From: a virus
Taxonomy: Duplodnaviria; Caudoviricetes
DNA length: 64,000 nucleotides
Virus record (IMG/VR): IMGVR_UViG_3300030330_005655
Span: 31,490 to 95,489 of that record
Direction: 5' to 3' (one strand)
Shown: positions 1 to 64,000 of the stretch, piece after piece
Layout of the letters: each line of letters opens with the position of its first letter
How positions within the stretch are numbered: position 1 is the first letter of the stretch
The notes under the pieces: model-generated
The model's database searches: none
What the model saw: only the letters and a program-made list of their open reading frames with translations
Told to the model about the DNA's origin: nothing
Position numbers and translations under genes: made by a program

Positions 1-788
1 ATCGCGAACTACCTTGGGACTATGATTCAAAGTATAAACACATAAAAGAAGATATATGTAATATAGATCATTTGCCAAACTGCGATATAATTGTAAACTT
101 TGCGGCAGAATCCCATGTGGACAACTCTATAGAATCTCCAAAAGTTTTTCTTAAATCCAATACGGATGGTGTTTTTAATATATTGAATTTGCTTAGAGCA
201 AAAGTTTATGAAAAGCCATTGTTTGTTCATATAAGCACAGACGAGGTTTACGGAGACGTAAACGAGGGAGAAAAGACAGAAGGAAGTATTCTTAATCCAA
301 GCAATCCATACTCCGCTACAAAAGCGGCGGCAGAAATGCTTATAAACGCATACGCAAGAACTTTTCAAATAGATTATCAGATTGTAAGAAGCACCAACAA
401 CTATGGACCAAGGCAGTATCCAGAAAAACTAATACCTAGAATTATTCATTCAATAGACACTGGGCAAAAAATACCCATACACGGAGACGGATCATATGTG
501 AGAGATTGGCTTTATGTGAAAGATAATGCTAGGGCTATTTATAAAATATGCAGTCACAACGAAAGAAATCAAACATGGAATGTTTCTGCTTATAATTACA
601 TGACCAACCTAGATGTTGTGAGAAACATATGCTCATGGAAAGGAATTGAAAACTGGATGGATCATGTAAACTTTGTTGAAAACAGAATGGGTCAAGACTA
701 CAGATATTCTATCTCTTCGCAGAAATTAAGAAATGAATTAAACTGGACACCAGAACAAAATAAACTATTTAACTTTATAGGAGAATAA
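1..788 (+). CDS. rmlB: dTDP-glucose 4,6-dehydratase (RmlB-like), 5'-truncated by window edge
   Basis: Frame is open from nt 3. Motifs NFAAESHVDNSI, HISTDEVYG, YSATKAAA (YxxxK), NNYGPRQYPEKLIP and GDGSYVRDWLYV. Confidence 0.9.
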   Translation, partial: RELPWDYDSKYKHIKEDICNIDHLPNCDIIVNFAAESHVDNSIESPKVFLKSNTDGVFNILNLLRAKVYEKPLFVHISTDEVYGDVNEGEKTEGSILNPSNPYSATKAAAEMLINAYARTFQIDYQIVRSTNNYGPRQYPEKLIPRIIHSIDTGQKIPIHGDGSYVRDWLYVKDNARAIYKICSHNERNQTWNVSAYNYMTNLDVVRNICSWKGIENWMDHVNFVENRMGQDYRYSISSQKLRNELNWTPEQNKLFNFIGE

Positions 789-789
789 G

Positions 790-1353
790 ATGGTAGATCA
801 AAAGATACTGGATTTTTGGACAGAGGAAATTGGACACCTTAGCGAAGGTCAAGCACAATTCATCATTGAAAAGCTGAAAAATTTTAAAACAGATTATGTT
901 TTGGAAATTGGCTTTGCGGGAGGTCGCCACACCTACGCTATTCTGGAGTCATTTAAGCCAAAGCAAATGGTTACTGTTGACATTGACTTTGACTATCAGG
1001 ATGGTAGACATAAAATAGAAGAAATTAAAAAAGAGTTTGATACCTGCACGTTTATAGAAGAAAACTCTGCATCATGCTTGAATCCTGAATTTTTTAATAA
1101 ATATTTTCCTGACGGGGTTGATTATGTTTTAGTCGATGGTGGTCATCAATACAACGATGCGATGCGTGATATGATGAACTGTTTTTCTTTCGTCAACGAA
1201 GGCGGCATCATGATAGTGGACGATTATGAAAGCAAGGTTTGTCCTCTTAAAAGTGTAGACATGGCGGTAAGAGATTTCTCTGAGCAGTCAGGAAATACCT
1301 TTGAGACCATAAGTCTAGAAGACGGTAAGGGTATGGCGGTGTTCGTAAAATGA
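790..1353 (+). CDS. Class I SAM-dependent methyltransferase (Methyltransf_24-like)
   Basis: VLEIGFAGG SAM motif; DYVLVDGGH..Y and GGIMIVDDY are typical of this family. Confidence 0.8.
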   Translation: MVDQKILDFWTEEIGHLSEGQAQFIIEKLKNFKTDYVLEIGFAGGRHTYAILESFKPKQMVTVDIDFDYQDGRHKIEEIKKEFDTCTFIEENSASCLNPEFFNKYFPDGVDYVLVDGGHQYNDAMRDMMNCFSFVNEGGIMIVDDYESKVCPLKSVDMAVRDFSEQSGNTFETISLEDGKGMAVFVK

Positions 1354-1961
1354 GCAACTATGCAACCGCTTGGAACAATGAGGAAATATCTGACCATATG
1401 ATGCAGACTAATTTCCCACACCTTCAAATCAGCAATCACTTTGCACCATTAAAGCTGTGTGTCGATTTTGTTGTTTTAAATTGTAAAAATGTTTTAGATA
1501 TTGGATGCGGCAAGGCTGAGTTTGCTACAGCATTTCCTAATTTTGACTATACCGGGGCCGATCTAGGGCATGTGATAGAAAACGTTTCAAAAAAAACTAG
1601 TCCACAGCTTAATTATGTAGCCTTCGATGCTCAAGAGGATAACTACGGTTTCATAAGTCAATTTGATTTAATTATTATGAATAGCTTTTTAAGCGAAATG
1701 CCCAATGGAATAGAGGTGCTTGATAAAGTTTTAGAGAATACGTCAGGATATGTTATAATACACAGACAGGAATTACACTCAACAGAAGACTACTTGACTG
1801 AATATAAGACTTATGGAGGTCTTCCTACGGTAAACTATACAATGTCTAAGACAACATTAGATCGTCTACTTAAAAAAAATGACTGCACATTACTTATAAA
1901 TGTTGAATCTTTTCCAGACGACAAAAAAAGAAGAACCTTACTGATTAAAAAAAATGACTGA
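1350..1961 (+). CDS. Class I SAM-dependent methyltransferase
   Basis: VLDIGCGKA, YTGAD, FDLII; ATGA overlap with the upstream gene. Confidence 0.8.
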   Translation: MSNYATAWNNEEISDHMMQTNFPHLQISNHFAPLKLCVDFVVLNCKNVLDIGCGKAEFATAFPNFDYTGADLGHVIENVSKKTSPQLNYVAFDAQEDNYGFISQFDLIIMNSFLSEMPNGIEVLDKVLENTSGYVIIHRQELHSTEDYLTEYKTYGGLPTVNYTMSKTTLDRLLKKNDCTLLINVESFPDDKKRRTLLIKKND

Positions 1962-2646
1962 TCAAAACATTTTAATTTTAGGTAATAAGCACTACCAAAA
2001 CATTAATCTAGACGCTATTGTAGATAGCTTTGATGTTGTTTATAGATTTAATCTTGCTCGTCCCGGCATGAATAATGGAACTAAATTTGGCAGGCTGGCA
2101 ATGTGTAGCCATGTATATCAAAACTTTGTGAGTAATCCAATTAGCAAAGAGCGTATAATAGACATATATCAAAGCGATTATACTGCTGAGTTTGTAAGTG
2201 ACTGGTACGATTTTTTTCAAGAAAACAAAGAAAAGTTCGATGCTATATTTCATCAAGATGAATACAAATGGCGCGCGTGGAACGCCATGCTTGGAGAATA
2301 TGGCAGCCCTCACAGATTTTCAAAAATGGCTACAACAGGTTACTCAACTATTTTTAAGAGTCTACAGGACGGCAACGAGAATATTTATGTTTCTGGCTTT
2401 ACTTTGTGCGAAAAAGAGATTAGGCAAACAATAGGAGAAGAATACGGTTTTGCTCTATCAAAAAACCAAGGCAGCGGCTGTCATTCATTTTCTGAAGAAA
2501 GAGATGTGTTGGCTTGGCTGCATAACAACGATAAGATTGATGCGTCTTTGTGCATGTTGAAAGACGCTGAAAATCCTACTATAGAAGAAAATAAATACGA
2601 CACAGAGCCTTCAAAGTTTATACTTGATTTGTTGGGAAAATTATGA
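1954..2646 (+). CDS. GT29 sialyltransferase-like glycosyltransferase
   Basis: L-motif-like ILGN..DSFDVVYRFN..GTK, S-motif-like ATTGY..IYVSGF, and VS-motif-like HSFSEE (Hx4E). Confidence 0.65.
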   Translation: MTDQNILILGNKHYQNINLDAIVDSFDVVYRFNLARPGMNNGTKFGRLAMCSHVYQNFVSNPISKERIIDIYQSDYTAEFVSDWYDFFQENKEKFDAIFHQDEYKWRAWNAMLGEYGSPHRFSKMATTGYSTIFKSLQDGNENIYVSGFTLCEKEIRQTIGEEYGFALSKNQGSGCHSFSEERDVLAWLHNNDKIDASLCMLKDAENPTIEENKYDTEPSKFILDLLGKL

Positions 2647-2993
2647 AAACACAAGGAAAAATTTGGGGAAAAACCAAAGAAATATTTCAAAATTCTAACT
2701 TTGAGATTCACAGAATCGAAGCAAAAAAAGGCGGATTTTGCTCTAAGCATCAGCACAAGCACAAATTTAATGCGTTTTATATAGAACGAGGAAAGCTAAA
2801 AATAACAATTTATGAGAATGATTATAATCTAGTTGACGAAACCATTATATCTACAGGCGAAATGACAATCGCTAAACCCGGAACATATCATAGATTTGAA
2901 GCTATTGAAGATACTACTTGCTATGAAATTTATTGGGTAGAGTTGAACCATAACGATATACAAAGAGAGGATGTTGGAGGGCTAAATGGCTGA
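2643..2993 (+). CDS. Cupin-domain protein (sugar isomerase-like)
   Basis: SKHQHKHK..FYIERGKL..PGTYHRF cupin motifs. Confidence 0.8.
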   Translation: MKTQGKIWGKTKEIFQNSNFEIHRIEAKKGGFCSKHQHKHKFNAFYIERGKLKITIYENDYNLVDETIISTGEMTIAKPGTYHRFEAIEDTTCYEIYWVELNHNDIQREDVGGLNG

Positions 2994-3879
2994 AATGAAA
3001 AAGGGCATGAAGGACAACATAGAAAGAAAACAACCTTCTATAAATACTGTACAGCTACACAACAATATTCCGCTGTTTAGCTTTGTTGAATTAAATATTA
3101 ATGAGATTTGTAATAGAAAATGCCCGTTCTGCCCTAGAGCCGAACCTGATAAATATCCAAATCAAAACATTCACATGGATGTAGCCTTAGCTGAAAATAT
3201 CGCTAATCAGCTTGCCGATCTCAACTTTAAAGGTATTGTCAATATTAGCGGCACTGGCGAGCCTTTGCTGACAAAGCACATAACAGATATAGTTAAGCAG
3301 TTTGGCGATAGAGGAATACACATAGAAATTGTAACCAATGGAGACATGCTAGTAAGCAAAAAGGGAAAGCAGCTAATCAAAGATTTATATTCATCGGGTC
3401 TTTGTCAATTTGTTGTTAGTATGTATGATGGGCCTGAGCAAGTAGAATCTTTTAATAATTTATTTGCTGAATGCGGAATAGATAAAAGCTCGTACTCTTT
3501 AAGAGATAGATGGTACGATGAGTCGGAAGACTATGGTCTGCTTTACACAAACAGAGCAGGAAACATAGGCTTTCAACACTTGTCCGATATAGCTAAAGAA
3601 AAATTAATGAAATCAGGAAAATCTGCTTGTTTTTATACTCATTATTCTATGATGATAGACTGGAATGGTGATGCATTGCTTTGTTGTCAAGATATGTACA
3701 ATAGAACGGTTAAGTTTGGAAATGTTAAAGACAAGTCTCTTCTGGATATATGGACAGATGCAAAGCTGATGGAGTTTAGAAACAAACTTAAAAACGGAGA
3801 AAGGTCTTTATCGCCTTGCAGTAATTGTAATGCTAATGGTCAAATCTTTGGAAGGAATCACGCAGAAAAATGGAAATAG
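2986..3879 (+). CDS. Radical SAM protein with SPASM/twitch domain
   Basis: CNRKCPFC, SGTGEPL, VTNG; C-terminal C..DWNGDALLCC..CSNC. Confidence 0.9.
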   Translation: MAEMKKGMKDNIERKQPSINTVQLHNNIPLFSFVELNINEICNRKCPFCPRAEPDKYPNQNIHMDVALAENIANQLADLNFKGIVNISGTGEPLLTKHITDIVKQFGDRGIHIEIVTNGDMLVSKKGKQLIKDLYSSGLCQFVVSMYDGPEQVESFNNLFAECGIDKSSYSLRDRWYDESEDYGLLYTNRAGNIGFQHLSDIAKEKLMKSGKSACFYTHYSMMIDWNGDALLCCQDMYNRTVKFGNVKDKSLLDIWTDAKLMEFRNKLKNGERSLSPCSNCNANGQIFGRNHAEKWK

Positions 3880-5000
3880 AAGCAGCGCATGGGTGCTATA
3901 TAACAGACCGCAGTGGTAACACATATATTGATACTACGATGGGGTCCGGTGCGCAGTTAATAGGTCATGGCAATCCATTAAGCTTGAAGATCGCAAAACA
4001 AATAGAAAAGGGTACGATATACACCATCCCAAATTCTTATACCCATGAAGTAAATAGCTATTTAAAAAAATATATCAATCCCGATCTACACGATCAATAC
4101 ATATTTTGTAGTTCGGGAACAGAAGCTAATATGAGAGCTATAAGACTTGCCCGCGCCTGTAATGGTAAAAGTCTGATCGGAAGATTTCACGGTGGATGGC
4201 ATGGTGGACTAGATGGTTTTTTAAAAGAGCATACAGACAACAAAGGTGTGCCAGAGCAAGTAGACAATTTATTTAAAGTATTACCTTATAATGATGACAA
4301 TTGTTTTGAGCAAATTACCTCTGACATGTCTGCTGTTATAATAGAGCCGGTTCAAGGTTCTAATCCCAGATCAGACATAAAAGAGTTTTTACATAAGCTA
4401 AGAGAACACTGCGCCAAGAAAAATATATTACTAATATTTGATGAAGTGATGACGGGCTTTAGACTATCCGCTAAAGGTGGTGCTGGTGTGTTTGGTGTCA
4501 TGCCAGATATAGTAACCTACGGCAAAGTTTTAGGCGGCGGGTTTCCAATCGGTGCAGTTGGAGCTAGACCAGAAATTATAAAAACAGGAAATGTGTTCTA
4601 TGGAGGTACTTTCTCAGCGAATCCTTTGAGTATGTATGCCGCTAAGTTAGTACTTGAAACGATAATTGAAAAAAGACATATCAATTATGACGATCTAGAC
4701 ACTGCTGGAAAAATATTTCGCGACGAGCTTAATAAGTTTTTCATAACTAAAAACAAGAAAATAAGAGCTATAGGATGTGGTCCAATCAATAGGATCGTAT
4801 TCACGGATAAATTCATTACCAATAGGGAAGAAAGAGATTTATACGAACCAGAAAATGCTCAAAAAATATTTTCCAAAAAACTAAAAGAATCAGGCGTGTT
4901 TGTTAACACAAATGGATTATATCACTTTTCTATGGCTCATACTCCAGAAGTTGTTAAAGAGCTTATTAATATAATTAAAAAGATATGTATTTATGATTAG
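3870..5000 (+). CDS. PLP-dependent class III aminotransferase (GSA-aminomutase-like)
   Basis: SGTEAN, GGWHG, IIEPV, LIFDEVMTGFR, TYGKVLGGGFP, GGTFSANP. Confidence 0.9.
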   Translation: MEIEAAHGCYITDRSGNTYIDTTMGSGAQLIGHGNPLSLKIAKQIEKGTIYTIPNSYTHEVNSYLKKYINPDLHDQYIFCSSGTEANMRAIRLARACNGKSLIGRFHGGWHGGLDGFLKEHTDNKGVPEQVDNLFKVLPYNDDNCFEQITSDMSAVIIEPVQGSNPRSDIKEFLHKLREHCAKKNILLIFDEVMTGFRLSAKGGAGVFGVMPDIVTYGKVLGGGFPIGAVGARPEIIKTGNVFYGGTFSANPLSMYAAKLVLETIIEKRHINYDDLDTAGKIFRDELNKFFITKNKKIRAIGCGPINRIVFTDKFITNREERDLYEPENAQKIFSKKLKESGVFVNTNGLYHFSMAHTPEVVKELINIIKKICIYD

Positions 5001-6093
5001 TGTTGAGAAAGAATCAATAGAGAAAATATTCAAACATGTAGATCTACAGGAAGATGATGTTATTTTATATCTGGGCGGCAGGATTGACGATGATAATCTA
5101 TACCCACGAAAGTATAGAAAATATCTAAGGGGTCAAATAGAAAGGTTGAATCCGTCCAAAATAATTTGCCATAATCATTGGTATGCTAAGAAGTATTATG
5201 AGAATGAAATCTTATCTAAGAATACTAAAATAGATATGGTATTATCATTTCACTGCTATTTTTCATCAGGTGAAATTCAAACAATTAATCCTGAACACTA
5301 CGATGATCATCTCAACTGGATAAAGATATTAATAGACAAAAACCCTAACATAATCTATGCGCTGTGCATAGACGACGGAATACCCTATGGAAGAAGCCGC
5401 TATGGAACTCAAGACATAGGACCATCCTCCGTGCATGTTGACGATAGCTGGTTTGGAGAAGATTACGATCTAAATAATATTAAATACTTCGATTACGATA
5501 GAAGAACATCTGCCAAGGATTTAACGGGAAAGGATCTGGGCTATGGGGGAGAGCAAATAAACGCTACTGGTGGTTTTGCCATGATTAGGAACATACTGAA
5601 TGCAGGTTTTAAGAATTTGAATATACTTGGTTTTAGCGCATTTGGGTCTGACGAAGACCAGTCTCATTTTACTCCGTATGGAGGACAATACCGCCAATAC
5701 GCAGGCGTAAAGTACTTCAATATCGCAACCTCGGAAAATCAAGAAGCAGAAGCGGATATATTAAAATACTTGGTAGAAAATGAACGCATATATAATCTAG
5801 AAGATTACGAAACACTAAAAGAATGTTTAGCTCTATCAGATTTATATTCAAGATTCATTCAAAAACATTCGCGCCAGAAACAAAATACGGAGCCACGCGC
5901 AAAGCTAAGTGTAGAGCAAAGTGAAATTAAACGAATAGCTTCTTCTGTTAGAGGCAAGGGTTCAATTGAGATAGAAAAAGATGTTAGAATTTTTAATGAA
6001 GTTCGTCGAGAATTTCGCGGAGAACATAACAAACCCAGACTTATCAAAGGTGACAAATTACATCCGGGAATTTGGAAAATAGTATATCCTTAA
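4993..6093 (+). CDS. Divergent GT29/Maf-like glycosyltransferase with a C-terminal ~60-aa domain shared with CDS 57971-58264
   Basis: ATGGFAMI..LNILGF..E resembles sialyl S/VS motifs; C-terminus DVRIFN..EFRGEH.KPRL.KG..IWKIVYP. Confidence 0.45.
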   Translation: MISVEKESIEKIFKHVDLQEDDVILYLGGRIDDDNLYPRKYRKYLRGQIERLNPSKIICHNHWYAKKYYENEILSKNTKIDMVLSFHCYFSSGEIQTINPEHYDDHLNWIKILIDKNPNIIYALCIDDGIPYGRSRYGTQDIGPSSVHVDDSWFGEDYDLNNIKYFDYDRRTSAKDLTGKDLGYGGEQINATGGFAMIRNILNAGFKNLNILGFSAFGSDEDQSHFTPYGGQYRQYAGVKYFNIATSENQEAEADILKYLVENERIYNLEDYETLKECLALSDLYSRFIQKHSRQKQNTEPRAKLSVEQSEIKRIASSVRGKGSIEIEKDVRIFNEVRREFRGEHNKPRLIKGDKLHPGIWKIVYP

Positions 6094-6147
6094 TTAAGTT
6101 AACTGGAAGCAGAAATTTATTTCAAATATTTTTTACAAAAATCAGGC

Positions 6148-7068
6148 ATGATCAATCTATTTAACATAAACAATTATATTATAAACACAAACGACCTTGG
6201 TCATATTCTTCATGGAGAAATAGTTGAAGAGCTTGAACAGGCTTTTGCAGAATATGTAGGAGCAAAGTATGCCTGCTTTGCAAACAGCGCATCTAGCTTA
6301 ATTTATCTTTCTTTAAAAAATCTTAATTCAACAGTAAAAATACCAAGCATAATACCCGTAGTTGTGCCTAATATGATACTAAACTCTGGAAACAAAATAG
6401 AGTTTTATGATGATATTGATTGGGTTGGAGATATGTATCAATTGCATCCGGGAATATGGGACTCTGCACAAAGAGTAACAAGAAATCAGTATAGCAAATT
6501 CTCAAATTCCGATAGCGATACTATGATATTCAGCTTTTATCCAACAAAACCCGTAGGCGGTTGTGACGGTGGAATGATTGTATCTAATAATCGTTATGCA
6601 ATAGACCGATTCAAAGCTATGGTTTTAAATGGAACTAATCCATCTAAAAACTCTTGGGAAAGAGAACAAATAATGATTGGGTATAAGATGCATGGAAGTT
6701 CTATACAGGCAAAAATAGCGTATGAAAATCTGAAGAAGCTAGATAAAAAAAATAGCATTTTACAAGAAATTAGACTTGCCTTTAATGAATCTTTACATTA
6801 TAATAATAAGAGCAATCATCTTTACAGAATAAGAGTAAGAGACAATTCTAAATTCGTAAAAGCGATGAAAGACGAAGGAATTCAGTGTGGCATACACTAT
6901 AAGGCTTTTCATAAGAGCGACCTTTTAAAAAATATTGTAAAATACAGAGAAATGCCAAAGTCAGAACTGGAAGAAAAGCAAACAGTAAGCATACCATTTC
7001 ATGAACAACTAACCAGCGAAGAAATACAGCGTATTATAAAAAATGTTAAAAAATTTACCAACATTTAG
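6148..7068 (+). CDS. DegT/DnrJ/EryC1/StrS sugar aminotransferase
   Basis: LEQAFAEYVGAKYA, DSAQ, FSFYPTKPVGGCDGG, SIPFH. Confidence 0.88.
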   Translation: MINLFNINNYIINTNDLGHILHGEIVEELEQAFAEYVGAKYACFANSASSLIYLSLKNLNSTVKIPSIIPVVVPNMILNSGNKIEFYDDIDWVGDMYQLHPGIWDSAQRVTRNQYSKFSNSDSDTMIFSFYPTKPVGGCDGGMIVSNNRYAIDRFKAMVLNGTNPSKNSWEREQIMIGYKMHGSSIQAKIAYENLKKLDKKNSILQEIRLAFNESLHYNNKSNHLYRIRVRDNSKFVKAMKDEGIQCGIHYKAFHKSDLLKNIVKYREMPKSELEEKQTVSIPFHEQLTSEEIQRIIKNVKKFTNI

Positions 7069-7426
7069 CGACAGCAGAGGATGCCTGACTGCTATAAATA
7101 AAGGGTTTGAGTTTGCTCCCAAAAGAATATTCTACATATATAATGTACCCAAAGGGGAAAAACGAGGCGCTCACGCCCATATAAAAAGCAAACAAATACT
7201 GGTTTGTATATCTGGCAGTGTAAAAGTTTCCCTGAATGACGGCAAATCCGTTCAGGAGTATATATTGAATAAAAACCAATCGCTATACATAGATAATATG
7301 ATTTGGGATGAGCAGACGTATCTCACCGGAGATGAAATTTTGCTTGCTATTTGCTCAGAGGAACACTCAGAAGATGATTACATAAGAGACTATGAATTAT
7401 TTTTAAAGGAAAAATTAAATGGCTAG
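7043..7426 (+). CDS. FdtA/QdtA-family dTDP-sugar 3,4-ketoisomerase (cupin)
   Basis: DSRGCL, KRIFYIYNVP..RGAHAH, DYIRDY..F. Confidence 0.88.
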   Translation: MLKNLPTFSDSRGCLTAINKGFEFAPKRIFYIYNVPKGEKRGAHAHIKSKQILVCISGSVKVSLNDGKSVQEYILNKNQSLYIDNMIWDEQTYLTGDEILLAICSEEHSEDDYIRDYELFLKEKLNG

Positions 7427-7880
7427 CATTGCTGCAATGACCGACTGTTTAAAAAACTCTCAAAAGTCGTTTTACTTGGTTAAAGAATTTAACAAAATTG
7501 CAAAAGATCCAAGCGTATCTTGCTTACTTTTCACTAGCACGACTGCGGTTCCTATAACAAAGCCACTGTTTCCTTGTTATAATATATCCTTTTACGCAGA
7601 TTATTCAGGGGTTTGTATAGGCAGTAGCTTGGCAGACCTGAGAATCATGACTGCTACAAGCAACAACGTCGATAAATATTTTTATCTTTGGGACTTTGAG
7701 TGGCTAGATAATCCAATTAGCCACAACACTACCTGCGATCTACTCAGGGAAAATGAAATAAAGATAATCGCAAGAAGCGAACCACACTCAAAACTAATAG
7801 AAAACTATTGTAATAAAAAACCGGTCGGCATTTTGGATGATTGGAATTCTGAAGAACTTAGAAAAATAGTGGGAGTTTAA
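7419..7880 (+). CDS. Hypothetical protein, possibly a GT-B N-terminal-like fragment
   Basis: Coupled ORF in the sugar cluster; KYFYLWDFEW weakly resembles WsaF-like GTs. Confidence 0.4.
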   Translation: MASIAAMTDCLKNSQKSFYLVKEFNKIAKDPSVSCLLFTSTTAVPITKPLFPCYNISFYADYSGVCIGSSLADLRIMTATSNNVDKYFYLWDFEWLDNPISHNTTCDLLRENEIKIIARSEPHSKLIENYCNKKPVGILDDWNSEELRKIVGV

Positions 7881-7881
7881 A

Positions 7882-8655
7882 ATGTCAAAGATTGATGAAG
7901 AATACGTAATAGAAAAATATAACGAAAATCAAAGCACATATTCTATTGCTAAAGATTTAAATACGTATGCCAAAAAGATAGAAAGAATTTTAAAGAAAAA
8001 CAACATACCAATCAGAAGCAAATCTGAATCTCAAAAGATAGCTATAGAAACAGGCAGAAGCAAGCACCCAACAAAGGGAAAGACAAGGACAGAACAAGAA
8101 AAGTTTAAAATTAGCGAAGGTGTATACAGCAACTGGCAAGCAAGAAGCGAAGAAGAAAGAGAAGAATTTTCTAAACAAGCAAAGAAAAGATGGGAAGAAA
8201 TACCCGCCAACAAAAAAAGAGACATGCTTGAGGCGGCAGGAAGGGCGCTGCACAAAACCTGCACAGAAGGATCTAAAGCCGAAAGATGCTTGTATGAAGC
8301 AATACAAAAGCGGGGGATAGATGTTGTTCTTCACAAAAAAGGTTTGATTCAAGGACAATTTGAAATAGATTTGTTTTTGCCAGAGTTGAAAACAGCAATA
8401 GAAATTGATGGACCTCAACACTTTTTACCTCTGTGGGGGGAAGAAAAATTAAAAGAGACAATAAAGCTAGACTCAATTAAAAACGGTTTGCTTTTGTCTT
8501 CTGGATATTGTATAATAAGAGTAAAGTATATGTTAAAAGGATTTTCTCAAAAATCATCTAGGACACTGTGGGAAATTGTTTCAAGAGAAATATCCAAAAT
8601 AGAAAAGAAATTCCCACCAAAGGACAAACGTTTTATTGAATTGGAGATTAAATGA
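7882..8655 (+). CDS. Homing-endonuclease-like protein (HTH/NUMOD3-like repeats plus DUF559/Vsr-type PD-(D/E)xK nuclease)
   Basis: KGKTRTEQEKFKIS; SKAE..; EIDLFLPELKTAIEIDGPQH..GYCIIRV. Confidence 0.7.
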   Translation: MSKIDEEYVIEKYNENQSTYSIAKDLNTYAKKIERILKKNNIPIRSKSESQKIAIETGRSKHPTKGKTRTEQEKFKISEGVYSNWQARSEEEREEFSKQAKKRWEEIPANKKRDMLEAAGRALHKTCTEGSKAERCLYEAIQKRGIDVVLHKKGLIQGQFEIDLFLPELKTAIEIDGPQHFLPLWGEEKLKETIKLDSIKNGLLLSSGYCIIRVKYMLKGFSQKSSRTLWEIVSREISKIEKKFPPKDKRFIELEIK

Positions 8656-9416
8656 TGAGTTCAAGCACTGACCTTTTTGACCAAGAAGATATTGAAAACT
8701 CACAACAGGAAACAGAGCTACAAGAAGAAACAAGCCCAGCTTACGGATCAGAGGATTGGCATGATTATGTCATGAGTAAGTTTCACAAGTCAGAAATGTA
8801 CAATGGAAACCCCCTGACCGTAGGTCTTCGCAGGGTGGCAGAAGAACTTCTTGGAGATATTATTGTCAGCAGACCAACTACAATCGTCGCCTCTGATGAT
8901 CCAAACGGACCCGGAAGAGCAACGGTTGGATTTGAGGTTGTTATCGACTGGATGAACTCTGGTCAGCTTAGAACCTATGGCGATGTAGCAGACTGCTGGC
9001 ATGGCAACACAGACGACCTATTTTGCGCCCATCCCGCTGCTACGGCTAGCACCAAGGCAGAGGGTCGATGTTTGAGAAAGGCTCTTAAAGTGCGATGTGT
9101 GGCCGCAGAAGAGATTCCAAGAAACAAGGATGTTGTTGCAATTGTTAGGCAGTCTATCAAGGTAGAGCCTAGCAATGGTGACTGGACAGAGGAAGACGAT
9201 ATTACGTCACCACAAATTCAATTTATTGATACAAAGTGTAAACAACTAAATGTAAATGTAATCAAGTTTATAAATCAGGGGGATAAAAAATACGAAGCGA
9301 TTGGGGATGTTAGGAAAATGACCGCATCTAAAATGATTAAACTTTTAAACGAATATCAAAATAAATCTAAAGAAATCCCGGACGACATAGTGGGATATAA
9401 CAACAACTGGAGGTAG
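8652..9416 (+). CDS. Rad52/Sak-like single-strand annealing protein
   Basis: GLRRVAEELLG..ATVGFEV..ATASTKAEGRCLRKAL..AAEE. Confidence 0.55.
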   Translation: MMSSSTDLFDQEDIENSQQETELQEETSPAYGSEDWHDYVMSKFHKSEMYNGNPLTVGLRRVAEELLGDIIVSRPTTIVASDDPNGPGRATVGFEVVIDWMNSGQLRTYGDVADCWHGNTDDLFCAHPAATASTKAEGRCLRKALKVRCVAAEEIPRNKDVVAIVRQSIKVEPSNGDWTEEDDITSPQIQFIDTKCKQLNVNVIKFINQGDKKYEAIGDVRKMTASKMIKLLNEYQNKSKEIPDDIVGYNNNWR

Positions 9417-9418
9417 AA

Positions 9419-9748
9419 ATGAAACTAAATTATAAACTTGGAAATCTTACTGTAGAATTTGAATGCGATACCGTAAAGGAAGTATTCAATCAGCTTGCGA
9501 TTTACCAAGAGGTTTTTGGAGAAACCAAATGTGGCAAATGCGGATCTGAGAATCTAAGATTTGTAGTTCGTGAAAACGATGGCAATGAATACTACGAGCT
9601 TAGATGCTTGGACTGTGGCGCAAGGTTATCGTTTGGCGTCATGAAAAAGGGCGGTGGACTATTCCCGAAACGCAAGGACGCAGAAGGCAACTGGCTACCA
9701 GACAATGGCTGGACGCGATGGAATAGTAAAACCAAAAAGCTTGAGTAA
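9419..9748 (+). CDS. Zinc-ribbon phage protein
   Basis: CGKC..CLDC pairs; GGAGG SD upstream. Confidence 0.65.
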   Translation: MKLNYKLGNLTVEFECDTVKEVFNQLAIYQEVFGETKCGKCGSENLRFVVRENDGNEYYELRCLDCGARLSFGVMKKGGGLFPKRKDAEGNWLPDNGWTRWNSKTKKLE

Positions 9749-9772
9749 AAGTATACGATACGATCTTAAACT

Positions 9773-9803
9773 GCGGGTAGGACTTTTTGTGCTACCCGCT
9801 TTT
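9773..9803 (+). terminator. Probable rho-independent terminator
   Basis: GCGGGTAG/CTACCCGC stem followed by TTTT, just after the stop at 9748. Confidence 0.6.
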
Positions 9804-9818
9804 ACTTTAAGGCAAGTA

Positions 9819-10478
9819 ATGAAAGCAATAATACCAGCAAAAGATAACTCTGCAAGAATCGCCCACAAAAACTTTAAAAATTTTTATAATGGTCAGTCTT
9901 TAGTTGACTTAACAATACAAAAACTTCTTGAAGTAATGGACGCGCAAGATATTTATCTAAGCTGCGAAAATAAACAAAAAGAAAAAATTTGCTCAAGGTG
10001 GGGTGTAAACTTTTTACATAGGGATAATCACCTAACTAAAAACAGCGTATCAAGCAAGAATCTATTGAATGGGATAGTAGATCAAGTTCCGGGGGATGAC
10101 GACATCGCTTGGTGCTGTGTGATTGAACCGTTTTTTAATAGCTATGGCGAATGTATAAAAAAATGGAATGATGTAAACAGCGAACATGATTCTTTATCGG
10201 TGGTATATCCTAAGAAAAGATTTATTTTAGACTCTAACTATAGCCCTCAAGGTTTTGGCTTTGGGCCTTGGCACAAGGTTTCCCAGTTACTGCCCGTGTG
10301 TTATGAATTGTCTTTTTCGCTAGCCATCTTAAAAAGATCGTGCATAAGAGATATAGGCTACTATTTAGGAGCAAATCCTTATTGGTATCATGCAAAGGGA
10401 ATTCATATAGATATAGATACTAATGAAGATTTTGAACTTGCTCAATGTGTATATAGACACTATAGTAAAACTAATTGA
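9819..10478 (+). CDS. Acylneuraminate/CMP-nonulosonate cytidylyltransferase (NeuA-like)
   Basis: MKAIIPAKDNSARIAHKN (P-A-x-x-x-S-x-R-x-x-x-K-N) and C-terminal IDIDTNEDFELA; start trimmed to MKAII. Confidence 0.8.
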   Translation: MKAIIPAKDNSARIAHKNFKNFYNGQSLVDLTIQKLLEVMDAQDIYLSCENKQKEKICSRWGVNFLHRDNHLTKNSVSSKNLLNGIVDQVPGDDDIAWCCVIEPFFNSYGECIKKWNDVNSEHDSLSVVYPKKRFILDSNYSPQGFGFGPWHKVSQLLPVCYELSFSLAILKRSCIRDIGYYLGANPYWYHAKGIHIDIDTNEDFELAQCVYRHYSKTN

Positions 10479-11166
10479 AATTAATATCTTTGGCAATCAG
10501 TGTTTTCTGTATTTGTTTTTTAATTTCTTTTATTACATTTTTTGAATCCTCGCTAGTAGGATGCCCCGCAGCATTATTGGGATGAGCAACGGTAACAGTC
10601 TGATTATTAGAATTGAATGGATTATATTTTTCAAACAGGTGATGGTAAAAGTATCCTTCTGAACTATTTGCAACTCCGTAAAAATCTACTCGTCTGACAT
10701 TACTAGCGCAACAAGATATAAAGCCAGAAGCTGTGTGTGAACTGGTGCAGTGATGACCTTTTATTAAAGTTGTGAAGTTAGGATCTTCACACGATTCGTG
10801 GCTGTTTAAATTGTGAACAATCGCATAAGTTTTTTTACAGTTAGCGGAAAATAACTCTAATGCTTGTTTATAAGTGTGTCCAGATCTACTGGTAAGTCGC
10901 GGAACGACTACATACTTTAAATCTTTTAATTTTTCTGAAACCATGTTATTAGAAATATCTTGAGCAATATCGAAATCATTTAATACTAATGCGTCTATAT
11001 GATCACTATAAAATATGGCTTGATTAATTGCCACGTTCAATGTGGTTTCATTATTACTTTCGATAGGCTTGAATGTTGGCCCCTTGCCTAGTATTATAGC
11101 GCTATCGTACCTTTCCATTTTTTTGATGATAGTGGGAATATTTCTTTTTGTTATAATTTTAATCAT
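10471..11166 (-). CDS. Maf/DUF115/GT42-like transferase
   Basis: AIILGKGPT..VAINQA..D; TSSHTA..VDFYGV; start placed at MIKII with GGGA SD. Confidence 0.55.
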   Translation of the reverse strand: MIKIITKRNIPTIIKKMERYDSAIILGKGPTFKPIESNNETTLNVAINQAIFYSDHIDALVLNDFDIAQDISNNMVSEKLKDLKYVVVPRLTSRSGHTYKQALELFSANCKKTYAIVHNLNSHESCEDPNFTTLIKGHHCTSSHTASGFISCCASNVRRVDFYGVANSSEGYFYHHLFEKYNPFNSNNQTVTVAHPNNAAGHPTSEDSKNVIKEIKKQIQKTLIAKDINFN

Positions 11167-11313
11167 TAAATTCCCTAGCAATTTTTGCAATTTCTATAAC
11201 TTTAGCCCAGTCTGTCGGCAATCTGTTTACAATTTTTTAAGAATTTTAGATGACCATAATGAAAAAGGTCAAAAGTACCGCCAGTGTAAAGTACTCTATC
11301 CCTGCACATACAC

Positions 11314-11994
11314 TTATGAAAACCTTCCGGCAAGACTTAAATAATTAGAAAACAACTCGTCATCAGTCAATGCCCTATTGTAAATTTTTACGTTTGCTAT
11401 ATTGCCTTCAAAGTAATTAGTATTAGAAGCGCCAATTAAAACAGGCGTGGATGAAGCACCAAACATCAAACCGGTTTGAGAGGCTTCACTTTCCAGCACG
11501 CCATTTATATGACAAGAAATATTTGCTCCATTGTATCGGCCACAGACATTGTACCAAGTGTCAGTTTCTAGAGATGTAGAACTGGTTCCAGAGCTATCAA
11601 AACCCACGCCGTTTGTAGAAATATAAAACTCTAGCTTGCCAGTCGTTAAAGAATGCGTCAATAGAAAATGCCTTGTTCCAGTTCCAGCCCACTGAGAGAC
11701 AATATCCCCTCGATCAGTGTTTGGTATCTTAATCCATGCAGAAACGGTTATAGCACTAGATATCCCAGAAAGAGATGCATCAGAACCACAATCAATATAG
11801 TCATCAGTTCCATCAAAAGAAAAACTTCCTTTGTTGTCCGTGCTGAAAACAGGACCGTTTGTTGCGGTCCCATCATTATCGCCTATCATGTCAGACCAAG
11901 TGCTGCCAGAACCAACATAACTTAGTTTATTTCCAGCGTCAAAATAGGATGCTAAACCAGAATCAGCAACACTTGGTGAAAAAAATACACTCAT
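11314..11994 (-). CDS. LamG/ConA-like jelly-roll virion protein
   Basis: YFDAGNKLSYVGSGSTWSD, FSFDGTDDYI, ITVSAWIK, GNIANVKIYNRALT. Confidence 0.85.
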   Translation of the reverse strand: MSVFFSPSVADSGLASYFDAGNKLSYVGSGSTWSDMIGDNDGTATNGPVFSTDNKGSFSFDGTDDYIDCGSDASLSGISSAITVSAWIKIPNTDRGDIVSQWAGTGTRHFLLTHSLTTGKLEFYISTNGVGFDSSGTSSTSLETDTWYNVCGRYNGANISCHINGVLESEASQTGLMFGASSTPVLIGASNTNYFEGNIANVKIYNRALTDDELFSNYLSLAGRFS

Positions 11995-11998
11995 ACGA

Positions 11999-12964
11999 TT
12001 ACAGATATTCTAGAGAAACGTATAATCCATACTGTTCTTTTGCACCCAATGAAATTGGGCTAGCAGACAAAGCAACGGCCCATGTGTGGTGCGTATAAAC
12101 TCCGGTTCCGCCGTAGTTCTTTGCTCTGTTGGCGGCAGTAGCACCGTCACCAAATTGATGAGCAGTAGAGCCAGCCCACAATTGTTGTCTACCAGTAGTG
12201 TTGATATATTGCGTCCATTTGGGCCAAACCATTCCGGTTCCACTAATCACCTGATTAGCTTGAAGCCCCTGCTGACCACTGCCCGGAGAATCAAGAAGTG
12301 GAACCACAATACCGCTTCCTCCAACCGTCTCGTCAGAACTTCCAGCGCTAAGTCTAGAATCGCCATTCACAGAGGTCTCGTTGTCTCTACCGTTGTAGAA
12401 TTCCACGCCCAAGCTATTTGTGTAGTAACTATTAGTGCCAACAAGCTCTTGAGGCCAAGGCTCACCCCACCAAAAAGCATCGCCGCTACCAACTGCGCCA
12501 TTACCAGTTCCAGCACTACCTTGAGAATTGTATGTTGAACCTTGAAAGTTGACTATTTCAGCAACCTTAGTATAAACACCACTAGCAGGATTATTTATAA
12601 AGCTTCGGTCAAAGACTCTCAACTGACAATTTTGAACACTGACTGCGGTGGTGTGTCCAAATCTAATACCCAAAGTGGATTCAAAACTAGGAACACCACT
12701 CAGCCCAGTGCTGTAGGCTGGTCCGGTAGCGTCAACAGTACACCTTCCGCTAGGATGTGCGCCAGTGGTAAACTTAATATTCGTCAACGCTGTTCCAACA
12801 GTAGAGCCATCAGAAGAAGCTACATTGCTTCTGTCTTGGTATTGACCTATTGCTACTGAAGAGCCAGCGGTAGATCCAAAAAAACCAACGCCAGAGCCAG
12901 AAAGGGTTTCTTCTGCCGGAACTGCTGTATTGTTACCTAAAACTTGAAAGTCTATAATAGCCAT
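11999..12964 (-). CDS. Putative virion structural protein
   Basis: G/S/T-rich beta protein; AGGAG SD and late motif directly upstream. Confidence 0.55.
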   Translation of the reverse strand: MAIIDFQVLGNNTAVPAEETLSGSGVGFFGSTAGSSVAIGQYQDRSNVASSDGSTVGTALTNIKFTTGAHPSGRCTVDATGPAYSTGLSGVPSFESTLGIRFGHTTAVSVQNCQLRVFDRSFINNPASGVYTKVAEIVNFQGSTYNSQGSAGTGNGAVGSGDAFWWGEPWPQELVGTNSYYTNSLGVEFYNGRDNETSVNGDSRLSAGSSDETVGGSGIVVPLLDSPGSGQQGLQANQVISGTGMVWPKWTQYINTTGRQQLWAGSTAHQFGDGATAANRAKNYGGTGVYTHHTWAVALSASPISLGAKEQYGLYVSLEYL

Positions 12965-12981
12965 TATTTTCTCCTTTGTGT

Positions 12982-12991
12982 ATTATACACA
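12982..12991 (-). promoter_or_regulatory. Late-promoter motif TGTGTATAAT, inside the palindrome TTTGTGTATTATACACAAA (12975-12993)
   Basis: One of nine intergenic copies. Confidence 0.65.
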
Positions 12992-13015
12992 AATTTGTGT
13001 ACAGTCATAGTATTA

Positions 13016-13582
13016 TTACACAAAATAAGCTTGTTTTCTAATATTTTTTGATTGGTCGTTTTTACTCCACAAAAACACACAAAGAGTGCATCTTGGATCT
13101 GGACCAACAACATCTTTTACTTCGTGAAAGCTTTCATCTGTGCATCTAAATGTAATTAATTGATTAAATTTAGGCAATATTTCCGTATCGCCCAAAACAA
13201 AAGCGCCGCCATAATCATCCTGCCAGTGTTTGTTTACAGACAAAACACAGCTATATTCTCTTTTCCATCCGGTTGACTCCATCAAAGACGAATCTAGATG
13301 CCTTCTAAGATAGCCGCCAGACGGAATCATGTGCAATCCAGCGCCATAAAACTCCATGTCAGGAAAAACATTACAATCTACATACGGAGTTATGCGCTTT
13401 ATCATCTCTATGGTGCATAGTTTTGCTATTTCTGGTAGATCGTTATGGCTTTTGCTAGCGTATTTTTCAGCGTTTTTGCCAGAATAATGATGCCAGAATC
13501 TAGAACTTGCATCGGGCCAAGACGCGCAAAGCGAATTCAGCAAAAGTGGGTTGATTGCATCTTCAATTATCTTGAATTCCAT
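13016..13582 (-). CDS. 2OG-Fe(II) oxygenase (prolyl-hydroxylase-like)
   Basis: GLH..GGYLRRHLD (HxD), W..DYGG, SFHEV, R-C-T. Confidence 0.85.
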   Translation of the reverse strand: MEFKIIEDAINPLLLNSLCASWPDASSRFWHHYSGKNAEKYASKSHNDLPEIAKLCTIEMIKRITPYVDCNVFPDMEFYGAGLHMIPSGGYLRRHLDSSLMESTGWKREYSCVLSVNKHWQDDYGGAFVLGDTEILPKFNQLITFRCTDESFHEVKDVVGPDPRCTLCVFLWSKNDQSKNIRKQAYFV

Positions 13583-15505
13583 TTATATTTGCCCCACAGA
13601 AAAAAGCCCAAAAGGATCTATTTCTTGCCAAGCCTCTTGCTCATACAAAGAAGATTCCAAATCGCACCCAAACAAACACGCCGCCTCTTGGTCTATAAAG
13701 CGATCTCCACAATAATATTGAGTTGCGTATTTGTTGCTTCTTAAATCCTTCCATAATTTATTTAAAAACAGATAAGCGGATCTAGCCCACCAAAAAGATC
13801 CTTGGTAATGCCAACGATTATGATTATGTTTTTGAGAATTTCTTGACTTAAAGCACCCTACGGCCTTGAACCCGTCTTCAAATTTTTCTTTTATAACTTC
13901 CCAGTTTTCAAAAGTATAATAGTATAGTGCCTCGTTCCATCTTTTTACCCATTCAGACTCTGCCGTTTTTGTCATTTGGCCTTTCGCATGAGCAAAGCAA
14001 ATAACCTCATCTCTGTTGTTAGACTCTAGATATTTTAAAGAATCTACAAATCCAACGCCCTCTCTTTTTCTTTGGTCGTTGTCTCTTATGTAAACTACAT
14101 CAAACAAATTATTAGCTCTGTCTACTACGGCATCAATATTTACACCGTTTGGCTTTGCGATGCAGCAAATCTTTTTACCATTAAAGTCATCAGAATATTG
14201 TTCAATTTTTGAAAGATGATAATCTGTGGACTCTTTATGTTTTGGACAAATGAAATAATGTAGATTTTTTATTGGGTCTTTTTTGAATGGAAAGCTTTCT
14301 TTATAAAATGGAATATCTACTTTATACTTTGAATTGTTGGTTTTTCTCCAGTCTTCTAAATGCTGTGTTATGGGTGTATCTTTCACCTTTGCATTCTTAA
14401 AATCATACATACTTCCATCAAACGAATCAGCAAACAAACAATACCCCTCCTTTTCCTTCCAGTGTCTGCCAGCCCAAGACTCAGTGGCCCACCAATGGTG
14501 CTTCATATTCCTCCAATTTTGTTTTTCATGTATGCTCATAGACCTAGCCCAAAAGAAAGAGCCAGAATAATGCCAACCCATGATATGTCCTGAGTTTCTT
14601 TTAAAAGATCCCGCTAGGTGGTATCCAGATTCCATAGCGTGTTTTACGCCCTCCCAATTTCTAACACAGGTTTCGTACATCATTTCAACCCAAGTTAAAA
14701 CAGTTTCAGACTGATGGGTGTGAGGCTGCTGACCCTTGCCGTGAGCAAAGCATATGACTCTATTGGGATCATCAAGCTTCATTTTTTCCAAAGTAGAAAC
14801 AAAACCAGCGGCCTCTCTTTTTCCAGAGTCATTTTTTATATAGTAAACCTCAGTAAATATTTCTTCTAGATCGTCTTTGTATGTTTTTTCTAGTGTGGTG
14901 TCATCGGTAGCAACGCAACAGATTCTATCTCCGTTAAACAAATCTATAGAAGCTTTTAACTGATCAATATGATATTTAGTAGAAGAGGCAAACTTAGGCC
15001 AAAGAAAAAAATGTAAATCTCTTTTAACTTCTGCGGTAAAAGGAAAAGGCTCTCGACTTTTCGCAAAAAACTTGCTTTCGTACATACTAACATCATAAGG
15101 GTCAATAAACGAGCTTTTTGCTCTAGCTTTAACCCGTTCTAAACACGTATCACATATGGTTTTGTTGCCAAAAAATATTACAGCCTCACACCACTCGCAG
15201 ACAGGCTTGCCGTGATTATACATTGTCTCATTTGGATTAACCCCTAGCTCTCGATCCCACTCTTGTATCGGGCAAGCCTCATAAAGATCTTTTGCTAAAT
15301 TTTCTACTTTAGATTCTTCTTGTGTTTTTTTTTCAACGTTTAATTTATACCAACACATCCCATCCTTGTTCAAGTCACAATCTTGACAAGAGTTCATTCT
15401 TCTGCCAAAAGCATTTTCCGTAGAAAAAACTTGAGCCTTTGGAATTATCACAGGCTTTGGCGGGTCTGATGGAGGATTTTTATTTTTACCGCAACCGCAT
15501 CCCAT
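13583..15505 (-). CDS. Cys-rich N-terminal domain plus two tandem RgpF-like glycosyltransferase domains
   Basis: Internal duplication LH.F..PK..ICC.A..RE..GFV..VICFAH.KG..WHY.GSF.WARS; N-terminus MGCGCGK with CxxC pairs. Confidence 0.5.
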   Translation of the reverse strand: MGCGCGKNKNPPSDPPKPVIIPKAQVFSTENAFGRRMNSCQDCDLNKDGMCWYKLNVEKKTQEESKVENLAKDLYEACPIQEWDRELGVNPNETMYNHGKPVCEWCEAVIFFGNKTICDTCLERVKARAKSSFIDPYDVSMYESKFFAKSREPFPFTAEVKRDLHFFLWPKFASSTKYHIDQLKASIDLFNGDRICCVATDDTTLEKTYKDDLEEIFTEVYYIKNDSGKREAAGFVSTLEKMKLDDPNRVICFAHGKGQQPHTHQSETVLTWVEMMYETCVRNWEGVKHAMESGYHLAGSFKRNSGHIMGWHYSGSFFWARSMSIHEKQNWRNMKHHWWATESWAGRHWKEKEGYCLFADSFDGSMYDFKNAKVKDTPITQHLEDWRKTNNSKYKVDIPFYKESFPFKKDPIKNLHYFICPKHKESTDYHLSKIEQYSDDFNGKKICCIAKPNGVNIDAVVDRANNLFDVVYIRDNDQRKREGVGFVDSLKYLESNNRDEVICFAHAKGQMTKTAESEWVKRWNEALYYYTFENWEVIKEKFEDGFKAVGCFKSRNSQKHNHNRWHYQGSFWWARSAYLFLNKLWKDLRSNKYATQYYCGDRFIDQEAACLFGCDLESSLYEQEAWQEIDPFGLFSVGQI

Positions 15506-16007
15506 CTTTTTTCCTTTGTATAGAAATTGCTTTGTGTAATAATCTCTTGGCTGCCATTTTTACAATAGTCTTTGGTGTTGCTGTAAAAGGAAGACCCAAG
15601 TGTTTAACTTTTGACGACAAATATTCAACAATCTCAGCCTCTCTTTTAAGGCATCCATCTGCGCCCCACTTGTTCATTTTAGCTTCATAGTCTTGACAGC
15701 CGCAGGTTTCTTTGGGAACTTTTTGCAAAACAGATTTGGGCAATGTTTTTTCTATAATTTTTGACAGAATAGTGCCAACCTGAGATAGCTTTTTAGGATC
15801 TTCTTTTGGTTTGAGTGCAGGCATTTTTTCGCCTGCGTCTTTTATTCTTTTTAGCTCTTTTATTTCAGCGACTATTTGTTCCTTATTTTCCTTTAGCCAC
15901 TCTCTTTGCTCTGGACTGCACTTGCTCCAAGGAGACACTTTTAGCATTCCATCTTTTTGTAGGTCTATGCTGAAACCCATTTCTACAATTTTTGATAAAT
16001 GTTCCAT
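15486..16007 (-). CDS. TubC_N-like N-terminal domain plus CGC..MN.WG..GC domain protein
   Basis: N-terminal GF.IDL..DG.LKVSPWS..PEQREWLKENKEQI; paralogous N-terminus in the neighbouring gene. Confidence 0.5.
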   Translation of the reverse strand: MEHLSKIVEMGFSIDLQKDGMLKVSPWSKCSPEQREWLKENKEQIVAEIKELKRIKDAGEKMPALKPKEDPKKLSQVGTILSKIIEKTLPKSVLQKVPKETCGCQDYEAKMNKWGADGCLKREAEIVEYLSSKVKHLGLPFTATPKTIVKMAAKRLLHKAISIQRKKDGMRLR

Positions 16008-16008
16008 T

Positions 16009-16872
16009 CTATATCCTTGCTACTTTACTAGGGGGCCAAAGTTTTTTGTGTTCCCAATTTTGATGATATGAATATTCATAATTATTGTATATTTTTGCAC
16101 CTTCTCTAAATATATAATTACATACTTCCTCCACAGAAGGCTCATATAATTCTATTCTTTTGTTCCAAACCTCGCCATCTTGTATTTTAAAATCAACAAT
16201 ATCTTTAATTTTTTGTTGGCCTGCTTGTCTTAGTTGCTCTAAAAAACCTTCATCTCTGTTTGCTTTTACACCAAGAACAGAAGCGTGTGGATCTTTTTTG
16301 AATGAATAACTAGGAATAAATACTTGCTGCTCTATCTTTTCAAATATTTCAGAAACATCACAGTTTATTACAACGCTTGGGTCAACCCAAAGAACCTTAT
16401 CATACTCTTCTAAGGCGTCTAGTATGCAGTCGATATTTGAGTTAAATTTACCAATAACTTCTTGTGCGCCCCAAAAGAACATTTCTTTAAATAAAGCACC
16501 ACCATTATTATAGACGACATATTCAACATCATTATTAAAAAAGCAAAACCAACACGAAAATCGAGTCCATGCGTCACGATTGCCGGTCGTGCTTGTAATA
16601 ACGGCACAATCAGAATCAATTCGCTTTGTTCTTTTGTCAGTATCTTTTTCAAAAATATCGGGCATCGACCCCCTTTTTTCGTTCGCAAATTTTTTCCGCT
16701 GACGTAGCTGATTGTATATTTGTGTTTTATTTTGTTCTATAAAATCCAAATGTTCAGGTTTAAGTTGGCTCCAAGGGCTTACTTTGAGTTTCTCTAGCCA
16801 ACTTTCACCATCTTTTTTGACGGACATTTTGACCGTGTATCCCCAATCTTCAACAGTTTCTAGTTCTATCAT
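16009..16872 (-). CDS. TubC_N-like N-terminal domain plus GT-A-like glycosyltransferase
   Basis: LKVSPWSQLKPEHLDFIEQNKTQI; YDKVLWVDPSVVI resembles a degenerate DxD region. Confidence 0.45.
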   Translation of the reverse strand: MIELETVEDWGYTVKMSVKKDGESWLEKLKVSPWSQLKPEHLDFIEQNKTQIYNQLRQRKKFANEKRGSMPDIFEKDTDKRTKRIDSDCAVITSTTGNRDAWTRFSCWFCFFNNDVEYVVYNNGGALFKEMFFWGAQEVIGKFNSNIDCILDALEEYDKVLWVDPSVVINCDVSEIFEKIEQQVFIPSYSFKKDPHASVLGVKANRDEGFLEQLRQAGQQKIKDIVDFKIQDGEVWNKRIELYEPSVEEVCNYIFREGAKIYNNYEYSYHQNWEHKKLWPPSKVARI

Positions 16873-17687
16873 ACGTAACCATCATCCCCCGCATAATCAT
16901 CGGGACAAGTTTTACAGCAGTCTCTTACGCTGCGATTTGGATCTATTATATAAAATCCGATATAATCCCATTGCTCTGTTCTGTCGGAAGCAGGCTCGCC
17001 TTCTAATGCGCCGTTACAACAGCCACAAGGATCAGTACAGATACCTCCAGCGCAACTTCCTACAATTCCAATAAATTTAGGAACCGGCTCTGTAAGCTCG
17101 TCTCCAGACTTACAATCACTTATTCTTACTTCCCAGTAACATCCACAAGCCTCTGATAAATCATTATCTGTTGGATCGCAATGTTGGTATTCGCTAGTGT
17201 TGTAGTTTGTTTCGAGCGTATCGCAAACCCCCGCAGTGTAAACGGGCGCTTTGCCTGTAGCCGTAAATTCAGCATCACAAATTCTACAAGATGCTGCATC
17301 TCCCGTTCCGTCTACACACGCGCCAACGTTAACAATAGTAACCGTGCCGGTTATCGTTGGATCACACTTGTTTAGGTCCATTTCATAGTATTGTAAGTAA
17401 ACTTGGTAGTAGCTACCAAAAGCGGCTACCAGAGGACCAAAAACTATTCTTCCAAGGTGTGGACTTCCGGGAATAGTAACTTCAAACTCAGAGTTACAGT
17501 TATCGTTCGGAGGAGTTGTGGGAAACAGACCACAAACATATTCATCGCCGTCGTATCCTTGACAACATTTACATTCTTTGGCATAGCCATAATCGTCATA
17601 ATAATCATCATCACAACAACAAGCTAAAGTGCCAGCCAGACCTCCATAAGCTTTTAATATTCCGCCAGCGTATCTTATCAACGGCAT
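16869..17687 (-). CDS. Cys-rich acidic protein (25 Cys in 272 aa), putative tail-tip component
   Basis: CCC, CKCC, CGCC and CCKTC clusters; directly downstream of the large tail protein. Confidence 0.55.
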   Translation of the reverse strand: MPLIRYAGGILKAYGGLAGTLACCCDDDYYDDYGYAKECKCCQGYDGDEYVCGLFPTTPPNDNCNSEFEVTIPGSPHLGRIVFGPLVAAFGSYYQVYLQYYEMDLNKCDPTITGTVTIVNVGACVDGTGDAASCRICDAEFTATGKAPVYTAGVCDTLETNYNTSEYQHCDPTDNDLSEACGCYWEVRISDCKSGDELTEPVPKFIGIVGSCAGGICTDPCGCCNGALEGEPASDRTEQWDYIGFYIIDPNRSVRDCCKTCPDDYAGDDGYV

Positions 17688-17702
17688 AAATAGTCCTTAG
17701 TG

Positions 17703-20700
17703 TTATTCGTAATCTTCACAATCAATAAGTGGTATTTTGGTGGGTTCAAGTTTACAGCAATCCCAAATTCTAACCGTGTGTCTACCAAACTCTAAATTAG
17801 ATCCCACAACAGCGGCGCTGGTTATAACATTTATATCTCTGTAATGGTCAAAGTATATTACAACCCACTTGCACTCATTGCCGTTTTCAACAAGCATGGC
17901 AACACCCTGTCCCGCAACTTCGTTTTGCAATCTCGGCCCACCTCCGATACCCCCACCTTCCCAGAAAAACTGCATATCATCATAAACCTGAATTGTTCCA
18001 TCTTCTGCTGCGTATGGAACATGATCGCATCCACAAAGCTTGTGTACAATATGACCAGTTTGAGGACTGCTCGCATCGCCAGTCTTTGGACATTCAATAT
18101 CACAATTGACATCTTTAGAGCCTCTGATATCAAAAATAACCAACCTGCACTGATTTTGCTTTAATGGTATCCACTCATAATTTTGCCGAACGCATACAAT
18201 CCACTGGGGCGGATCTTTCAGAAGCAGAGAAAAATTAGTATCTCTGTTGTATCCGGTAATTATTTCTCCATCTACAACTAGATTGTCGTCACCCTTAGTG
18301 GCTGGATCAGGATCATCTTTTCTTGCCACCTCTACCTGAAATGTTGTAGGCTCATTCCAAGCGTCGGGCGCTGTTATATCACTTTTAAGCAATCCAACTA
18401 TAAACTCATGACCGCCAGACCAGATTTTTCTTTCGGCATCCCACATTAGGTTTATAGGGCCGGTTTCCCAGTGTCTTCTGTTGCCAGCAGCACCCTGATC
18501 AAAAGCTCCACCACCAGTGGCACTCATGTCATTTGGAACAGGGTTAGCCGCCAAGTCATAGCCCCAACCAGAAAGAACCATCGGCCCCCTAAAGCCAACA
18601 CTTCTAACAATATCAGACACGTTATTATTTAAATGGTGCTGTAGGTTGTCTGGATTTGAACTGCCATGAATACTAGAGTGATAATCGCTTTGCCTTAAAA
18701 ACTCTTGTCCATTATCCCCATCTTGATAAAGCTCATAAGGAAAATAAGGATCTAACTCTTCCGAAGAAGGATATATGCTCTGATCTTTAAATCTTTGTCC
18801 TTGTTCGTCAGTTACCGCAACGCTTTCTATCTCTGGATGAGTTGTTGAGCCATCGGGCTTTTCTGTTTGTGTTTGGTAAGGAGAAAAAATCTGCTCTTGA
18901 GTAGCACCAAAAGATTGGCTATATTTTGAAAGAGCCAAGCCATACAAATCACTAACATCTATCATTGCACCTTCAACGGCATATCCAGTATCCCCGTAAG
19001 CTTGAAAGTTTTGTGGGAATTCATCGTTTGGAGCAGTACCATCATACGCGCTAAACATAATCGCAGTTCCGTTTCCACGATTTCTTCTATATCTTTCGTC
19101 TATATCATCAAGATTAAATTCGCCAGCAGGATAAGGATTGAAACCTCTTTTTATAATCTGCTGACGTATTCTTTGAAGCGCATCCAATGTGGCTTTATAA
19201 ATTCTACTGAGCCTGTCCGCATTGTACTTAGCCAGCTTTCCAAAGTTTGGAGTCCAAGTATTAAATTGATAAGTAGTATACATGCCGCTTGTGTCTATAC
19301 TACAACTAAGATTTGTAATGTAAGGACCAAGGCTGGTAAATCTATCTGCTATATTAAAGGCTGGCTTTGATGCAAGCCTCATGCTTCCAGACTCATTTTC
19401 AATAACCTGCGCATTTCCAGCGCGAGCATAAGAAGCGCCAATTTCATTCAAGGCTTGAAAACTACCAAAGTTTTCTGGAGCTAAAGATGTATCAAAAACA
19501 ACTTCAGATTTTCCATTTGTAGCACCTTCAACAAAGTTATACCACGGACCCCAACAAAACTTTTGACTTTCTTGAGGAACCCCAATGGCAATCGGGTGCT
19601 TCAAATCTGGAGGAACTTGTATCTGTAATAATTCTTTACCAGCACCAATCATCGACTCCAAATTAACATCTGCGTCGAAGTGGTATTTAACAAGCGGAAG
19701 CAATCCCAAGTGAGGCGTGGTGTCAAAGGCATCTATAACACCTCCACCTCTAGCATCGCCAACACGATCCATAAGTGCTGTCTGCGCATAGTTTCTAATC
19801 TGAACACCACAATCCCAAACTATACAAGGAAGACCTTCTCCACCACCCAAGTCATACCAGAAAACAGTGTCGGTGGCAGGACCGCCTTTTGTTGTGAAAA
19901 CTCCGTCCTGTCCAGTAGCACCAGCGTTTGCTGGAGACCATCGGGCATAATCTTGCTGAAGCGCACTATAGTCATAAAAATTAGAATTTGCATATATTTG
20001 ACCACTTTTTAATCTGCCATTAGAGTCGTAAGCCGCTATGTCGTCAACAAGAGGAAGCTCTATGTAGGCAGAGTCAACCGTTTTCCAAGAAGGAACTTGT
20101 GTAAGTGGATTATCGAAAAGTCCTTGATTAACTCCATCGTCCTCGTTCAGATACTTTAGGTTGTTATCTCTTCCTCCCGGCTCTTCTGGAACAGGAACTA
20201 CAAACTTTTGTCTATAGAAATTTTCGGCACATTTAGAAACACCCCTCCAGATGGTGTCAACCTGATGAGCAGCAAAAGATCTATTTGCATTATATGCGTT
20301 ATTAGCGGTGTGAAGGCTAGTGGCCGCAAACGCCAAGTTGCCTACAGCGTAAAGCAGGAACTGATCTAGTATGTCTTCAGTAAACTCAAACCCAACACAC
20401 CAAGGGTCTTGATCAAAAGTTCCAGCCGCAATGGATTCTACAACCTTAAATGCCTGCCAAGACTCTTTTCCGCCTAAAGCCATTCTTATTTCTGCTACAG
20501 TGGCTATGTATCCGGGATTAAAGGAAGACTCATCAAGCATAACCTGAACACTATTTCCGGGCAGATATGCAAGAGGAGCAGTAACCGGATTACCAGCAAA
20601 ATCGCGACTAATTATCCATCTGCCAGCACCGTCTTTACCCCAAACAGGAACACATTGCTCTATAGGACAATACCACCATCGAGAAGCAGGGGCGCCAATG

Positions 20701-22880
20701 ATTAATTTTTGAACAACTTCATCTGAAAGCTCTTGACCAACAGAATAAGAAATCAAGCTTTCACCTCTGTTCGCCTCCACATAATCAGATACCACTCCAA
20801 GTTGTGGTTGTTGCGTTCTGTCAACAAGCTTAGTGAGTATAATAGGAGGGTTTCTTTCCTGTCCAAACGTTGGCGAATCGGCTTCATTGTCTATATCTAA
20901 AACCCATTCATCGTTTATATCTAAAACATAGCCAATAGGACCGCCACCTTCGGGTAACTCAATAATGTCGTCGGTAGGTATTACAGTTACATAATAATTA
21001 TGCTGTATAAGCTCACAACATTCTTCAATAACATTAGAAATTGTGGTTGTTTGTCCTGCAATTCTAAAGTTGTTGTATTCAGGTGTTTCAACTATATCTC
21101 TAATCGCAGTTATGTCTAACCTGTACCTGCTTTGCCCGAAAGATATAGGATCTCCAAAATTAGATTTTCCATAGGACATATTTTCCAAGATTTCTAAAAG
21201 TCTTGGGGCAGGGAATCCTGCCGAGTTTGTTCTAGCCTTTCCAAAATGACCACTTTCTCCAACGGGTTCTGTAAACCTTTCATCCCCAGCAAGCCAGTAA
21301 TTTTCTTCATGTGCTAAAGCGTTCCATATATTTCTCATTTGCTGATTATTTTCAGTACCCTTGCAAGGGAACCCATTTGAATCAATAGCAAATATAGGAT
21401 TATTAACTTTTGCATCATCATTTATATTACCATCCCCATCTAAACCTTCTGCGGGATTTAGGGGATTTCCTATGCAGCCTTCAGACTCGCGAACAGACAC
21501 AGGAGAAAAAATATCGGATTGCGTGTAAGGTATTTCTCTGTAATCATGACCAAAACTATTACCATCGGCAGCGCCCTGATCCCAGTTAAAACTTGTTCCG
21601 TCAAAATTAGAAAGTATTACGTTTACACCATTTAATACTTTGCCGCCCGGAGACTCTAATATAACATCATATTTTTTTCCGGCGGTGCTTTCATTTAAAG
21701 TAAACCTTTGAAAAACACCACCAAAATAAAACTGACCATATTTAAAATAACACGCAGTTCCAACCTGCGGAGGATTAAACACAACAGGTCTTCTAACTCC
21801 GTCAATTGGATCTATTTCAGTAGTATCAGGATCTTCGACCAGTGTTAATTGACAAGAGCCTCCTTGAGAACCCCAAGTAGCACTAGACTCAAATTTTTCA
21901 ACATAGCAACCAAACATCATGGGTGTTGGGGTACAGTCTTTTACAAATGTCTGAACCATAAAGTCCATTTTTTTTGTAACGACTTCATACTTTGATAGAT
22001 CGTTTGGCGACCAAGTTACTGTCAAGATAGCATCTTCACAAAGCTCCGTTCCAACAGGAGGATCAAACCTAAAAGCTCCTAAATCGCTTATATCTTGACC
22101 AGTTGTGGGATCTATTACACTCATGCAATACTCTTCCCCGTCACCCTCCGCTAAGGTGTGTGGGAAAACTTGTTCCACTTCGCCCTCACAAGGAAGTCTT
22201 GTTTCACACTCGCCAGAATGTTGCAAACACTCCCAATCTATAAATGGGGTTACACAAACATCTTCTCGTATTTTAATAATTTTAATACTGGAAGTTTTTT
22301 CAGTAGTACGATAGGTCGCTGTATCATCTGGAACAAATGTGGCAGTCACTTCTGTTGTTTCGCAAAGCTCTGTGCCAGCGGGAGGGCTGAAGGTCAAAGT
22401 ACCCGGAACTACTTCACCGGTATTAGGATCGGTAACAGTAACCTGATCTAGCTCTTGTTGAGAATTTAATATATAAAAAGTTGTAGTTACCAAACCCCGG
22501 CAATCTATCTCTTCTAGACACAATCCAAGATAGCCAGAAAGATTAAAATTAATTCTTGGAGTTTTACAAGAGTCGCTATTAACAATTCTTACTCTTAGAT
22601 TTTGAACCTTAGATGCAGAATTATAAGCAGAAGGGTCTGTGGGTGTAAAAGTAGCAGTTATATCGGTATCTGCACAAATTGAAGCCCCAGCCGCTGGCGA
22701 ATAAGCAAACGAGCCTTCAACGGTATCTCCAGTATTAGGATCTCTGGCTACTGCATTTAATTCATTTAAAGAGTTTATTACGTAGGAGGTTTGAGTAACC
22801 GCCCCTGCGCAATTAGTAACCTTTGAGCAAGTTCCTTCGTACTCTGATAAATCCCATTTTATAACTGGTGTTTTCGGCAT
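17703..22880 (-). CDS. Large tail-tip/baseplate protein with three N-terminal Ig-like (MBG/Big-like) repeats
   Basis: Position after TMP; repeats TP.I.W..DP.TG..G.F...P..G..LC....T.T..P.D...Y; start at MPKTP with AGGA SD. Confidence 0.65.
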   Translation of the reverse strand: MPKTPVIKWDLSEYEGTCSKVTNCAGAVTQTSYVINSLNELNAVARDPNTGDTVEGSFAYSPAAGASICADTDITATFTPTDPSAYNSASKVQNLRVRIVNSDSCKTPRINFNLSGYLGLCLEEIDCRGLVTTTFYILNSQQELDQVTVTDPNTGEVVPGTLTFSPPAGTELCETTEVTATFVPDDTATYRTTEKTSSIKIIKIREDVCVTPFIDWECLQHSGECETRLPCEGEVEQVFPHTLAEGDGEEYCMSVIDPTTGQDISDLGAFRFDPPVGTELCEDAILTVTWSPNDLSKYEVVTKKMDFMVQTFVKDCTPTPMMFGCYVEKFESSATWGSQGGSCQLTLVEDPDTTEIDPIDGVRRPVVFNPPQVGTACYFKYGQFYFGGVFQRFTLNESTAGKKYDVILESPGGKVLNGVNVILSNFDGTSFNWDQGAADGNSFGHDYREIPYTQSDIFSPVSVRESEGCIGNPLNPAEGLDGDGNINDDAKVNNPIFAIDSNGFPCKGTENNQQMRNIWNALAHEENYWLAGDERFTEPVGESGHFGKARTNSAGFPAPRLLEILENMSYGKSNFGDPISFGQSRYRLDITAIRDIVETPEYNNFRIAGQTTTISNVIEECCELIQHNYYVTVIPTDDIIELPEGGGPIGYVLDINDEWVLDIDNEADSPTFGQERNPPIILTKLVDRTQQPQLGVVSDYVEANRGESLISYSVGQELSDEVVQKLIIGAPASRWWYCPIEQCVPVWGKDGAGRWIISRDFAGNPVTAPLAYLPGNSVQVMLDESSFNPGYIATVAEIRMALGGKESWQAFKVVESIAAGTFDQDPWCVGFEFTEDILDQFLLYAVGNLAFAATSLHTANNAYNANRSFAAHQVDTIWRGVSKCAENFYRQKFVVPVPEEPGGRDNNLKYLNEDDGVNQGLFDNPLTQVPSWKTVDSAYIELPLVDDIAAYDSNGRLKSGQIYANSNFYDYSALQQDYARWSPANAGATGQDGVFTTKGGPATDTVFWYDLGGGEGLPCIVWDCGVQIRNYAQTALMDRVGDARGGGVIDAFDTTPHLGLLPLVKYHFDADVNLESMIGAGKELLQIQVPPDLKHPIAIGVPQESQKFCWGPWYNFVEGATNGKSEVVFDTSLAPENFGSFQALNEIGASYARAGNAQVIENESGSMRLASKPAFNIADRFTSLGPYITNLSCSIDTSGMYTTYQFNTWTPNFGKLAKYNADRLSRIYKATLDALQRIRQQIIKRGFNPYPAGEFNLDDIDERYRRNRGNGTAIMFSAYDGTAPNDEFPQNFQAYGDTGYAVEGAMIDVSDLYGLALSKYSQSFGATQEQIFSPYQTQTEKPDGSTTHPEIESVAVTDEQGQRFKDQSIYPSSEELDPYFPYELYQDGDNGQEFLRQSDYHSSIHGSSNPDNLQHHLNNNVSDIVRSVGFRGPMVLSGWGYDLAANPVPNDMSATGGGAFDQGAAGNRRHWETGPINLMWDAERKIWSGGHEFIVGLLKSDITAPDAWNEPTTFQVEVARKDDPDPATKGDDNLVVDGEIITGYNRDTNFSLLLKDPPQWIVCVRQNYEWIPLKQNQCRLVIFDIRGSKDVNCDIECPKTGDASSPQTGHIVHKLCGCDHVPYAAEDGTIQVYDDMQFFWEGGGIGGGPRLQNEVAGQGVAMLVENGNECKWVVIYFDHYRDINVITSAAVVGSNLEFGRHTVRIWDCCKLEPTKIPLIDCEDYE

Positions 22881-22888
22881 GTTGTTTC

Positions 22889-24517
22889 CTATTCGGTCGT
22901 TAGTGGCATAGCGTCCCAACTTTCAGAAAGATTGTAAACCCTTGTTGAAGGATTCCAGCTTTCTGTAAAGCTTTTGCACTGCGCGTTATCGGCTGTAGGT
23001 CTGTATGGTTCTGATAGCGTTTGACCGTTGGGCTTGCCAAAGCCTCTAGCCATAGTCAGATCAACTGTTATGTTTGTATTAAAAATTGGAGTTGTTTCAA
23101 AGTTTTGAATAACTGGACCGTCCTGCTTTCCCAAAACCTGTATAACAGCATATACGTCAACGATGCCATACTGATTAGAGTATGACACATTAATACTTTC
23201 TGATATAGATCCTTCAACAGAAGCCTCTCTGTCATTATAGGTCGCAGAATAAGTTATAACACCACCTGTTTTATTAACACCAACAGATTCATTAACCACT
23301 TGCGTACTTAAAGTGCCAGCCCCGCCGCCGGTTCTATAAACCTCTTCCGCTAAAGTGATCAAGGTAGGTCTCATCAAATCAAAAGCTCGTTTAGCATTAT
23401 CATATTTAGATATGCTAGTAATACTTGATGTATTATAATCTAACCCATTGATAGTTGCATTTATGTTAACAGTAGTAAATGGCTGGTCTTGCTGTGCTTC
23501 ATAAGAAGCCTCTATAACATGATTGGCGAAAAAGTTTTCTTGAGACAAAAGCCAAGTGTCTGTAACCTCATAACTTCCAGCCGATTGATCAGACTTTACA
23601 ACCCTAACATGATTAAATGCATCATAAACAATTAGCCCTGCACCGCCATCGCCAGACAAACTAAACCCAAGCTCGTCAGAAGCTTCAGGCTTGTTCATTT
23701 CTATAGGCAAAAACGTACTTTGAAAAAATGTAGTATCGCCCATCAAGTCTTCTGTTATAGCAACCGTTGGGTCATTCACAAGTCTGGTAGAAACCCACTG
23801 AACAGCCTGTCTAAAAGCCTCGCCGTCGTCTTCTAAGGATGTGGGGTCTTCGTATTTTTTTAAACCCTTTGCGGTAACGGTGTGTGACAAACTGTAGGTT
23901 TTATGCATAACATTTTCAGCGCTGTCATAAACACCCCCTTGAAAAAAAATACCATCATTTTGATTAAGATCCCAATTTTCAGAAACAGACTCCAGCAAAT
24001 ACGTTGGATCAGCTTTAGCCAGTGTATCAATATTTGTGCCAACAGACTCTTCTTGGTATGCCTCAAAAACAAAGTTATACTCAAAATTTTGAACACCAGC
24101 AGAATTTTCCTGCTGCTCTGGAAGATCAACAGAAACAAGTCTAGCATCCTTGTAAATTATAATATTGTCCAAGCCATTATAAGGCTGTATTTCTAATTTA
24201 CCAGTACCCTGATTAGGAAAAATGTTCCTAATAAACTGCATGGTTTTTATAAGATCGCCCTGAATAGTTGACTGCCTTTGACCCTTTTCTGTTATGTCTT
24301 GATTAGGTTGTGCGCTGTCTATCGTGGCGGTTCCGGTAACATTTATGGTGAACTTGGAATTTACATATGTTCCATCTCCGGTAGATATTATTTCTCTTGA
24401 TATAGAGTATCTAGGCATTGGCCCAGACAATCCGGTATCGCCAGTGGCTCTGTTTACAGAAGAAACACCACCTATTACTAAAACTTTGCTGTCTTGGTTG
24501 GTTTGAAAAACTATCAT
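22889..24517 (-). CDS. Minor tail protein (distal tail/hub-like)
   Basis: Beta-rich acidic protein in the tail operon, two genes downstream of TMP. Confidence 0.55.
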   Translation of the reverse strand: MIVFQTNQDSKVLVIGGVSSVNRATGDTGLSGPMPRYSISREIISTGDGTYVNSKFTINVTGTATIDSAQPNQDITEKGQRQSTIQGDLIKTMQFIRNIFPNQGTGKLEIQPYNGLDNIIIYKDARLVSVDLPEQQENSAGVQNFEYNFVFEAYQEESVGTNIDTLAKADPTYLLESVSENWDLNQNDGIFFQGGVYDSAENVMHKTYSLSHTVTAKGLKKYEDPTSLEDDGEAFRQAVQWVSTRLVNDPTVAITEDLMGDTTFFQSTFLPIEMNKPEASDELGFSLSGDGGAGLIVYDAFNHVRVVKSDQSAGSYEVTDTWLLSQENFFANHVIEASYEAQQDQPFTTVNINATINGLDYNTSSITSISKYDNAKRAFDLMRPTLITLAEEVYRTGGGAGTLSTQVVNESVGVNKTGGVITYSATYNDREASVEGSISESINVSYSNQYGIVDVYAVIQVLGKQDGPVIQNFETTPIFNTNITVDLTMARGFGKPNGQTLSEPYRPTADNAQCKSFTESWNPSTRVYNLSESWDAMPLTTE

Positions 24518-25182
24518 TATTCAGAAAAACCTCTTGTAAAGATATTCAATGTTTTTGTTTCTGGGGCTTTGATTATCAGATCCAAACCAGAGGCTTGAAC
24601 AAAAACACCACTTGTGTATAAATCGACATTGTTATTAACAGCATTAGAACGAACAAACAAATTCACATTGCCTTCAGCATTAAAGCTACCATATGGATTT
24701 TCTATATACAAAGGCATATTGTTATTATCTATTGAATTAGACCTTATATGCAAATTTATATTATTATTTTTTCTAAAGAAGATACCATCAGCAGAAGCAA
24801 CATCACCACTAATAAACGCCGTTATTGTGCCGGAAGAAGTAAGGTTGCTGATTGGAGCTTGAAGGAACAATGGGGCCGTTCCAGAGGCTTCAAACTTTCT
24901 ATCGGTTGGCGTTATGAATAAAGAAACATCGCCACTAGCTGTAGATCTAGCTCCCACAATATTCAAATCAGCAGTATTATTTACAACATCGCCGCTACCA
25001 CTAGGTTGAGCAAATTTATCATTTTGTATAAAAAGAGACATGACGCCGGTGGGAAAACTGTTGATGATCACCAACGGCATTGTTTTTTCTTCTGTCGCCC
25101 CGCGAATATACGAGTTTATCGAACCGCTGTGAGGAACAGGGCCAGATATAAAAAGGCTCGTATTAGCGTTGTGAGTAGCCAA
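24517..25182 (-). CDS. Small virion protein with short xSG...L(F/Y)I repeats
   Basis: 10 SG dipeptides; follows TMP; TTG start with AGGA SD. Confidence 0.5.
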   Translation of the reverse strand: MATHNANTSLFISGPVPHSGSINSYIRGATEEKTMPLVIINSFPTGVMSLFIQNDKFAQPSGSGDVVNNTADLNIVGARSTASGDVSLFITPTDRKFEASGTAPLFLQAPISNLTSSGTITAFISGDVASADGIFFRKNNNINLHIRSNSIDNNNMPLYIENPYGSFNAEGNVNLFVRSNAVNNNVDLYTSGVFVQASGLDLIIKAPETKTLNIFTRGFSE

Positions 25183-25194
25183 TCCTAAAAACTC

Positions 25195-28100
25195 CTAAGC
25201 TATAAATCTAGAATTATTTTGATCAATCATTGCAGCAACTTCTTGTCCTACAAACTCTCCTATAAACTGACTAAGTTCATTTTTGATAAGTTCAATATTT
25301 AATCCTTGCAGGTTTAATCCGCCTTGAACATTCACAGTGTGTGTGAACTGGAAACCGTTTGCAAAAAGCGCTGCGGCATCGCTCATCTTGGTTATTAGCG
25401 GATCGAAAGAACTAATCGCACCGGCAAAAGCGTCGGTTATACCGCCAATAAAACCAGAAAATACACCCTCAATCTGTCCTGTGTCTATTGCGAACATGCC
25501 ACCGCCAGTGCCTTCTCTGCCGCCGCTTCCTTGGTTGCGGTAAACTGGCCCACCTTTGTTGTAGCCCGGAACTTGGCCCCTGTTCAAACTTTTCATAAAT
25601 CCAACACCATATTTGTCTACGGTGTTTGAATTCATTACAAACTCTCCGGGCGTGAGCATTGCTGGCACAGTGTCTTGATTAGAGCCGCCATTTCTAAAGT
25701 AAGAAGGAACGAGACCGCCTTTAGCATAGTGATATGGAAATAAAGGCATAGCTTGGTACATGTTGTATAAATCTATATTTTTAAACTCATGATTAGTTTT
25801 TATTGCCGCAAATCTTGCTCTTGCTTTATCAATAAGTTTATTAAATTCAATCCTAACATCGTCGTCAATATTACCAGCACCGTCCATGATTGGATCGCCA
25901 AGATGGGAAAACGTTCTTTTTCCTGTTCTGAAGTTCCTTTTAAAATGAGCGCTCATTAAATTTGATGATGGAAATTGACCAGTAGCACCAACATGCCGTG
26001 CAATCTCTTCTACTAGGGCAAGCTCAGTGTATTCTTTGTCATCGGGTGGTCCAAGATAGTCTACAGACCTATCTAATAGATTTCTTACACCCTGCGGAAG
26101 CCGTTCTTTTAGTGCTATTGCTTTCTTTTTGCCTTTGAGCGTTAGTCCGCTTGGAACAGGTTGTTGAGCTTCGATTCCCCTAAGTATTTGTCTAGCTCGT
26201 TCTCCCATTGGTCCGGGCTGCATAGCCATTGCTTGCAGTTGAGCCATATTGTTGAACCGATTCGTCGAATCGTATCTCCGATTGATACCCTCCACACCCA
26301 TGCCTCGCATATTGTTGATAGCCTCGCTACCCATATTCATTAAACCTTGACCGGGAATTCCACCCGGACCACCCGAAAACGCACCCATGTCGGTCATGAT
26401 TGGGTTGCCATATATATCGTAGTTGGAGAACCCATAGCCACCAAATTGTGCATATCGACCACCGCTATAAGCAGCCCTAGGTATGCCCATATTGCCGTAT
26501 CTTGTGCCGCCCATGTTTCGCATGTATCCACTTATGCCGCCACCAAATTGACGGTAAACAGGACCGCCTTTGGCATATCCTAAAATACGATAATATTTTC
26601 TAGCAAGATTCAAACTGTCTTTTGACAGGCTGCCCTGTGGAACTCCTACCGTTGATCCATCGGCTTTTTCTAGATTTAAAATTGCATTTCCGCTACCGGC
26701 GCCGCTTATACCTCTATATCTAGCCTGCGTTGAATGTTCGCCCGTGACATTTGTCCATGTTTCAAGTCGATCTATACCAAGCCCTTGAAGAGAAGCGTTT
26801 TGTAATGATGATATGTATGATGGGCCGGGATCTGGACGAAGGTCTTCATAAGGAACTTGGACTAGTGCCGCAGCGCGTGCCGCAGCGCCTTTTAAAAAGC
26901 CTCCAACAGCCGAAATGCCAGCACCAAGATTACCCCTAGCAGTATCAAAATTACTTTTAAAATTAGAATAACCAGTTTTAGCAGCATCTATAGCAGTTCT
27001 ACCAGCCCCAATCAAATCAGCTAATCCAAACTTCGGTTCTACGGAAGGCGACTGGAAGCCTGTCATCATAGGCTCTCTTCTACGTTCTTTCGGCTGAACC
27101 ATTCGAGGATATGGCGCGTCTGGATTTAACCGATCAAAATCCGCATCACTCATCATCGGAGGCATAAAGCTTGGAGAAACCCCTCCGATGGGTGTACTTA
27201 TGTCAAGCAGCCCAGAAACATCAACGATAGGGAAATCTTTCAAAATGGCTGGGTCGGCTCTTCGGGGGGTTGGAGCGGTCGGGGTGCGCAGTCTTCTTTT
27301 AATAAATCTGTTTGGACCCTCTAAGGGAAAATTAGCCCCAAATGTATTAGCCATGCCAGCCAAAAAGTTGTGTACAAACATAGCAATACCCGAATGATCA
27401 TCAGCAAAACCCGAACGATCACCAGCAAACTGCCCCGGATATCCTCCCGCTCTAATATCTGGATCTGGATGGCCTGAAGTGTAAACACCGGGAGCTACGC
27501 GCGTTCCCAAATAGACAGGAGCGCTGGGTTGAACGCGCCGAAAGCTTCCATCAGCAGTAGCGCTACCGATAGTTCCTCGACCACCGCCGCTACCACCAAT
27601 GGTTCTTACAGGCACATCGCCTACATGAGTACTTGAGTTCTTTTTACGGTTTTGCCATTCCGAATACTCTTGTGGGGTATTCCGTTGATGCCACATACTT
27701 GCTTGCTGTATAGTTCTTGCCCCTATAGCAGTTATTTTGTTAGCAGGAAGTCCGGTGTGCTTATGATAAGGTAGACCGTCACTAGGAGTCTCTCCACCCA
27801 TATGTCTATAAACAACACTTCCACCCCTATTCAAAGCCGCCAAATTATCAGCACCAATCTTATCAACAGCAGACTTTCTTATAACAAACTCGCCCGGAGT
27901 TAACATAGCAGGAACAGTATCAGTGCCTTTGGGCTTGAATATAGTGCCACCATTTTTTCTATACTGAACCAATCCACCCCTAGCATTTCCTTGCGCTTCT
28001 TGGTCGCCTCCCGGCTGGTTTGCCGCAGCTTTTCTAGCCATAACCATTTCTTGAGTAAGCTTGGTTACTTCATCGGCAAGCTTGACATTCGCCTCTATCA

Positions 28101-31100
28101 ATTGCTCTTCTTTTGTTGTTGCTTGAGCCAACTGTTCGGCTACTCTTGGATCAAGCCCCATGCGAATCGCATCACGAATAACAAGCTCTTGCTTTATTTC
28201 TTTTCCTGTAAAGCCGCCAACAAGCTCAACATCTGCAAGCCTATCAAGCAACCCCACGGTGTTTTGTCTTTGTTCAGGAGTTTGATTTTGAAGTGTTCCT
28301 GTGGCAAAAGCAAAATTCACACCACGAAAAGCCATCATTAAATCTTTTCTGGCGTCTTTACCACCAACAACAAAATCCTCAACAACATCAAGCATAGCAG
28401 CGCGTTTTGATCTTTCATCTTCAATAAGGGCTATGTTTGCCTCCATCTCTTCAAATATACCAGTGGCCCTTTCTCCTTGGTTTGCCATTCTTTCAAGTTC
28501 GTTTGTGGTTACGTCAATAACCTTCTGCATTTTATCTTGGCGAGCAATCAATTCTTTTGTTGCCCTGCCCGCATTTATTTCTTCTGCTATTCTTTGTCTA
28601 GTGGCTATGGCGGCCTGCCTACTAACTGCAATTTGTTGTAGATTTCCTGCTTCTAGCTGCTTGCCAGTAGGGTCTTGAAATCCTTGAAGATTAGCCTGAG
28701 CAACAACCCTTTCTCTTCTATCTTTAACCTTTCTGTCCAAAGGCTCTGCTTCAAATTCTGAATCTCTTGATCTGGAAACTAAATCTTGTGCTTGTTTTCT
28801 TAAATCTGCACCTTCAAAAATTGTTTGAATTTCTGCCTGTTTTTGCTCTAGCTCTTTTTGTCTAAGGGTTTCTCTTGCATTTAAGAATGATTGATAATTA
28901 TTAATATCCTTTTGACTTAAACCAACAAGTCTATTTATTGACTCTGCTTGTTTTTTAGCCAGTTCTTCCACTGGAGCAAATATGCTTTGCAAAGCTTCTT
29001 CTGTTATTCTTCCGCCTTGGGCGGCTTCTCTCAAACTTTTTCCTACATTATTGAAAAGCTCTTGACCAAAAGGCCCAAGTTGTTCGGGAGTTAGCCCCAA
29101 GCTTCTAAGTATAACATCTGCATTTACAGGATCGCTACCAAAGTTTTTACCCAAAAGATCTCTTCTTGCATTTTGCAAAACAGTAGCAGAAGTTAAAAGC
29201 TGATCTCCAACCTTTTGTGCGGCAGGCCCAAAGCTTGAAGTAATACTGTCAACTTGAGCTATAAACTTTTTAGGGTCTTGAATTCTACCAATATTATCTA
29301 TTTCATCAACACCACGAACCTCTGCTTTAAGAGCTTGGTTTTCAATTACAGCAGTATAGTTTTCTATAGCTTTTGCTTGATTTTCCAAAGCTTGTTCTTG
29401 CAGCGACAAGGCACTCAAAAACTTGTCGGCTTCAGCAACGGCTTTTGTAAGAGCTATAGTGGCTTTTCTTTGTTCATCTTCTGCTTTTCTTAATGTTCTC
29501 GCAGTGTCTGCTTGTCTTTTTATACCTTCAGCCAAGTCTCTTACTTTTTGATTCGCAGCGTTTGTAAGCTTGGTGTTTTGTTCTAAAATGCTATTAGCGG
29601 CGTTGGTCAATGCGGCCTTTTCATCCTCGGTTTTCGCCGCTCTTGCCTGAGCCTGCAACGATGCCGCTTCAGCCTGATTTTTCGCCACCAACAAAGCAAG
29701 CTCTGCCTGAGTTGCGGCTTTTACCTGATTAAAAGCCTGAGCAACTAATCCGCTACCATTAATTAATTCATCAAACGTTTGCTCGCCGGTGATTTCAACA
29801 CTTGCAGCATCTTGCAATGTTTTCACAGAAGCTTCGGCAGCTTGACTAGCGGCCTCTAAAGAAGCGCTTAATCTTAATTGATTTACTTCCACAATAGCGG
29901 CAATCGAAGCATTGTCTTCAAAGTCTTCTTTCTTTAATTGACTTACGGCTTTTCCAGCGTTCATTGCTTGAGCCGCTAACTGGTGTAAAGCCTCTTTGCC
30001 TTGTTTGCTAGCACCAGCACTAATCAAATCTCCTTGAGCTTGAAGCCTTCTGTTGACTCTACCCTCTGGAGTTGCAGCAAGCTCTGCGGCTTCCATAGCG
30101 TCTTTAAAATTATTACTAGCTTGAGTAATCTGGGTAAGACCTTCAATAGATTCTTTTATAGTTTGTGTGTGTCTTTGCTGTTCTGCTATAGCTTCTTCTT
30201 GTGCAGAACTATACACCAAATAACCAACACCAGCACCGACTAAAGCACCAACCAAAGTACCAACAACCGGAACTACACTACCTAAAGCAGCACCCGCAGC
30301 AGCAGCAGCACCAGCAGCAGCTAATCCACTACCAACAGCAGCAGCAGCGCCAGCCGTTCCAGCGCTTGAAAATGAAGCAGACTGATCTCTAAAAGCCACT
30401 TCCGAAAGTTTTGCAGTAGTTAAGGTTTCTGCACTAGCACCACTTTCCAGACCTTCTTTGAAAATTTTTGCTTGGGCATCAGCGCTTGCTTTCGCTTGAG
30501 CAGATAAATATTTAAACACAACCATAACAGCAGTAGCAGCAAGAGCCACCCCACCCAAAGTCCCAGCAAGACCTGCGCCCGCCGCATTTTTACTCGCAAG
30601 AGCTTCTGCTTCATCAGAAGCCGCAGCATTTAAGCTAGCTTTAGCTTCAGCAGATTTAGCAGCAACCAAGGTGGCGCTAGCAAATACATCTAAAAAAGTA
30701 CCACCTACTCCAACTAACGTTGCAACAAATGTACTCGTTTCATTGATAGCCTGCTTTGTTTCTTCACTCAAGCCACTCATTTGGGCTGTTACAGCGGCAG
30801 CAGCACTAGTTAAAAATATAAAGCTTTGTGCGGCTTGGGCTGGCCCTTTTAGTTTTTCAGCAGCGCCGCCTGCTGATCCAACTGCGCCGGATAGCGTATT
30901 CACACCAGCAGATCTAAAGTTTTCACGACCTTTCGCAAGTCTGCCTTTTACAAAACCGCCAGCAGCCGCAGGTGTGCTAGCAGCTTTATTAAGAGCGTTG
31001 CGAACTTTTGCCCTTACTGTGTTATTTTCTTTTCTCGACTTGATAGTTTCTTGTATTTCTTTCTTTTCCCGCTGTCTTATTCCATTAGTCTCGGTTATTT

Positions 31101-33957
31101 GTCTTTCAGTTTCTTTTCTTGCCTTGTCTGTAGCGGCAATAGAACTTCCAGTCTTTTTTAGTTCGTCTTGATAAGCCTTTTCAACTTTAGACATGTCAAC
31201 ATTAGCACTTCCAGCGACACTCTGTTGAAAATCTGAAGCTAAATTTCCCTCTTTCCCACCAAGGATGGAAGCAACTGGTGCGCCAATCTCTGGGCGTGCG
31301 CCAGCCATACCCCTTGTACCTTCAAAGCCCTCTGCCCCCTTCAAAATTCCAGCGCCTTGAACACTAGCCGCGCCTTTTTCATAGGCTCTTGTCATTTTTC
31401 CTGAGCCGTCCTTTAAATCTTTTTCAGCTATTTGCATAGCCGCAGCTAAATCATTACCTTCCAACCCAAGAACTTCAAAATTTCTTCGTACCTTTTCTAA
31501 TTGTTTAGCGAGACTGTCAGCCGGTCCCTTGATCAGTCCCGGATTAAATGCTCTTAATTCAACGCCAGAACCTCCAGCGGGAGTTCCATTTCCATACGTG
31601 TATCTTCCAGCAGTAACTATACCGCCAGCAGCATATCCACGAACCCCGCCCTGATTCATTTTCTTGAGATTACTATAACCTATACTTTGCGCCGCGCTTT
31701 TATTGAATACAAATTCGCCGGGAGTCAACAAAGCTGGAACAGTATCTGAGCCACTAATTCCACCACCTTTAGCGCGCCTTTCCATTCTAGAATATGGACC
31801 AGCGGCTGCCGAAAGCTCTCTAGACGCTCTTTGTCTATTCATAGCGTTGCCTTGATCATCTTCAAATCTTACAGCAGAAACTCTTCTGGTAGCCCTAGCT
31901 AAAAGACTTCTTTTTCCGCCAAAAGCTGTCATCAACGCTTCGCCAACATCTGCTCTTATAACATCTGCATCCGTGTCTAAATTCTTTCTTGTTTTTATAT
32001 TATTAGCAAAGCTTTTAGCTATAGTTCCTTTATTTGCACTTAACTCTTTAAAAGCTGGAGAAGCTTTACCACCAGTCAATCTATAAGCACTACCTTTACT
32101 TAAAAGGCTATTAAATATATCGCCGCCTTTTGCTTTTATATACCTTTTTAATATAGTGCCTGTAGTGCCTGCTTTGTTTTTTAAGTTCCAGTCTCTATTC
32201 CAGTTCATTGGCAGATCAACACCAACACTAGAATAAAGCTGTCTTATCTGTCTATTTTTTTCTTTAGCAGCAAAGGCTCTGGCAGAACCAGAAGTGTTAA
32301 GCTTGTCTAAGTGAGCAAACTCTGTGTCTAGAGTGGGTGTCAATTTTTTAAATTCTCTAGCAGACTGTGTTTTAACATCCTTTTTTGAAACAGCGCGAGT
32401 GCTGCCTCTTTGAAACCTATTTTGATTCATTGCCGCAAGAGTATTAGCACCCAAACTTTTTACGCTACTTTTCTTTATAACAAACTCGCCGGGGGTAAGC
32501 ATTGCCGGAACGGTGTCGCGATTTCCAACACCGGGAACTATTCCGCCCCTAGCAAATCTAGAAACTGCACCACCGCCACCGCCTCTTGCACTTCTTCCTA
32601 TGCCAGCCAATCCGCCAAGCGCAGGAGCTAAACCCCTTCCGATTTTTGTAGCTACTAAAACACCCAACAAAGGAAGCAAAGGTTCTAAAGACTGAGTAAT
32701 TTTAAGAAAAGCATCTGCAAGCTTTAAAGAAAAACCAACCAAAGATTGAAAAGAACTGCTGTCTTTGAATTTTGCAACGAGGGCATCAAAGCTTTCACGA
32801 ACCTTTTGTATTTGAACACCGAGACCCTGTTGTGCTATTTGAGCATCCTTAGCCAAAGAGCCACTAGCACCTTGAGCGACATTCAAAGCGTTTTGAGCAA
32901 CGGCAAACTGCTGAATCAAAGGAATAACCTTGCCAACCTGCCTAAATCCACCAAGCTCTTCCACAACCTGAGCAAATCTAAAGTCTCTAGGATCTAATGC
33001 AGACAACCCTTGTGAAAGTCTTTTAACAGCCTCAAAAGCACCAACAAATCTACCCTGACTATCTTGAAGCTGAATATTTAATTGTTTCAACTGTTCAATC
33101 GTTTCAACACGCTGAATTCGCGTGAAAATTGTACGAAGACCAGTAGCAATCGTTTCAGCGCTTTCACGGGTCGTAGCACGAACACTTGTGAAAAGCGCTA
33201 TAAGCTCGTTTACACTACCGCCAGCCGACGAAAAGACACCACCAACTCTACGAATTGTAGTGATCAAGTCTCCAGATTCTACAGCAAACTTTTTAGAAAC
33301 GCTGTTAATTGCAGAAAGACTTTTTTCAAGGAATGCTATATCCCCACCAGAGTTTCTGGCCTCTCTTCTGAACTGACTCAAAAGAGCAATAGCGCCCTCG
33401 GTCGTGTCTTGAATATTATCAAACGTTGCAGCAAGTGTAGTTTGCGCCAAAACGTTAAGCGCTTTACTAGCTTTCTCGGCAGAAATACCGGCCTGTGTTA
33501 AAGTTCTAGAAGCTTGAAGCAAGTCAGATGAACTAGTACCCAAGGTAGTACCAAGCCTTCTAACCTCATCACTAACAGACTTTAGCTGCTTTACACTTTT
33601 TCCGCTAACCTGAGATATTTTTATCAATTCTGCTTCAAAAGCAATAGCCTGCCTGACAGAATTTTTAAAGGCATTTGCTAGACTAAGAAGCGTACCGGTG
33701 GCAACAGTAATCACACTAAATCTTCTTGCCGACTCAGCAAGAGTTCTGTTTAACTGAGTAACAGATCTAGAAGAAGCCTGCGCATTCTTATTGAAAGACT
33801 GTAAACTTTTATTAGCTTGAGCTAAATTCTTAGCGTTATTTATTTTTAAATTTACGCCAATAGGTTTTAGCTGCTTACGTATATCCGAAATTACTTTATT
33901 CGCATTTCTGGGCGCTTGTAGGTTTAACTGCGCTGTTAGGTTGAATTGCTGTGCCAT
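25195..33957 (-). CDS. Tape-measure protein (TP901-type N-terminal core), multi-module, 2920 aa
   Basis: Longest gene, downstream of tail tube/chaperones; TP901-like core (FEAELIKISQVSG..RESAETIATGLRTIFTRI); Ala/Gly hydrophobic segments; four copies of DTVPA[ML]LTPGEFV. Confidence 0.92.
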   Translation of the reverse strand: MAQQFNLTAQLNLQAPRNANKVISDIRKQLKPIGVNLKINNAKNLAQANKSLQSFNKNAQASSRSVTQLNRTLAESARRFSVITVATGTLLSLANAFKNSVRQAIAFEAELIKISQVSGKSVKQLKSVSDEVRRLGTTLGTSSSDLLQASRTLTQAGISAEKASKALNVLAQTTLAATFDNIQDTTEGAIALLSQFRREARNSGGDIAFLEKSLSAINSVSKKFAVESGDLITTIRRVGGVFSSAGGSVNELIALFTSVRATTRESAETIATGLRTIFTRIQRVETIEQLKQLNIQLQDSQGRFVGAFEAVKRLSQGLSALDPRDFRFAQVVEELGGFRQVGKVIPLIQQFAVAQNALNVAQGASGSLAKDAQIAQQGLGVQIQKVRESFDALVAKFKDSSSFQSLVGFSLKLADAFLKITQSLEPLLPLLGVLVATKIGRGLAPALGGLAGIGRSARGGGGGAVSRFARGGIVPGVGNRDTVPAMLTPGEFVIKKSSVKSLGANTLAAMNQNRFQRGSTRAVSKKDVKTQSAREFKKLTPTLDTEFAHLDKLNTSGSARAFAAKEKNRQIRQLYSSVGVDLPMNWNRDWNLKNKAGTTGTILKRYIKAKGGDIFNSLLSKGSAYRLTGGKASPAFKELSANKGTIAKSFANNIKTRKNLDTDADVIRADVGEALMTAFGGKRSLLARATRRVSAVRFEDDQGNAMNRQRASRELSAAAGPYSRMERRAKGGGISGSDTVPALLTPGEFVFNKSAAQSIGYSNLKKMNQGGVRGYAAGGIVTAGRYTYGNGTPAGGSGVELRAFNPGLIKGPADSLAKQLEKVRRNFEVLGLEGNDLAAAMQIAEKDLKDGSGKMTRAYEKGAASVQGAGILKGAEGFEGTRGMAGARPEIGAPVASILGGKEGNLASDFQQSVAGSANVDMSKVEKAYQDELKKTGSSIAATDKARKETERQITETNGIRQREKKEIQETIKSRKENNTVRAKVRNALNKAASTPAAAGGFVKGRLAKGRENFRSAGVNTLSGAVGSAGGAAEKLKGPAQAAQSFIFLTSAAAAVTAQMSGLSEETKQAINETSTFVATLVGVGGTFLDVFASATLVAAKSAEAKASLNAAASDEAEALASKNAAGAGLAGTLGGVALAATAVMVVFKYLSAQAKASADAQAKIFKEGLESGASAETLTTAKLSEVAFRDQSASFSSAGTAGAAAAVGSGLAAAGAAAAAGAALGSVVPVVGTLVGALVGAGVGYLVYSSAQEEAIAEQQRHTQTIKESIEGLTQITQASNNFKDAMEAAELAATPEGRVNRRLQAQGDLISAGASKQGKEALHQLAAQAMNAGKAVSQLKKEDFEDNASIAAIVEVNQLRLSASLEAASQAAEASVKTLQDAASVEITGEQTFDELINGSGLVAQAFNQVKAATQAELALLVAKNQAEAASLQAQARAAKTEDEKAALTNAANSILEQNTKLTNAANQKVRDLAEGIKRQADTARTLRKAEDEQRKATIALTKAVAEADKFLSALSLQEQALENQAKAIENYTAVIENQALKAEVRGVDEIDNIGRIQDPKKFIAQVDSITSSFGPAAQKVGDQLLTSATVLQNARRDLLGKNFGSDPVNADVILRSLGLTPEQLGPFGQELFNNVGKSLREAAQGGRITEEALQSIFAPVEELAKKQAESINRLVGLSQKDINNYQSFLNARETLRQKELEQKQAEIQTIFEGADLRKQAQDLVSRSRDSEFEAEPLDRKVKDRRERVVAQANLQGFQDPTGKQLEAGNLQQIAVSRQAAIATRQRIAEEINAGRATKELIARQDKMQKVIDVTTNELERMANQGERATGIFEEMEANIALIEDERSKRAAMLDVVEDFVVGGKDARKDLMMAFRGVNFAFATGTLQNQTPEQRQNTVGLLDRLADVELVGGFTGKEIKQELVIRDAIRMGLDPRVAEQLAQATTKEEQLIEANVKLADEVTKLTQEMVMARKAAANQPGGDQEAQGNARGGLVQYRKNGGTIFKPKGTDTVPAMLTPGEFVIRKSAVDKIGADNLAALNRGGSVVYRHMGGETPSDGLPYHKHTGLPANKITAIGARTIQQASMWHQRNTPQEYSEWQNRKKNSSTHVGDVPVRTIGGSGGGRGTIGSATADGSFRRVQPSAPVYLGTRVAPGVYTSGHPDPDIRAGGYPGQFAGDRSGFADDHSGIAMFVHNFLAGMANTFGANFPLEGPNRFIKRRLRTPTAPTPRRADPAILKDFPIVDVSGLLDISTPIGGVSPSFMPPMMSDADFDRLNPDAPYPRMVQPKERRREPMMTGFQSPSVEPKFGLADLIGAGRTAIDAAKTGYSNFKSNFDTARGNLGAGISAVGGFLKGAAARAAALVQVPYEDLRPDPGPSYISSLQNASLQGLGIDRLETWTNVTGEHSTQARYRGISGAGSGNAILNLEKADGSTVGVPQGSLSKDSLNLARKYYRILGYAKGGPVYRQFGGGISGYMRNMGGTRYGNMGIPRAAYSGGRYAQFGGYGFSNYDIYGNPIMTDMGAFSGGPGGIPGQGLMNMGSEAINNMRGMGVEGINRRYDSTNRFNNMAQLQAMAMQPGPMGERARQILRGIEAQQPVPSGLTLKGKKKAIALKERLPQGVRNLLDRSVDYLGPPDDKEYTELALVEEIARHVGATGQFPSSNLMSAHFKRNFRTGKRTFSHLGDPIMDGAGNIDDDVRIEFNKLIDKARARFAAIKTNHEFKNIDLYNMYQAMPLFPYHYAKGGLVPSYFRNGGSNQDTVPAMLTPGEFVMNSNTVDKYGVGFMKSLNRGQVPGYNKGGPVYRNQGSGGREGTGGGMFAIDTGQIEGVFSGFIGGITDAFAGAISSFDPLITKMSDAAALFANGFQFTHTVNVQGGLNLQGLNIELIKNELSQFIGEFVGQEVAAMIDQNNSRFIA
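25636..32517 (-). repeat. Four dispersed DTVPA(M/L)LTPGEFV modules in TMP (32479-32517, 31708-31746, 27883-27921, 25636-25674)
   Basis: Read directly from the translation and checked at nucleotide level; codons diverge synonymously. Confidence 0.95.
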
Positions 33958-34014
33958 CTTTTCTCCAGTGTGAAAGATCGGGGGGAGCTACCCCCCTAAT
34001 CATATACCTAGAAT

Positions 34015-34024
34015 TTTATACACA
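34015..34024 (-). promoter_or_regulatory. Late-promoter motif TGTGTATAAA upstream of TMP
   Basis: Conserved intergenic motif. Confidence 0.65.
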
Positions 34025-34025
34025 T

Positions 34026-34946
34026 TTATGCTTTGTTCGCATCCTTTTTAGTGGTTCTTGTCCTACGTTTTTTCACAGGCTTATCCTGAGCGGCTTTTTC
34101 TTCGGCAGCTATAGGATTATCCTTATCGTCTAGGAATGGCTTTCTTTCAGCAATATCGGCCTTGACCCATTCATCACCCTTTTCGACGACCTTTTCACCA
34201 TTAATATTTACAAAGTAAGGATTTTCACCCTTCTTGTAATCCTCATCATTTTCATAGGCTATAAATCTACCATCTTCACTGAGAAGTCTTCCTTCTGAGT
34301 CTGTCAAATGACCATCTTCATTAATAAATCTTAGATCTTTATCAACAAATTTAAACTCTTTCAAGAATTTATTTTCTTCAAGATTATTTTCATAGTTAGG
34401 ATCTAGACCATACATTGCATTTCCAAGCTTTTCTGCGGCATGAACAACCCAAGGCTGGGAAGCTGCGGCCAGATAATCGCTTTTTTCCTGAAACCATCTT
34501 TGATTAGTTTCTGGATTAATTGTACAAAGTCTAACCAGTTCAGAGAATCTAGCATTATCAGCCTGACCTTCAGCCGAAGCTGCATCAAGAGAATTTTTCT
34601 CAGCAATGAGATCTCTAAATTCTTCTCTTTTTTGCTTGAGGGACATAGCTATTTTTTTAGCCTCAGACAGCCTAATGCCGCCCTTTTGTAGAGCCTCTTC
34701 CATTCCAGATATTTCTTCCAGAATTTTTTCATAAGAAGCCTGCTTGGAGTCACTCCACAAATCCTGATCTCTCATATATGCAGAAAGCTTTTGCCTAAGA
34801 AGCGCCCCTTGATCCAGAGCGTCTTTAAAAGCCTTGTTGTACTCTACCTGAGATTGATTAATCTCTTCTGCTCCGGGCATCTTGATGGTAAACTTTACGG
34901 TGTTGCCATCTAAATCCTCACCCTCGAAAGTTTCTTTATCCGTCAT
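34026..34946 (-). CDS. Putative tail assembly chaperone
   Basis: Acidic helical protein immediately upstream of TMP. Confidence 0.45.
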   Translation of the reverse strand: MTDKETFEGEDLDGNTVKFTIKMPGAEEINQSQVEYNKAFKDALDQGALLRQKLSAYMRDQDLWSDSKQASYEKILEEISGMEEALQKGGIRLSEAKKIAMSLKQKREEFRDLIAEKNSLDAASAEGQADNARFSELVRLCTINPETNQRWFQEKSDYLAAASQPWVVHAAEKLGNAMYGLDPNYENNLEENKFLKEFKFVDKDLRFINEDGHLTDSEGRLLSEDGRFIAYENDEDYKKGENPYFVNINGEKVVEKGDEWVKADIAERKPFLDDKDNPIAAEEKAAQDKPVKKRRTRTTKKDANKA

Positions 34947-35313
34947 TTTCTTCTCCTTCTGGTTTGTGGACAGGAAGTTCTATATAGTATTTTTTCCTGT
35001 CTATTTCGTAATTAAGAAATTCTAACTCCAAGTCTCTGATCTGTGTATTTCCTCTATCTAGTATTTTAGCCCTAATATCTTCATATATCAACTTTAAATG
35101 TTTTTGTTCTTCTGTTAATTCTGATTCATGTAATCCAAACCCCCACAAGAATCCAAAAAATTGTTCCACGTCAGACAAAGAACCAATCATGGTTGTTTGC
35201 ACTTTTTTCTTTGCGGTCTTTAGTAAAGCGTCATGAGAAGCTTGTCTGCCTCTTTCTTCTCTTGCTTTCTTTAAATCTAAAGACGTTTTTAAAAAGTTTT
35301 TATACTCTTCCAT
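34936..35313 (-). CDS. Hypothetical protein (tail assembly region)
   Basis: Coupled ORF between tail tube and TMP. Confidence 0.6.
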   Translation of the reverse strand: MEEYKNFLKTSLDLKKAREERGRQASHDALLKTAKKKVQTTMIGSLSDVEQFFGFLWGFGLHESELTEEQKHLKLIYEDIRAKILDRGNTQIRDLELEFLNYEIDRKKYYIELPVHKPEGEENDG

Positions 35314-35314
35314 T

Positions 35315-36352
35315 TTATCTTCCTTTTATTTTGTTTACGGCGGCTTGCCTTTGCTGTATTGCAATATCCTGTCGAACGTCGTGAAGATCAGTAAACTTTA
35401 AACTTCCAGCTTCATCTATTTGTTGATTTCTAGAATTTATTACACTTTTTGCAACGGGATTATTCATTGAATCTATTTTCTTGGCTGTTTGTTGATCTTT
35501 AGCCATCAAATAAACTTCTTGAGAATTAGCTATTTTTGAGTTGTTTAACATCTTATCTATCTCTCTTTTATTCCTGCTTTTTTCATGCTCTCTTTTTTGA
35601 ACTATAAACCAACCATCTAAACATTCGTCATCATTTATAACTTCTTCGCAGGGGCTTTCGTGACTCTCTTGAACGTTGTCATACATAGAACTATATTGAC
35701 AAAGCTGAAGCTGATCTCTTGTTAATTGACAAGCAGCGACTCCAAAAACATTAGATTGTTTTTTGCCGACATTCCACATTGTTCTAAAAGGATCATTTCT
35801 AGCAACGTATCTATACTCAGCGGCAGATATAGCTTTTGAATTATAGATCTCTAAAGCCTTTGTCAAGGGAATCCTATTTGATAAATTTCCATGCTCATCA
35901 CAAATCGTTTTAGAAATTACCCATATAGAACGAGCAAAGTTCGCAACACCCTCGCATGATATATGATCTAAAGTATGAAATTTTGATTTATACTTTGAGT
36001 ATTGTTTTTCAAGATATTTTATATTTGCTTTTATGCCCCTTAGCTTAGGAACATTATAATAATTTTTATAGGCTTCTACTTTTAGTTCTTCTATTTGATC
36101 GCTAGTTGACTCAGCTTGAGTGTCGTCATCAGGGGACCAAATCTCATTATAGAAAAGTATTTCTTTTAACTCTTCTTTTATGTAGACGCCACTAAAATAA
36201 GCATCATCATAAAACTCCTTATATACATCATAAGATTGTTCAATGATATCTGCTGTTGGCTCATGGATATACAGAACAGGATCGCTCGACGGTAATCGCA
36301 AGCGACCCTGTATTATTCTGTATAATATATTCTCGTAATAAGTTTTATCCAT
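35315..36352 (-). CDS. Hypothetical protein, possible tail assembly chaperone
   Basis: Follows tail tube; C-terminal YDNVQESHESP.EEVINDDECLDGW. Confidence 0.5.
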   Translation of the reverse strand: MDKTYYENILYRIIQGRLRLPSSDPVLYIHEPTADIIEQSYDVYKEFYDDAYFSGVYIKEELKEILFYNEIWSPDDDTQAESTSDQIEELKVEAYKNYYNVPKLRGIKANIKYLEKQYSKYKSKFHTLDHISCEGVANFARSIWVISKTICDEHGNLSNRIPLTKALEIYNSKAISAAEYRYVARNDPFRTMWNVGKKQSNVFGVAACQLTRDQLQLCQYSSMYDNVQESHESPCEEVINDDECLDGWFIVQKREHEKSRNKREIDKMLNNSKIANSQEVYLMAKDQQTAKKIDSMNNPVAKSVINSRNQQIDEAGSLKFTDLHDVRQDIAIQQRQAAVNKIKGR

Positions 36353-36415
36353 CCCTTTAATCCATTTTCTTACTCGCCCAATGAACTGTCCGAGATCAAG
36401 GGCTATCGCAAGTTA

Positions 36416-37432
36416 TCAGTTAGCACCACCATCAACTTTAAGAACGTTAAAGTTACTGTAGGAATACGTGATAGTAGCGTTTCCACCACCCGTGTCACCA
36501 CCAGTATAACTAACATTTGTTAGCTTGTTCTTCGTACCAAGGTCAATAACAGTACCCGCAGTATCCTTGATTATAATCTGACGATCTTGTAGGTTTCCAG
36601 CATTTCCAGAAACATTGATCAAGTCACCAGAAGTTGCAATAACCTCAAAGTCACAAGTAACTTCGATTGGGAAAGTTGCGTATCTGGTATAAGGACCAAA
36701 TCGACCAAGTTCTTGAATTTGCTCTTGACCAAAGTCAGTAGAAACACTAACACTTTGGATGTGAAGACCACTACCAATACCAACAGCGTTTGTGGCATCT
36801 TGCTGACTAGCAGCTTCTTCTGGGATAGCGCTAGCTGCAAGATCAACATCGACCCTTGTTACAACACCAGACTTTGGAGTATCAGTACCGTCAAACTCAC
36901 TGGTAACGTCGGCTGTCCAAATGTCAGCAGGCGTTGTGTTTATAACATTAGTGTCATTGAAACCATTCCAAAATCTATCGTTTCCAACAAGAGAAATGTC
37001 TTCCGTAGCGTTTCCATCAACACTGTAGTTGTAAGAAACAGAACTAATAAACATTCCAGAGTTGTAGCAAACGTTTCTTGGAACACCAGTAGCATGTGAA
37101 ACACCATCGTCAAAGATACCAACATGCACATCACATCTTTGCTTTGATGCTTCAACAACCCCAACCTTACATTGACCCTGACTGGCAAGATCGTACAACA
37201 ATCTATAGCCGTCGATAACCTTTTGTATGTTTACCTCGATATCAGAAACTTGCTCAATATTTTCATAAATTTCAATTTGACCAAGCTCGAAAACCTGATC
37301 AAGAGAGAAAGTACTACTCATACCAACGCTTTGAACACCATGAGCTATGGTGTTAGCATCAAGCCCAGCATCACCACGTTCGGTAATAGCAACCGCCTGA
37401 CAAGCATAAAATATTCTTTGCTGGTTAGCCAT
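36416..37432 (-). CDS. Major tail tube protein
   Basis: Duplicated motif (GVQSVGMS..VFELGQ / IQSVSVS..IQELGR); strong SD, late motif and position. Confidence 0.7.
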   Translation of the reverse strand: MANQQRIFYACQAVAITERGDAGLDANTIAHGVQSVGMSSTFSLDQVFELGQIEIYENIEQVSDIEVNIQKVIDGYRLLYDLASQGQCKVGVVEASKQRCDVHVGIFDDGVSHATGVPRNVCYNSGMFISSVSYNYSVDGNATEDISLVGNDRFWNGFNDTNVINTTPADIWTADVTSEFDGTDTPKSGVVTRVDVDLAASAIPEEAASQQDATNAVGIGSGLHIQSVSVSTDFGQEQIQELGRFGPYTRYATFPIEVTCDFEVIATSGDLINVSGNAGNLQDRQIIIKDTAGTVIDLGTKNKLTNVSYTGGDTGGGNATITYSYSNFNVLKVDGGAN

Positions 37433-37470
37433 ATTAATCTCCTGTAAAAATCTCTGGTAAAGATCAACAC

Positions 37471-37480
37471 TATATACACA
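37471..37480 (-). promoter_or_regulatory. Late-promoter motif TGTGTATATA
   Basis: Upstream of tail tube. Confidence 0.65.
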
Positions 37481-37489
37481 AAAACTAAG

Positions 37490-38449
37490 CTATATGGGTT
37501 TTACTTGGGTTGTGCAGCGAGCAGAGCCAATAAATAAATCTGGAGATAGCTGAACAACATCTTGAGACTTAGTATCTTGAATAGTGCATCTTTTATAAAA
37601 GAAACTATCTATCATATTTGGATACATGCCACTAGGAATAGCATTTTCATTTAGCTCATTTCTGTAATTATAAGGAAACACGCCAGAAATAGCAACTGCG
37701 GTGGGGTTAAAGAGATGTATTGTTCTGTCATTTTGAAATGCTACCGTATCTATGATATTATTACATTCCCAGTGATTTTCTGTAATTGCATAAAAAAGAA
37801 CATCATTGTAGGCCCACTGACCGCCACCCAACTGATAGCCTTCTAAATTTTTGGGCGGCATCACCTCTACAGCCAATGCTGGTAATTGCACTCTGGTCTG
37901 CCCTAACTGCGCCCAGCCGCCAGAACTAGAAACTTGAAAATCTTCCTCGTTTCTAAAAGACCTTTGCTGTATTTGTCTAAACCAAGAAATTCCCTCAGAA
38001 GGAACAACCTCAAGCCACTTATGGCTATACTCTAGCTGTACAGTACTAGTGGTTGAGATAGCCGTATCAAAAATAACTTTTCCATTTTTATAGTCTATGT
38101 AAAATGGTTTTGTTACATTGCCCGTAGCATAGAAAGTATTGTCAACAAAAACCCCAGATATTTGTATAGGCTCTTGACTGCCAACGGAAACGCCAGATTC
38201 CCAAACCCAATTCTTGCGGTAGCCTTCCCAGACTTGACCATCTGTATAATTTGGATCATTAGCACTTCTAAGCTTATGCCTGTCTCCACCGTAAAGACCA
38301 GATTGTGGTATATTAATATTATAAAAAGATCCAGCCTTTAAGAAACCCCAATCATAAAAATATATAAAATTGTCTAATAAGATATTTGACAACGTTGCAT
38401 CTTGAGCATTTCTTGTATTTGCTAATTCTGTATGAGGTCCACCGGCCAT
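37490..38449 (-). CDS. Putative tail terminator/neck protein
   Basis: Position upstream of tail tube; LPALAVE..GYQLGGG. Confidence 0.5.
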   Translation of the reverse strand: MAGGPHTELANTRNAQDATLSNILLDNFIYFYDWGFLKAGSFYNINIPQSGLYGGDRHKLRSANDPNYTDGQVWEGYRKNWVWESGVSVGSQEPIQISGVFVDNTFYATGNVTKPFYIDYKNGKVIFDTAISTTSTVQLEYSHKWLEVVPSEGISWFRQIQQRSFRNEEDFQVSSSGGWAQLGQTRVQLPALAVEVMPPKNLEGYQLGGGQWAYNDVLFYAITENHWECNNIIDTVAFQNDRTIHLFNPTAVAISGVFPYNYRNELNENAIPSGMYPNMIDSFFYKRCTIQDTKSQDVVQLSPDLFIGSARCTTQVKPI

Positions 38450-39060
38450 TATCTTAGCTCCGAAGTTATAGCGTCTGTTATTTGTGGGCTAAATTTTTGT
38501 AGGGCTTTAGTAATGAAATTATTGTCAATCGTACCAGAATACTCAGGATCAACCCTAAAGGGTGTAGCGTTTTTTTGCATAGTAGCTCTACCACTTCTAC
38601 CAGTTCCAGCTTTATATTTAACACCGTAGTTTGCAACAAGAATTTGATCTCCCTCAAGCAAAAGCCAACTCAGCCAAGGAAGAGAGCCACCGTCTTCTAT
38701 AGCTTGATAAGCAGAACTCAAAGACAATAAATTAGAATATGTTCTTGGCTGTATGTACAAAGAAACACCACCGCTTATTCTGTCGCCAGTAGCAACTATT
38801 GGCCTAATACCAAGCCTAACAGAATTGGCAACTGCATTAGCTATGTCCATTGATGGGTCTTGCGTTAAACCAAAATCAGCCTTCAAAGAGCCGTTTGACA
38901 ACTCGCCAATTGCATCAGATTCCAGTATGGCAAATCGCGTTATAGAAACAATCCTACTTCTAATTCTTGATTTTGCTTTTTTAAGATAAGAATCTGCCTG
39001 CTTTGCTATTGCAGCATTTATCTTTCTTTTTATTGTTGAGTCGTTGTCTATAATTCTCAT
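38449..39060 (-). CDS. Putative neck/tail completion protein
   Basis: Basic protein in the head-tail module. Confidence 0.45.
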   Translation of the reverse strand: MRIIDNDSTIKRKINAAIAKQADSYLKKAKSRIRSRIVSITRFAILESDAIGELSNGSLKADFGLTQDPSMDIANAVANSVRLGIRPIVATGDRISGGVSLYIQPRTYSNLLSLSSAYQAIEDGGSLPWLSWLLLEGDQILVANYGVKYKAGTGRSGRATMQKNATPFRVDPEYSGTIDNNFITKALQKFSPQITDAITSELR

Positions 39061-39569
39061 TCGTCGGCCCTACTCCAAAAAGTAACCACATACTTTGTTT
39101 CATTTTGTTTGAAGCCCTGTGGATATGAAAGACCCGCCCTTTCGTATCTTCCTTGGTCGTATTTTTCTATACCATCATAATTTGGAATCAAGTATTTTGC
39201 TTTATTGATTTTATCAAGATCATCCATTTTTGCTATTGTTTGTATAGCTCCATTTGGAACATCAATTTTAAAATCAGTTTTAATCCAAAACTTAGAGTCC
39301 CAATATATTCTTAAAATGATATCCTCAGTGGTCTCAACGGCTTTGTATCCTTTACCCCCACAATATGGACAAGGCATACCTCGCTCAAACGGATACGGAC
39401 CCCCCGGCCTGTATATGCTAATAGATCTATTAGAAGTTCCAAGAGTGTCTAAAAAACAATTAGGACATCTCTCTTTTTTTTCTGGATAGATTAAAGTAGC
39501 GGTTCTAGTAAAAAGAAGAACCGCCTCGTTATACGTTGTAAAAACGCTAGCAGGTATATTTATAGCCAT
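39057..39569 (-). CDS. Putative head closure protein with CxxC..CxxCxGxG Zn finger
   Basis: CPNC..CPYCGGKG; position. Confidence 0.5.
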   Translation of the reverse strand: MAINIPASVFTTYNEAVLLFTRTATLIYPEKKERCPNCFLDTLGTSNRSISIYRPGGPYPFERGMPCPYCGGKGYKAVETTEDIILRIYWDSKFWIKTDFKIDVPNGAIQTIAKMDDLDKINKAKYLIPNYDGIEKYDQGRYERAGLSYPQGFKQNETKYVVTFWSRADE

Positions 39570-40084
39570 TAAACAACCCTATAGGAAAGATGCCCACCCA
39601 AAACACCAGAAGACGTACTTATTTTTAATGCTTCTCCATTGCTAGTAACCATAACACCTTCGTCACTATTTACAGAAGCACCACCATTTGCGGCAAAATT
39701 TACACCACTAACTATAGGGGTGTCATTAGACAAGAACTCGATAGTAGTAGCTTTTTCTGCGACAACAGTATAGCCTACGACCTCGATTGATCGCTCAGAA
39801 ATAGCGCTTACCACAACACCGGTAGCATTTTCACCCCCAGCCGACCCAAGTCCAATGGCGGCAAACTTAACATCATCGGCATTAAATTTGTTGTCAAACT
39901 TAACATTGGTGACGGAATTTGAGTCATCTATTTGTGTTGCTTGAAGTGGTGGAAATGGGCTAACTGTATTGTTTGCGCTCAGTTTATCTGCCGCAGACAA
40001 ACCTTTGGCCCCAGCTATACTAACGATACCCTCACCACCTTGAGGCTGATCGTTGCTATCAATTATTTTTTGTGAAACGGCCAT
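39569..40084 (-). CDS. Putative virion protein
   Basis: Beta-rich small protein in the structural operon. Confidence 0.5.
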   Translation of the reverse strand: MAVSQKIIDSNDQPQGGEGIVSIAGAKGLSAADKLSANNTVSPFPPLQATQIDDSNSVTNVKFDNKFNADDVKFAAIGLGSAGGENATGVVVSAISERSIEVVGYTVVAEKATTIEFLSNDTPIVSGVNFAANGGASVNSDEGVMVTSNGEALKISTSSGVLGGHLSYRVV

Positions 40085-40101
40085 TTTTTATCTCCATTAT
40101 T

Positions 40102-40614
40102 TTATTGAAAATATCTATTTTGATCATATCTTGTGTTACCCACACCCCAGCTTGCCGGACTGTAAGGACTAAGAATAGCAGCGCCAGCGGGAGTACCATC
40201 TCCACTACCTTTATTATATCTGTAAGTATCTAGAAGATCGGTATATTTTTGACACAAATCTTTATATAGGGTATTTAAGTTTTGAGTAACTCCACGCAGG
40301 TCGATTGAAGACGGACCATCTTTTATAGCTATTGCGTTAGATGCCTCTGTTTTTACCTGACTACCCACCAAAATACAAGCCGCCTTGTAGGTGGTCAGTA
40401 TAGAAAAATCTGTATCCTGCTCAGATATTGGATCTGGGGATATCGAAACAGAAGAAACGCTTACAGTATAATCATTGCTAAAATCGGCATCGTTAATTAC
40501 ATTAAAAGCACCAACTACTAATATTTGTTTTAGCCTTTCGTCTGTAAAAGTCGCGCTATCCAAGTCTCCAATTAGAGACCTGAGCATCACAACTAAATCT
40601 ACCTTCCAAGACAT
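40102..40614 (-). CDS. Head-tail adaptor-like protein
   Basis: LRSLIGD..FTDERL N-terminus resembles gp6/gp15-type connectors. Confidence 0.55.
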   Translation of the reverse strand: MSWKVDLVVMLRSLIGDLDSATFTDERLKQILVVGAFNVINDADFSNDYTVSVSSVSISPDPISEQDTDFSILTTYKAACILVGSQVKTEASNAIAIKDGPSSIDLRGVTQNLNTLYKDLCQKYTDLLDTYRYNKGSGDGTPAGAAILSPYSPASWGVGNTRYDQNRYFQ

Positions 40615-40621
40615 AAATCAC

Positions 40622-40948
40622 CTATAAATTTTCGTTTACTTTGAAATAACCTACGCTGCTATTAAATGTGCCGTCCGAAGTTGTAACCAATGCCTGAAGA
40701 TGCCAAGTTCCGGGACCACTTAAATCTCCATCCACGGTCGCGTACTGTATTTGACCATCAGAACCAGTATTAGTAAAAACAGCAACTCTTTCAAAAGTTG
40801 TCCCATCTGGTTTTCTAAATATAAATTTTTTGACTGATGCACCACTGATATCGGCTACGGTAGTACCTCCGGTAGAAGTTGTGTCATATACCGTGACCCT
40901 AAACACTAAACCTATATCATTAACGTGAGCTTGTTCTACAAATGCCAT
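40622..40948 (-). CDS. BppU-N-like small virion protein
   Basis: DIG..F.VTV..DIS.A..F.KPDG..G.IQY..GDL..GTW.LQ; start MAFVEQ with GGAGG SD. Confidence 0.6.
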   Translation of the reverse strand: MAFVEQAHVNDIGLVFRVTVYDTTSTGGTTVADISGASVKKFIFRKPDGTTFERVAVFTNTGSDGQIQYATVDGDLSGPGTWHLQALVTTSDGTFNSSVGYFKVNENL

Positions 40949-40964
40949 AATGTACCTCCATATA

Positions 40965-40974
40965 TTTATACACA
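40965..40974 (-). promoter_or_regulatory. Late-promoter motif TGTGTATAAA
   Basis: 17 nt upstream of the start at 40948. Confidence 0.65.
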
Positions 40975-41038
40975 GTAAAGACTTATTCTCTACCAAAATA
41001 ATAAATAATTATGCGTACCTCCTCGCGGTAGCGTTATA

Positions 41039-41314
41039 TTATGGAGTGTCCTCCGATGGTGGTGTCCACCAAACTCCATCATCAGCATTAAGAATCGCAA
41101 GAATCTCACTATGAGAGTACTCTTGACTCTTGCTAGAACAGGCGGTTACACTAGAAGGCATATCGCCCTCATACTTTACAAACGTCAAGGTTTCGTCAAC
41201 ACTATAGCGCATAGTCTGCGCAGAGTCTTCCAAAACTTGACTAAAATCTATATTGCCAACATCACTGGCTGAGATTATAACCCAATGCCTATGATCAAAA
41301 TTATTATGGCTCAT
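41039..41314 (-). CDS. Small phage protein (type often adjacent to fibre genes)
   Basis: IDFSQVLEDSAQTMRYSVD..TFVKYEG..P..YSHSEILAIL..W. Confidence 0.65.
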   Translation of the reverse strand: MSHNNFDHRHWVIISASDVGNIDFSQVLEDSAQTMRYSVDETLTFVKYEGDMPSSVTACSSKSQEYSHSEILAILNADDGVWWTPPSEDTP

Positions 41315-41344
41315 TATTTTCTCCTAATATTTGAGTTACTATGT

Positions 41345-41354
41345 ATTATACACA
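41345..41354 (-). promoter_or_regulatory. Late-promoter motif TGTGTATAAT
   Basis: Intergenic, upstream of 41314. Confidence 0.65.
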
Positions 41355-41356
41355 TA

Positions 41357-42073
41357 CTAAATGCTTTCAGACCATAAACACCCTAAATCACTAAGATATT
41401 CATTAAAAATACTTTTGTTTTTATGATAGTACACAGGAAGTAGGGTTGTTTTTGCACCCATAGCTAAGGCGCATATAGCAAAATGCAGCCTATCTGTATT
41501 GACTCCGCTAAGGGTTGCGGCGTACTCCCAATACTGCTGCGGGGTATGACAGAAAAATGCAGGATCTTTTCTTTGTGGAGGTGGGACGTGATGAAAAACA
41601 GTCTCACCAGTTTTTCTCAAAAAAGTCTCATCGCCACTTTTTTCACAATCTATTTCTGGAAAATCAAATCCCAGCGCCAAATCTGGAACTACTTCACCTT
41701 TGCCAATTATGTCTCTACTTACAGAATCCCTAAAATACAATCTTTCAAAAGGCAAGTCTTCATATTTAAATACAGACTGAGGAAGCATCCAGCAGGGTAT
41801 CCCAGATTCAAAAGCCTTTTTCCTGATCGCTGCACACTTAGGATATCCCACATTTCCACCAGCAAAAAGCAGAAGCTTGTCACATTTTGGTATTACATCT
41901 TCCGCCAAGGCATTTACCGTAAAATAATCAACATCAAACTCTTTACAAAATCTTCTAGTCGCTAGATACAAAAGGTCATCACCAAGATTTCCAAAGCCAT
42001 CAACAATACCAACCTTCAATCCTCTAAGATCTTCAAATATTGGGGCAAAGAAAGATTTATCTAGTAGTCTCAT
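41357..42073 (-). CDS. Polysaccharide pyruvyltransferase family protein
   Basis: GNLGD, GGN, LPQS, RD..S, PDLA, TDRLHFAI.A...G. Confidence 0.85.
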   Translation of the reverse strand: MRLLDKSFFAPIFEDLRGLKVGIVDGFGNLGDDLLYLATRRFCKEFDVDYFTVNALAEDVIPKCDKLLLFAGGNVGYPKCAAIRKKAFESGIPCWMLPQSVFKYEDLPFERLYFRDSVSRDIIGKGEVVPDLALGFDFPEIDCEKSGDETFLRKTGETVFHHVPPPQRKDPAFFCHTPQQYWEYAATLSGVNTDRLHFAICALAMGAKTTLLPVYYHKNKSIFNEYLSDLGCLWSESI

Positions 42074-42639
42074 TTTTCATATCCACCTTCTAGAAAATCG
42101 CTGTAATGCAAATAATATATCATGTCTTTCTGATATTGTGTTAGTGTAAAATTAATATCATCAGATTTATTACTATGCGGGAAGGGATGTCCTTCTTTAA
42201 AAAGATTTAGTTCACGCAACCCATTCTCTATGTCTTCCACTTTTAGCAAGACATCATATTCGTAGATTTTTGTTACTGGAAATTTTATTAACTGCTTAGA
42301 ATGAATCAGTAACCAATTATCAAAAGAAAGACTAGGATTTGTTTTTATGGCGTGTTTCCATTGACTAAGCGCTCTGTTGTACGGATTTCTGATTGGCAAC
42401 ACCTTGGTATAGCTAGCGGTTCTTTTTGAAAGCCAATTAGTGTGACCGAGGGAAGGTTCGTGTTCTGGCTGACTAACATCAGCTACAAAATAGGGAACCG
42501 GCCCCTGAGCAAATATAAATTTTTCATCCTTAAACACTCTATAGCAACATAAGTAATTAAGAAGAGACGTGCTGTAATTTTTAAAAGGCTGCCATACGAC
42601 TATATTTTTGGGATGATTTACAAGCATGTTTCCCTCCAC
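42070..42639 (-). CDS. Sulfotransferase family 2-like protein
   Basis: PFKNYSTS (5'-PAPS-binding-like PKxxST), IRNPYNRALSQW (RNP..R..S), LKVEDI, H.N.S, Y.D....Y. Confidence 0.75.
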   Translation of the reverse strand: MEGNMLVNHPKNIVVWQPFKNYSTSLLNYLCCYRVFKDEKFIFAQGPVPYFVADVSQPEHEPSLGHTNWLSKRTASYTKVLPIRNPYNRALSQWKHAIKTNPSLSFDNWLLIHSKQLIKFPVTKIYEYDVLLKVEDIENGLRELNLFKEGHPFPHSNKSDDINFTLTQYQKDMIYYLHYSDFLEGGYEK

Positions 42640-43430
42640 GTTGGTCTAAACGCCTCCACCGGACGATCTTCTGGCTTTGCTTCGGGTTGTGGCAGATAGT
42701 CATATACGCCGTTTACAATTCTTTTTAAAACTTCAATCCTATAACTTATAGGTCTAGAGCCGTTTAGATGCACAAAATAAGCATCTTCGATCTTAGACCA
42801 AAAATCAAAATCTATAAACTCTAAATTAAATTTCCAGTCAACCAAATCAAAATCATCATCTTCTAGATTAAGTAAAAGATAGTCCTGATCAAAGCACCAC
42901 TTTGTCAGATATGGGCCGTTTGGCTGTGAATACTTATGAGCCATAGACTTGGGAAAAAACAACATGCCGCCATTCGGCTGAACGTCCTTGTTGTTATCAG
43001 AAAGATGGGGATAATGATCTAAAATCATTCTTCTTTCATTTTGCATACCTTTAAACAGGGTGTTAGGATAATTACTTTTTAGTATACTCCACTCATCAAC
43101 AAAAGAAATTTTATTCTTATTAAAAATATTAAATACGTTTGGCGCATTTTCTTTGACAACAATATCACAATCTAAATATAAAGTATGCTCATACTTTTCA
43201 GCAACTTGTTTGAGTCTATACTTGTTAGACATCGGCCATTCCGGTGACTTATCTCCATCTAGCTCAATATAATCAGCACCGCACACACTGGCATACTTAA
43301 TTATATTTGGTTTTGTTATCTCTAATTGTTTTTGAGCTATTGTGTTTGCAGGGATAGTGCATATCGCAATGTCTGAGTTTTGACTAGGGAGCGCATCGTC
43401 AAGCTCTATTGTAGGGGCTAATAAATTCAT
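42618..43430 (-). CDS. GT-A glycosyltransferase (GT8/GT34-like)
   Basis: YA...GADY, TLYLDCDIVV (DxD), NGGM, DQDYL, W.FN, FVH. Confidence 0.8.
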   Translation of the reverse strand: MNLLAPTIELDDALPSQNSDIAICTIPANTIAQKQLEITKPNIIKYASVCGADYIELDGDKSPEWPMSNKYRLKQVAEKYEHTLYLDCDIVVKENAPNVFNIFNKNKISFVDEWSILKSNYPNTLFKGMQNERRMILDHYPHLSDNNKDVQPNGGMLFFPKSMAHKYSQPNGPYLTKWCFDQDYLLLNLEDDDFDLVDWKFNLEFIDFDFWSKIEDAYFVHLNGSRPISYRIEVLKRIVNGVYDYLPQPEAKPEDRPVEAFRPTWRETCL

Positions 43431-44461
43431 TTAAAAGTGCCTTCCTCTGGGCAGATTATTAATCTTTCGCTTTGACTTCTCATTAGTTGCGCCTCAAGCT
43501 TTTCACTCTCCATAAAAAAGTGCGCATCTACTTCACGTAAAACGTTCGACTTAAATCTTGCAGCTTCTATTGCGTGATTCGCATCTCTTTCTTCTTGTCT
43601 CTCAGTAGGAAACATTCTTAAAAAATTATATTTTACATTGTGTTTTTCTAACCATTCTTCTGTTATATCTCTGTATTTTTCTAGCCTAGCGGTTACTATA
43701 CCTCTACAAGAATGTATCTTAGGTAGTCTATGATGATATGGCTCTACATTTTTTATATAATCAATATATTTGTTTTCATCCTTTGCAACTTGATAGGGAA
43801 CATTAGGACATAATATTCCATCAAAATCAAGCAAGCACTGACTGATATAGGGACTATTAAAGAAGTTCCACTCTAGCAAATGCGGCGGGGGCAACTCTTT
43901 GCCATAGACATCAACCAAAACAACAGAAGACGGATGAACATATAGCGAGCCAAACAAAAAACCTTCTCTACCAACATGATTTTTTATAGGAAGCAGTGAG
44001 TTTCCACTATATACAGTGTCATCTAAAACTAATATTTTTCCGTCTGATTCTTTGTGTTTTTCCATTCTTTTGCCGCCAAACTCACATACGCCAGACATAG
44101 GTTCAGCAGAGCCATCCTTTTGTATAAAATACAAAGGAAGATTAAGCATGACAGAACAAAAGCTGGCGGGTAGAAATCCAGATCTGGGAACCGCCGCAAT
44201 GCCTTTTATGTTTAATGCTGCTATCTTTGGAATTAGATAATCTACACAATCTTTTATTAGTTGTTGGTTAGTGATATACTTACCGTCAAGCACTAACTTT
44301 TTCCTATCGTGTTTTTTAATACAATCTATCTTGTATTTATTTCTTTCTTCTTTGCTTGCGGTCTGACACCATTGCCAATTTGGTGGATCGTATGTCATTT
44401 CCTGTCTAAAGAATTCACAATATCCAGCAGCTAGACATTGACATTCATCTATTTCTTTCAT
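43427..44461 (-). CDS. Cys-rich N-terminus plus type I phosphoribosyltransferase plus HAD phosphatase fusion
   Basis: AVPRSG; ILVLDDTVYSG (PRPP loop); LLDFDGILC (HAD motif I); IVTAR; K..ES. Confidence 0.75.
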   Translation of the reverse strand: MKEIDECQCLAAGYCEFFRQEMTYDPPNWQWCQTASKEERNKYKIDCIKKHDRKKLVLDGKYITNQQLIKDCVDYLIPKIAALNIKGIAAVPRSGFLPASFCSVMLNLPLYFIQKDGSAEPMSGVCEFGGKRMEKHKESDGKILVLDDTVYSGNSLLPIKNHVGREGFLFGSLYVHPSSVVLVDVYGKELPPPHLLEWNFFNSPYISQCLLDFDGILCPNVPYQVAKDENKYIDYIKNVEPYHHRLPKIHSCRGIVTARLEKYRDITEEWLEKHNVKYNFLRMFPTERQEERDANHAIEAARFKSNVLREVDAHFFMESEKLEAQLMRSQSERLIICPEEGTFK

Positions 44462-44464
44462 TCC

Positions 44465-44839
44465 TTACTCCACAAAAAATGCAAAAGCCGCTCCTAAGTC
44501 CCTTCTAAATTCGTGTGGTGCTATTTCAGGACTTCCAGAACTACCGCCGCCAGAGTAAAGATCGGCAGGGGAATCGTCTCCCGATCCCGCAGTGTCAGAT
44601 TGATACGTTAAAGTTAAAACTCCAGACCCAACTATAGCGGTAACTCTGTAATGGTAAGTAGATAAAATAGTACTACCGGTTCCTGCGCCAGCAGCCCTTT
44701 TTTTAACAACAACCCTATCTCCAACCTGAACGCTAGTTATACTATCGGAATACTGAACGTTATAACTAGGACCGGACCCAGAAACGACACCATAAACCTC
44801 TGCCTCGGCTATAACTACTAATTGATTTCTACTGCTCAT
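44465..44839 (-). CDS. Small Ser/Gly-rich protein downstream of the fibre gene
   Basis: ORF with SD, coupled between fibre and PRTase-HAD genes. Confidence 0.55.
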   Translation of the reverse strand: MSSRNQLVVIAEAEVYGVVSGSGPSYNVQYSDSITSVQVGDRVVVKKRAAGAGTGSTILSTYHYRVTAIVGSGVLTLTYQSDTAGSGDDSPADLYSGGGSSGSPEIAPHEFRRDLGAAFAFFVE

Positions 44840-44847
44840 TTTATATC

Positions 44848-47800
44848 CTAGTCATGAAGGTCTTGACCAACAATAAATCCATCAAATGCACTACCTGCAT
44901 TATTCGTACAAAGAAAACCATACACATCCGTATGAGAAGTGGACGTAGACATTGTTGGAGTTATATTTCCAGCCCACCTAACTGTTGCGGCAGCGCCACC
45001 GCTTGTGTAATCCACATTACTCCAAGAAATTGTTTTTGCCGAAGAAGCGTTTTGAGTTATGCGCAGTAAAAATCTTTGACCCCTTTTAGCATTTAAGAAT
45101 TCAAATTTAGTTACGTTTTGACCTAAAGATATATTATGATAATTTCCTTTTTTTAGATCTAAAGTTACGGTGGCGTCTTCTGCTGTTGGAGTATCGTTAG
45201 CTGGCACAGCTTCATTCACATAAGCCGCACCAACAAGATTAAGTCTATCTTCACTCTCGTCCCACTCAAAGTAAGAACCAGAGGTAGCTCCAAAGAATTT
45301 TACATCTTTTCCCGTGTCGTCAACACCCACGGTAACAGTGCCGTCTATCTGAACGTTACCATCAATATCGACGGCATCTAAATTTGTTGTACCATTGATA
45401 TCGGCATCGCCTTCTATGTCTAACGAGTCCCCATCAATTTCTCCAGTTACTGTGATTGAGTCAACAAAAGCGTCTTTCCAGCGAACGCCAGTACTACCCA
45501 AATCAACATCGCTGTCAGACTGTGGACCAAATATATTATCGGCAAGGTATACCTGCTCTACATTATTTGCATAAAAGTGAATTTCATCGGCTGTCTCGAA
45601 ATCAATCTTAGTTTCGTTATCTTCACCGATTTTAATGTCGGTAGCCAAAAGCGATGTGATAGTGGTCTGTGCTGCATCCACGGCGATACTAACAGTGTCT
45701 GTTGCGGCTCCAGCGGTAGTGATACCATTGCCACCAGCTACGGTTAGAGTGTTTCCATCTGCGATTGTTTGATTTGATCCACCATCTCCAGCAAGGGTGA
45801 AGTTTGTCATGCCACCGCCACCACCGCCGGTACTTAGCGTAACTTGACCTGCGCCATTATCTGTAAGCGTACCATTACTAACAACTATTGTTCGTACATT
45901 ACTAACATTTGGACTATTGTCTGCCTCTTTAACGGTTAGTGAAACACCAGAAGCGTAAGCAGCTATACCGGAAACAGCAACGAGATCGCCTTCGTTTGCA
46001 ATGGCTTGACCACTAGCATATGTTGCTATACCGGAACTAGCAATCAGAGAAGTGGCCGTACCAGAAGCTGTTAGCAAGGCGGCGATATCGCTTTCGTTAG
46101 CAATCGCTTGACCAGAAGCATAGGTAGCTATACCAGAAGTAGCAACCAAAGAGGTGGCAGTACCCGAAACCGCCAGAAGAGATGTTGCTATACCAGAAGC
46201 TGTGTTCAGTGCAGTAATGTTGCTTTGATTAGATATAGCTTGTCCAGAAGCGTAGTTAGCTATGCCGGAAGTTGCTACAATATCGCTTTCGTTTGCTATG
46301 GCTTGACCACTAGCGTATGTTGATATACCGGAACTAGCGATCAAAGAAGTAGCCGTACCAGAAGCTGTTAACAATGCTGTAATATTGCCTTGGTTTGATA
46401 TCGCTTGACCAGAAGCGTAAGCGGCAATACCAGAAACATGAATTATTTCATCTACATTATTTGTTGTATATATTATACCTTTCATATTTGATGGGTGAGA
46501 AGTACAATAATAATGAAGCTTATCTGGCGCGTCTTGCGGAACTTCAAATCTAACTTCAGCAGGACTACTTCCTATTTCTATATTGTTACCATCTGCATCT
46601 TGATAAACCGAACCACCTTCAGTAGCCGATACTCTAAAAGGATGACCACTAAAAGTTTTGTTGAATGTATAACTATGACCTTTGTGTAGATATATATCTG
46701 GATCAGCGGCGTTACCAAGCCCCATGCCGTCAATTATATAATCATTACCGTTACCGCTTACTATATTAAATATATTGTAGGCAACACCAGAAACAACTGC
46801 TATATTAGACTCATTCTCTATAGCCTGTCCAGAAGCGTAAGTAGCTATTCCAGAGCTAGCAACTAAGGAAGTGGCAGTGCCTGAAACAGCAAGTAGTGAT
46901 GTAGCTATCCCAGACGCTGTGTTTAAGGCGGTAATATTACTTTGATTAGAAATAGCTTGACCAGATGCGTATGCAGCTTCTGAACTAGCTCCAGCACTAG
47001 CAAGCTGAGAACCATTAAAGTAAAGCGCCCCACCAATATTATATAAAGTATCCGTGGTGACTCCCGGTGTATTTCTTGCCAATAAAATACCAGAGTTTCC
47101 AACGTTTACACCAGTGCTATAAACGAAAGAATCAAATTGTGAAAATCTTCCGTCTTTTACACCAGTAAAACTTTTTGCAGAATCTAATATTAGAGCCTTA
47201 GAAGCTTCTGCCGTACCATCTACTGAAACATTAACCTGTCCAGATGCATATGTAGCTTCTGCGCTAGTACCGCCACCGCCGCCACCACCACCAACGGCAG
47301 AGCCATTAAATTTAAGAGTTCCACCTTCATTATAAAGCCTATTAGTCGTGCTTGCTGGAACATGATTTGGTAGTTCCACACCGCTAGCACTTACACCACT
47401 AGCAATTATCTCTCCAAGGCTAGGACCGCTTGTTGCTGCATTTCGTCTTATGGACATTACTCCAGAAGATTCTCTTCTTAAAGCTAGATCTGTGCCGTCT
47501 TGCGCTTCACCAACAGCGCTGCTAGACCAGCCAATGTAGGCGGCATTATTAACTTGAAGACGATCATCTCCCATTATTATTCTATTACGCCCACCAGCCG
47601 TAAACGATATCTGTTGATCACTAATTTTTTCGTAAAAACCAACACGCTTGTTACTAGATCCCGTAAAACAAAGCGTTGGAGAAGTAGTGCCTCCACCGCC
47701 GGGTAAGAAAATCTGACCACTAGCAGAGGTAATATTACCACTTGTTAGAAAGTTTCCAACATTATCAACCTTGGCGCGTACTAATTCAGTATTGTCCTGC

Positions 47801-49023
47801 CACTGCTGGAGATCGGCGGCCTGCCCAGCAGTTCCTTTTATTGTAGCTGTAACATTATTTGCATTATTTGATTCAACATTTAGTTTTACAAAACTGCCAA
47901 TAGAGCTAGCACCAGCAATGGCGCTACCATTCCAGCTAAGAGTGCCGCCATCATTATACAAGGTATTTGTTGTGACCGCTGGAACATAGCTAGATAATGC
48001 AACACCCTTTTGAATTCTTCCAGATGCAGATACATCTAATCCGAACTCAGGAATTCCACTTCCAACTCCTACATACCTACCCCTTCTGGCTATCTTTACA
48101 TCACCGCTAGCATCAATCTCAAACAAAGGCAAGCCGCTTATATTTGAAACATTAAAAATATTTCCACTAGATAGGTTGTCTGTAATATTTAATAACTGAC
48201 CCTCAGAACCTTCAAAAGAAATAGATGTTCCGCTAGGACTAAAAGATTTATCGTCAGTATTTGCTTTTACATTGATGTCGCTTAAAGCGCCAGAACCGGT
48301 AAAGACTATTTTTGGAGTAGAAGAACTGGATTTTATCTGAAGCTCTTGCAACCTGCCCGTTCCAGACATATTAAATTCTGCACCCACCAAACTGAGACCA
48401 GAGCCAGCAGTGAAATTACTACCACCAGAAGCATAATTAGCGATGCCAGAAACTGCAACTACATCAGACTCATTTTGACCAGCAATACCGGAAGCGTAAT
48501 TTGCTATACCTGATGTGGCAACAATGTTTGAAGAACTTGACGCTATGTTAGAGGTGTTAGTAGCTATGTTAGAAGTATTTACATCAATACTTGGAGTTTT
48601 TCCAGAACTATATACGGCTATTCCAGAAACGTATTGAAGTTGCGCAGTAGTAACATCACCACCGCCAGACTGAGCCAGACCAGAAGCATATGCAGCAATT
48701 CCAGAAACGGAAGTTACGTCTGTTATAAAAGCAGCTTTTTCAGCAGGATATGTTATGAATACCGATCCGCTACCGCCTAAAGATATCTTTGAACCAGCAG
48801 AAGAGCTTGTAAGAACAGTAGTTCTTTCTAAATTATTAGAACCGTAAGTACCAATTCCAATTTCAAATTTATCATTTTCTTCCAAGGCGTAAAACGTTGT
48901 GTCTCCACTTGACAAAACCGAATCAAATGTTTGAAAACCTGCTGGAGCGCCAGTTAAGGAAAGGCCACCAACGCCTGTACTGGATGTATTCTCCCTAACT
49001 CTATCAGCTACTTTTAATGCCAT
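44848..49023 (-). CDS. Long tail/capsid fibre protein with SGIAxYASG repeats and an embedded cupredoxin-like domain
   Basis: N-terminal ADRVRE..T.G.G.L.L.GA..GF..F fibre-type start; 13 Y(A/S)SG repeats; C-terminal W.G...PT.S......D fibre-tip module. Confidence 0.75.
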   Translation of the reverse strand: MALKVADRVRENTSSTGVGGLSLTGAPAGFQTFDSVLSSGDTTFYALEENDKFEIGIGTYGSNNLERTTVLTSSSAGSKISLGGSGSVFITYPAEKAAFITDVTSVSGIAAYASGLAQSGGGDVTTAQLQYVSGIAVYSSGKTPSIDVNTSNIATNTSNIASSSSNIVATSGIANYASGIAGQNESDVVAVSGIANYASGGSNFTAGSGLSLVGAEFNMSGTGRLQELQIKSSSSTPKIVFTGSGALSDINVKANTDDKSFSPSGTSISFEGSEGQLLNITDNLSSGNIFNVSNISGLPLFEIDASGDVKIARRGRYVGVGSGIPEFGLDVSASGRIQKGVALSSYVPAVTTNTLYNDGGTLSWNGSAIAGASSIGSFVKLNVESNNANNVTATIKGTAGQAADLQQWQDNTELVRAKVDNVGNFLTSGNITSASGQIFLPGGGGTTSPTLCFTGSSNKRVGFYEKISDQQISFTAGGRNRIIMGDDRLQVNNAAYIGWSSSAVGEAQDGTDLALRRESSGVMSIRRNAATSGPSLGEIIASGVSASGVELPNHVPASTTNRLYNEGGTLKFNGSAVGGGGGGGGTSAEATYASGQVNVSVDGTAEASKALILDSAKSFTGVKDGRFSQFDSFVYSTGVNVGNSGILLARNTPGVTTDTLYNIGGALYFNGSQLASAGASSEAAYASGQAISNQSNITALNTASGIATSLLAVSGTATSLVASSGIATYASGQAIENESNIAVVSGVAYNIFNIVSGNGNDYIIDGMGLGNAADPDIYLHKGHSYTFNKTFSGHPFRVSATEGGSVYQDADGNNIEIGSSPAEVRFEVPQDAPDKLHYYCTSHPSNMKGIIYTTNNVDEIIHVSGIAAYASGQAISNQGNITALLTASGTATSLIASSGISTYASGQAIANESDIVATSGIANYASGQAISNQSNITALNTASGIATSLLAVSGTATSLVATSGIATYASGQAIANESDIAALLTASGTATSLIASSGIATYASGQAIANEGDLVAVSGIAAYASGVSLTVKEADNSPNVSNVRTIVVSNGTLTDNGAGQVTLSTGGGGGGMTNFTLAGDGGSNQTIADGNTLTVAGGNGITTAGAATDTVSIAVDAAQTTITSLLATDIKIGEDNETKIDFETADEIHFYANNVEQVYLADNIFGPQSDSDVDLGSTGVRWKDAFVDSITVTGEIDGDSLDIEGDADINGTTNLDAVDIDGNVQIDGTVTVGVDDTGKDVKFFGATSGSYFEWDESEDRLNLVGAAYVNEAVPANDTPTAEDATVTLDLKKGNYHNISLGQNVTKFEFLNAKRGQRFLLRITQNASSAKTISWSNVDYTSGGAAATVRWAGNITPTMSTSTSHTDVYGFLCTNNAGSAFDGFIVGQDLHD

Positions 49024-49058
49024 TTAGACATACCTCCAATATAAAAATGTTAACGATT

Positions 49059-49349
49059 TTAGTTAGGGTCTGTAATGTTTGGAGGTGTTGGAGTAGGAAC
49101 ATTTTCTCTTTCCACTTTAAGCTCATAAGCAACAGTGTTTGACATTAGATAATCTCTTGTCATTCTATTTGCAAACTGAGATTGAGTTTCAGGGTTGGTA
49201 ATTCTTTCAGGATTTGTTTCTGGGTCTACAGGTAAAGAAGGATTCCAGTCAGGATTATTGATTTCTGCTTTATAGCCATAGTTAGCGCACATAGCACTAA
49301 TAACTCTTCCAACATCCTCGTCTGCTATATTAACTGAAAAAACTGCCAT
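49059..49349 (-). CDS. Small hypothetical virion-associated protein
   Basis: GGAG SD; NP repeats. Confidence 0.6.
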   Translation of the reverse strand: MAVFSVNIADEDVGRVISAMCANYGYKAEINNPDWNPSLPVDPETNPERITNPETQSQFANRMTRDYLMSNTVAYELKVERENVPTPTPPNITDPN

Positions 49350-49351
49350 CT

Positions 49352-49573
49352 TTATCTCCTTACGCTAAACTCTAATATCTTGTTTATATCTAAGCTAAAA
49401 TCTGCTTGTTTGTTTACTTTCAAAAGAAAATCGGCCTGTTTGTTGATAGCTAGCGGAAACGTTATAACATCTTTATTGAAGTATATTACAACCTGACCAC
49501 CGCCAAACGGCTCAGATCTAACGACACCATCATCTGTTAACGAAGTTTCTGAAAAAGAACTTAAACCAAACAT
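49352..49573 (-). CDS. Small hypothetical protein (MFGLSSFSE.. start)
   Basis: GGAGG SD and late motif upstream; INKQADF repeats. Confidence 0.6.
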   Translation of the reverse strand: MFGLSSFSETSLTDDGVVRSEPFGGGQVVIYFNKDVITFPLAINKQADFLLKVNKQADFSLDINKILEFSVRR

Positions 49574-49588
49574 AGACACCTCCAGAGA

Positions 49589-49598
49589 TATATACACA
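49589..49598 (-). promoter_or_regulatory. Late-promoter motif TGTGTATATA
   Basis: Just downstream of the MCP terminator, upstream of the fibre operon. Confidence 0.65.
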
Positions 49599-49613
49599 AA
49601 ACAAAGTATATAA

Positions 49614-49652
49614 TAAAAAAAGCCGCCCAAAAAAATGAGCGACTTTCTTTTT
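49614..49652 (-). terminator. Rho-independent terminator after major capsid gene
   Basis: Minus-strand AGTCGCTCA/TGGGCGGCT stem (G-U pairs) followed by a T run. Confidence 0.75.
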
Positions 49653-49671
49653 GCCTAAGCTGCAATCAATT

Positions 49672-50673
49672 CTAGAAAGAACCAGCAAGGACTCTGCGGT
49701 TGTCAAGGACACCAAAGCCCATTTCAGCCCATCCGTAATAACCTTGACGCTGATGACGATGAAGACCTTCATCTTCATAGATCTCAACTTCTTTCTTAAC
49801 AGGCATTACAAAGCTGTCGTTTTGAGCTTGGTCCAGACCGATAACCAGTTCAACATCAGCAGCCTGAAGAGAACCACCAAGGTCGCTAACAAAGTAGTCT
49901 TGATACTCTTGGTTGTCACCGAACTCAAACAGGTCATGAAGATTTACACCGAAGATTCTGGTAATTGCTGGACCGTCATCGGTAGCAACGTAAACCTCTC
50001 TACGGCTAACTTCATCAAGCTGATCGACACCCCAGTTGCGAATATCTTCAATTGCTTCAGGCGAGCAATAGAGATCAGTCAAGCGACCCGGAGCGGTTAC
50101 GCTGTTACCGCCACCATTACGGCGCATAACAGTTTTCAACAAGCTAACAAGGCGCTTGGTGAATTGACCAGCAGCAGCATCTGCGTCGTAAACCAAAATG
50201 TTACGATCAACAGCGGCAGCCAACAGAGTGTGCCATCCATCATCGTTAATCTTCTTAACGAATGAGGACTCAAGAACCTGCATCGCTCTGCCAACAACGT
50301 TCCAGTTAGCCTCACGCGCATATTTAAGCAGGAAGTCAATCGAGCTTGAAATGCCGTAAGTATTAACCATTACGTAATCACCTTCAACGTGTCGCTCAGG
50401 AATGCGTCCGTTTCCGGGATTTGTATAGGCGATGTGTTCAGTTTCAGTTCCGGGGGCCAAAAGATCCAATGGAAATTCTGGGGTAGCTCCCGGCTCAAGA
50501 GGCATAGCTTCGTAGATCGAAGTTACCACATCACCAAAAAGTACGCCTTTTCTAAGTGGCGTTTCTAAAGCTTTAGCGATTTCTCGCTGTGCTTCTATAG
50601 CAATAGCTTTATCGGAACTGCCAGAACGCTTGAGCAATTCGATAAACTCTGCCGAAGGACGGTTTGTAGACAT
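49672..50673 (-). CDS. Major capsid protein (HK97 fold)
   Basis: Position after protease and decoration genes; strong SD and terminator; C-terminal GYYGWAEMGFGVLDNRRV. Confidence 0.85.
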   Translation of the reverse strand: MSTNRPSAEFIELLKRSGSSDKAIAIEAQREIAKALETPLRKGVLFGDVVTSIYEAMPLEPGATPEFPLDLLAPGTETEHIAYTNPGNGRIPERHVEGDYVMVNTYGISSSIDFLLKYAREANWNVVGRAMQVLESSFVKKINDDGWHTLLAAAVDRNILVYDADAAAGQFTKRLVSLLKTVMRRNGGGNSVTAPGRLTDLYCSPEAIEDIRNWGVDQLDEVSRREVYVATDDGPAITRIFGVNLHDLFEFGDNQEYQDYFVSDLGGSLQAADVELVIGLDQAQNDSFVMPVKKEVEIYEDEGLHRHQRQGYYGWAEMGFGVLDNRRVLAGSF

Positions 50674-50700
50674 ATTATCTTCTCCTTATTTAATTATTAT

Positions 50701-51186
50701 TTAAGCGTTAGTGTTTGGAAGGTCAATGTAGACTTTAGCATAACCATCTTCGTCCACGTCGGACAAGAATCTACCCACAATAAGGCGATCCGGGTTAGTA
50801 GGATTACCAGCGAGAGCGCTCGTAGCAATATTGCCACTATGCGCCAAGTATGCTGGATCGCCCGCATTTGGATCTGTACCTTCCAGACTATTGGTTACAA
50901 CGAAACCCTTCTGGAGAAGAGTGACCTTACCACCCTTTTGAACTTCGTCTTTGTGCTGGTTCAAGTGCTGACGAGTCAGGTCAATATTAACCATATCGTT
51001 CAACAAAAGACCTACAGGAACTTTACCCGAAGGTGAAGCTGAGAAAGTAACAACTGCGTTACCGTTATCCATCGACGCACCAGAACCACCAGTGCTAATA
51101 ACTGCGACACCGCCGCGAGTAGCAGCTTCGTTCATAAAGAACGAGATGTCAGTTTGAAGAGTACTTCTATCAGTTTTGAGAGCCAT
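50701..51186 (-). CDS. Head decoration/cement protein
   Basis: Between protease and MCP; PVGLLLND..KVTLL..G.V.T..P.AG..AY..G. Confidence 0.65.
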   Translation of the reverse strand: MALKTDRSTLQTDISFFMNEAATRGGVAVISTGGSGASMDNGNAVVTFSASPSGKVPVGLLLNDMVNIDLTRQHLNQHKDEVQKGGKVTLLQKGFVVTNSLEGTDPNAGDPAYLAHSGNIATSALAGNPTNPDRLIVGRFLSDVDEDGYAKVYIDLPNTNA

Positions 51187-51212
51187 TATTTTATCTCCTT
51201 GTTAAAAATAAA

Positions 51213-52673
51213 CTATTTTTTTGGAACAGATTGTAAGACAGAGCCAATCCACTCACTTGCAACACTACGAAGAGATTCTGCCTGATCAATTTCAGGCTCA
51301 ACCTCTGCGATTGCTACTTCTTCAACTGGCTCTACAGAATCAAGAATTTCTTCTCCAGCTTCAGCGGAGTCAAGTTCTTCGTCAATATCAGCCTTAGCAG
51401 GCTTTTTCATTACAGCTTCTTCTTCTTTATGCTCAGGCGTATGCTTGGCTTTCTTTTTCATCAATGCAACAACTTTATCAAAAGTGTCATCATCAACTTC
51501 ATTAAAGTCTGCAAGAGTAGCTTCTGCTTCTTCTGTCTCAAGACCGAGATTTTCAAGCTGGGCTTTGCGCTTCATCATCATTGCATCTTTTTTCATTTTA
51601 CGAAGCTCTTCCATCTTTTCTTTCATTTCTTCGCTACCCTTTTTGATAGCTTCGTCCTTTTCTTTAATCGCTTCTTCTTTTTTTATCGCTTCGTCTTTCA
51701 GCTTTTTAACAGCTTCTGCTTGCTCTGCGATAGTAGCTTCAAGAGCTTGAATCTTAGACTCAAATTCCGCTTGCTGCTCTGCAACTACTTTCTCTTTAAG
51801 TGCATCATTAGCAAGTTTCGCTTCTGCTAACTCCGCGCGCAAGTCTTCAACTTGCTTATCTAAATCTGACATATTACTCTCCTTAATTGAAGAAATTGTT
51901 AAAATTTGTGATTTTGACTCATCAAAAAATTCATTCCTATCTAATATAATACTACGTGGATTAGCAGGTTTTGAAACTAGACCTTTACCAGAGAATGCTA
52001 AATTTCTTAAAAGTCTGCCAACTCTATAGTCTTGATATACTCCATCCCCACCGTAAGCCCTTAGATGTTTAGTTAAAAAGGCAGAGGCTTCACTTCTTTC
52101 GATAACTTTTGTTTGACCTTCTTCATCAAGCAAAGCATAGTCAAAAGCTGGAAATAAACATTCCATAGAGACGTACCATTGACCGTCATCTATTTCTGCT
52201 ATAATTTTATTAATTCTTTCTCTTTGCTCAACATCACTCCAAGACTTGTATATAACTGCGTTTGTAATGATATTGAATGCATCTGGAGGAGACTCCAAGT
52301 CAGAATCCAATCTCTTGCCATCAAAATCAACGGCGGCGTTTCCAGTTATGTGTCCTATAATATCTTTTTCATTATGCATGAAATTGAATGGCTTATCTTC
52401 AGGAGTATTTCTAGCATCCCAAGTTTCACCGGGGTCAAAAACATCATCGTTTTTATTCCACCCAGTGCTGACCAAAATCGACTGTAGATAAAAGAGGTCC
52501 ATTTGGTTTTTGTTTTGGGCAGCAGAAAACATGGATGCTAAATCGCTAGCAACTATCTTTTCTTTCGCGTCATCGCTAAGATTAGAAGCCTGTGCGACAG
52601 AGCAATATGTTAAGTTATTATTTTCAAGATGGTCTTTTAGACCATCCTGTATTTCTGTTTTGTAAATTTGCAT
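51213..52673 (-). CDS. Prohead protease fused to coiled-coil scaffold
   Basis: WNKNDD.F, NFMH..IIGHI, VSMEC, F.G.G.V..PA; long E/K-rich coiled-coil C-terminus. Confidence 0.75.
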   Translation of the reverse strand: MQIYKTEIQDGLKDHLENNNLTYCSVAQASNLSDDAKEKIVASDLASMFSAAQNKNQMDLFYLQSILVSTGWNKNDDVFDPGETWDARNTPEDKPFNFMHNEKDIIGHITGNAAVDFDGKRLDSDLESPPDAFNIITNAVIYKSWSDVEQRERINKIIAEIDDGQWYVSMECLFPAFDYALLDEEGQTKVIERSEASAFLTKHLRAYGGDGVYQDYRVGRLLRNLAFSGKGLVSKPANPRSIILDRNEFFDESKSQILTISSIKESNMSDLDKQVEDLRAELAEAKLANDALKEKVVAEQQAEFESKIQALEATIAEQAEAVKKLKDEAIKKEEAIKEKDEAIKKGSEEMKEKMEELRKMKKDAMMMKRKAQLENLGLETEEAEATLADFNEVDDDTFDKVVALMKKKAKHTPEHKEEEAVMKKPAKADIDEELDSAEAGEEILDSVEPVEEVAIAEVEPEIDQAESLRSVASEWIGSVLQSVPKK

Positions 52674-52691
52674 AGATAAAACCTCCGAAAC

Positions 52692-52701
52692 ATTATACAC
52701 A
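52692..52701 (-). promoter_or_regulatory. Late-promoter motif TGTGTATAAT
   Basis: Upstream of protease/scaffold. Confidence 0.65.
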
Positions 52702-52727
52702 AAAAAATAAAATTAAAGTTTTTTTTG

Positions 52728-54830
52728 CTATAAAGTCACTGTTTCAGCAAACGACTGGGAGTAAATAAACTTCATCTCGTTTGAGTTTGGAGATCTGTTA
52801 TTCATGCCTAAAAAGTCTTCTTTTTTAGACTCTATTGATGACACAAAAGCCTTAGAGGGATTTTTGATAGAATCAATAAGGTTTTTAACAACCTCATCAT
52901 CTATCTCCATAAAAGGCTGCATTCCACTCATTATACAGAGTTTTAAATACTCTACTTGATCAAGCTCAGATTTACTAAGACTCCTCATGTTCTTTTTGTT
53001 AAAGTGAGCTAAGGCTATAGGCGAAAGTATCTCTGATATTTTGCTTTGGGCTTCCATAGCCCACAGCACAGCCAAGGTGGTATCAGAACTTCTAGGAAGA
53101 ACTCTTTTTTGCTTTCTTTTCTGGGTGTCTTTAGAAAACATCGGACGACCACCAAGATCTACAATTTTATCGCCGCTTTCTCTTGGTGCGGGCTGATTTT
53201 TTTCTTCCACTTTGACATCAACCTCTTCTTCCTGCTTGTGTGGAATGTTCTGCTTCTCTAGGTATTCTTTGGTGTCAACCAAATCTTTAGTAAGAGCTAT
53301 CTTTGCAATATCATTGCTGTGTTGAGGATTGTGATATGGGCTAGCCTTTTTCGGAGCATATGCCTCGCTATCTCTTTCTCTTTCTTCTCTTTTCACTCTT
53401 ACCTTCTCTATACTTGGCAACTCTCTAAATCTTTCAAGAAGCGTTTCCTGAGAGATGATATCTCTATCTGCAAGTTGAATAAGTAGGTTTTTCTGAGCCG
53501 CCTCGTCTGAAAGAATGATAGAATCAAAATGAATTTCTGCGGGATATCTAAAACCCATAGCCTTTTGCACTATCTCTATTTCTTTTTTCCAGAAGCTGGA
53601 AAGAACCTCTCTACCGTACTCAAGTCTTTCAACTAAGGTTTTTAATGACACATAGTTGTTGGTATAGCCACCGCCAGCGCTAGCGCCGGTTAGAGTGGGC
53701 GGAATGCCTAAACCTGCATATATACTGGTTAAAACCGGCTGATATTTTTCAGATCCTAAAAACCTATATACCTGAGATTGACTTTCGGTGAACTTGAGTT
53801 CCGGCCCCCAAACCATATCCATAGTTCCACCGCCAACATTGCTAGCCAGTATATCTCTAAGCTTGTTGATTACAGCCTTTGTTGGTACAATCTTGTGATC
53901 TAAGTCACCTATTGTCCAAAGCCTTACATTCGATATAGCTCCATCCAAAGCAGCTATGTCTGCTAGCTTCATTTTTTCTAGCATTATAATATCATCTAAA
54001 ATTGACCCTATCATTGGATCTGCCCAAACTAGCCAGTCATCCTTTTTATAAAAATAAAAGTCAACCTTGTTCATATCTAGCGGAATTGTTCTTTCACCGC
54101 TTTTTAGCCTTTGATACAGATCTTCCGGTAAAACCTTCTTGTTATTAGCGTTATTCATTATAGAATTATAAGAATTATTAGAAAGCCTCATGACATATTC
54201 TGGCTTCCCAATACTCATGCCATAGTGACCTTTTATATCTATAGAGAGAGGATTTAAAAAATTGTACCCCCAAGGTATCTCTCTTCTTTTAAAGTTCACA
54301 TCTTCTATTTTTGTATCTGCGGCAAAAGAGCTTTTCAACGCTCTTTCTTGAGATCGACTAACCTTAGCGGTGTTTCTTCTAACAACCACATTTCCAGTTC
54401 TATAAAGATAGTTCAAAAACCTTTCAGACCGGTCTGTGCCATTTATTTCTTTAAACCATTTTCTGTAAAACTTTTCTACGGATTTGTTTGGATGGACCAA
54501 CACCAGCCCCTGACTGGCAAAGTCGCTCATCAAATCTATAACATTTCTAATTATACCCACACTACTATAAGCCTGCATACACTGGCCTATTAGTCTTTTC
54601 TGCCTGCTGGCAACAGATTCGCCGGGGCGAAACGCATTGTAATCGTCTCTATTAAAGCTAGGACGAACAGACCTATTTGGCTCAACATTTATATAGGTAT
54701 TTCTCCTGCTGTAGTTATGAGCCGTAGATTTTTGTACGCCATCGTAAGCATTTATGTTATCAGACGTAGCTTTGTAAACCTGCTCTCTTTGAGAATCGCT
54801 ATCCCAAGTCATATATAGATCTTCTGACAT
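52728..54830 (-). CDS. Portal protein
   Basis: Directly after TerL; Y...GIIRNVIDLM..F, I...LGIP..L, IS.ET. Confidence 0.85.
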   Translation of the reverse strand: MSEDLYMTWDSDSQREQVYKATSDNINAYDGVQKSTAHNYSRRNTYINVEPNRSVRPSFNRDDYNAFRPGESVASRQKRLIGQCMQAYSSVGIIRNVIDLMSDFASQGLVLVHPNKSVEKFYRKWFKEINGTDRSERFLNYLYRTGNVVVRRNTAKVSRSQERALKSSFAADTKIEDVNFKRREIPWGYNFLNPLSIDIKGHYGMSIGKPEYVMRLSNNSYNSIMNNANNKKVLPEDLYQRLKSGERTIPLDMNKVDFYFYKKDDWLVWADPMIGSILDDIIMLEKMKLADIAALDGAISNVRLWTIGDLDHKIVPTKAVINKLRDILASNVGGGTMDMVWGPELKFTESQSQVYRFLGSEKYQPVLTSIYAGLGIPPTLTGASAGGGYTNNYVSLKTLVERLEYGREVLSSFWKKEIEIVQKAMGFRYPAEIHFDSIILSDEAAQKNLLIQLADRDIISQETLLERFRELPSIEKVRVKREERERDSEAYAPKKASPYHNPQHSNDIAKIALTKDLVDTKEYLEKQNIPHKQEEEVDVKVEEKNQPAPRESGDKIVDLGGRPMFSKDTQKRKQKRVLPRSSDTTLAVLWAMEAQSKISEILSPIALAHFNKKNMRSLSKSELDQVEYLKLCIMSGMQPFMEIDDEVVKNLIDSIKNPSKAFVSSIESKKEDFLGMNNRSPNSNEMKFIYSQSFAETVTL

Positions 54831-54871
54831 GTTTTCCCTTTAATGGTATTGGTAATAGTATTGTTAATACT

Positions 54872-54881
54872 AATATACACA
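54872..54881 (-). promoter_or_regulatory. Late-promoter motif TGTGTATATT
   Basis: TerL-portal intergenic region. Confidence 0.6.
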
Positions 54882-54883
54882 GA

Positions 54884-56863
54884 TTAATAAATATCCCGCA
54901 TTTTGTCAGCAAACCAAGATGGGCCATCGAACATTTTGCCAGAATTTTCAAACCTTGAAGAGTTAGCTTGAGCAAAGCCGCCAACATTCAACTCTTGATG
55001 TTTTTCATGTGTTGTATAGTTTCTGGCTGACATATTAGCCATTATAAGAGCAGAATACCTATCCTTTCTAAGTCTGGTTTTTCTTCCTGCTCCAAGCTTC
55101 ACCTCTGGAGTATCCCATCTTTCTCGACCCGTAGATGTTTGCGTCATAACAATCATGGATAATTCATCTTTCAGTTCTTCTATCTCCATAACGCAATCCT
55201 CTAGCGTGTCGTACTTTCTCCCAGCAACCTTATCGTCTTCAATAGAAAGGCCGATACTGGCACTGTCGAAAAATGGAAACAAAACAAGCTTATCTTCAAA
55301 ATCCTTTCTAAGACCATGATTAGCTTCTGCCAACCAATCGGCTTTTGCAAACTGGCAAAGCTTTAAAATGTGCAATCCTGAATGATAGTCTGTTTCCTTT
55401 TCCTTCTCTTCCACGGTAGGCCATATCCGAACTTCTCCCTCGCCTATTTTGTCTTTATCCTGCAAGGCTTCAACAACAGCTATTCCGCCACCTTGGGCAT
55501 CAATAGCGATTTCAATACATGGAAAGGATTTCATTAGCTGTCTTATTTTTTTAGCGCAATATGAATAAAAATCATCTTCATCAACCAATTTTGATTTTAG
55601 CTTTTCCTTGTGCTGTTTTCTTGTTGTCGTCCAACAATGCACAATTTTTCTATGGTCTGGGTTTACCTCCATAACGATTATACTAAAGTTATCAACTTCT
55701 GATGCAGGGTCAACACCAAATATATACTTTTTATTTGGATCTCCCTTCAACATTGATTCAAAACAGATGTCTCCAGAGGGCAAAGAAACAGGCTTTGATT
55801 GTGAAGTAGTGCAAGACTCAATCAAGCTTCTTTTGAAAAAGCCCTGACTGTCCGTCGTGAACACAGCACCATATTCCATGTTATATATTCCAGAGTGTAT
55901 AGTAGCCTTTGCTCTAGCAATCTGCCCACTATCCATAAAACCATCTGGAAGTTTTTCAACAGGCATCCTAATAACAGAATATTCTCTCCAGTCAAAATCT
56001 TGTGGAACCGAACCGCCAAAAACGTCTCTAAGCATAGCCTCGTTGCCACCACTACATATTATAGATTTATACCTTTTCCAATATTCTGCAAAGTGGTTAA
56101 AGTCGTAGTAAGCGGTTCCAGATAGTATTATCTGGTTTGACTTGTTCATACCGGTTTCAGGCGAATCATTGCCAACAGGTATCCCTAACTCTAGGGCTTT
56201 CTTTTCTTTTGCTTTTTGTTTGACCTTTTCTATTGGTGAAGCAGCCACGGCAGCAAAACCAGCAACAACGTTTTCAAAAATGTCTCTTGGTATAGAAGCG
56301 AATTCGTCTGCGATAATATCATTAGCTCGCTGGCCTCTAATTTTGCTACCATCTCCAAGTGGCAGGCAGGTAATGGTGCTTTGACCTATGTGCATAACGC
56401 ACCTGTCTACGTCTCGTCTGGGGCCACTGTTCGTAGGGCAAAGATCTCTCAATATTGGCGCGTTTTTCCATATTGTATCCATATACTCAAAAAGAACTTT
56501 TGACTGCCTAAAAGCCGCACCCACCACAATAATTTTTCTTCTTGGCATGAACAAAGCGCGAAGCAGGGGATAGACTGAAAGTATAAACGACTTGCCCATA
56601 CCGCGACTTCCTATCAACATAGGAAACTTACGATTCCACATTTCATATAAAAGCAAAGACTGAAATGGAGAAAGTTCTATATTTAAAATGAACTTACAAG
56701 CAAAGGAAAAATACTCTGGACGCATCATAAGCCAAGCTATTCTTTCTAAAAGCTTCTCGTTATCCGAGTCCTGCATTACAAAATCCATAGGATTAAACAG
56801 CTTTGACTCATCAACGTCAATCCCTAGCCATGCGTCTTCTAATTGCTTTGCGTGATCTATCAT
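54884..56863 (-). CDS. terL: Terminase large subunit
   Basis: Walker A GSRGMGKS, RG.R..IIADE (Walker B), ILSGT, nuclease FGVDPA..D, KDRYSAL. Confidence 0.93.
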   Translation of the reverse strand: MIDHAKQLEDAWLGIDVDESKLFNPMDFVMQDSDNEKLLERIAWLMMRPEYFSFACKFILNIELSPFQSLLLYEMWNRKFPMLIGSRGMGKSFILSVYPLLRALFMPRRKIIVVGAAFRQSKVLFEYMDTIWKNAPILRDLCPTNSGPRRDVDRCVMHIGQSTITCLPLGDGSKIRGQRANDIIADEFASIPRDIFENVVAGFAAVAASPIEKVKQKAKEKKALELGIPVGNDSPETGMNKSNQIILSGTAYYDFNHFAEYWKRYKSIICSGGNEAMLRDVFGGSVPQDFDWREYSVIRMPVEKLPDGFMDSGQIARAKATIHSGIYNMEYGAVFTTDSQGFFKRSLIESCTTSQSKPVSLPSGDICFESMLKGDPNKKYIFGVDPASEVDNFSIIVMEVNPDHRKIVHCWTTTRKQHKEKLKSKLVDEDDFYSYCAKKIRQLMKSFPCIEIAIDAQGGGIAVVEALQDKDKIGEGEVRIWPTVEEKEKETDYHSGLHILKLCQFAKADWLAEANHGLRKDFEDKLVLFPFFDSASIGLSIEDDKVAGRKYDTLEDCVMEIEELKDELSMIVMTQTSTGRERWDTPEVKLGAGRKTRLRKDRYSALIMANMSARNYTTHEKHQELNVGGFAQANSSRFENSGKMFDGPSWFADKMRDIY

Positions 56864-57474
56864 TTATAAATACCATCCACGAATCCATAGTATACCGCTT
56901 GTTCAGCAGTCATATACCAATCTCCATTGTTTAATTTTCTTTTAATGTAAGTCTTAGTTTTTGACTGGGTATAATTAGCATCTTTAAAAAACGCCCCTGT
57001 CTTTTGGCATTTTTCCGTATATATGTCTACCATTTGTCTAGCCGCATCTTTTTCAAAGGCTGCAAGATTCTGAGAACTTAGGTAATGGCCGCTTATCTCG
57101 CTACTGCCCCAATGCACCATAAAAGCAGAACTAGGAGTTATCAGTCTTTTTGTTGCGGCTTGTATGAGAATAGTTCCCATAGAGCATAGCTGACCGTAGG
57201 CAATAAAAGTTGTTTTACATTTGCAATTTTTGATAGCATCATATATACCCATTCCAGAGTACCAACACCCGCCTACTGTTTGCATATGGATAGTAATTGG
57301 ATCTTTATTGATGTTTTTTAGAACGTTTATATTTTTGATAAAGTTCTGAAGCATCCTGTGATCAACACCGGCAGATTCTCCAGAGTCATCAAATTCGTTT
57401 ATATAAATTTCCCTATTTTTAACATCAATTCCATAATTATGTATTTCACCAATACTATCTCTAGTGCTTGACAT
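56860..57474 (-). CDS. clpP: ClpP-family serine protease
   Basis: GG....MGIYDAI, G..CSMG (catalytic Ser), FMVH (His), DWYMTAEQAV.YG.VD. Confidence 0.85.
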   Translation of the reverse strand: MSSTRDSIGEIHNYGIDVKNREIYINEFDDSGESAGVDHRMLQNFIKNINVLKNINKDPITIHMQTVGGCWYSGMGIYDAIKNCKCKTTFIAYGQLCSMGTILIQAATKRLITPSSAFMVHWGSSEISGHYLSSQNLAAFEKDAARQMVDIYTEKCQKTGAFFKDANYTQSKTKTYIKRKLNNGDWYMTAEQAVYYGFVDGIYK

Positions 57475-57964
57475 CTTTTTCCTTATGAAATAATTCGTTC
57501 AGTCTTTTAAATAGACTATTGCAAACCATAAAGGCGTTCTTTTTATTTCCGCAAAATAATATTTTTGTATCATACCACAATTGAAATTCTATAACGCACT
57601 TTAATAAGTACTTTCCTGTAATCTTAACCTTTGGCCTCATCGACATTGGAACTTTTGAATTTTCTGGATATTTCAAAAGATCGTCCATCGAAAACTCGCA
57701 AATTATAAAAGAGAACGGGTAGTCCTTCATACGCTCCATCTCGGCCTGAAAAGGTTTCTTTTTTCTGCCAAGATTCATCGCGATTTCGGAGGTGCAGCCT
57801 TTTCTTTCTACGCATACAACGTCTTCAAAATCTTGAAGGGTATAATCTCCAGTTGTAAGCGTTCCGACCTCCATGCCGTCACACTTATCATAAGGAGAGA
57901 AAAACCACCCGTCCTGTTCTCTTGTGTCTTTTATTACTTTATAATTTGGTATATTTTTTTTCAT
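57461..57964 (-). CDS. ERCC4-domain nuclease
   Basis: DTREQ, L.TGDY, VERK. Confidence 0.85.
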   Translation of the reverse strand: MKKNIPNYKVIKDTREQDGWFFSPYDKCDGMEVGTLTTGDYTLQDFEDVVCVERKGCTSEIAMNLGRKKKPFQAEMERMKDYPFSFIICEFSMDDLLKYPENSKVPMSMRPKVKITGKYLLKCVIEFQLWYDTKILFCGNKKNAFMVCNSLFKRLNELFHKEKDVKH

Positions 57965-57970
57965 AGGCTT

Positions 57971-58264
57971 TTAAGGATATACTATTTTCCAAATACTACC
58001 TTTAGTAAGTCTGGGTTTGTGATGCTCCCCGCGAAACTCTTTAACCACTTTATTAAAAATTCTAACATCTTGCTCTATAACTATTTCAACACTGCCATTT
58101 TTGTTAGACCTAATTTTTTCAACAATTTTATCAATAGTTTCTTCGGAAGGCTCTGGAGTCCGTTCCGGTTTTTGGGGTTTTGGTTTCGGAATATGGTCAC
58201 TTCCGCGAAAAGCGAATTCAGATTTTATATCTCTATTTTCTTTTAAAAACTCTTTATTCATCAT
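57971..58264 (-). CDS. Small protein; C-terminal domain paralogous to the C-terminus of CDS 4993-6093
   Basis: DVRIFN..EFRGEH.KPRL.KG.IWKIVYP. Confidence 0.7.
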   Translation of the reverse strand: MMNKEFLKENRDIKSEFAFRGSDHIPKPKPQKPERTPEPSEETIDKIVEKIRSNKNGSVEIVIEQDVRIFNKVVKEFRGEHHKPRLTKGSIWKIVYP

Positions 58265-58266
58265 AC

Positions 58267-58539
58267 CTACCCCTTGTTATTAATTAATTGTGTAAAATAG
58301 GAAGCGTAATGAGACTCTTTGCCAGTAACAGACTTATGACACTCGCTACAAAGCGTTATTCCATTGTCAACATCATATCTTAAAGAAGATGCTGACGACC
58401 ACTTCATTATGTGGTGAACATTAAGTCTGGCTTGTCTCCCCTTCTTTTTACACATTTGGCATGTAAAATTATCTCTTTTTAATACTTTTAGTCTAAACTC
58501 TTTGTAAATCGGATCGCTGTAATCTCGCCTCTTGGACAT
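58267..58539 (-). CDS. HNH endonuclease (terminase-associated type)
   Basis: VLKRDNFTCQMC..VHHI..NGITLC..CH. Confidence 0.88.
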   Translation of the reverse strand: MSKRRDYSDPIYKEFRLKVLKRDNFTCQMCKKKGRQARLNVHHIMKWSSASSLRYDVDNGITLCSECHKSVTGKESHYASYFTQLINNKG

Positions 58540-59575
58540 CGCTATCGACCATTCTTTCTGCTAATTGTTTAAATGAAATTTCAGGCTCCCAGCCCAATAC
58601 ACGTTTTGCTTTTGCTGGTATTCCCAATAAATAGTCTACTTCTGCGGGACGATAAAATTCTGGATCAATTACAACATACTCTTCCCAATCTGTAATTCCT
58701 ATATGGCTAAATGCTATCTGTAGAAACTCTCTGACCGAATGAGTCTCTCCAGTAGCCACTACATAGTCGTTTGGACTGGTATGCTGCATCATGTCCCACA
58801 TGGCCCTTACATAGTCTTCTGCGTGTCCCCAGTCGCGTTTCGCGTCAAGATTGCCTAATCTTAGTTTTGGAAACCTAGAATCATTGCAGCAAATATCATC
58901 TCCATCAAAACTTGCAGATACATAACCACAATCCATAGCCCACTTTTTGAATTCACCAATCCATTTTGTAATTTTTCTAGTAACAAACTTTTCTCCCCGT
59001 CTTTCGCTTTCGTGATTGAACAAAATACCACTACAAGCAAATATTCCATAGCTATCACGATAATTGCGAACAAGGTGATGTGCTGCTAATTTAGCAATAG
59101 CATATGGACTCTGCGGCATGAATGGTGTTTTCTCGTCTTGGTATTTAATCATCTCCGCAAGACCTTCTCGCAAATTGTAATTCTTACCAAACATTTCGCT
59201 AGAACTAGCTTGATAAAACTTAATATCATCTTTTCTGCCAGAATACCTTATCGCCTCTAGGATATTCAACACTCCACCAGCAGTAACATCCCAAGTTAGA
59301 CTAGGCTGCTTGAAGCTCGTTCCAACGTGTGATTGAGCAGCAAGGTTATAAATCTCGTCAGGCTCTTCTTTTTTGATCACATTACTAACACTAAACGCAT
59401 CTGTAATGTCTCCTTCGATTATTTTAATTTTTTGCAGGATGTGATTAATTCTATCTAGTGTTGGTACACTAACCCGCCTCGTTATTCCAACTACCTCATA
59501 TCCCTTTGCCAACAAAAGCTCTGCTAGATAACTTCCGTCTTGTCCTGTAATTCCGAAAATTATTGCTTTTTTCAT
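58493..59575 (-). CDS. gmd: GDP-mannose 4,6-dehydratase
   Basis: GITGQDGSYLAE, YNLAAQSHV, YQASSSEMFG, SPYAIAK, GILFNHES, LGNLDAKRDWGHA. Confidence 0.95.
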   Translation of the reverse strand: MKKAIIFGITGQDGSYLAELLLAKGYEVVGITRRVSVPTLDRINHILQKIKIIEGDITDAFSVSNVIKKEEPDEIYNLAAQSHVGTSFKQPSLTWDVTAGGVLNILEAIRYSGRKDDIKFYQASSSEMFGKNYNLREGLAEMIKYQDEKTPFMPQSPYAIAKLAAHHLVRNYRDSYGIFACSGILFNHESERRGEKFVTRKITKWIGEFKKWAMDCGYVSASFDGDDICCNDSRFPKLRLGNLDAKRDWGHAEDYVRAMWDMMQHTSPNDYVVATGETHSVREFLQIAFSHIGITDWEEYVVIDPEFYRPAEVDYLLGIPAKAKRVLGWEPEISFKQLAERMVDSDVQEARLQRSDLQRV

Positions 59576-60384
59576 TTTCCTTCCTCGTTTTTGATTAGTG
59601 TTTCCGGCGTCAAAAATGGCTGGTCAACCATACCATCCTCGTATTTGGAATACTCGGAAAGACGTTCTTTCTCCTTTTCGGTTGCCAATCGCATCTTTTC
59701 CATTTCTATTCCTATCTTGGTTCTAAAGTTTTCACTTGTTGCAATCTGCTTGACTAAAGATGCAAATGTTTGCTTTGAGTCTTCAATCGCTTTGATTCGT
59801 TGCTCTCTTGTGCCTTTTAAGTCCTTGAGCATCGTCGCCTTGCGAGCTTGAAGATCTTTGTAGTCTTTTGATAGGGTTTCTTGAGCGGCCCTTGTTACAG
59901 CAATTTGTCGCTCCATATTCATAATTAGATCCACATCGCGCTGATCTTTATCTCGCGACTTTTCATTCTGTACGATTCTTTCATTTGCCATGATGTCTTG
60001 TTGATTCTCATGCTGGGATCTTAATATTCTGTTCATGAGTATTTCAAGCTTGATTGTGTCGATTATTTGCATTTCTTCGGTATGAAACACATCGTCTTTG
60101 AACTGGCTCCACATTTTCTTGAAATGGAATTCAAACATGTCAAGCTCTTCTGACGAGAACTGATTTGACAATTCCCGATAATAAGGCTTTGTTTTTAATT
60201 CGTTTGCGACAGCCGCTTCTTTTTTCTGACTTGATGAAAAACCGACCTTTTTGGCAATCCAATCGCGAACAGACCCAGTATCTCTACCTAGTGTTTCTGC
60301 TATCGCTTCAGGCGAAAGAACCTCGCAGTTCTGCTCGATAAACTGCATTTCCTCGTTGGAAAACCTACCCTTTTTCAACATCAA
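59572..60384 (-). CDS. HTH/Myb-like plus coiled-coil protein (possible terminase small subunit)
   Basis: FSNEE..FI....S.E.IA..LGR..SV; helical body; upstream in the TerL operon. Confidence 0.45.
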   Translation of the reverse strand: MMLKKGRFSNEEMQFIEQNCEVLSPEAIAETLGRDTGSVRDWIAKKVGFSSSQKKEAAVANELKTKPYYRELSNQFSSEELDMFEFHFKKMWSQFKDDVFHTEEMQIIDTIKLEILMNRILRSQHENQQDIMANERIVQNEKSRDKDQRDVDLIMNMERQIAVTRAAQETLSKDYKDLQARKATMLKDLKGTREQRIKAIEDSKQTFASLVKQIATSENFRTKIGIEMEKMRLATEKEKERLSEYSKYEDGMVDQPFLTPETLIKNEEGK

Positions 60385-60913
60385 ACTCTCCGTCGATTAT
60401 TTCTTGTATTTTTTTTACAACCTTGTTTTTTCTAGATTTTGTAATCTTGCCCTTGTTTTTGATTCTAAGATAATCCGCCCTCATGAAAGCCGGAAGCTTT
60501 TCGTCTATTAAAGTCATTATCTCAGCCACATAAGCGTCATCTATTGTATTATCCCCAACAGCTACATGAAAAAGCTCATGTATATCAATTGGCTCAAGTA
60601 TATTTTTCTTGGCCTCTTGTATTTTTTGAGCTATGCCAACTTCATATCTGTAGTAATTATCACGCTTGAAGTTTTTGAGTCTATTGTTTAGATGCACGTA
60701 AAGAAAGTTTTCAAGAGACCTTTTTCCATCATAATCATCAATTGCTTTGGCCGCAATGATAAAAGCCTCTTGCTCTATGTCCTCTGAGTCATATGAAGTA
60801 AAAACATATTTATGTGATATTTTTTTGACAACTTTATTGAAAGCGTCCAGAAATTCTTGTTCTGTAATATTATTTGGAAGTCTCACCTTTTTCTTTTTCC
60901 TCCTCATCCTCAA
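60365..60913 (-). CDS. Phage sigma-factor-like protein (sigma70 region 2-like, probable late sigma); start uncertain
   Basis: EDIEQEAF..A.KAIDDYD..RSLENFLY....N...NF.R. Confidence 0.65.
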   Translation of the reverse strand: MRMRRKKKKVRLPNNITEQEFLDAFNKVVKKISHKYVFTSYDSEDIEQEAFIIAAKAIDDYDGKRSLENFLYVHLNNRLKNFKRDNYYRYEVGIAQKIQEAKKNILEPIDIHELFHVAVGDNTIDDAYVAEIMTLIDEKLPAFMRADYLRIKNKGKITKSRKNKVVKKIQEIIDGEFDVEKG

Positions 60914-61025
60914 GCAGAGACGCTATTGACTTGTCTTCTGCTTCTAGTTCCTTTTTGATTTCTTCTTGTAGTTCTGCGGTGGCTTTTACAACAAGCCTTG
61001 ATTCTATTTCTTTATTGTCACTCAT
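60870..61025 (-). CDS. Small acidic protein
   Basis: AAGGAG SD and late motif upstream of MSDNKE. Confidence 0.55.
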   Translation of the reverse strand: MSDNKEIESRLVVKATAELQEEIKKELEAEDKSIASLLEDEEEKEKGETSK

Positions 61026-61053
61026 AGTAAAAATCTCCTTTGCTAGTTTATAG

Positions 61054-61063
61054 TATATACACA
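61054..61063 (-). promoter_or_regulatory. Late-promoter motif TGTGTATATA heading the sigma/packaging operon
   Basis: Divergent intergenic region. Confidence 0.65.
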
Positions 61064-61142
61064 AAACAATAAAAAACACCAAAATATGTGCTTTTGTAAC
61101 TTTTGTTTTATATACTTATATAGGCCCAATATAAGGAAAATC

Positions 61143-61844
61143 ATGATAGACTATTGTATAGTGTGTGCGGGCGGAACGGGCAGCAGGCTTGGAGAAATAA
61201 CAAGATCGGTCAATAAGCATCTTTTGCCCATATCAACAAAGCCCGCAATATCGCACGTAATGGACTTGGCCCACAGAATTTGTAATAAAGTTTTTGTGGT
61301 GACTTCGCCCAATTATATATCGCCCATAGCCGCCCAATGTACAGGCGCAGCATTTGTAGCACAAAGAAACCCCAACGGAATAGTCGGGGCAATGATGGAA
61401 TGTGAACAATTTACACAAAACTCAAACATAGCAGTTTTACTTGCAGATAATTTGTTTGACGAGTCTTGCAGAAACATTATAACAGAGCGATCCAGAAGTT
61501 TTCAAAGTGGAGCAGAAATATTTGCAAAGAAAGTGGCTAATCCAGAAGATTATGGGGTTGTATCAATACGTAATGGTAAATTTTATAATGTGGAGGAAAA
61601 GCCTAAGATTCCTAGTACTGATATGGCTATGACGGGGGCTTTTTTGTTTGACTCTAGTGTTTGGAATTTTTGTAAGTCTTTAGAGTGTTCTCAAAGGGGC
61701 GAGTATGAAATTTCTGACTTGGTTAATTGTTATGGTTCTGGGGCGGGTGTGAATGTTAATATTATAAAGGGCGAGTGGTCTGACATTGGGGCTTCTATCG
61801 AACAATACTGGAAATCTACGGATAAATGGAGAAATATACTATGA
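61143..61844 (+). CDS. rmlA: Glucose-1-phosphate thymidylyltransferase (RmlA-like)
   Basis: AGGTGSRL..T..VNKHLLPI, Q..P.G, EEKP, RGEYEISD, W.D.G. Confidence 0.88.
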   Translation: MIDYCIVCAGGTGSRLGEITRSVNKHLLPISTKPAISHVMDLAHRICNKVFVVTSPNYISPIAAQCTGAAFVAQRNPNGIVGAMMECEQFTQNSNIAVLLADNLFDESCRNIITERSRSFQSGAEIFAKKVANPEDYGVVSIRNGKFYNVEEKPKIPSTDMAMTGAFLFDSSVWNFCKSLECSQRGEYEISDLVNCYGSGAGVNVNIIKGEWSDIGASIEQYWKSTDKWRNIL

Positions 61845-62803
61845 AAATATTGGTTACGGGCGCAAGAGGCTTTATTGGTAGTCATTTTATAAGAAGACTC
61901 AAAACTCAAATGCCCGAAGCTTCGATTGTGGCTTTTGGAAGAGATACAAATCAATGGAGCAAAAAAAGAGTAGAAGATTTGCAGGAAAATGTCAAGTGGA
62001 CTCATGGGGACTTGAATGGAGATATAAGTGGGCTTTGTGAGGGAGTGGATGTGGTTTTTAACTTTGCGGCCAGAACGTTTGTGGATCACTCTATTCGAGA
62101 TCCTGAGCCGTTTATTACAGCTAACGTTTTGGGGACAGCTAATTTGCTTGAAGAGGCGAGAAGGAATGGTGTTGGGGCGTTTTTTCAAGTAAGTACAGAC
62201 GAAGTGTATGGTCAAATACTTGAGGGCGCTCATCATGAGGAATCTCCTTTGTGTCCTAGAAATCCATATGCGGCAAGCAAAGCTGGGGCCGATGCGCTGG
62301 TTATTAGTTATGCTCACACATTCAATATGTGGACATGTGTAACAAGAACTGAAAATAACTATGGGTCGTGGCAGCATCCACAGAAAGCAATGCCGGTTTT
62401 TGTAAGTAAGGCATGTAACAATCAGCCAATACCTGTTTATGGAGATGGGCAGCACGTAAGACAGTGGTTGCATGTTAGCGATCACTGCGATGCTTTGATT
62501 GAGTTGCTAAAAGAAGGAAAACTTGGAAACAAGGTGGATAAAGGTGAGATTTTTCACGTTGCTGGAAATCAAGAAACAACAAATGAAGAATTAGCAAAGA
62601 AGATACTTCGTGTTTTGGGGCGACCTGATAGTTTGATTGAATATATTGATGATTTCAACATCAGGCCGGGACACGACAGAAGATATGCGCTTTCTTGTGA
62701 CAAAATCAAGAATGCAATTGGATGGGTTCCAAAGGTGGGGCTTGACGAGGGGCTGGCTGAAACAATCAAGTGGTATGCTGATAATCAATGGTGGTGCAAA
62801 TGA
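61841..62803 (+). CDS. rmlB: dTDP-glucose 4,6-dehydratase (RmlB)
   Basis: ILVTGARGFIGS, FAA.TFVD.SI, STDEVYG, YAASKAG, RPGHDRRY. Confidence 0.92.
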   Translation: MKILVTGARGFIGSHFIRRLKTQMPEASIVAFGRDTNQWSKKRVEDLQENVKWTHGDLNGDISGLCEGVDVVFNFAARTFVDHSIRDPEPFITANVLGTANLLEEARRNGVGAFFQVSTDEVYGQILEGAHHEESPLCPRNPYAASKAGADALVISYAHTFNMWTCVTRTENNYGSWQHPQKAMPVFVSKACNNQPIPVYGDGQHVRQWLHVSDHCDALIELLKEGKLGNKVDKGEIFHVAGNQETTNEELAKKILRVLGRPDSLIEYIDDFNIRPGHDRRYALSCDKIKNAIGWVPKVGLDEGLAETIKWYADNQWWCK

Positions 62804-62973
62804 TACAAAGTCCATGCACTAGGCATTGTTCTGTAAATATTGACGGTGTTTGTGTTGGTTGTCTCAGAACGAGACAAGAAATAACAGACTGGCGGGATTA
62901 TAGCGACGAACAGAAGCAACAGGTTCTTGATAATATTAAATTGCGTCAAAAAGAGGCAAATGGCGATAGCTAG
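62800..62973 (+). CDS. DUF1289-family small Cys protein
   Basis: SPC...C......C.GC.RT..EI..W......K..V; ATGA overlap with rmlB. Confidence 0.8.
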   Translation: MIQSPCTRHCSVNIDGVCVGCLRTRQEITDWRDYSDEQKQQVLDNIKLRQKEANGDS

Positions 62974-63032
62974 TGTCAATCGGAAATGTTTAGAAACGAC
63001 ATTATATTTTTGTTTGTTTGAGTTGTGTTTGA

Positions 63033-63169
63033 ACCACCCCCGCCCCCCGGCGGGGTGGTGTACACGTTTCTACTGAACAAATAACACCCCCCTATCGGTG
63101 GCGGCACACCCCTAACAATCTATGGCGGATATTCCCGCCTTAATCGACCATTTCCATTAGGGGGGTGTT
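63033..63169. repeat. GC-rich inverted repeats/hairpins in a non-coding gap
   Basis: Hairpin 63033-63059; perfect 12-bp stem 63083-63094/63158-63169 enclosing GGCGG/CCGCC. Confidence 0.7.
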
Positions 63170-63211
63170 GTCATTCTCAATAACAATTTTAATCAAAAAA
63201 ACTTTTATCGT

Positions 63212-63336
63212 CGTAAGTCTATACGTGACAACAACTTACGTCGATCATGCCGGAAAAACAAAAACTTTCTATTCTCAATAAGCAATCTCAAACTGAGACA
63301 GAATTGACGTAAGTCCTTATATACCAACGACTTGGC
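63212..63336. repeat. Two CGTAAGT-N15-ACTT spaced palindromes
   Basis: 63212-63240 has perfect arms; 63308-63336 has an imperfect right arm with the same spacing. Confidence 0.65.
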
Positions 63337-63412
63337 ACTAACCCCCTCTGATGGGGAATTTTGTAAGGGTAGAGACACTTGTTTTTCACAACTCGAAATT
63401 GAGACATTTAAC

Positions 63413-63853
63413 ATGGCACGCCGCAAAAAAGTTATCTCCCCTAGTATTCGCCGCCAAGTTATCGCCGCTGATAATCAGCGATGCAGAGCGTGTGGAATCA
63501 GCGATCCAGACGCCCTACAATGCGACCATATCGTGCCAGAGTCAAAGGGTGGTTCCACCGATCCAGCAAACCTGCAAACCCTTTGCGGGGTGTGCAACAA
63601 TCGCAAGGGTAATACTGACGTTGGAGAGCTAGCCGTTCTCCCCCCAGTAGAGGGATTCGGTGATTACAATGATGTCATGGCTCGCCGCACCGAGTTCTTG
63701 GAATTGCTTGCAACAGCACGCCAGCAAGAACTGGAATCAGTGCGGGCAGAGGTTGCAGAATGGCGATTGGCTGGAGTCCGTGGAGTTACAATCTACAATC
63801 GACTAGCCAAGCGATTCCCAGCCCGTCAGGTAGATAAATTTATGGCAAAGTGA
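63413..63853 (+). CDS. HNH endonuclease
   Basis: R..V...D...CRAC..L..DHIVP.SKGG....NLQTLC..CN..KG; start at MARRKK. Confidence 0.88.
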   Translation: MARRKKVISPSIRRQVIAADNQRCRACGISDPDALQCDHIVPESKGGSTDPANLQTLCGVCNNRKGNTDVGELAVLPPVEGFGDYNDVMARRTEFLELLATARQQELESVRAEVAEWRLAGVRGVTIYNRLAKRFPARQVDKFMAK

Positions 63854-63920
63854 CCTAACGTGTCACTGGCCTAGCCGACAATACTAATAACAAACAACAA
63901 CACTTTTTAGGATTAGATTT

Positions 63921-64000
63921 ATGTTTAACGTAGAATTCAACAACAAAAACGGCGAATGGGCTTTCCGTACTTTCCGCACTCAAGCCGCTGCGGACGTGTT
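63921..64000 (+). CDS. Partial hypothetical protein (runs off window)
   Basis: ATG with upstream AGGA; open to the end. Confidence 0.4.
   Translation, partial: MFNVEFNNKNGEWAFRTFRTQAAADV

What the first reader, a model, noticed from the sequence alone, without database searches (positions are those of the whole stretch)
25195..33957. Polyprotein-like tape-measure protein: four conserved FAxGG..DTVPAMLTPGEFV modules bracket cargo domains
Seen: the ~55-aa module (F/Y/N)AxGG..DTVPA(M/L)LTPGEFV.....V...G...L..(M/L)N occurs at about aa 481, 738, 2013 and 2762. Shorter (Y)xxGG.V.Y...GG echoes (e.g. YAKGGPVYRQFGGG) subdivide the region between copies 3 and 4. Copies 1/2 and 3/4 each enclose non-TMP-like sequence. 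Established from recall, to verify: siphophage TMPs usually carry one such motif near the C-terminus, in the region where lambda gpH is matured, and TMPs are ejected into the host. Inference: the modules are processing or tail-loading signals that turn the TMP into a carrier releasing several effector domains at infection, and they may also serve as recombination points for cargo swapping.
Basis: partly seen in the sequence, partly recalled or inferred. Interest (0 to 1): 0.8.

Follow-up and report, generated by a model that had tools for sequence, protein, structure and literature searches.

The report
Tape measure with four lambda-type joints
The tail "ruler" protein of this uncultured large phage has a conserved backbone interrupted by hypervariable inserts, each fenced by copies of a short joint that phage lambda's ruler carries once beside its cutting site; related phages swap the inserts at these joints, but neither cutting nor any enzyme cargo is shown here.

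Summary
ORF 25195-33957 (-) encodes a 2920-aa TP901-type tape measure protein (TMP). It carries four copies of a ~55-75-aa module with the invariant core DTVPA(M/L)LTPGEFV, at aa 481, 738, 2013 and 2762.

The copies differ at synonymous sites and are old, position-specific paralogs. The module is homologous to lambda gpH ~717-796, just C-terminal to the Gly-rich region where gpH is cut into gpH* and gpHC. No Pfam model covers it.

In more than 100 relatives the backbone and modules are conserved, whereas the inserts (aa 528-713, 785-1040, 2060-2731) have almost no homologs. Homology breakpoints pile up at module edges. Near-identical phages (98% nt) carry unalignable inserts between the joints, so cassette replacement at the joints is shown.

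Not shown:
- Cleavage. Support is circumstantial: size matches in lambda and Arthrobacter phage ArV2, and rare in-frame stops at joints in relatives.
- Effector function. The inserts here have no recognisable domain except a weak SHD1-like stretch, and both AF2 models were uninformative.

The scan found and followed up the same architecture before on other DNA, with the same reading. This is a new variant of a known kind, of moderate interest.

The parts
25195..33957 (-). Tape measure protein gene, 2920 aa
   Evidence: Intact ORF. PF10145 at aa 130-336, E 1.5e-25. TIGR01760 at aa 93-397, E 1.9e-29. Several PHROG TMP families.
32596..33957 (-). Segment A (aa 1-454): conserved TP901-type N-terminal domain, ending in a hydrophobic Gly-rich stretch
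   Evidence: ~66% identical over full length in 117 of 120 relatives. All 6806 ordered family pairs align.
32377..32595 (-). Joint module M1 (aa 455-527)
   Evidence: It has the same layout as lambda gpH 690-796: a Gly-rich hydrophobic stretch, then FAxGG, then core and helix.
31819..32376 (-). Variable cassette B (aa 528-713), Lys-rich
   Evidence: Only 6 of 120 relatives have it. It is 67% identical in P0104 and P0106; P0104's backbone segment A is only ~44% identical to the query's. No Atlas lead. AF2 pLDDT mostly below 50, with one 50-70 helical stretch.
31606..31818 (-). Joint module M2 (aa 714-784)
30838..31605 (-). Variable stretch C1 (aa 785-1040)
   Evidence: No relative covers 60% or more of it; there are only 3 partial hits.
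28006..30837 (-). Backbone C2/C3 (aa 1041-1984): TM-like Ala/Gly-rich segments (aa ~1075-1251), then a long Ala/Glu/Gln-rich, presumably helical, ruler
   Evidence: Kyte-Doolittle peaks. Conserved at ~32-34% identity in most relatives. Relatives hit glycine-zipper Pfam models in the corresponding region.
27781..28005 (-). Joint module M3 (aa 1985-2059)
25765..27780 (-). Variable cassette D (aa 2060-2731)
   Evidence: No homolog among 120 relatives except the D2 sub-piece. One hit among 1.84 billion representatives, itself a truncated TMP C-terminus. No Atlas lead. AF2 pLDDT ~25-40.
26593..26772 (-). SHD1-like stretch inside cassette D (aa 2396-2455)
   Evidence: PF03983 at E 0.014, below the cut-off. 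The homologous piece in relative P0037 scores 39.5 bits, above the cut-off.
26413..26577 (-). Cluster of five aromatic-xx-GG 'echo' motifs (aa 2461-2515), Gly/Tyr/Met/Arg-rich low complexity
25531..25764 (-). Joint module M4 (aa 2732-2809)
25198..25530 (-). C-terminal tail E (aa 2810-2920), presumed tip-binding end
   Evidence: Semi-conserved: 41 of 120 relatives at ~34% identity. AF2 places helices here at pLDDT 50-69. The tip-binding role is by analogy with lambda gpH 818-849 and Douge TMP 1658-1699 (PMC10721106, PMC13033339).

Best explanation
This is the tape measure protein of an uncultured aquatic tailed phage. The record is 95.5 kb and estimated ~62% complete. Shown: the protein is a conserved backbone broken by hypervariable cassettes. 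The backbone comprises a TP901-type N-terminal domain, a hydrophobic glycine-zipper region, a long ruler and a C-terminal tail. Two cassettes (aa 528-713 and 2060-2731) are each fenced by two copies of a ~55-75-aa joint, and a third variable stretch follows copy 2. The joint reads (F/Y)AxGG, an acidic residue, VPAxLxPGEFV, then a ~18-residue amphipathic helix ending in MN, often followed by another (F/Y)xxGG. It is homologous to the single copy in lambda gpH (~717-796). That copy lies just after the Gly-rich region where gpH is cut into gpH* and gpHC. The four copies are old, position-specific paralogs under purifying selection. Related phages have replaced whole cassettes, with crossovers at the joints. 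Inferred: the joints are flexible seams that let foreign segments ride inside the tail lumen without disturbing the backbone. I put about one chance in three on the seams being cut during tail maturation, as in lambda. In that case the TMP would act as a polyprotein whose pieces leave the tail with the DNA. The cassettes in this window show no enzyme signature. If they act at all, host-specific binding or counter-defence is more likely than catalysis.
For: - TMP identity.
- Four modules, with synonymous differences between the copies.
- Family architecture of 2-6 modules, with 70 of 121 proteins having four at conserved relative positions.
- Homology to lambda gpH (profile E 1.4e-3; family HMM E 9.5e-10) and to two copies in Douge and LeBron TMPs.
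- Lambda is cut in the Gly-rich region at about residue 690-710, and gpH 690-817 is unresolved in all structures: PMC12617516, PMC10721106.
- The ArV2 virion TMP runs at ~100 kDa against 128 kDa predicted (PMC4205034). Its single module lies at 889-952, and residues 1 to ~935 weigh ~100 kDa.
- Inserts lack homologs while backbone and modules are conserved.
- 109 of 173 conserved-block ends lie 20-50 aa after the core, against 10 of 173 random positions. 62 of 161 block starts lie 0-20 aa before it.
- Nucleotide-level mosaics, for example L007 against L010: 97.9% identity over aa 1-522, unalignable, 98.2% over aa 725-2051, unalignable, 92.5% to the end.
- Cassette B is more similar (67%) than the backbone (44%) between the query and P0104.
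- Same-position modules are 56-65% identical, against 39-48% across positions.
- Single in-frame stops at joints in L013, L047 and L017, and probably L076.
Against: - There is no direct evidence of cleavage in this phage or any family member.
- No protease candidate lies near the TMP, and no JAB or NlpC/P60 domain is in the record. 38% of the genome is missing, though.
- T5 pb2 is cleaved yet lacks the module. SPP1 gp18 also lacks the module (PMC12617516 for T5). So the module is not a general cleavage signal.
- The lambda cleavage site is not mapped, and both size matches rest on gel mobility.
- Breakpoints at conserved modules are expected for any conserved island between variable stretches, whatever its function.
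- The inserts here have no domain hit, and AF2 gave no confident fold.
- The pairs used are not phylogenetically independent.
Confidence: 0.6

Rival explanations
1. The joints are never cut. They are structural or assembly elements: docking sites for the tail assembly chaperone or the tube lumen, or nodes where the three or six TMP chains associate. They must stay constant, while the stretches between them are free to vary as spacers or host-interaction loops. The TMP stays one chain in the virion.
For: The joints are strongly conserved in sequence and position, with position-specific signatures. This fits distinct partner contacts. The module also occurs in mid-protein in Douge and LeBron TMPs and in T4-like cyanophage hub-region proteins. 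The Douge paper reports no TMP processing. AF2 suggests only an extended core plus one helix, which is typical of a partner-dependent binding element. No protease was found.
Against: In lambda and ArV2 the size of the processed TMP matches a cut at or just before the module (PMC12617516; PMC4205034). Rare relatives place in-frame stops exactly at joints, so the pieces may work as separate chains. No binding partner is known, and the region is invisible in every solved tail.
Confidence: 0.3
2. The variable inserts are mainly length adjusters. Swapping them changes TMP length, and hence tail length, to suit different cell envelopes. Their sequence matters little.
For: Insert lengths vary widely: 150-1088 aa between M1 and M2, and 179-1584 aa between M3 and the last module. 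Total TMP length differs by hundreds of residues between phages with near-identical backbones. Tail length is proportional to TMP length in lambda and TP901-1 (PMC5099701).
Against: The inserts are richer in Pro, Tyr and Trp and look less helical than the ruler part. Some cassettes are kept at 67% identity across backbones only 44% identical, which argues for selection on their sequence. Some relatives carry HExxH or SHD1 elements in them.
Confidence: 0.08
3. The mosaic pattern is an artefact of metagenome assembly, with chimeric contigs joined at the repeated conserved module.
For: Short gene calls ending 10-85 aa after M1 are 3-4 times over-represented in the protein database, and some end in atypical Cys/Trp-containing tails. 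Assemblies therefore do break or misjoin at this boundary.
Against: Dozens of independent assemblies from different samples give uninterrupted 2000-3900-aa ORFs with the same module order. Identical or near-identical TMPs recur in separate samples, for example L007 and L008. The four modules differ enough in DNA that a misjoin between positions would be visible.
Confidence: 0.02

Closest known systems
Phage lambda tape measure protein gpH and its maturation to gpH* plus gpHC (Tsui and Hendrix 1983, as reviewed in PMC12617516)
   Same: The local layout is the same: a hydrophobic Gly-rich stretch, FAxGG, an acidic residue, GEFV, an amphipathic helix, YAxGG, then a C-terminal tip-binding helix. 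Homology is significant. The lambda cut is placed at about residue 690-710, directly before the module.
   Different: Lambda has one copy near the C-terminus; this protein has four, and they fence hypervariable cassettes. Lambda encodes gpK (JAB plus NlpC/P60); no such gene was found here. The lambda N-terminal domain is PF06791 rather than PF10145.
Mycobacteriophage Douge gp16 and LeBron gp16 tape measure proteins (PDB 8ZDO; PMC13033339)
   Same: They carry more than one copy of the same module in one TMP, at ~955-1012 and ~1411-1462 of 1699 in Douge.
   Different: They have two copies, both in mid-protein. No hypervariable-cassette pattern has been described or was tested here. Only the last 42 residues are resolved in the structure.
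TMPs that carry enzymatic domains (Arthrobacter phage ArV2 gp15 with an M23-like domain; TM4, T5 pb2, SPbeta YomI)
   Same: A non-ruler segment rides in the TMP. In ArV2 the M23-like domain lies directly after a lambda-type module, and the virion TMP is ~28 kDa shorter than predicted (PMC4205034).
   Different: The inserts of this window have no recognisable enzyme domain. T5 pb2 lacks the module.
Earlier follow-ups of this scan on other genomes (e1-5324128, e1-5381428, e1-5381434, e1-5369058, e1-5883590)
   Same: The joint, the lambda link and the cassette swapping at joints are the same, as is the conclusion that cutting is unproven.
   Different: Some of those TMPs carry enzyme-like cassettes. 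This one does not, although five relatives have HExxH in the M3-M4 insert.

Membership tests
TP901-family phage tail tape measure protein (PF10145 / TIGR01760) | N-terminal core domain matches the family model above its cut-off | tested here: met
   PF10145 90.7 bits against a cut-off of 33.2. TIGR01760 102.8 bits against 28.8.
TP901-family phage tail tape measure protein (PF10145 / TIGR01760) | Lies in a tail gene cluster, downstream of head genes and upstream of tail-tip or fibre genes, on the same strand | tested here: inconclusive
   Terminase, prohead protease and major head protein lie upstream on the same strand. Immediate neighbours have no PHROG, Pfam or NCBIfam hit.
TP901-family phage tail tape measure protein (PF10145 / TIGR01760) | Determines tail length | not testable with these tools
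   Needs virions.
Lambda gpH-type C-terminal joint | Sequence homology of the module to gpH ~717-796 | tested here: met
   Four-copy profile E 1.4e-3. 439-copy family HMM E 9.5e-10, 27.6 bits.
Lambda gpH-type C-terminal joint | Preceded by a hydrophobic Gly-rich stretch and followed by a C-terminal tip-binding helix | tested here: met
   M1 follows LLPLLGVLVATKIG..GGLAGIG. M4 is followed by a semi-conserved 111-aa tail with predicted helices. This holds for M1 and M4 only.
Lambda gpH-type C-terminal joint | Proteolytic cut next to the module during tail maturation | not testable with these tools
   Only indirect support: size matches in lambda and ArV2 (PMC12617516; PMC4205034).
Viral polyprotein | Defined cleavage sites and a cognate or host protease | tested here: inconclusive
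   No JAB or NlpC/P60 in the record. The record is ~62% complete. The only protease found is the prohead protease.
Viral polyprotein | Pieces function as separate chains | tested here: inconclusive
   3-4 of ~73 relatives have a single in-frame stop at a joint. These could equally be sequencing errors or readthrough sites.
Effector- or enzyme-carrying tape measure protein | Recognisable enzymatic or toxin domain inside the TMP | tested here: not met
   There is no Pfam hit other than PF10145 and a sub-threshold SHD1. Cassette D has one hit in 1.84 billion representatives. The Atlas gave nothing. There is no HExxH in this protein.

The most novel reading that the evidence does not exclude
The lambda-type joint is a widespread maturation signal. 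Giant tape measure proteins of this family would then be true polyproteins, cut at each joint inside the assembled tail, with the hypervariable cassettes between joints released into the host ahead of the DNA as swappable host-takeover or counter-defence pieces. The same joint would define the long-unmapped gpH*/gpHC cleavage determinant of lambda.
Probability: 0.25. Interest if true: 0.8.

Novelty: new variant of a known kind. Interest (0 to 1): 0.55.

Why it matters
Tape measure proteins are usually treated as rulers with an occasional lysin domain. This work shows a large family: 990 or more proteins among 8,000 scored candidates, and 476 or more IMG/VR loci. In it the ruler is a scaffold for exchangeable cassettes, delimited by one conserved joint. 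If the joints are cut, the tail lumen becomes a delivery route for a diverse, fast-evolving set of injected polypeptides. The joint also points to where to look for the cut in lambda gpH, whose site and protease are still unknown (PMC12617516). Finally, it is a natural, tolerated insertion point for engineering cargo into phage tails of laboratory phages.

Tried and rejected
- **Pfam on the modules:** the four modules alone gave nothing. The neighbouring lambda model PF09718 covers gpH 627-701, not the module.
- **Literature:** searches for the motif strings and for 'polyprotein', 'hypervariable' or 'processed' TMPs found no description of this architecture. The TP901-1 dissection paper does not mention the motif.
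- **gpK idea:** a lambda gpK-like JAB or NlpC/P60 peptidase cutting after GG was considered. No such domain is in the record. The idea is not supported here but not excluded, because the record is incomplete.
- **AF2 of aa 440-800 and aa 1985-2920:** mean pLDDT was 39.8 and 36.5. The alignments were shallow and partly forced, so the models do not show disorder. I ran no fold search because matches to such models are meaningless.
- **ESM Atlas on both cassettes:** no usable hit.
- **P0123, the only database hit to cassette D:** it sits on a 2.8-kb contig and is a truncated TMP, not a stand-alone gene.
- **Natural split genes:** I used 80 IMG/VR loci instead.
- **Excess of short gene calls ending just after M1**: this cannot be told apart from assembly breaks at the variable cassette, so I do not count it as evidence.
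- **Single-linkage clustering of the M1-M2 inserts:** it chained into one cluster and was discarded.
- **T5 pb2 and SPP1 gp18:** neither has the module, so TMP processing in general is not tied to this joint.

Full report
**What is there.** The finding covers one intact ORF, 25195-33957 on the minus strand, encoding 2920 aa.
- It is a tape measure protein (TMP). PF10145 matches aa 130-336 (E 1.5e-25) and TIGR01760 matches aa 93-397 (E 1.9e-29). Several PHROG TMP families also match.
- Terminase, prohead protease and a major head protein lie upstream on the same strand. The immediate neighbours match nothing in PHROGs, Pfam or NCBIfam.
- The window is part of a 95,489-bp linear IMG/VR virus record estimated at ~62% complete. 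Named relatives come from marine and other aquatic metagenomes.

**Observation check.**
- The core DTVPA(M/L)LTPGEFV occurs four times, at aa 481, 738, 2013 and 2762.
- HMM envelopes are 455-527, 714-784, 1985-2059 and 2732-2809.
- Sixteen columns are invariant across the four copies.
- The DNA copies differ at synonymous positions throughout the invariant core. The repeat is therefore maintained by selection on the protein, not by recent duplication or gene conversion.
- The aromatic-xx-GG echoes are real. Five lie within aa 2467-2513, and others flank the modules. In the family they are 2-3 times more frequent than in shuffled sequence.

**The module elsewhere.**
- A profile of the four copies hits two solved-structure entries. 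One is mycobacteriophage Douge gp16, with two copies at 955-1012 and 1411-1462 of 1699. The other is lambda gpH, at 717-782 of 853.
- An HMM built from 439 family modules scores lambda gpH 725-796 at E 9.5e-10. It finds two copies in LeBron gp16. It finds one copy each in T4-like cyanophage proteins encoded next to gp26 and gp51, and one in Arthrobacter phage ArV2 gp15. It finds none in T5 pb2 or SPP1 gp18.
- Pfam has no model for the module. PF09718 covers lambda gpH 627-701, just upstream.
[quoted passage not shown] The exact site and the protease are unknown. Residues ~690-817 are unresolved in every structure, and only 818-849 is seen, bound to gpI (PMC12617516, PMC10721106). The local layout around M1 here mirrors lambda 690-796.

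**The family.**
- A full-length search returned at least 990 proteins of 1.6-5.1 kaa at E ≤ 0.001.
- Among the best 120 plus the query, 70 have four modules, with a range of 2-6. The modules sit at about residue 460, about 800, about 2000, and about 170 residues from the C-terminus, with very variable spacing.
- Module i of one protein is 56-65% identical to module i of another. It is only 39-48% identical to modules at other positions, and different modules within one protein average 45%. The copies are therefore old, position-specific paralogs.
- The family contains no cysteine at all, and the backbone has almost no His or Trp.

**Conserved backbone, hypervariable inserts.** Identity to the 120 relatives, segment by segment:

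| Segment (aa) | Result |
|---|---|
| A (1-454) | ~66% identity in 117 relatives |
| Modules | 57-71% identity |
| 1041-1984 | ~32-34% identity |
| C-terminal tail | ~34% identity in 41 relatives |
| 528-713 | 6 hits |
| 785-1040 | 3 partial hits |
| 2060-2731 | none, except a 130-aa sub-piece |

- Even among pairs at least 90% identical in segment A, only 40% share the first insert and 29% share the M3-to-last-module insert.
- Cassette D has one hit among 1.84 billion representatives, and that hit is itself a truncated TMP C-terminus.

**Exchange at the joints.**
- In pairwise comparisons of close relatives, homology stops right after a module and resumes at the next one.
- Over 142 pairs, 109 of 173 conserved-block ends lie 20-50 aa after the PGE core, against 10 of 173 random positions. 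62 of 161 block starts lie 0-20 aa before the core. The pairs are not independent.
- At nucleotide level, L007 and L010 are 97.9% identical over aa 1-522 and unalignable over 523-724. They are 98.2% identical over 725-2051, unalignable again, and 92.5% identical to the end. L055 and L062 behave alike. Gradual divergence cannot produce this pattern, so whole cassettes were replaced.
- Conversely, cassette B is 67% identical between the query and P0104, while P0104's backbone segment A is only ~44% identical to the query's. P0106 carries the same cassette at 67%.

**What the inserts are.**
- In this window nothing enzymatic was found. The only Pfam signal is a sub-threshold SHD1 match at aa 2396-2455. 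Its homolog in relative P0037 passes the cut-off.
- Both Atlas searches were empty.
- AF2 gave mean pLDDT 39.8 and 36.5. With shallow, partly forced alignments this is uninformative, and I ran no fold search on these models.
- The only consistent feature is an extended core followed by a 16-20-residue helix in each module.
- Five relatives carry an HExxH motif, all in the M3-M4 insert. Some cassettes of the family may therefore be zincin-like, but this one is not.

**Does cutting occur?** There is no direct evidence. Three indirect points bear on it.
- The lambda cut maps by size to just before the module (PMC12617516).
- ArV2's virion TMP runs at ~100 kDa against 128 kDa predicted (PMC4205034). 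Its single module lies at 889-952, directly before an M23-like domain, and residues 1 to ~935 weigh ~100 kDa.
- Among 80 IMG/VR relatives, three have a single in-frame stop that splits the TMP at a joint. L013 has TAG 19 aa after M1. L047 has TGA 9 aa after the MN of M1. L017 has TAG ~56 aa before the last module. L076 has TGA 16 aa after M1, close to a contig end. These may be real two-gene forms, readthrough sites or errors.

Against cutting:
- No JAB or NlpC/P60 peptidase like lambda gpK is present.
- The Douge paper mentions no processing.
- T5 pb2 is cleaved without having the module.

**Verdict.** The architecture and the cassette exchange at the joints are shown. The polyprotein or effector-delivery reading remains a hypothesis, which I put at about one in four to one in three. 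The main rival is that the joints are uncut docking or oligomerisation elements. The scan has already followed up this architecture on at least five other stretches of DNA, with the same reading. My results were derived before I read those notes, and they agree. Points I have not seen in those notes are the ArV2 size match, the in-frame stops at joints, the nucleotide-level mosaics and the position-specific paralogy. I found no published description of multi-joint TMPs with swappable cassettes. I therefore class this as a new variant of a known kind.

Noticed in passing
L013:11660-11662; L047:3303-3305; L017:10104-10106; L076 near 4208: Relatives carry a single in-frame stop (TAG, TGA, TAG, TGA) that splits the TMP ORF within ~10-56 aa of a joint, and the same frame continues with the next modules. 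In L013 a GTG follows the stop directly.
   Followed up: partly
window 25195-33957 and family proteins P0002-P0121: The whole TMP family contains no cysteine, and its conserved backbone has almost no His or Trp. The variable inserts are the only parts with appreciable Tyr, Trp, His and Pro.
   Followed up: partly
P0002, P0018, P0034, P0050, P0056 (inserts between module 3 and the last module): HExxH motifs occur five times, only in this insert class, four of them in a similar context (HExLH[F/S]xSxL). They may mark a zincin-like cassette that Pfam does not recognise.
   Followed up: no
L088:9152-12778 (Arthrobacter phage ArV2 gp15): A lambda-like joint at aa 889-952 sits directly before an M23-like HxxxD domain. 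The published virion band of ~100 kDa against 128 kDa predicted fits a cut at the joint.
   Followed up: partly
L002:3963-6263 (S-SM2_012); L003:3177-6029 (S-SCSM1 gp159): T4-like cyanomyophages carry the same joint (82 and 68 bits) in a large protein encoded right after gp26 and gp51. The next gene is annotated transglycosylase domain-containing protein in S-SM2 and tail length tape measure protein in S-SCSM1. The joint is therefore not confined to siphophage TMPs.
   Followed up: partly
window 17703-22919 (-), 22889-24517 (-), 24517-25182 (-): Three ORFs directly downstream of the TMP (1738, 542 and 221 aa), presumably tail-tip proteins, have no PHROG, Pfam or NCBIfam hit.
   Followed up: partly
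window 44848-49023 (-): A 1391-aa ORF has one weak PHROG hit to a baseplate wedge tail fibre connector (phrog_677, aa 680-853). This may hint at a baseplate-bearing tail.
   Followed up: no
window 34026-34946 (-) and 34936-35313 (-): Two ORFs just upstream of the TMP overlap by 11 nt, in the position of a tail assembly chaperone pair. The second has its own ATG and a GGAG-like ribosome-binding site. No frameshift site was established.
   Followed up: partly
proteins P0124-P0243: Gene calls that end 10-85 aa after module 1 are 3-4 times over-represented, and some end in atypical Cys/Trp-containing tails. This suggests metagenome assemblies often break or misjoin at the first hypervariable cassette.
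   Followed up: partly
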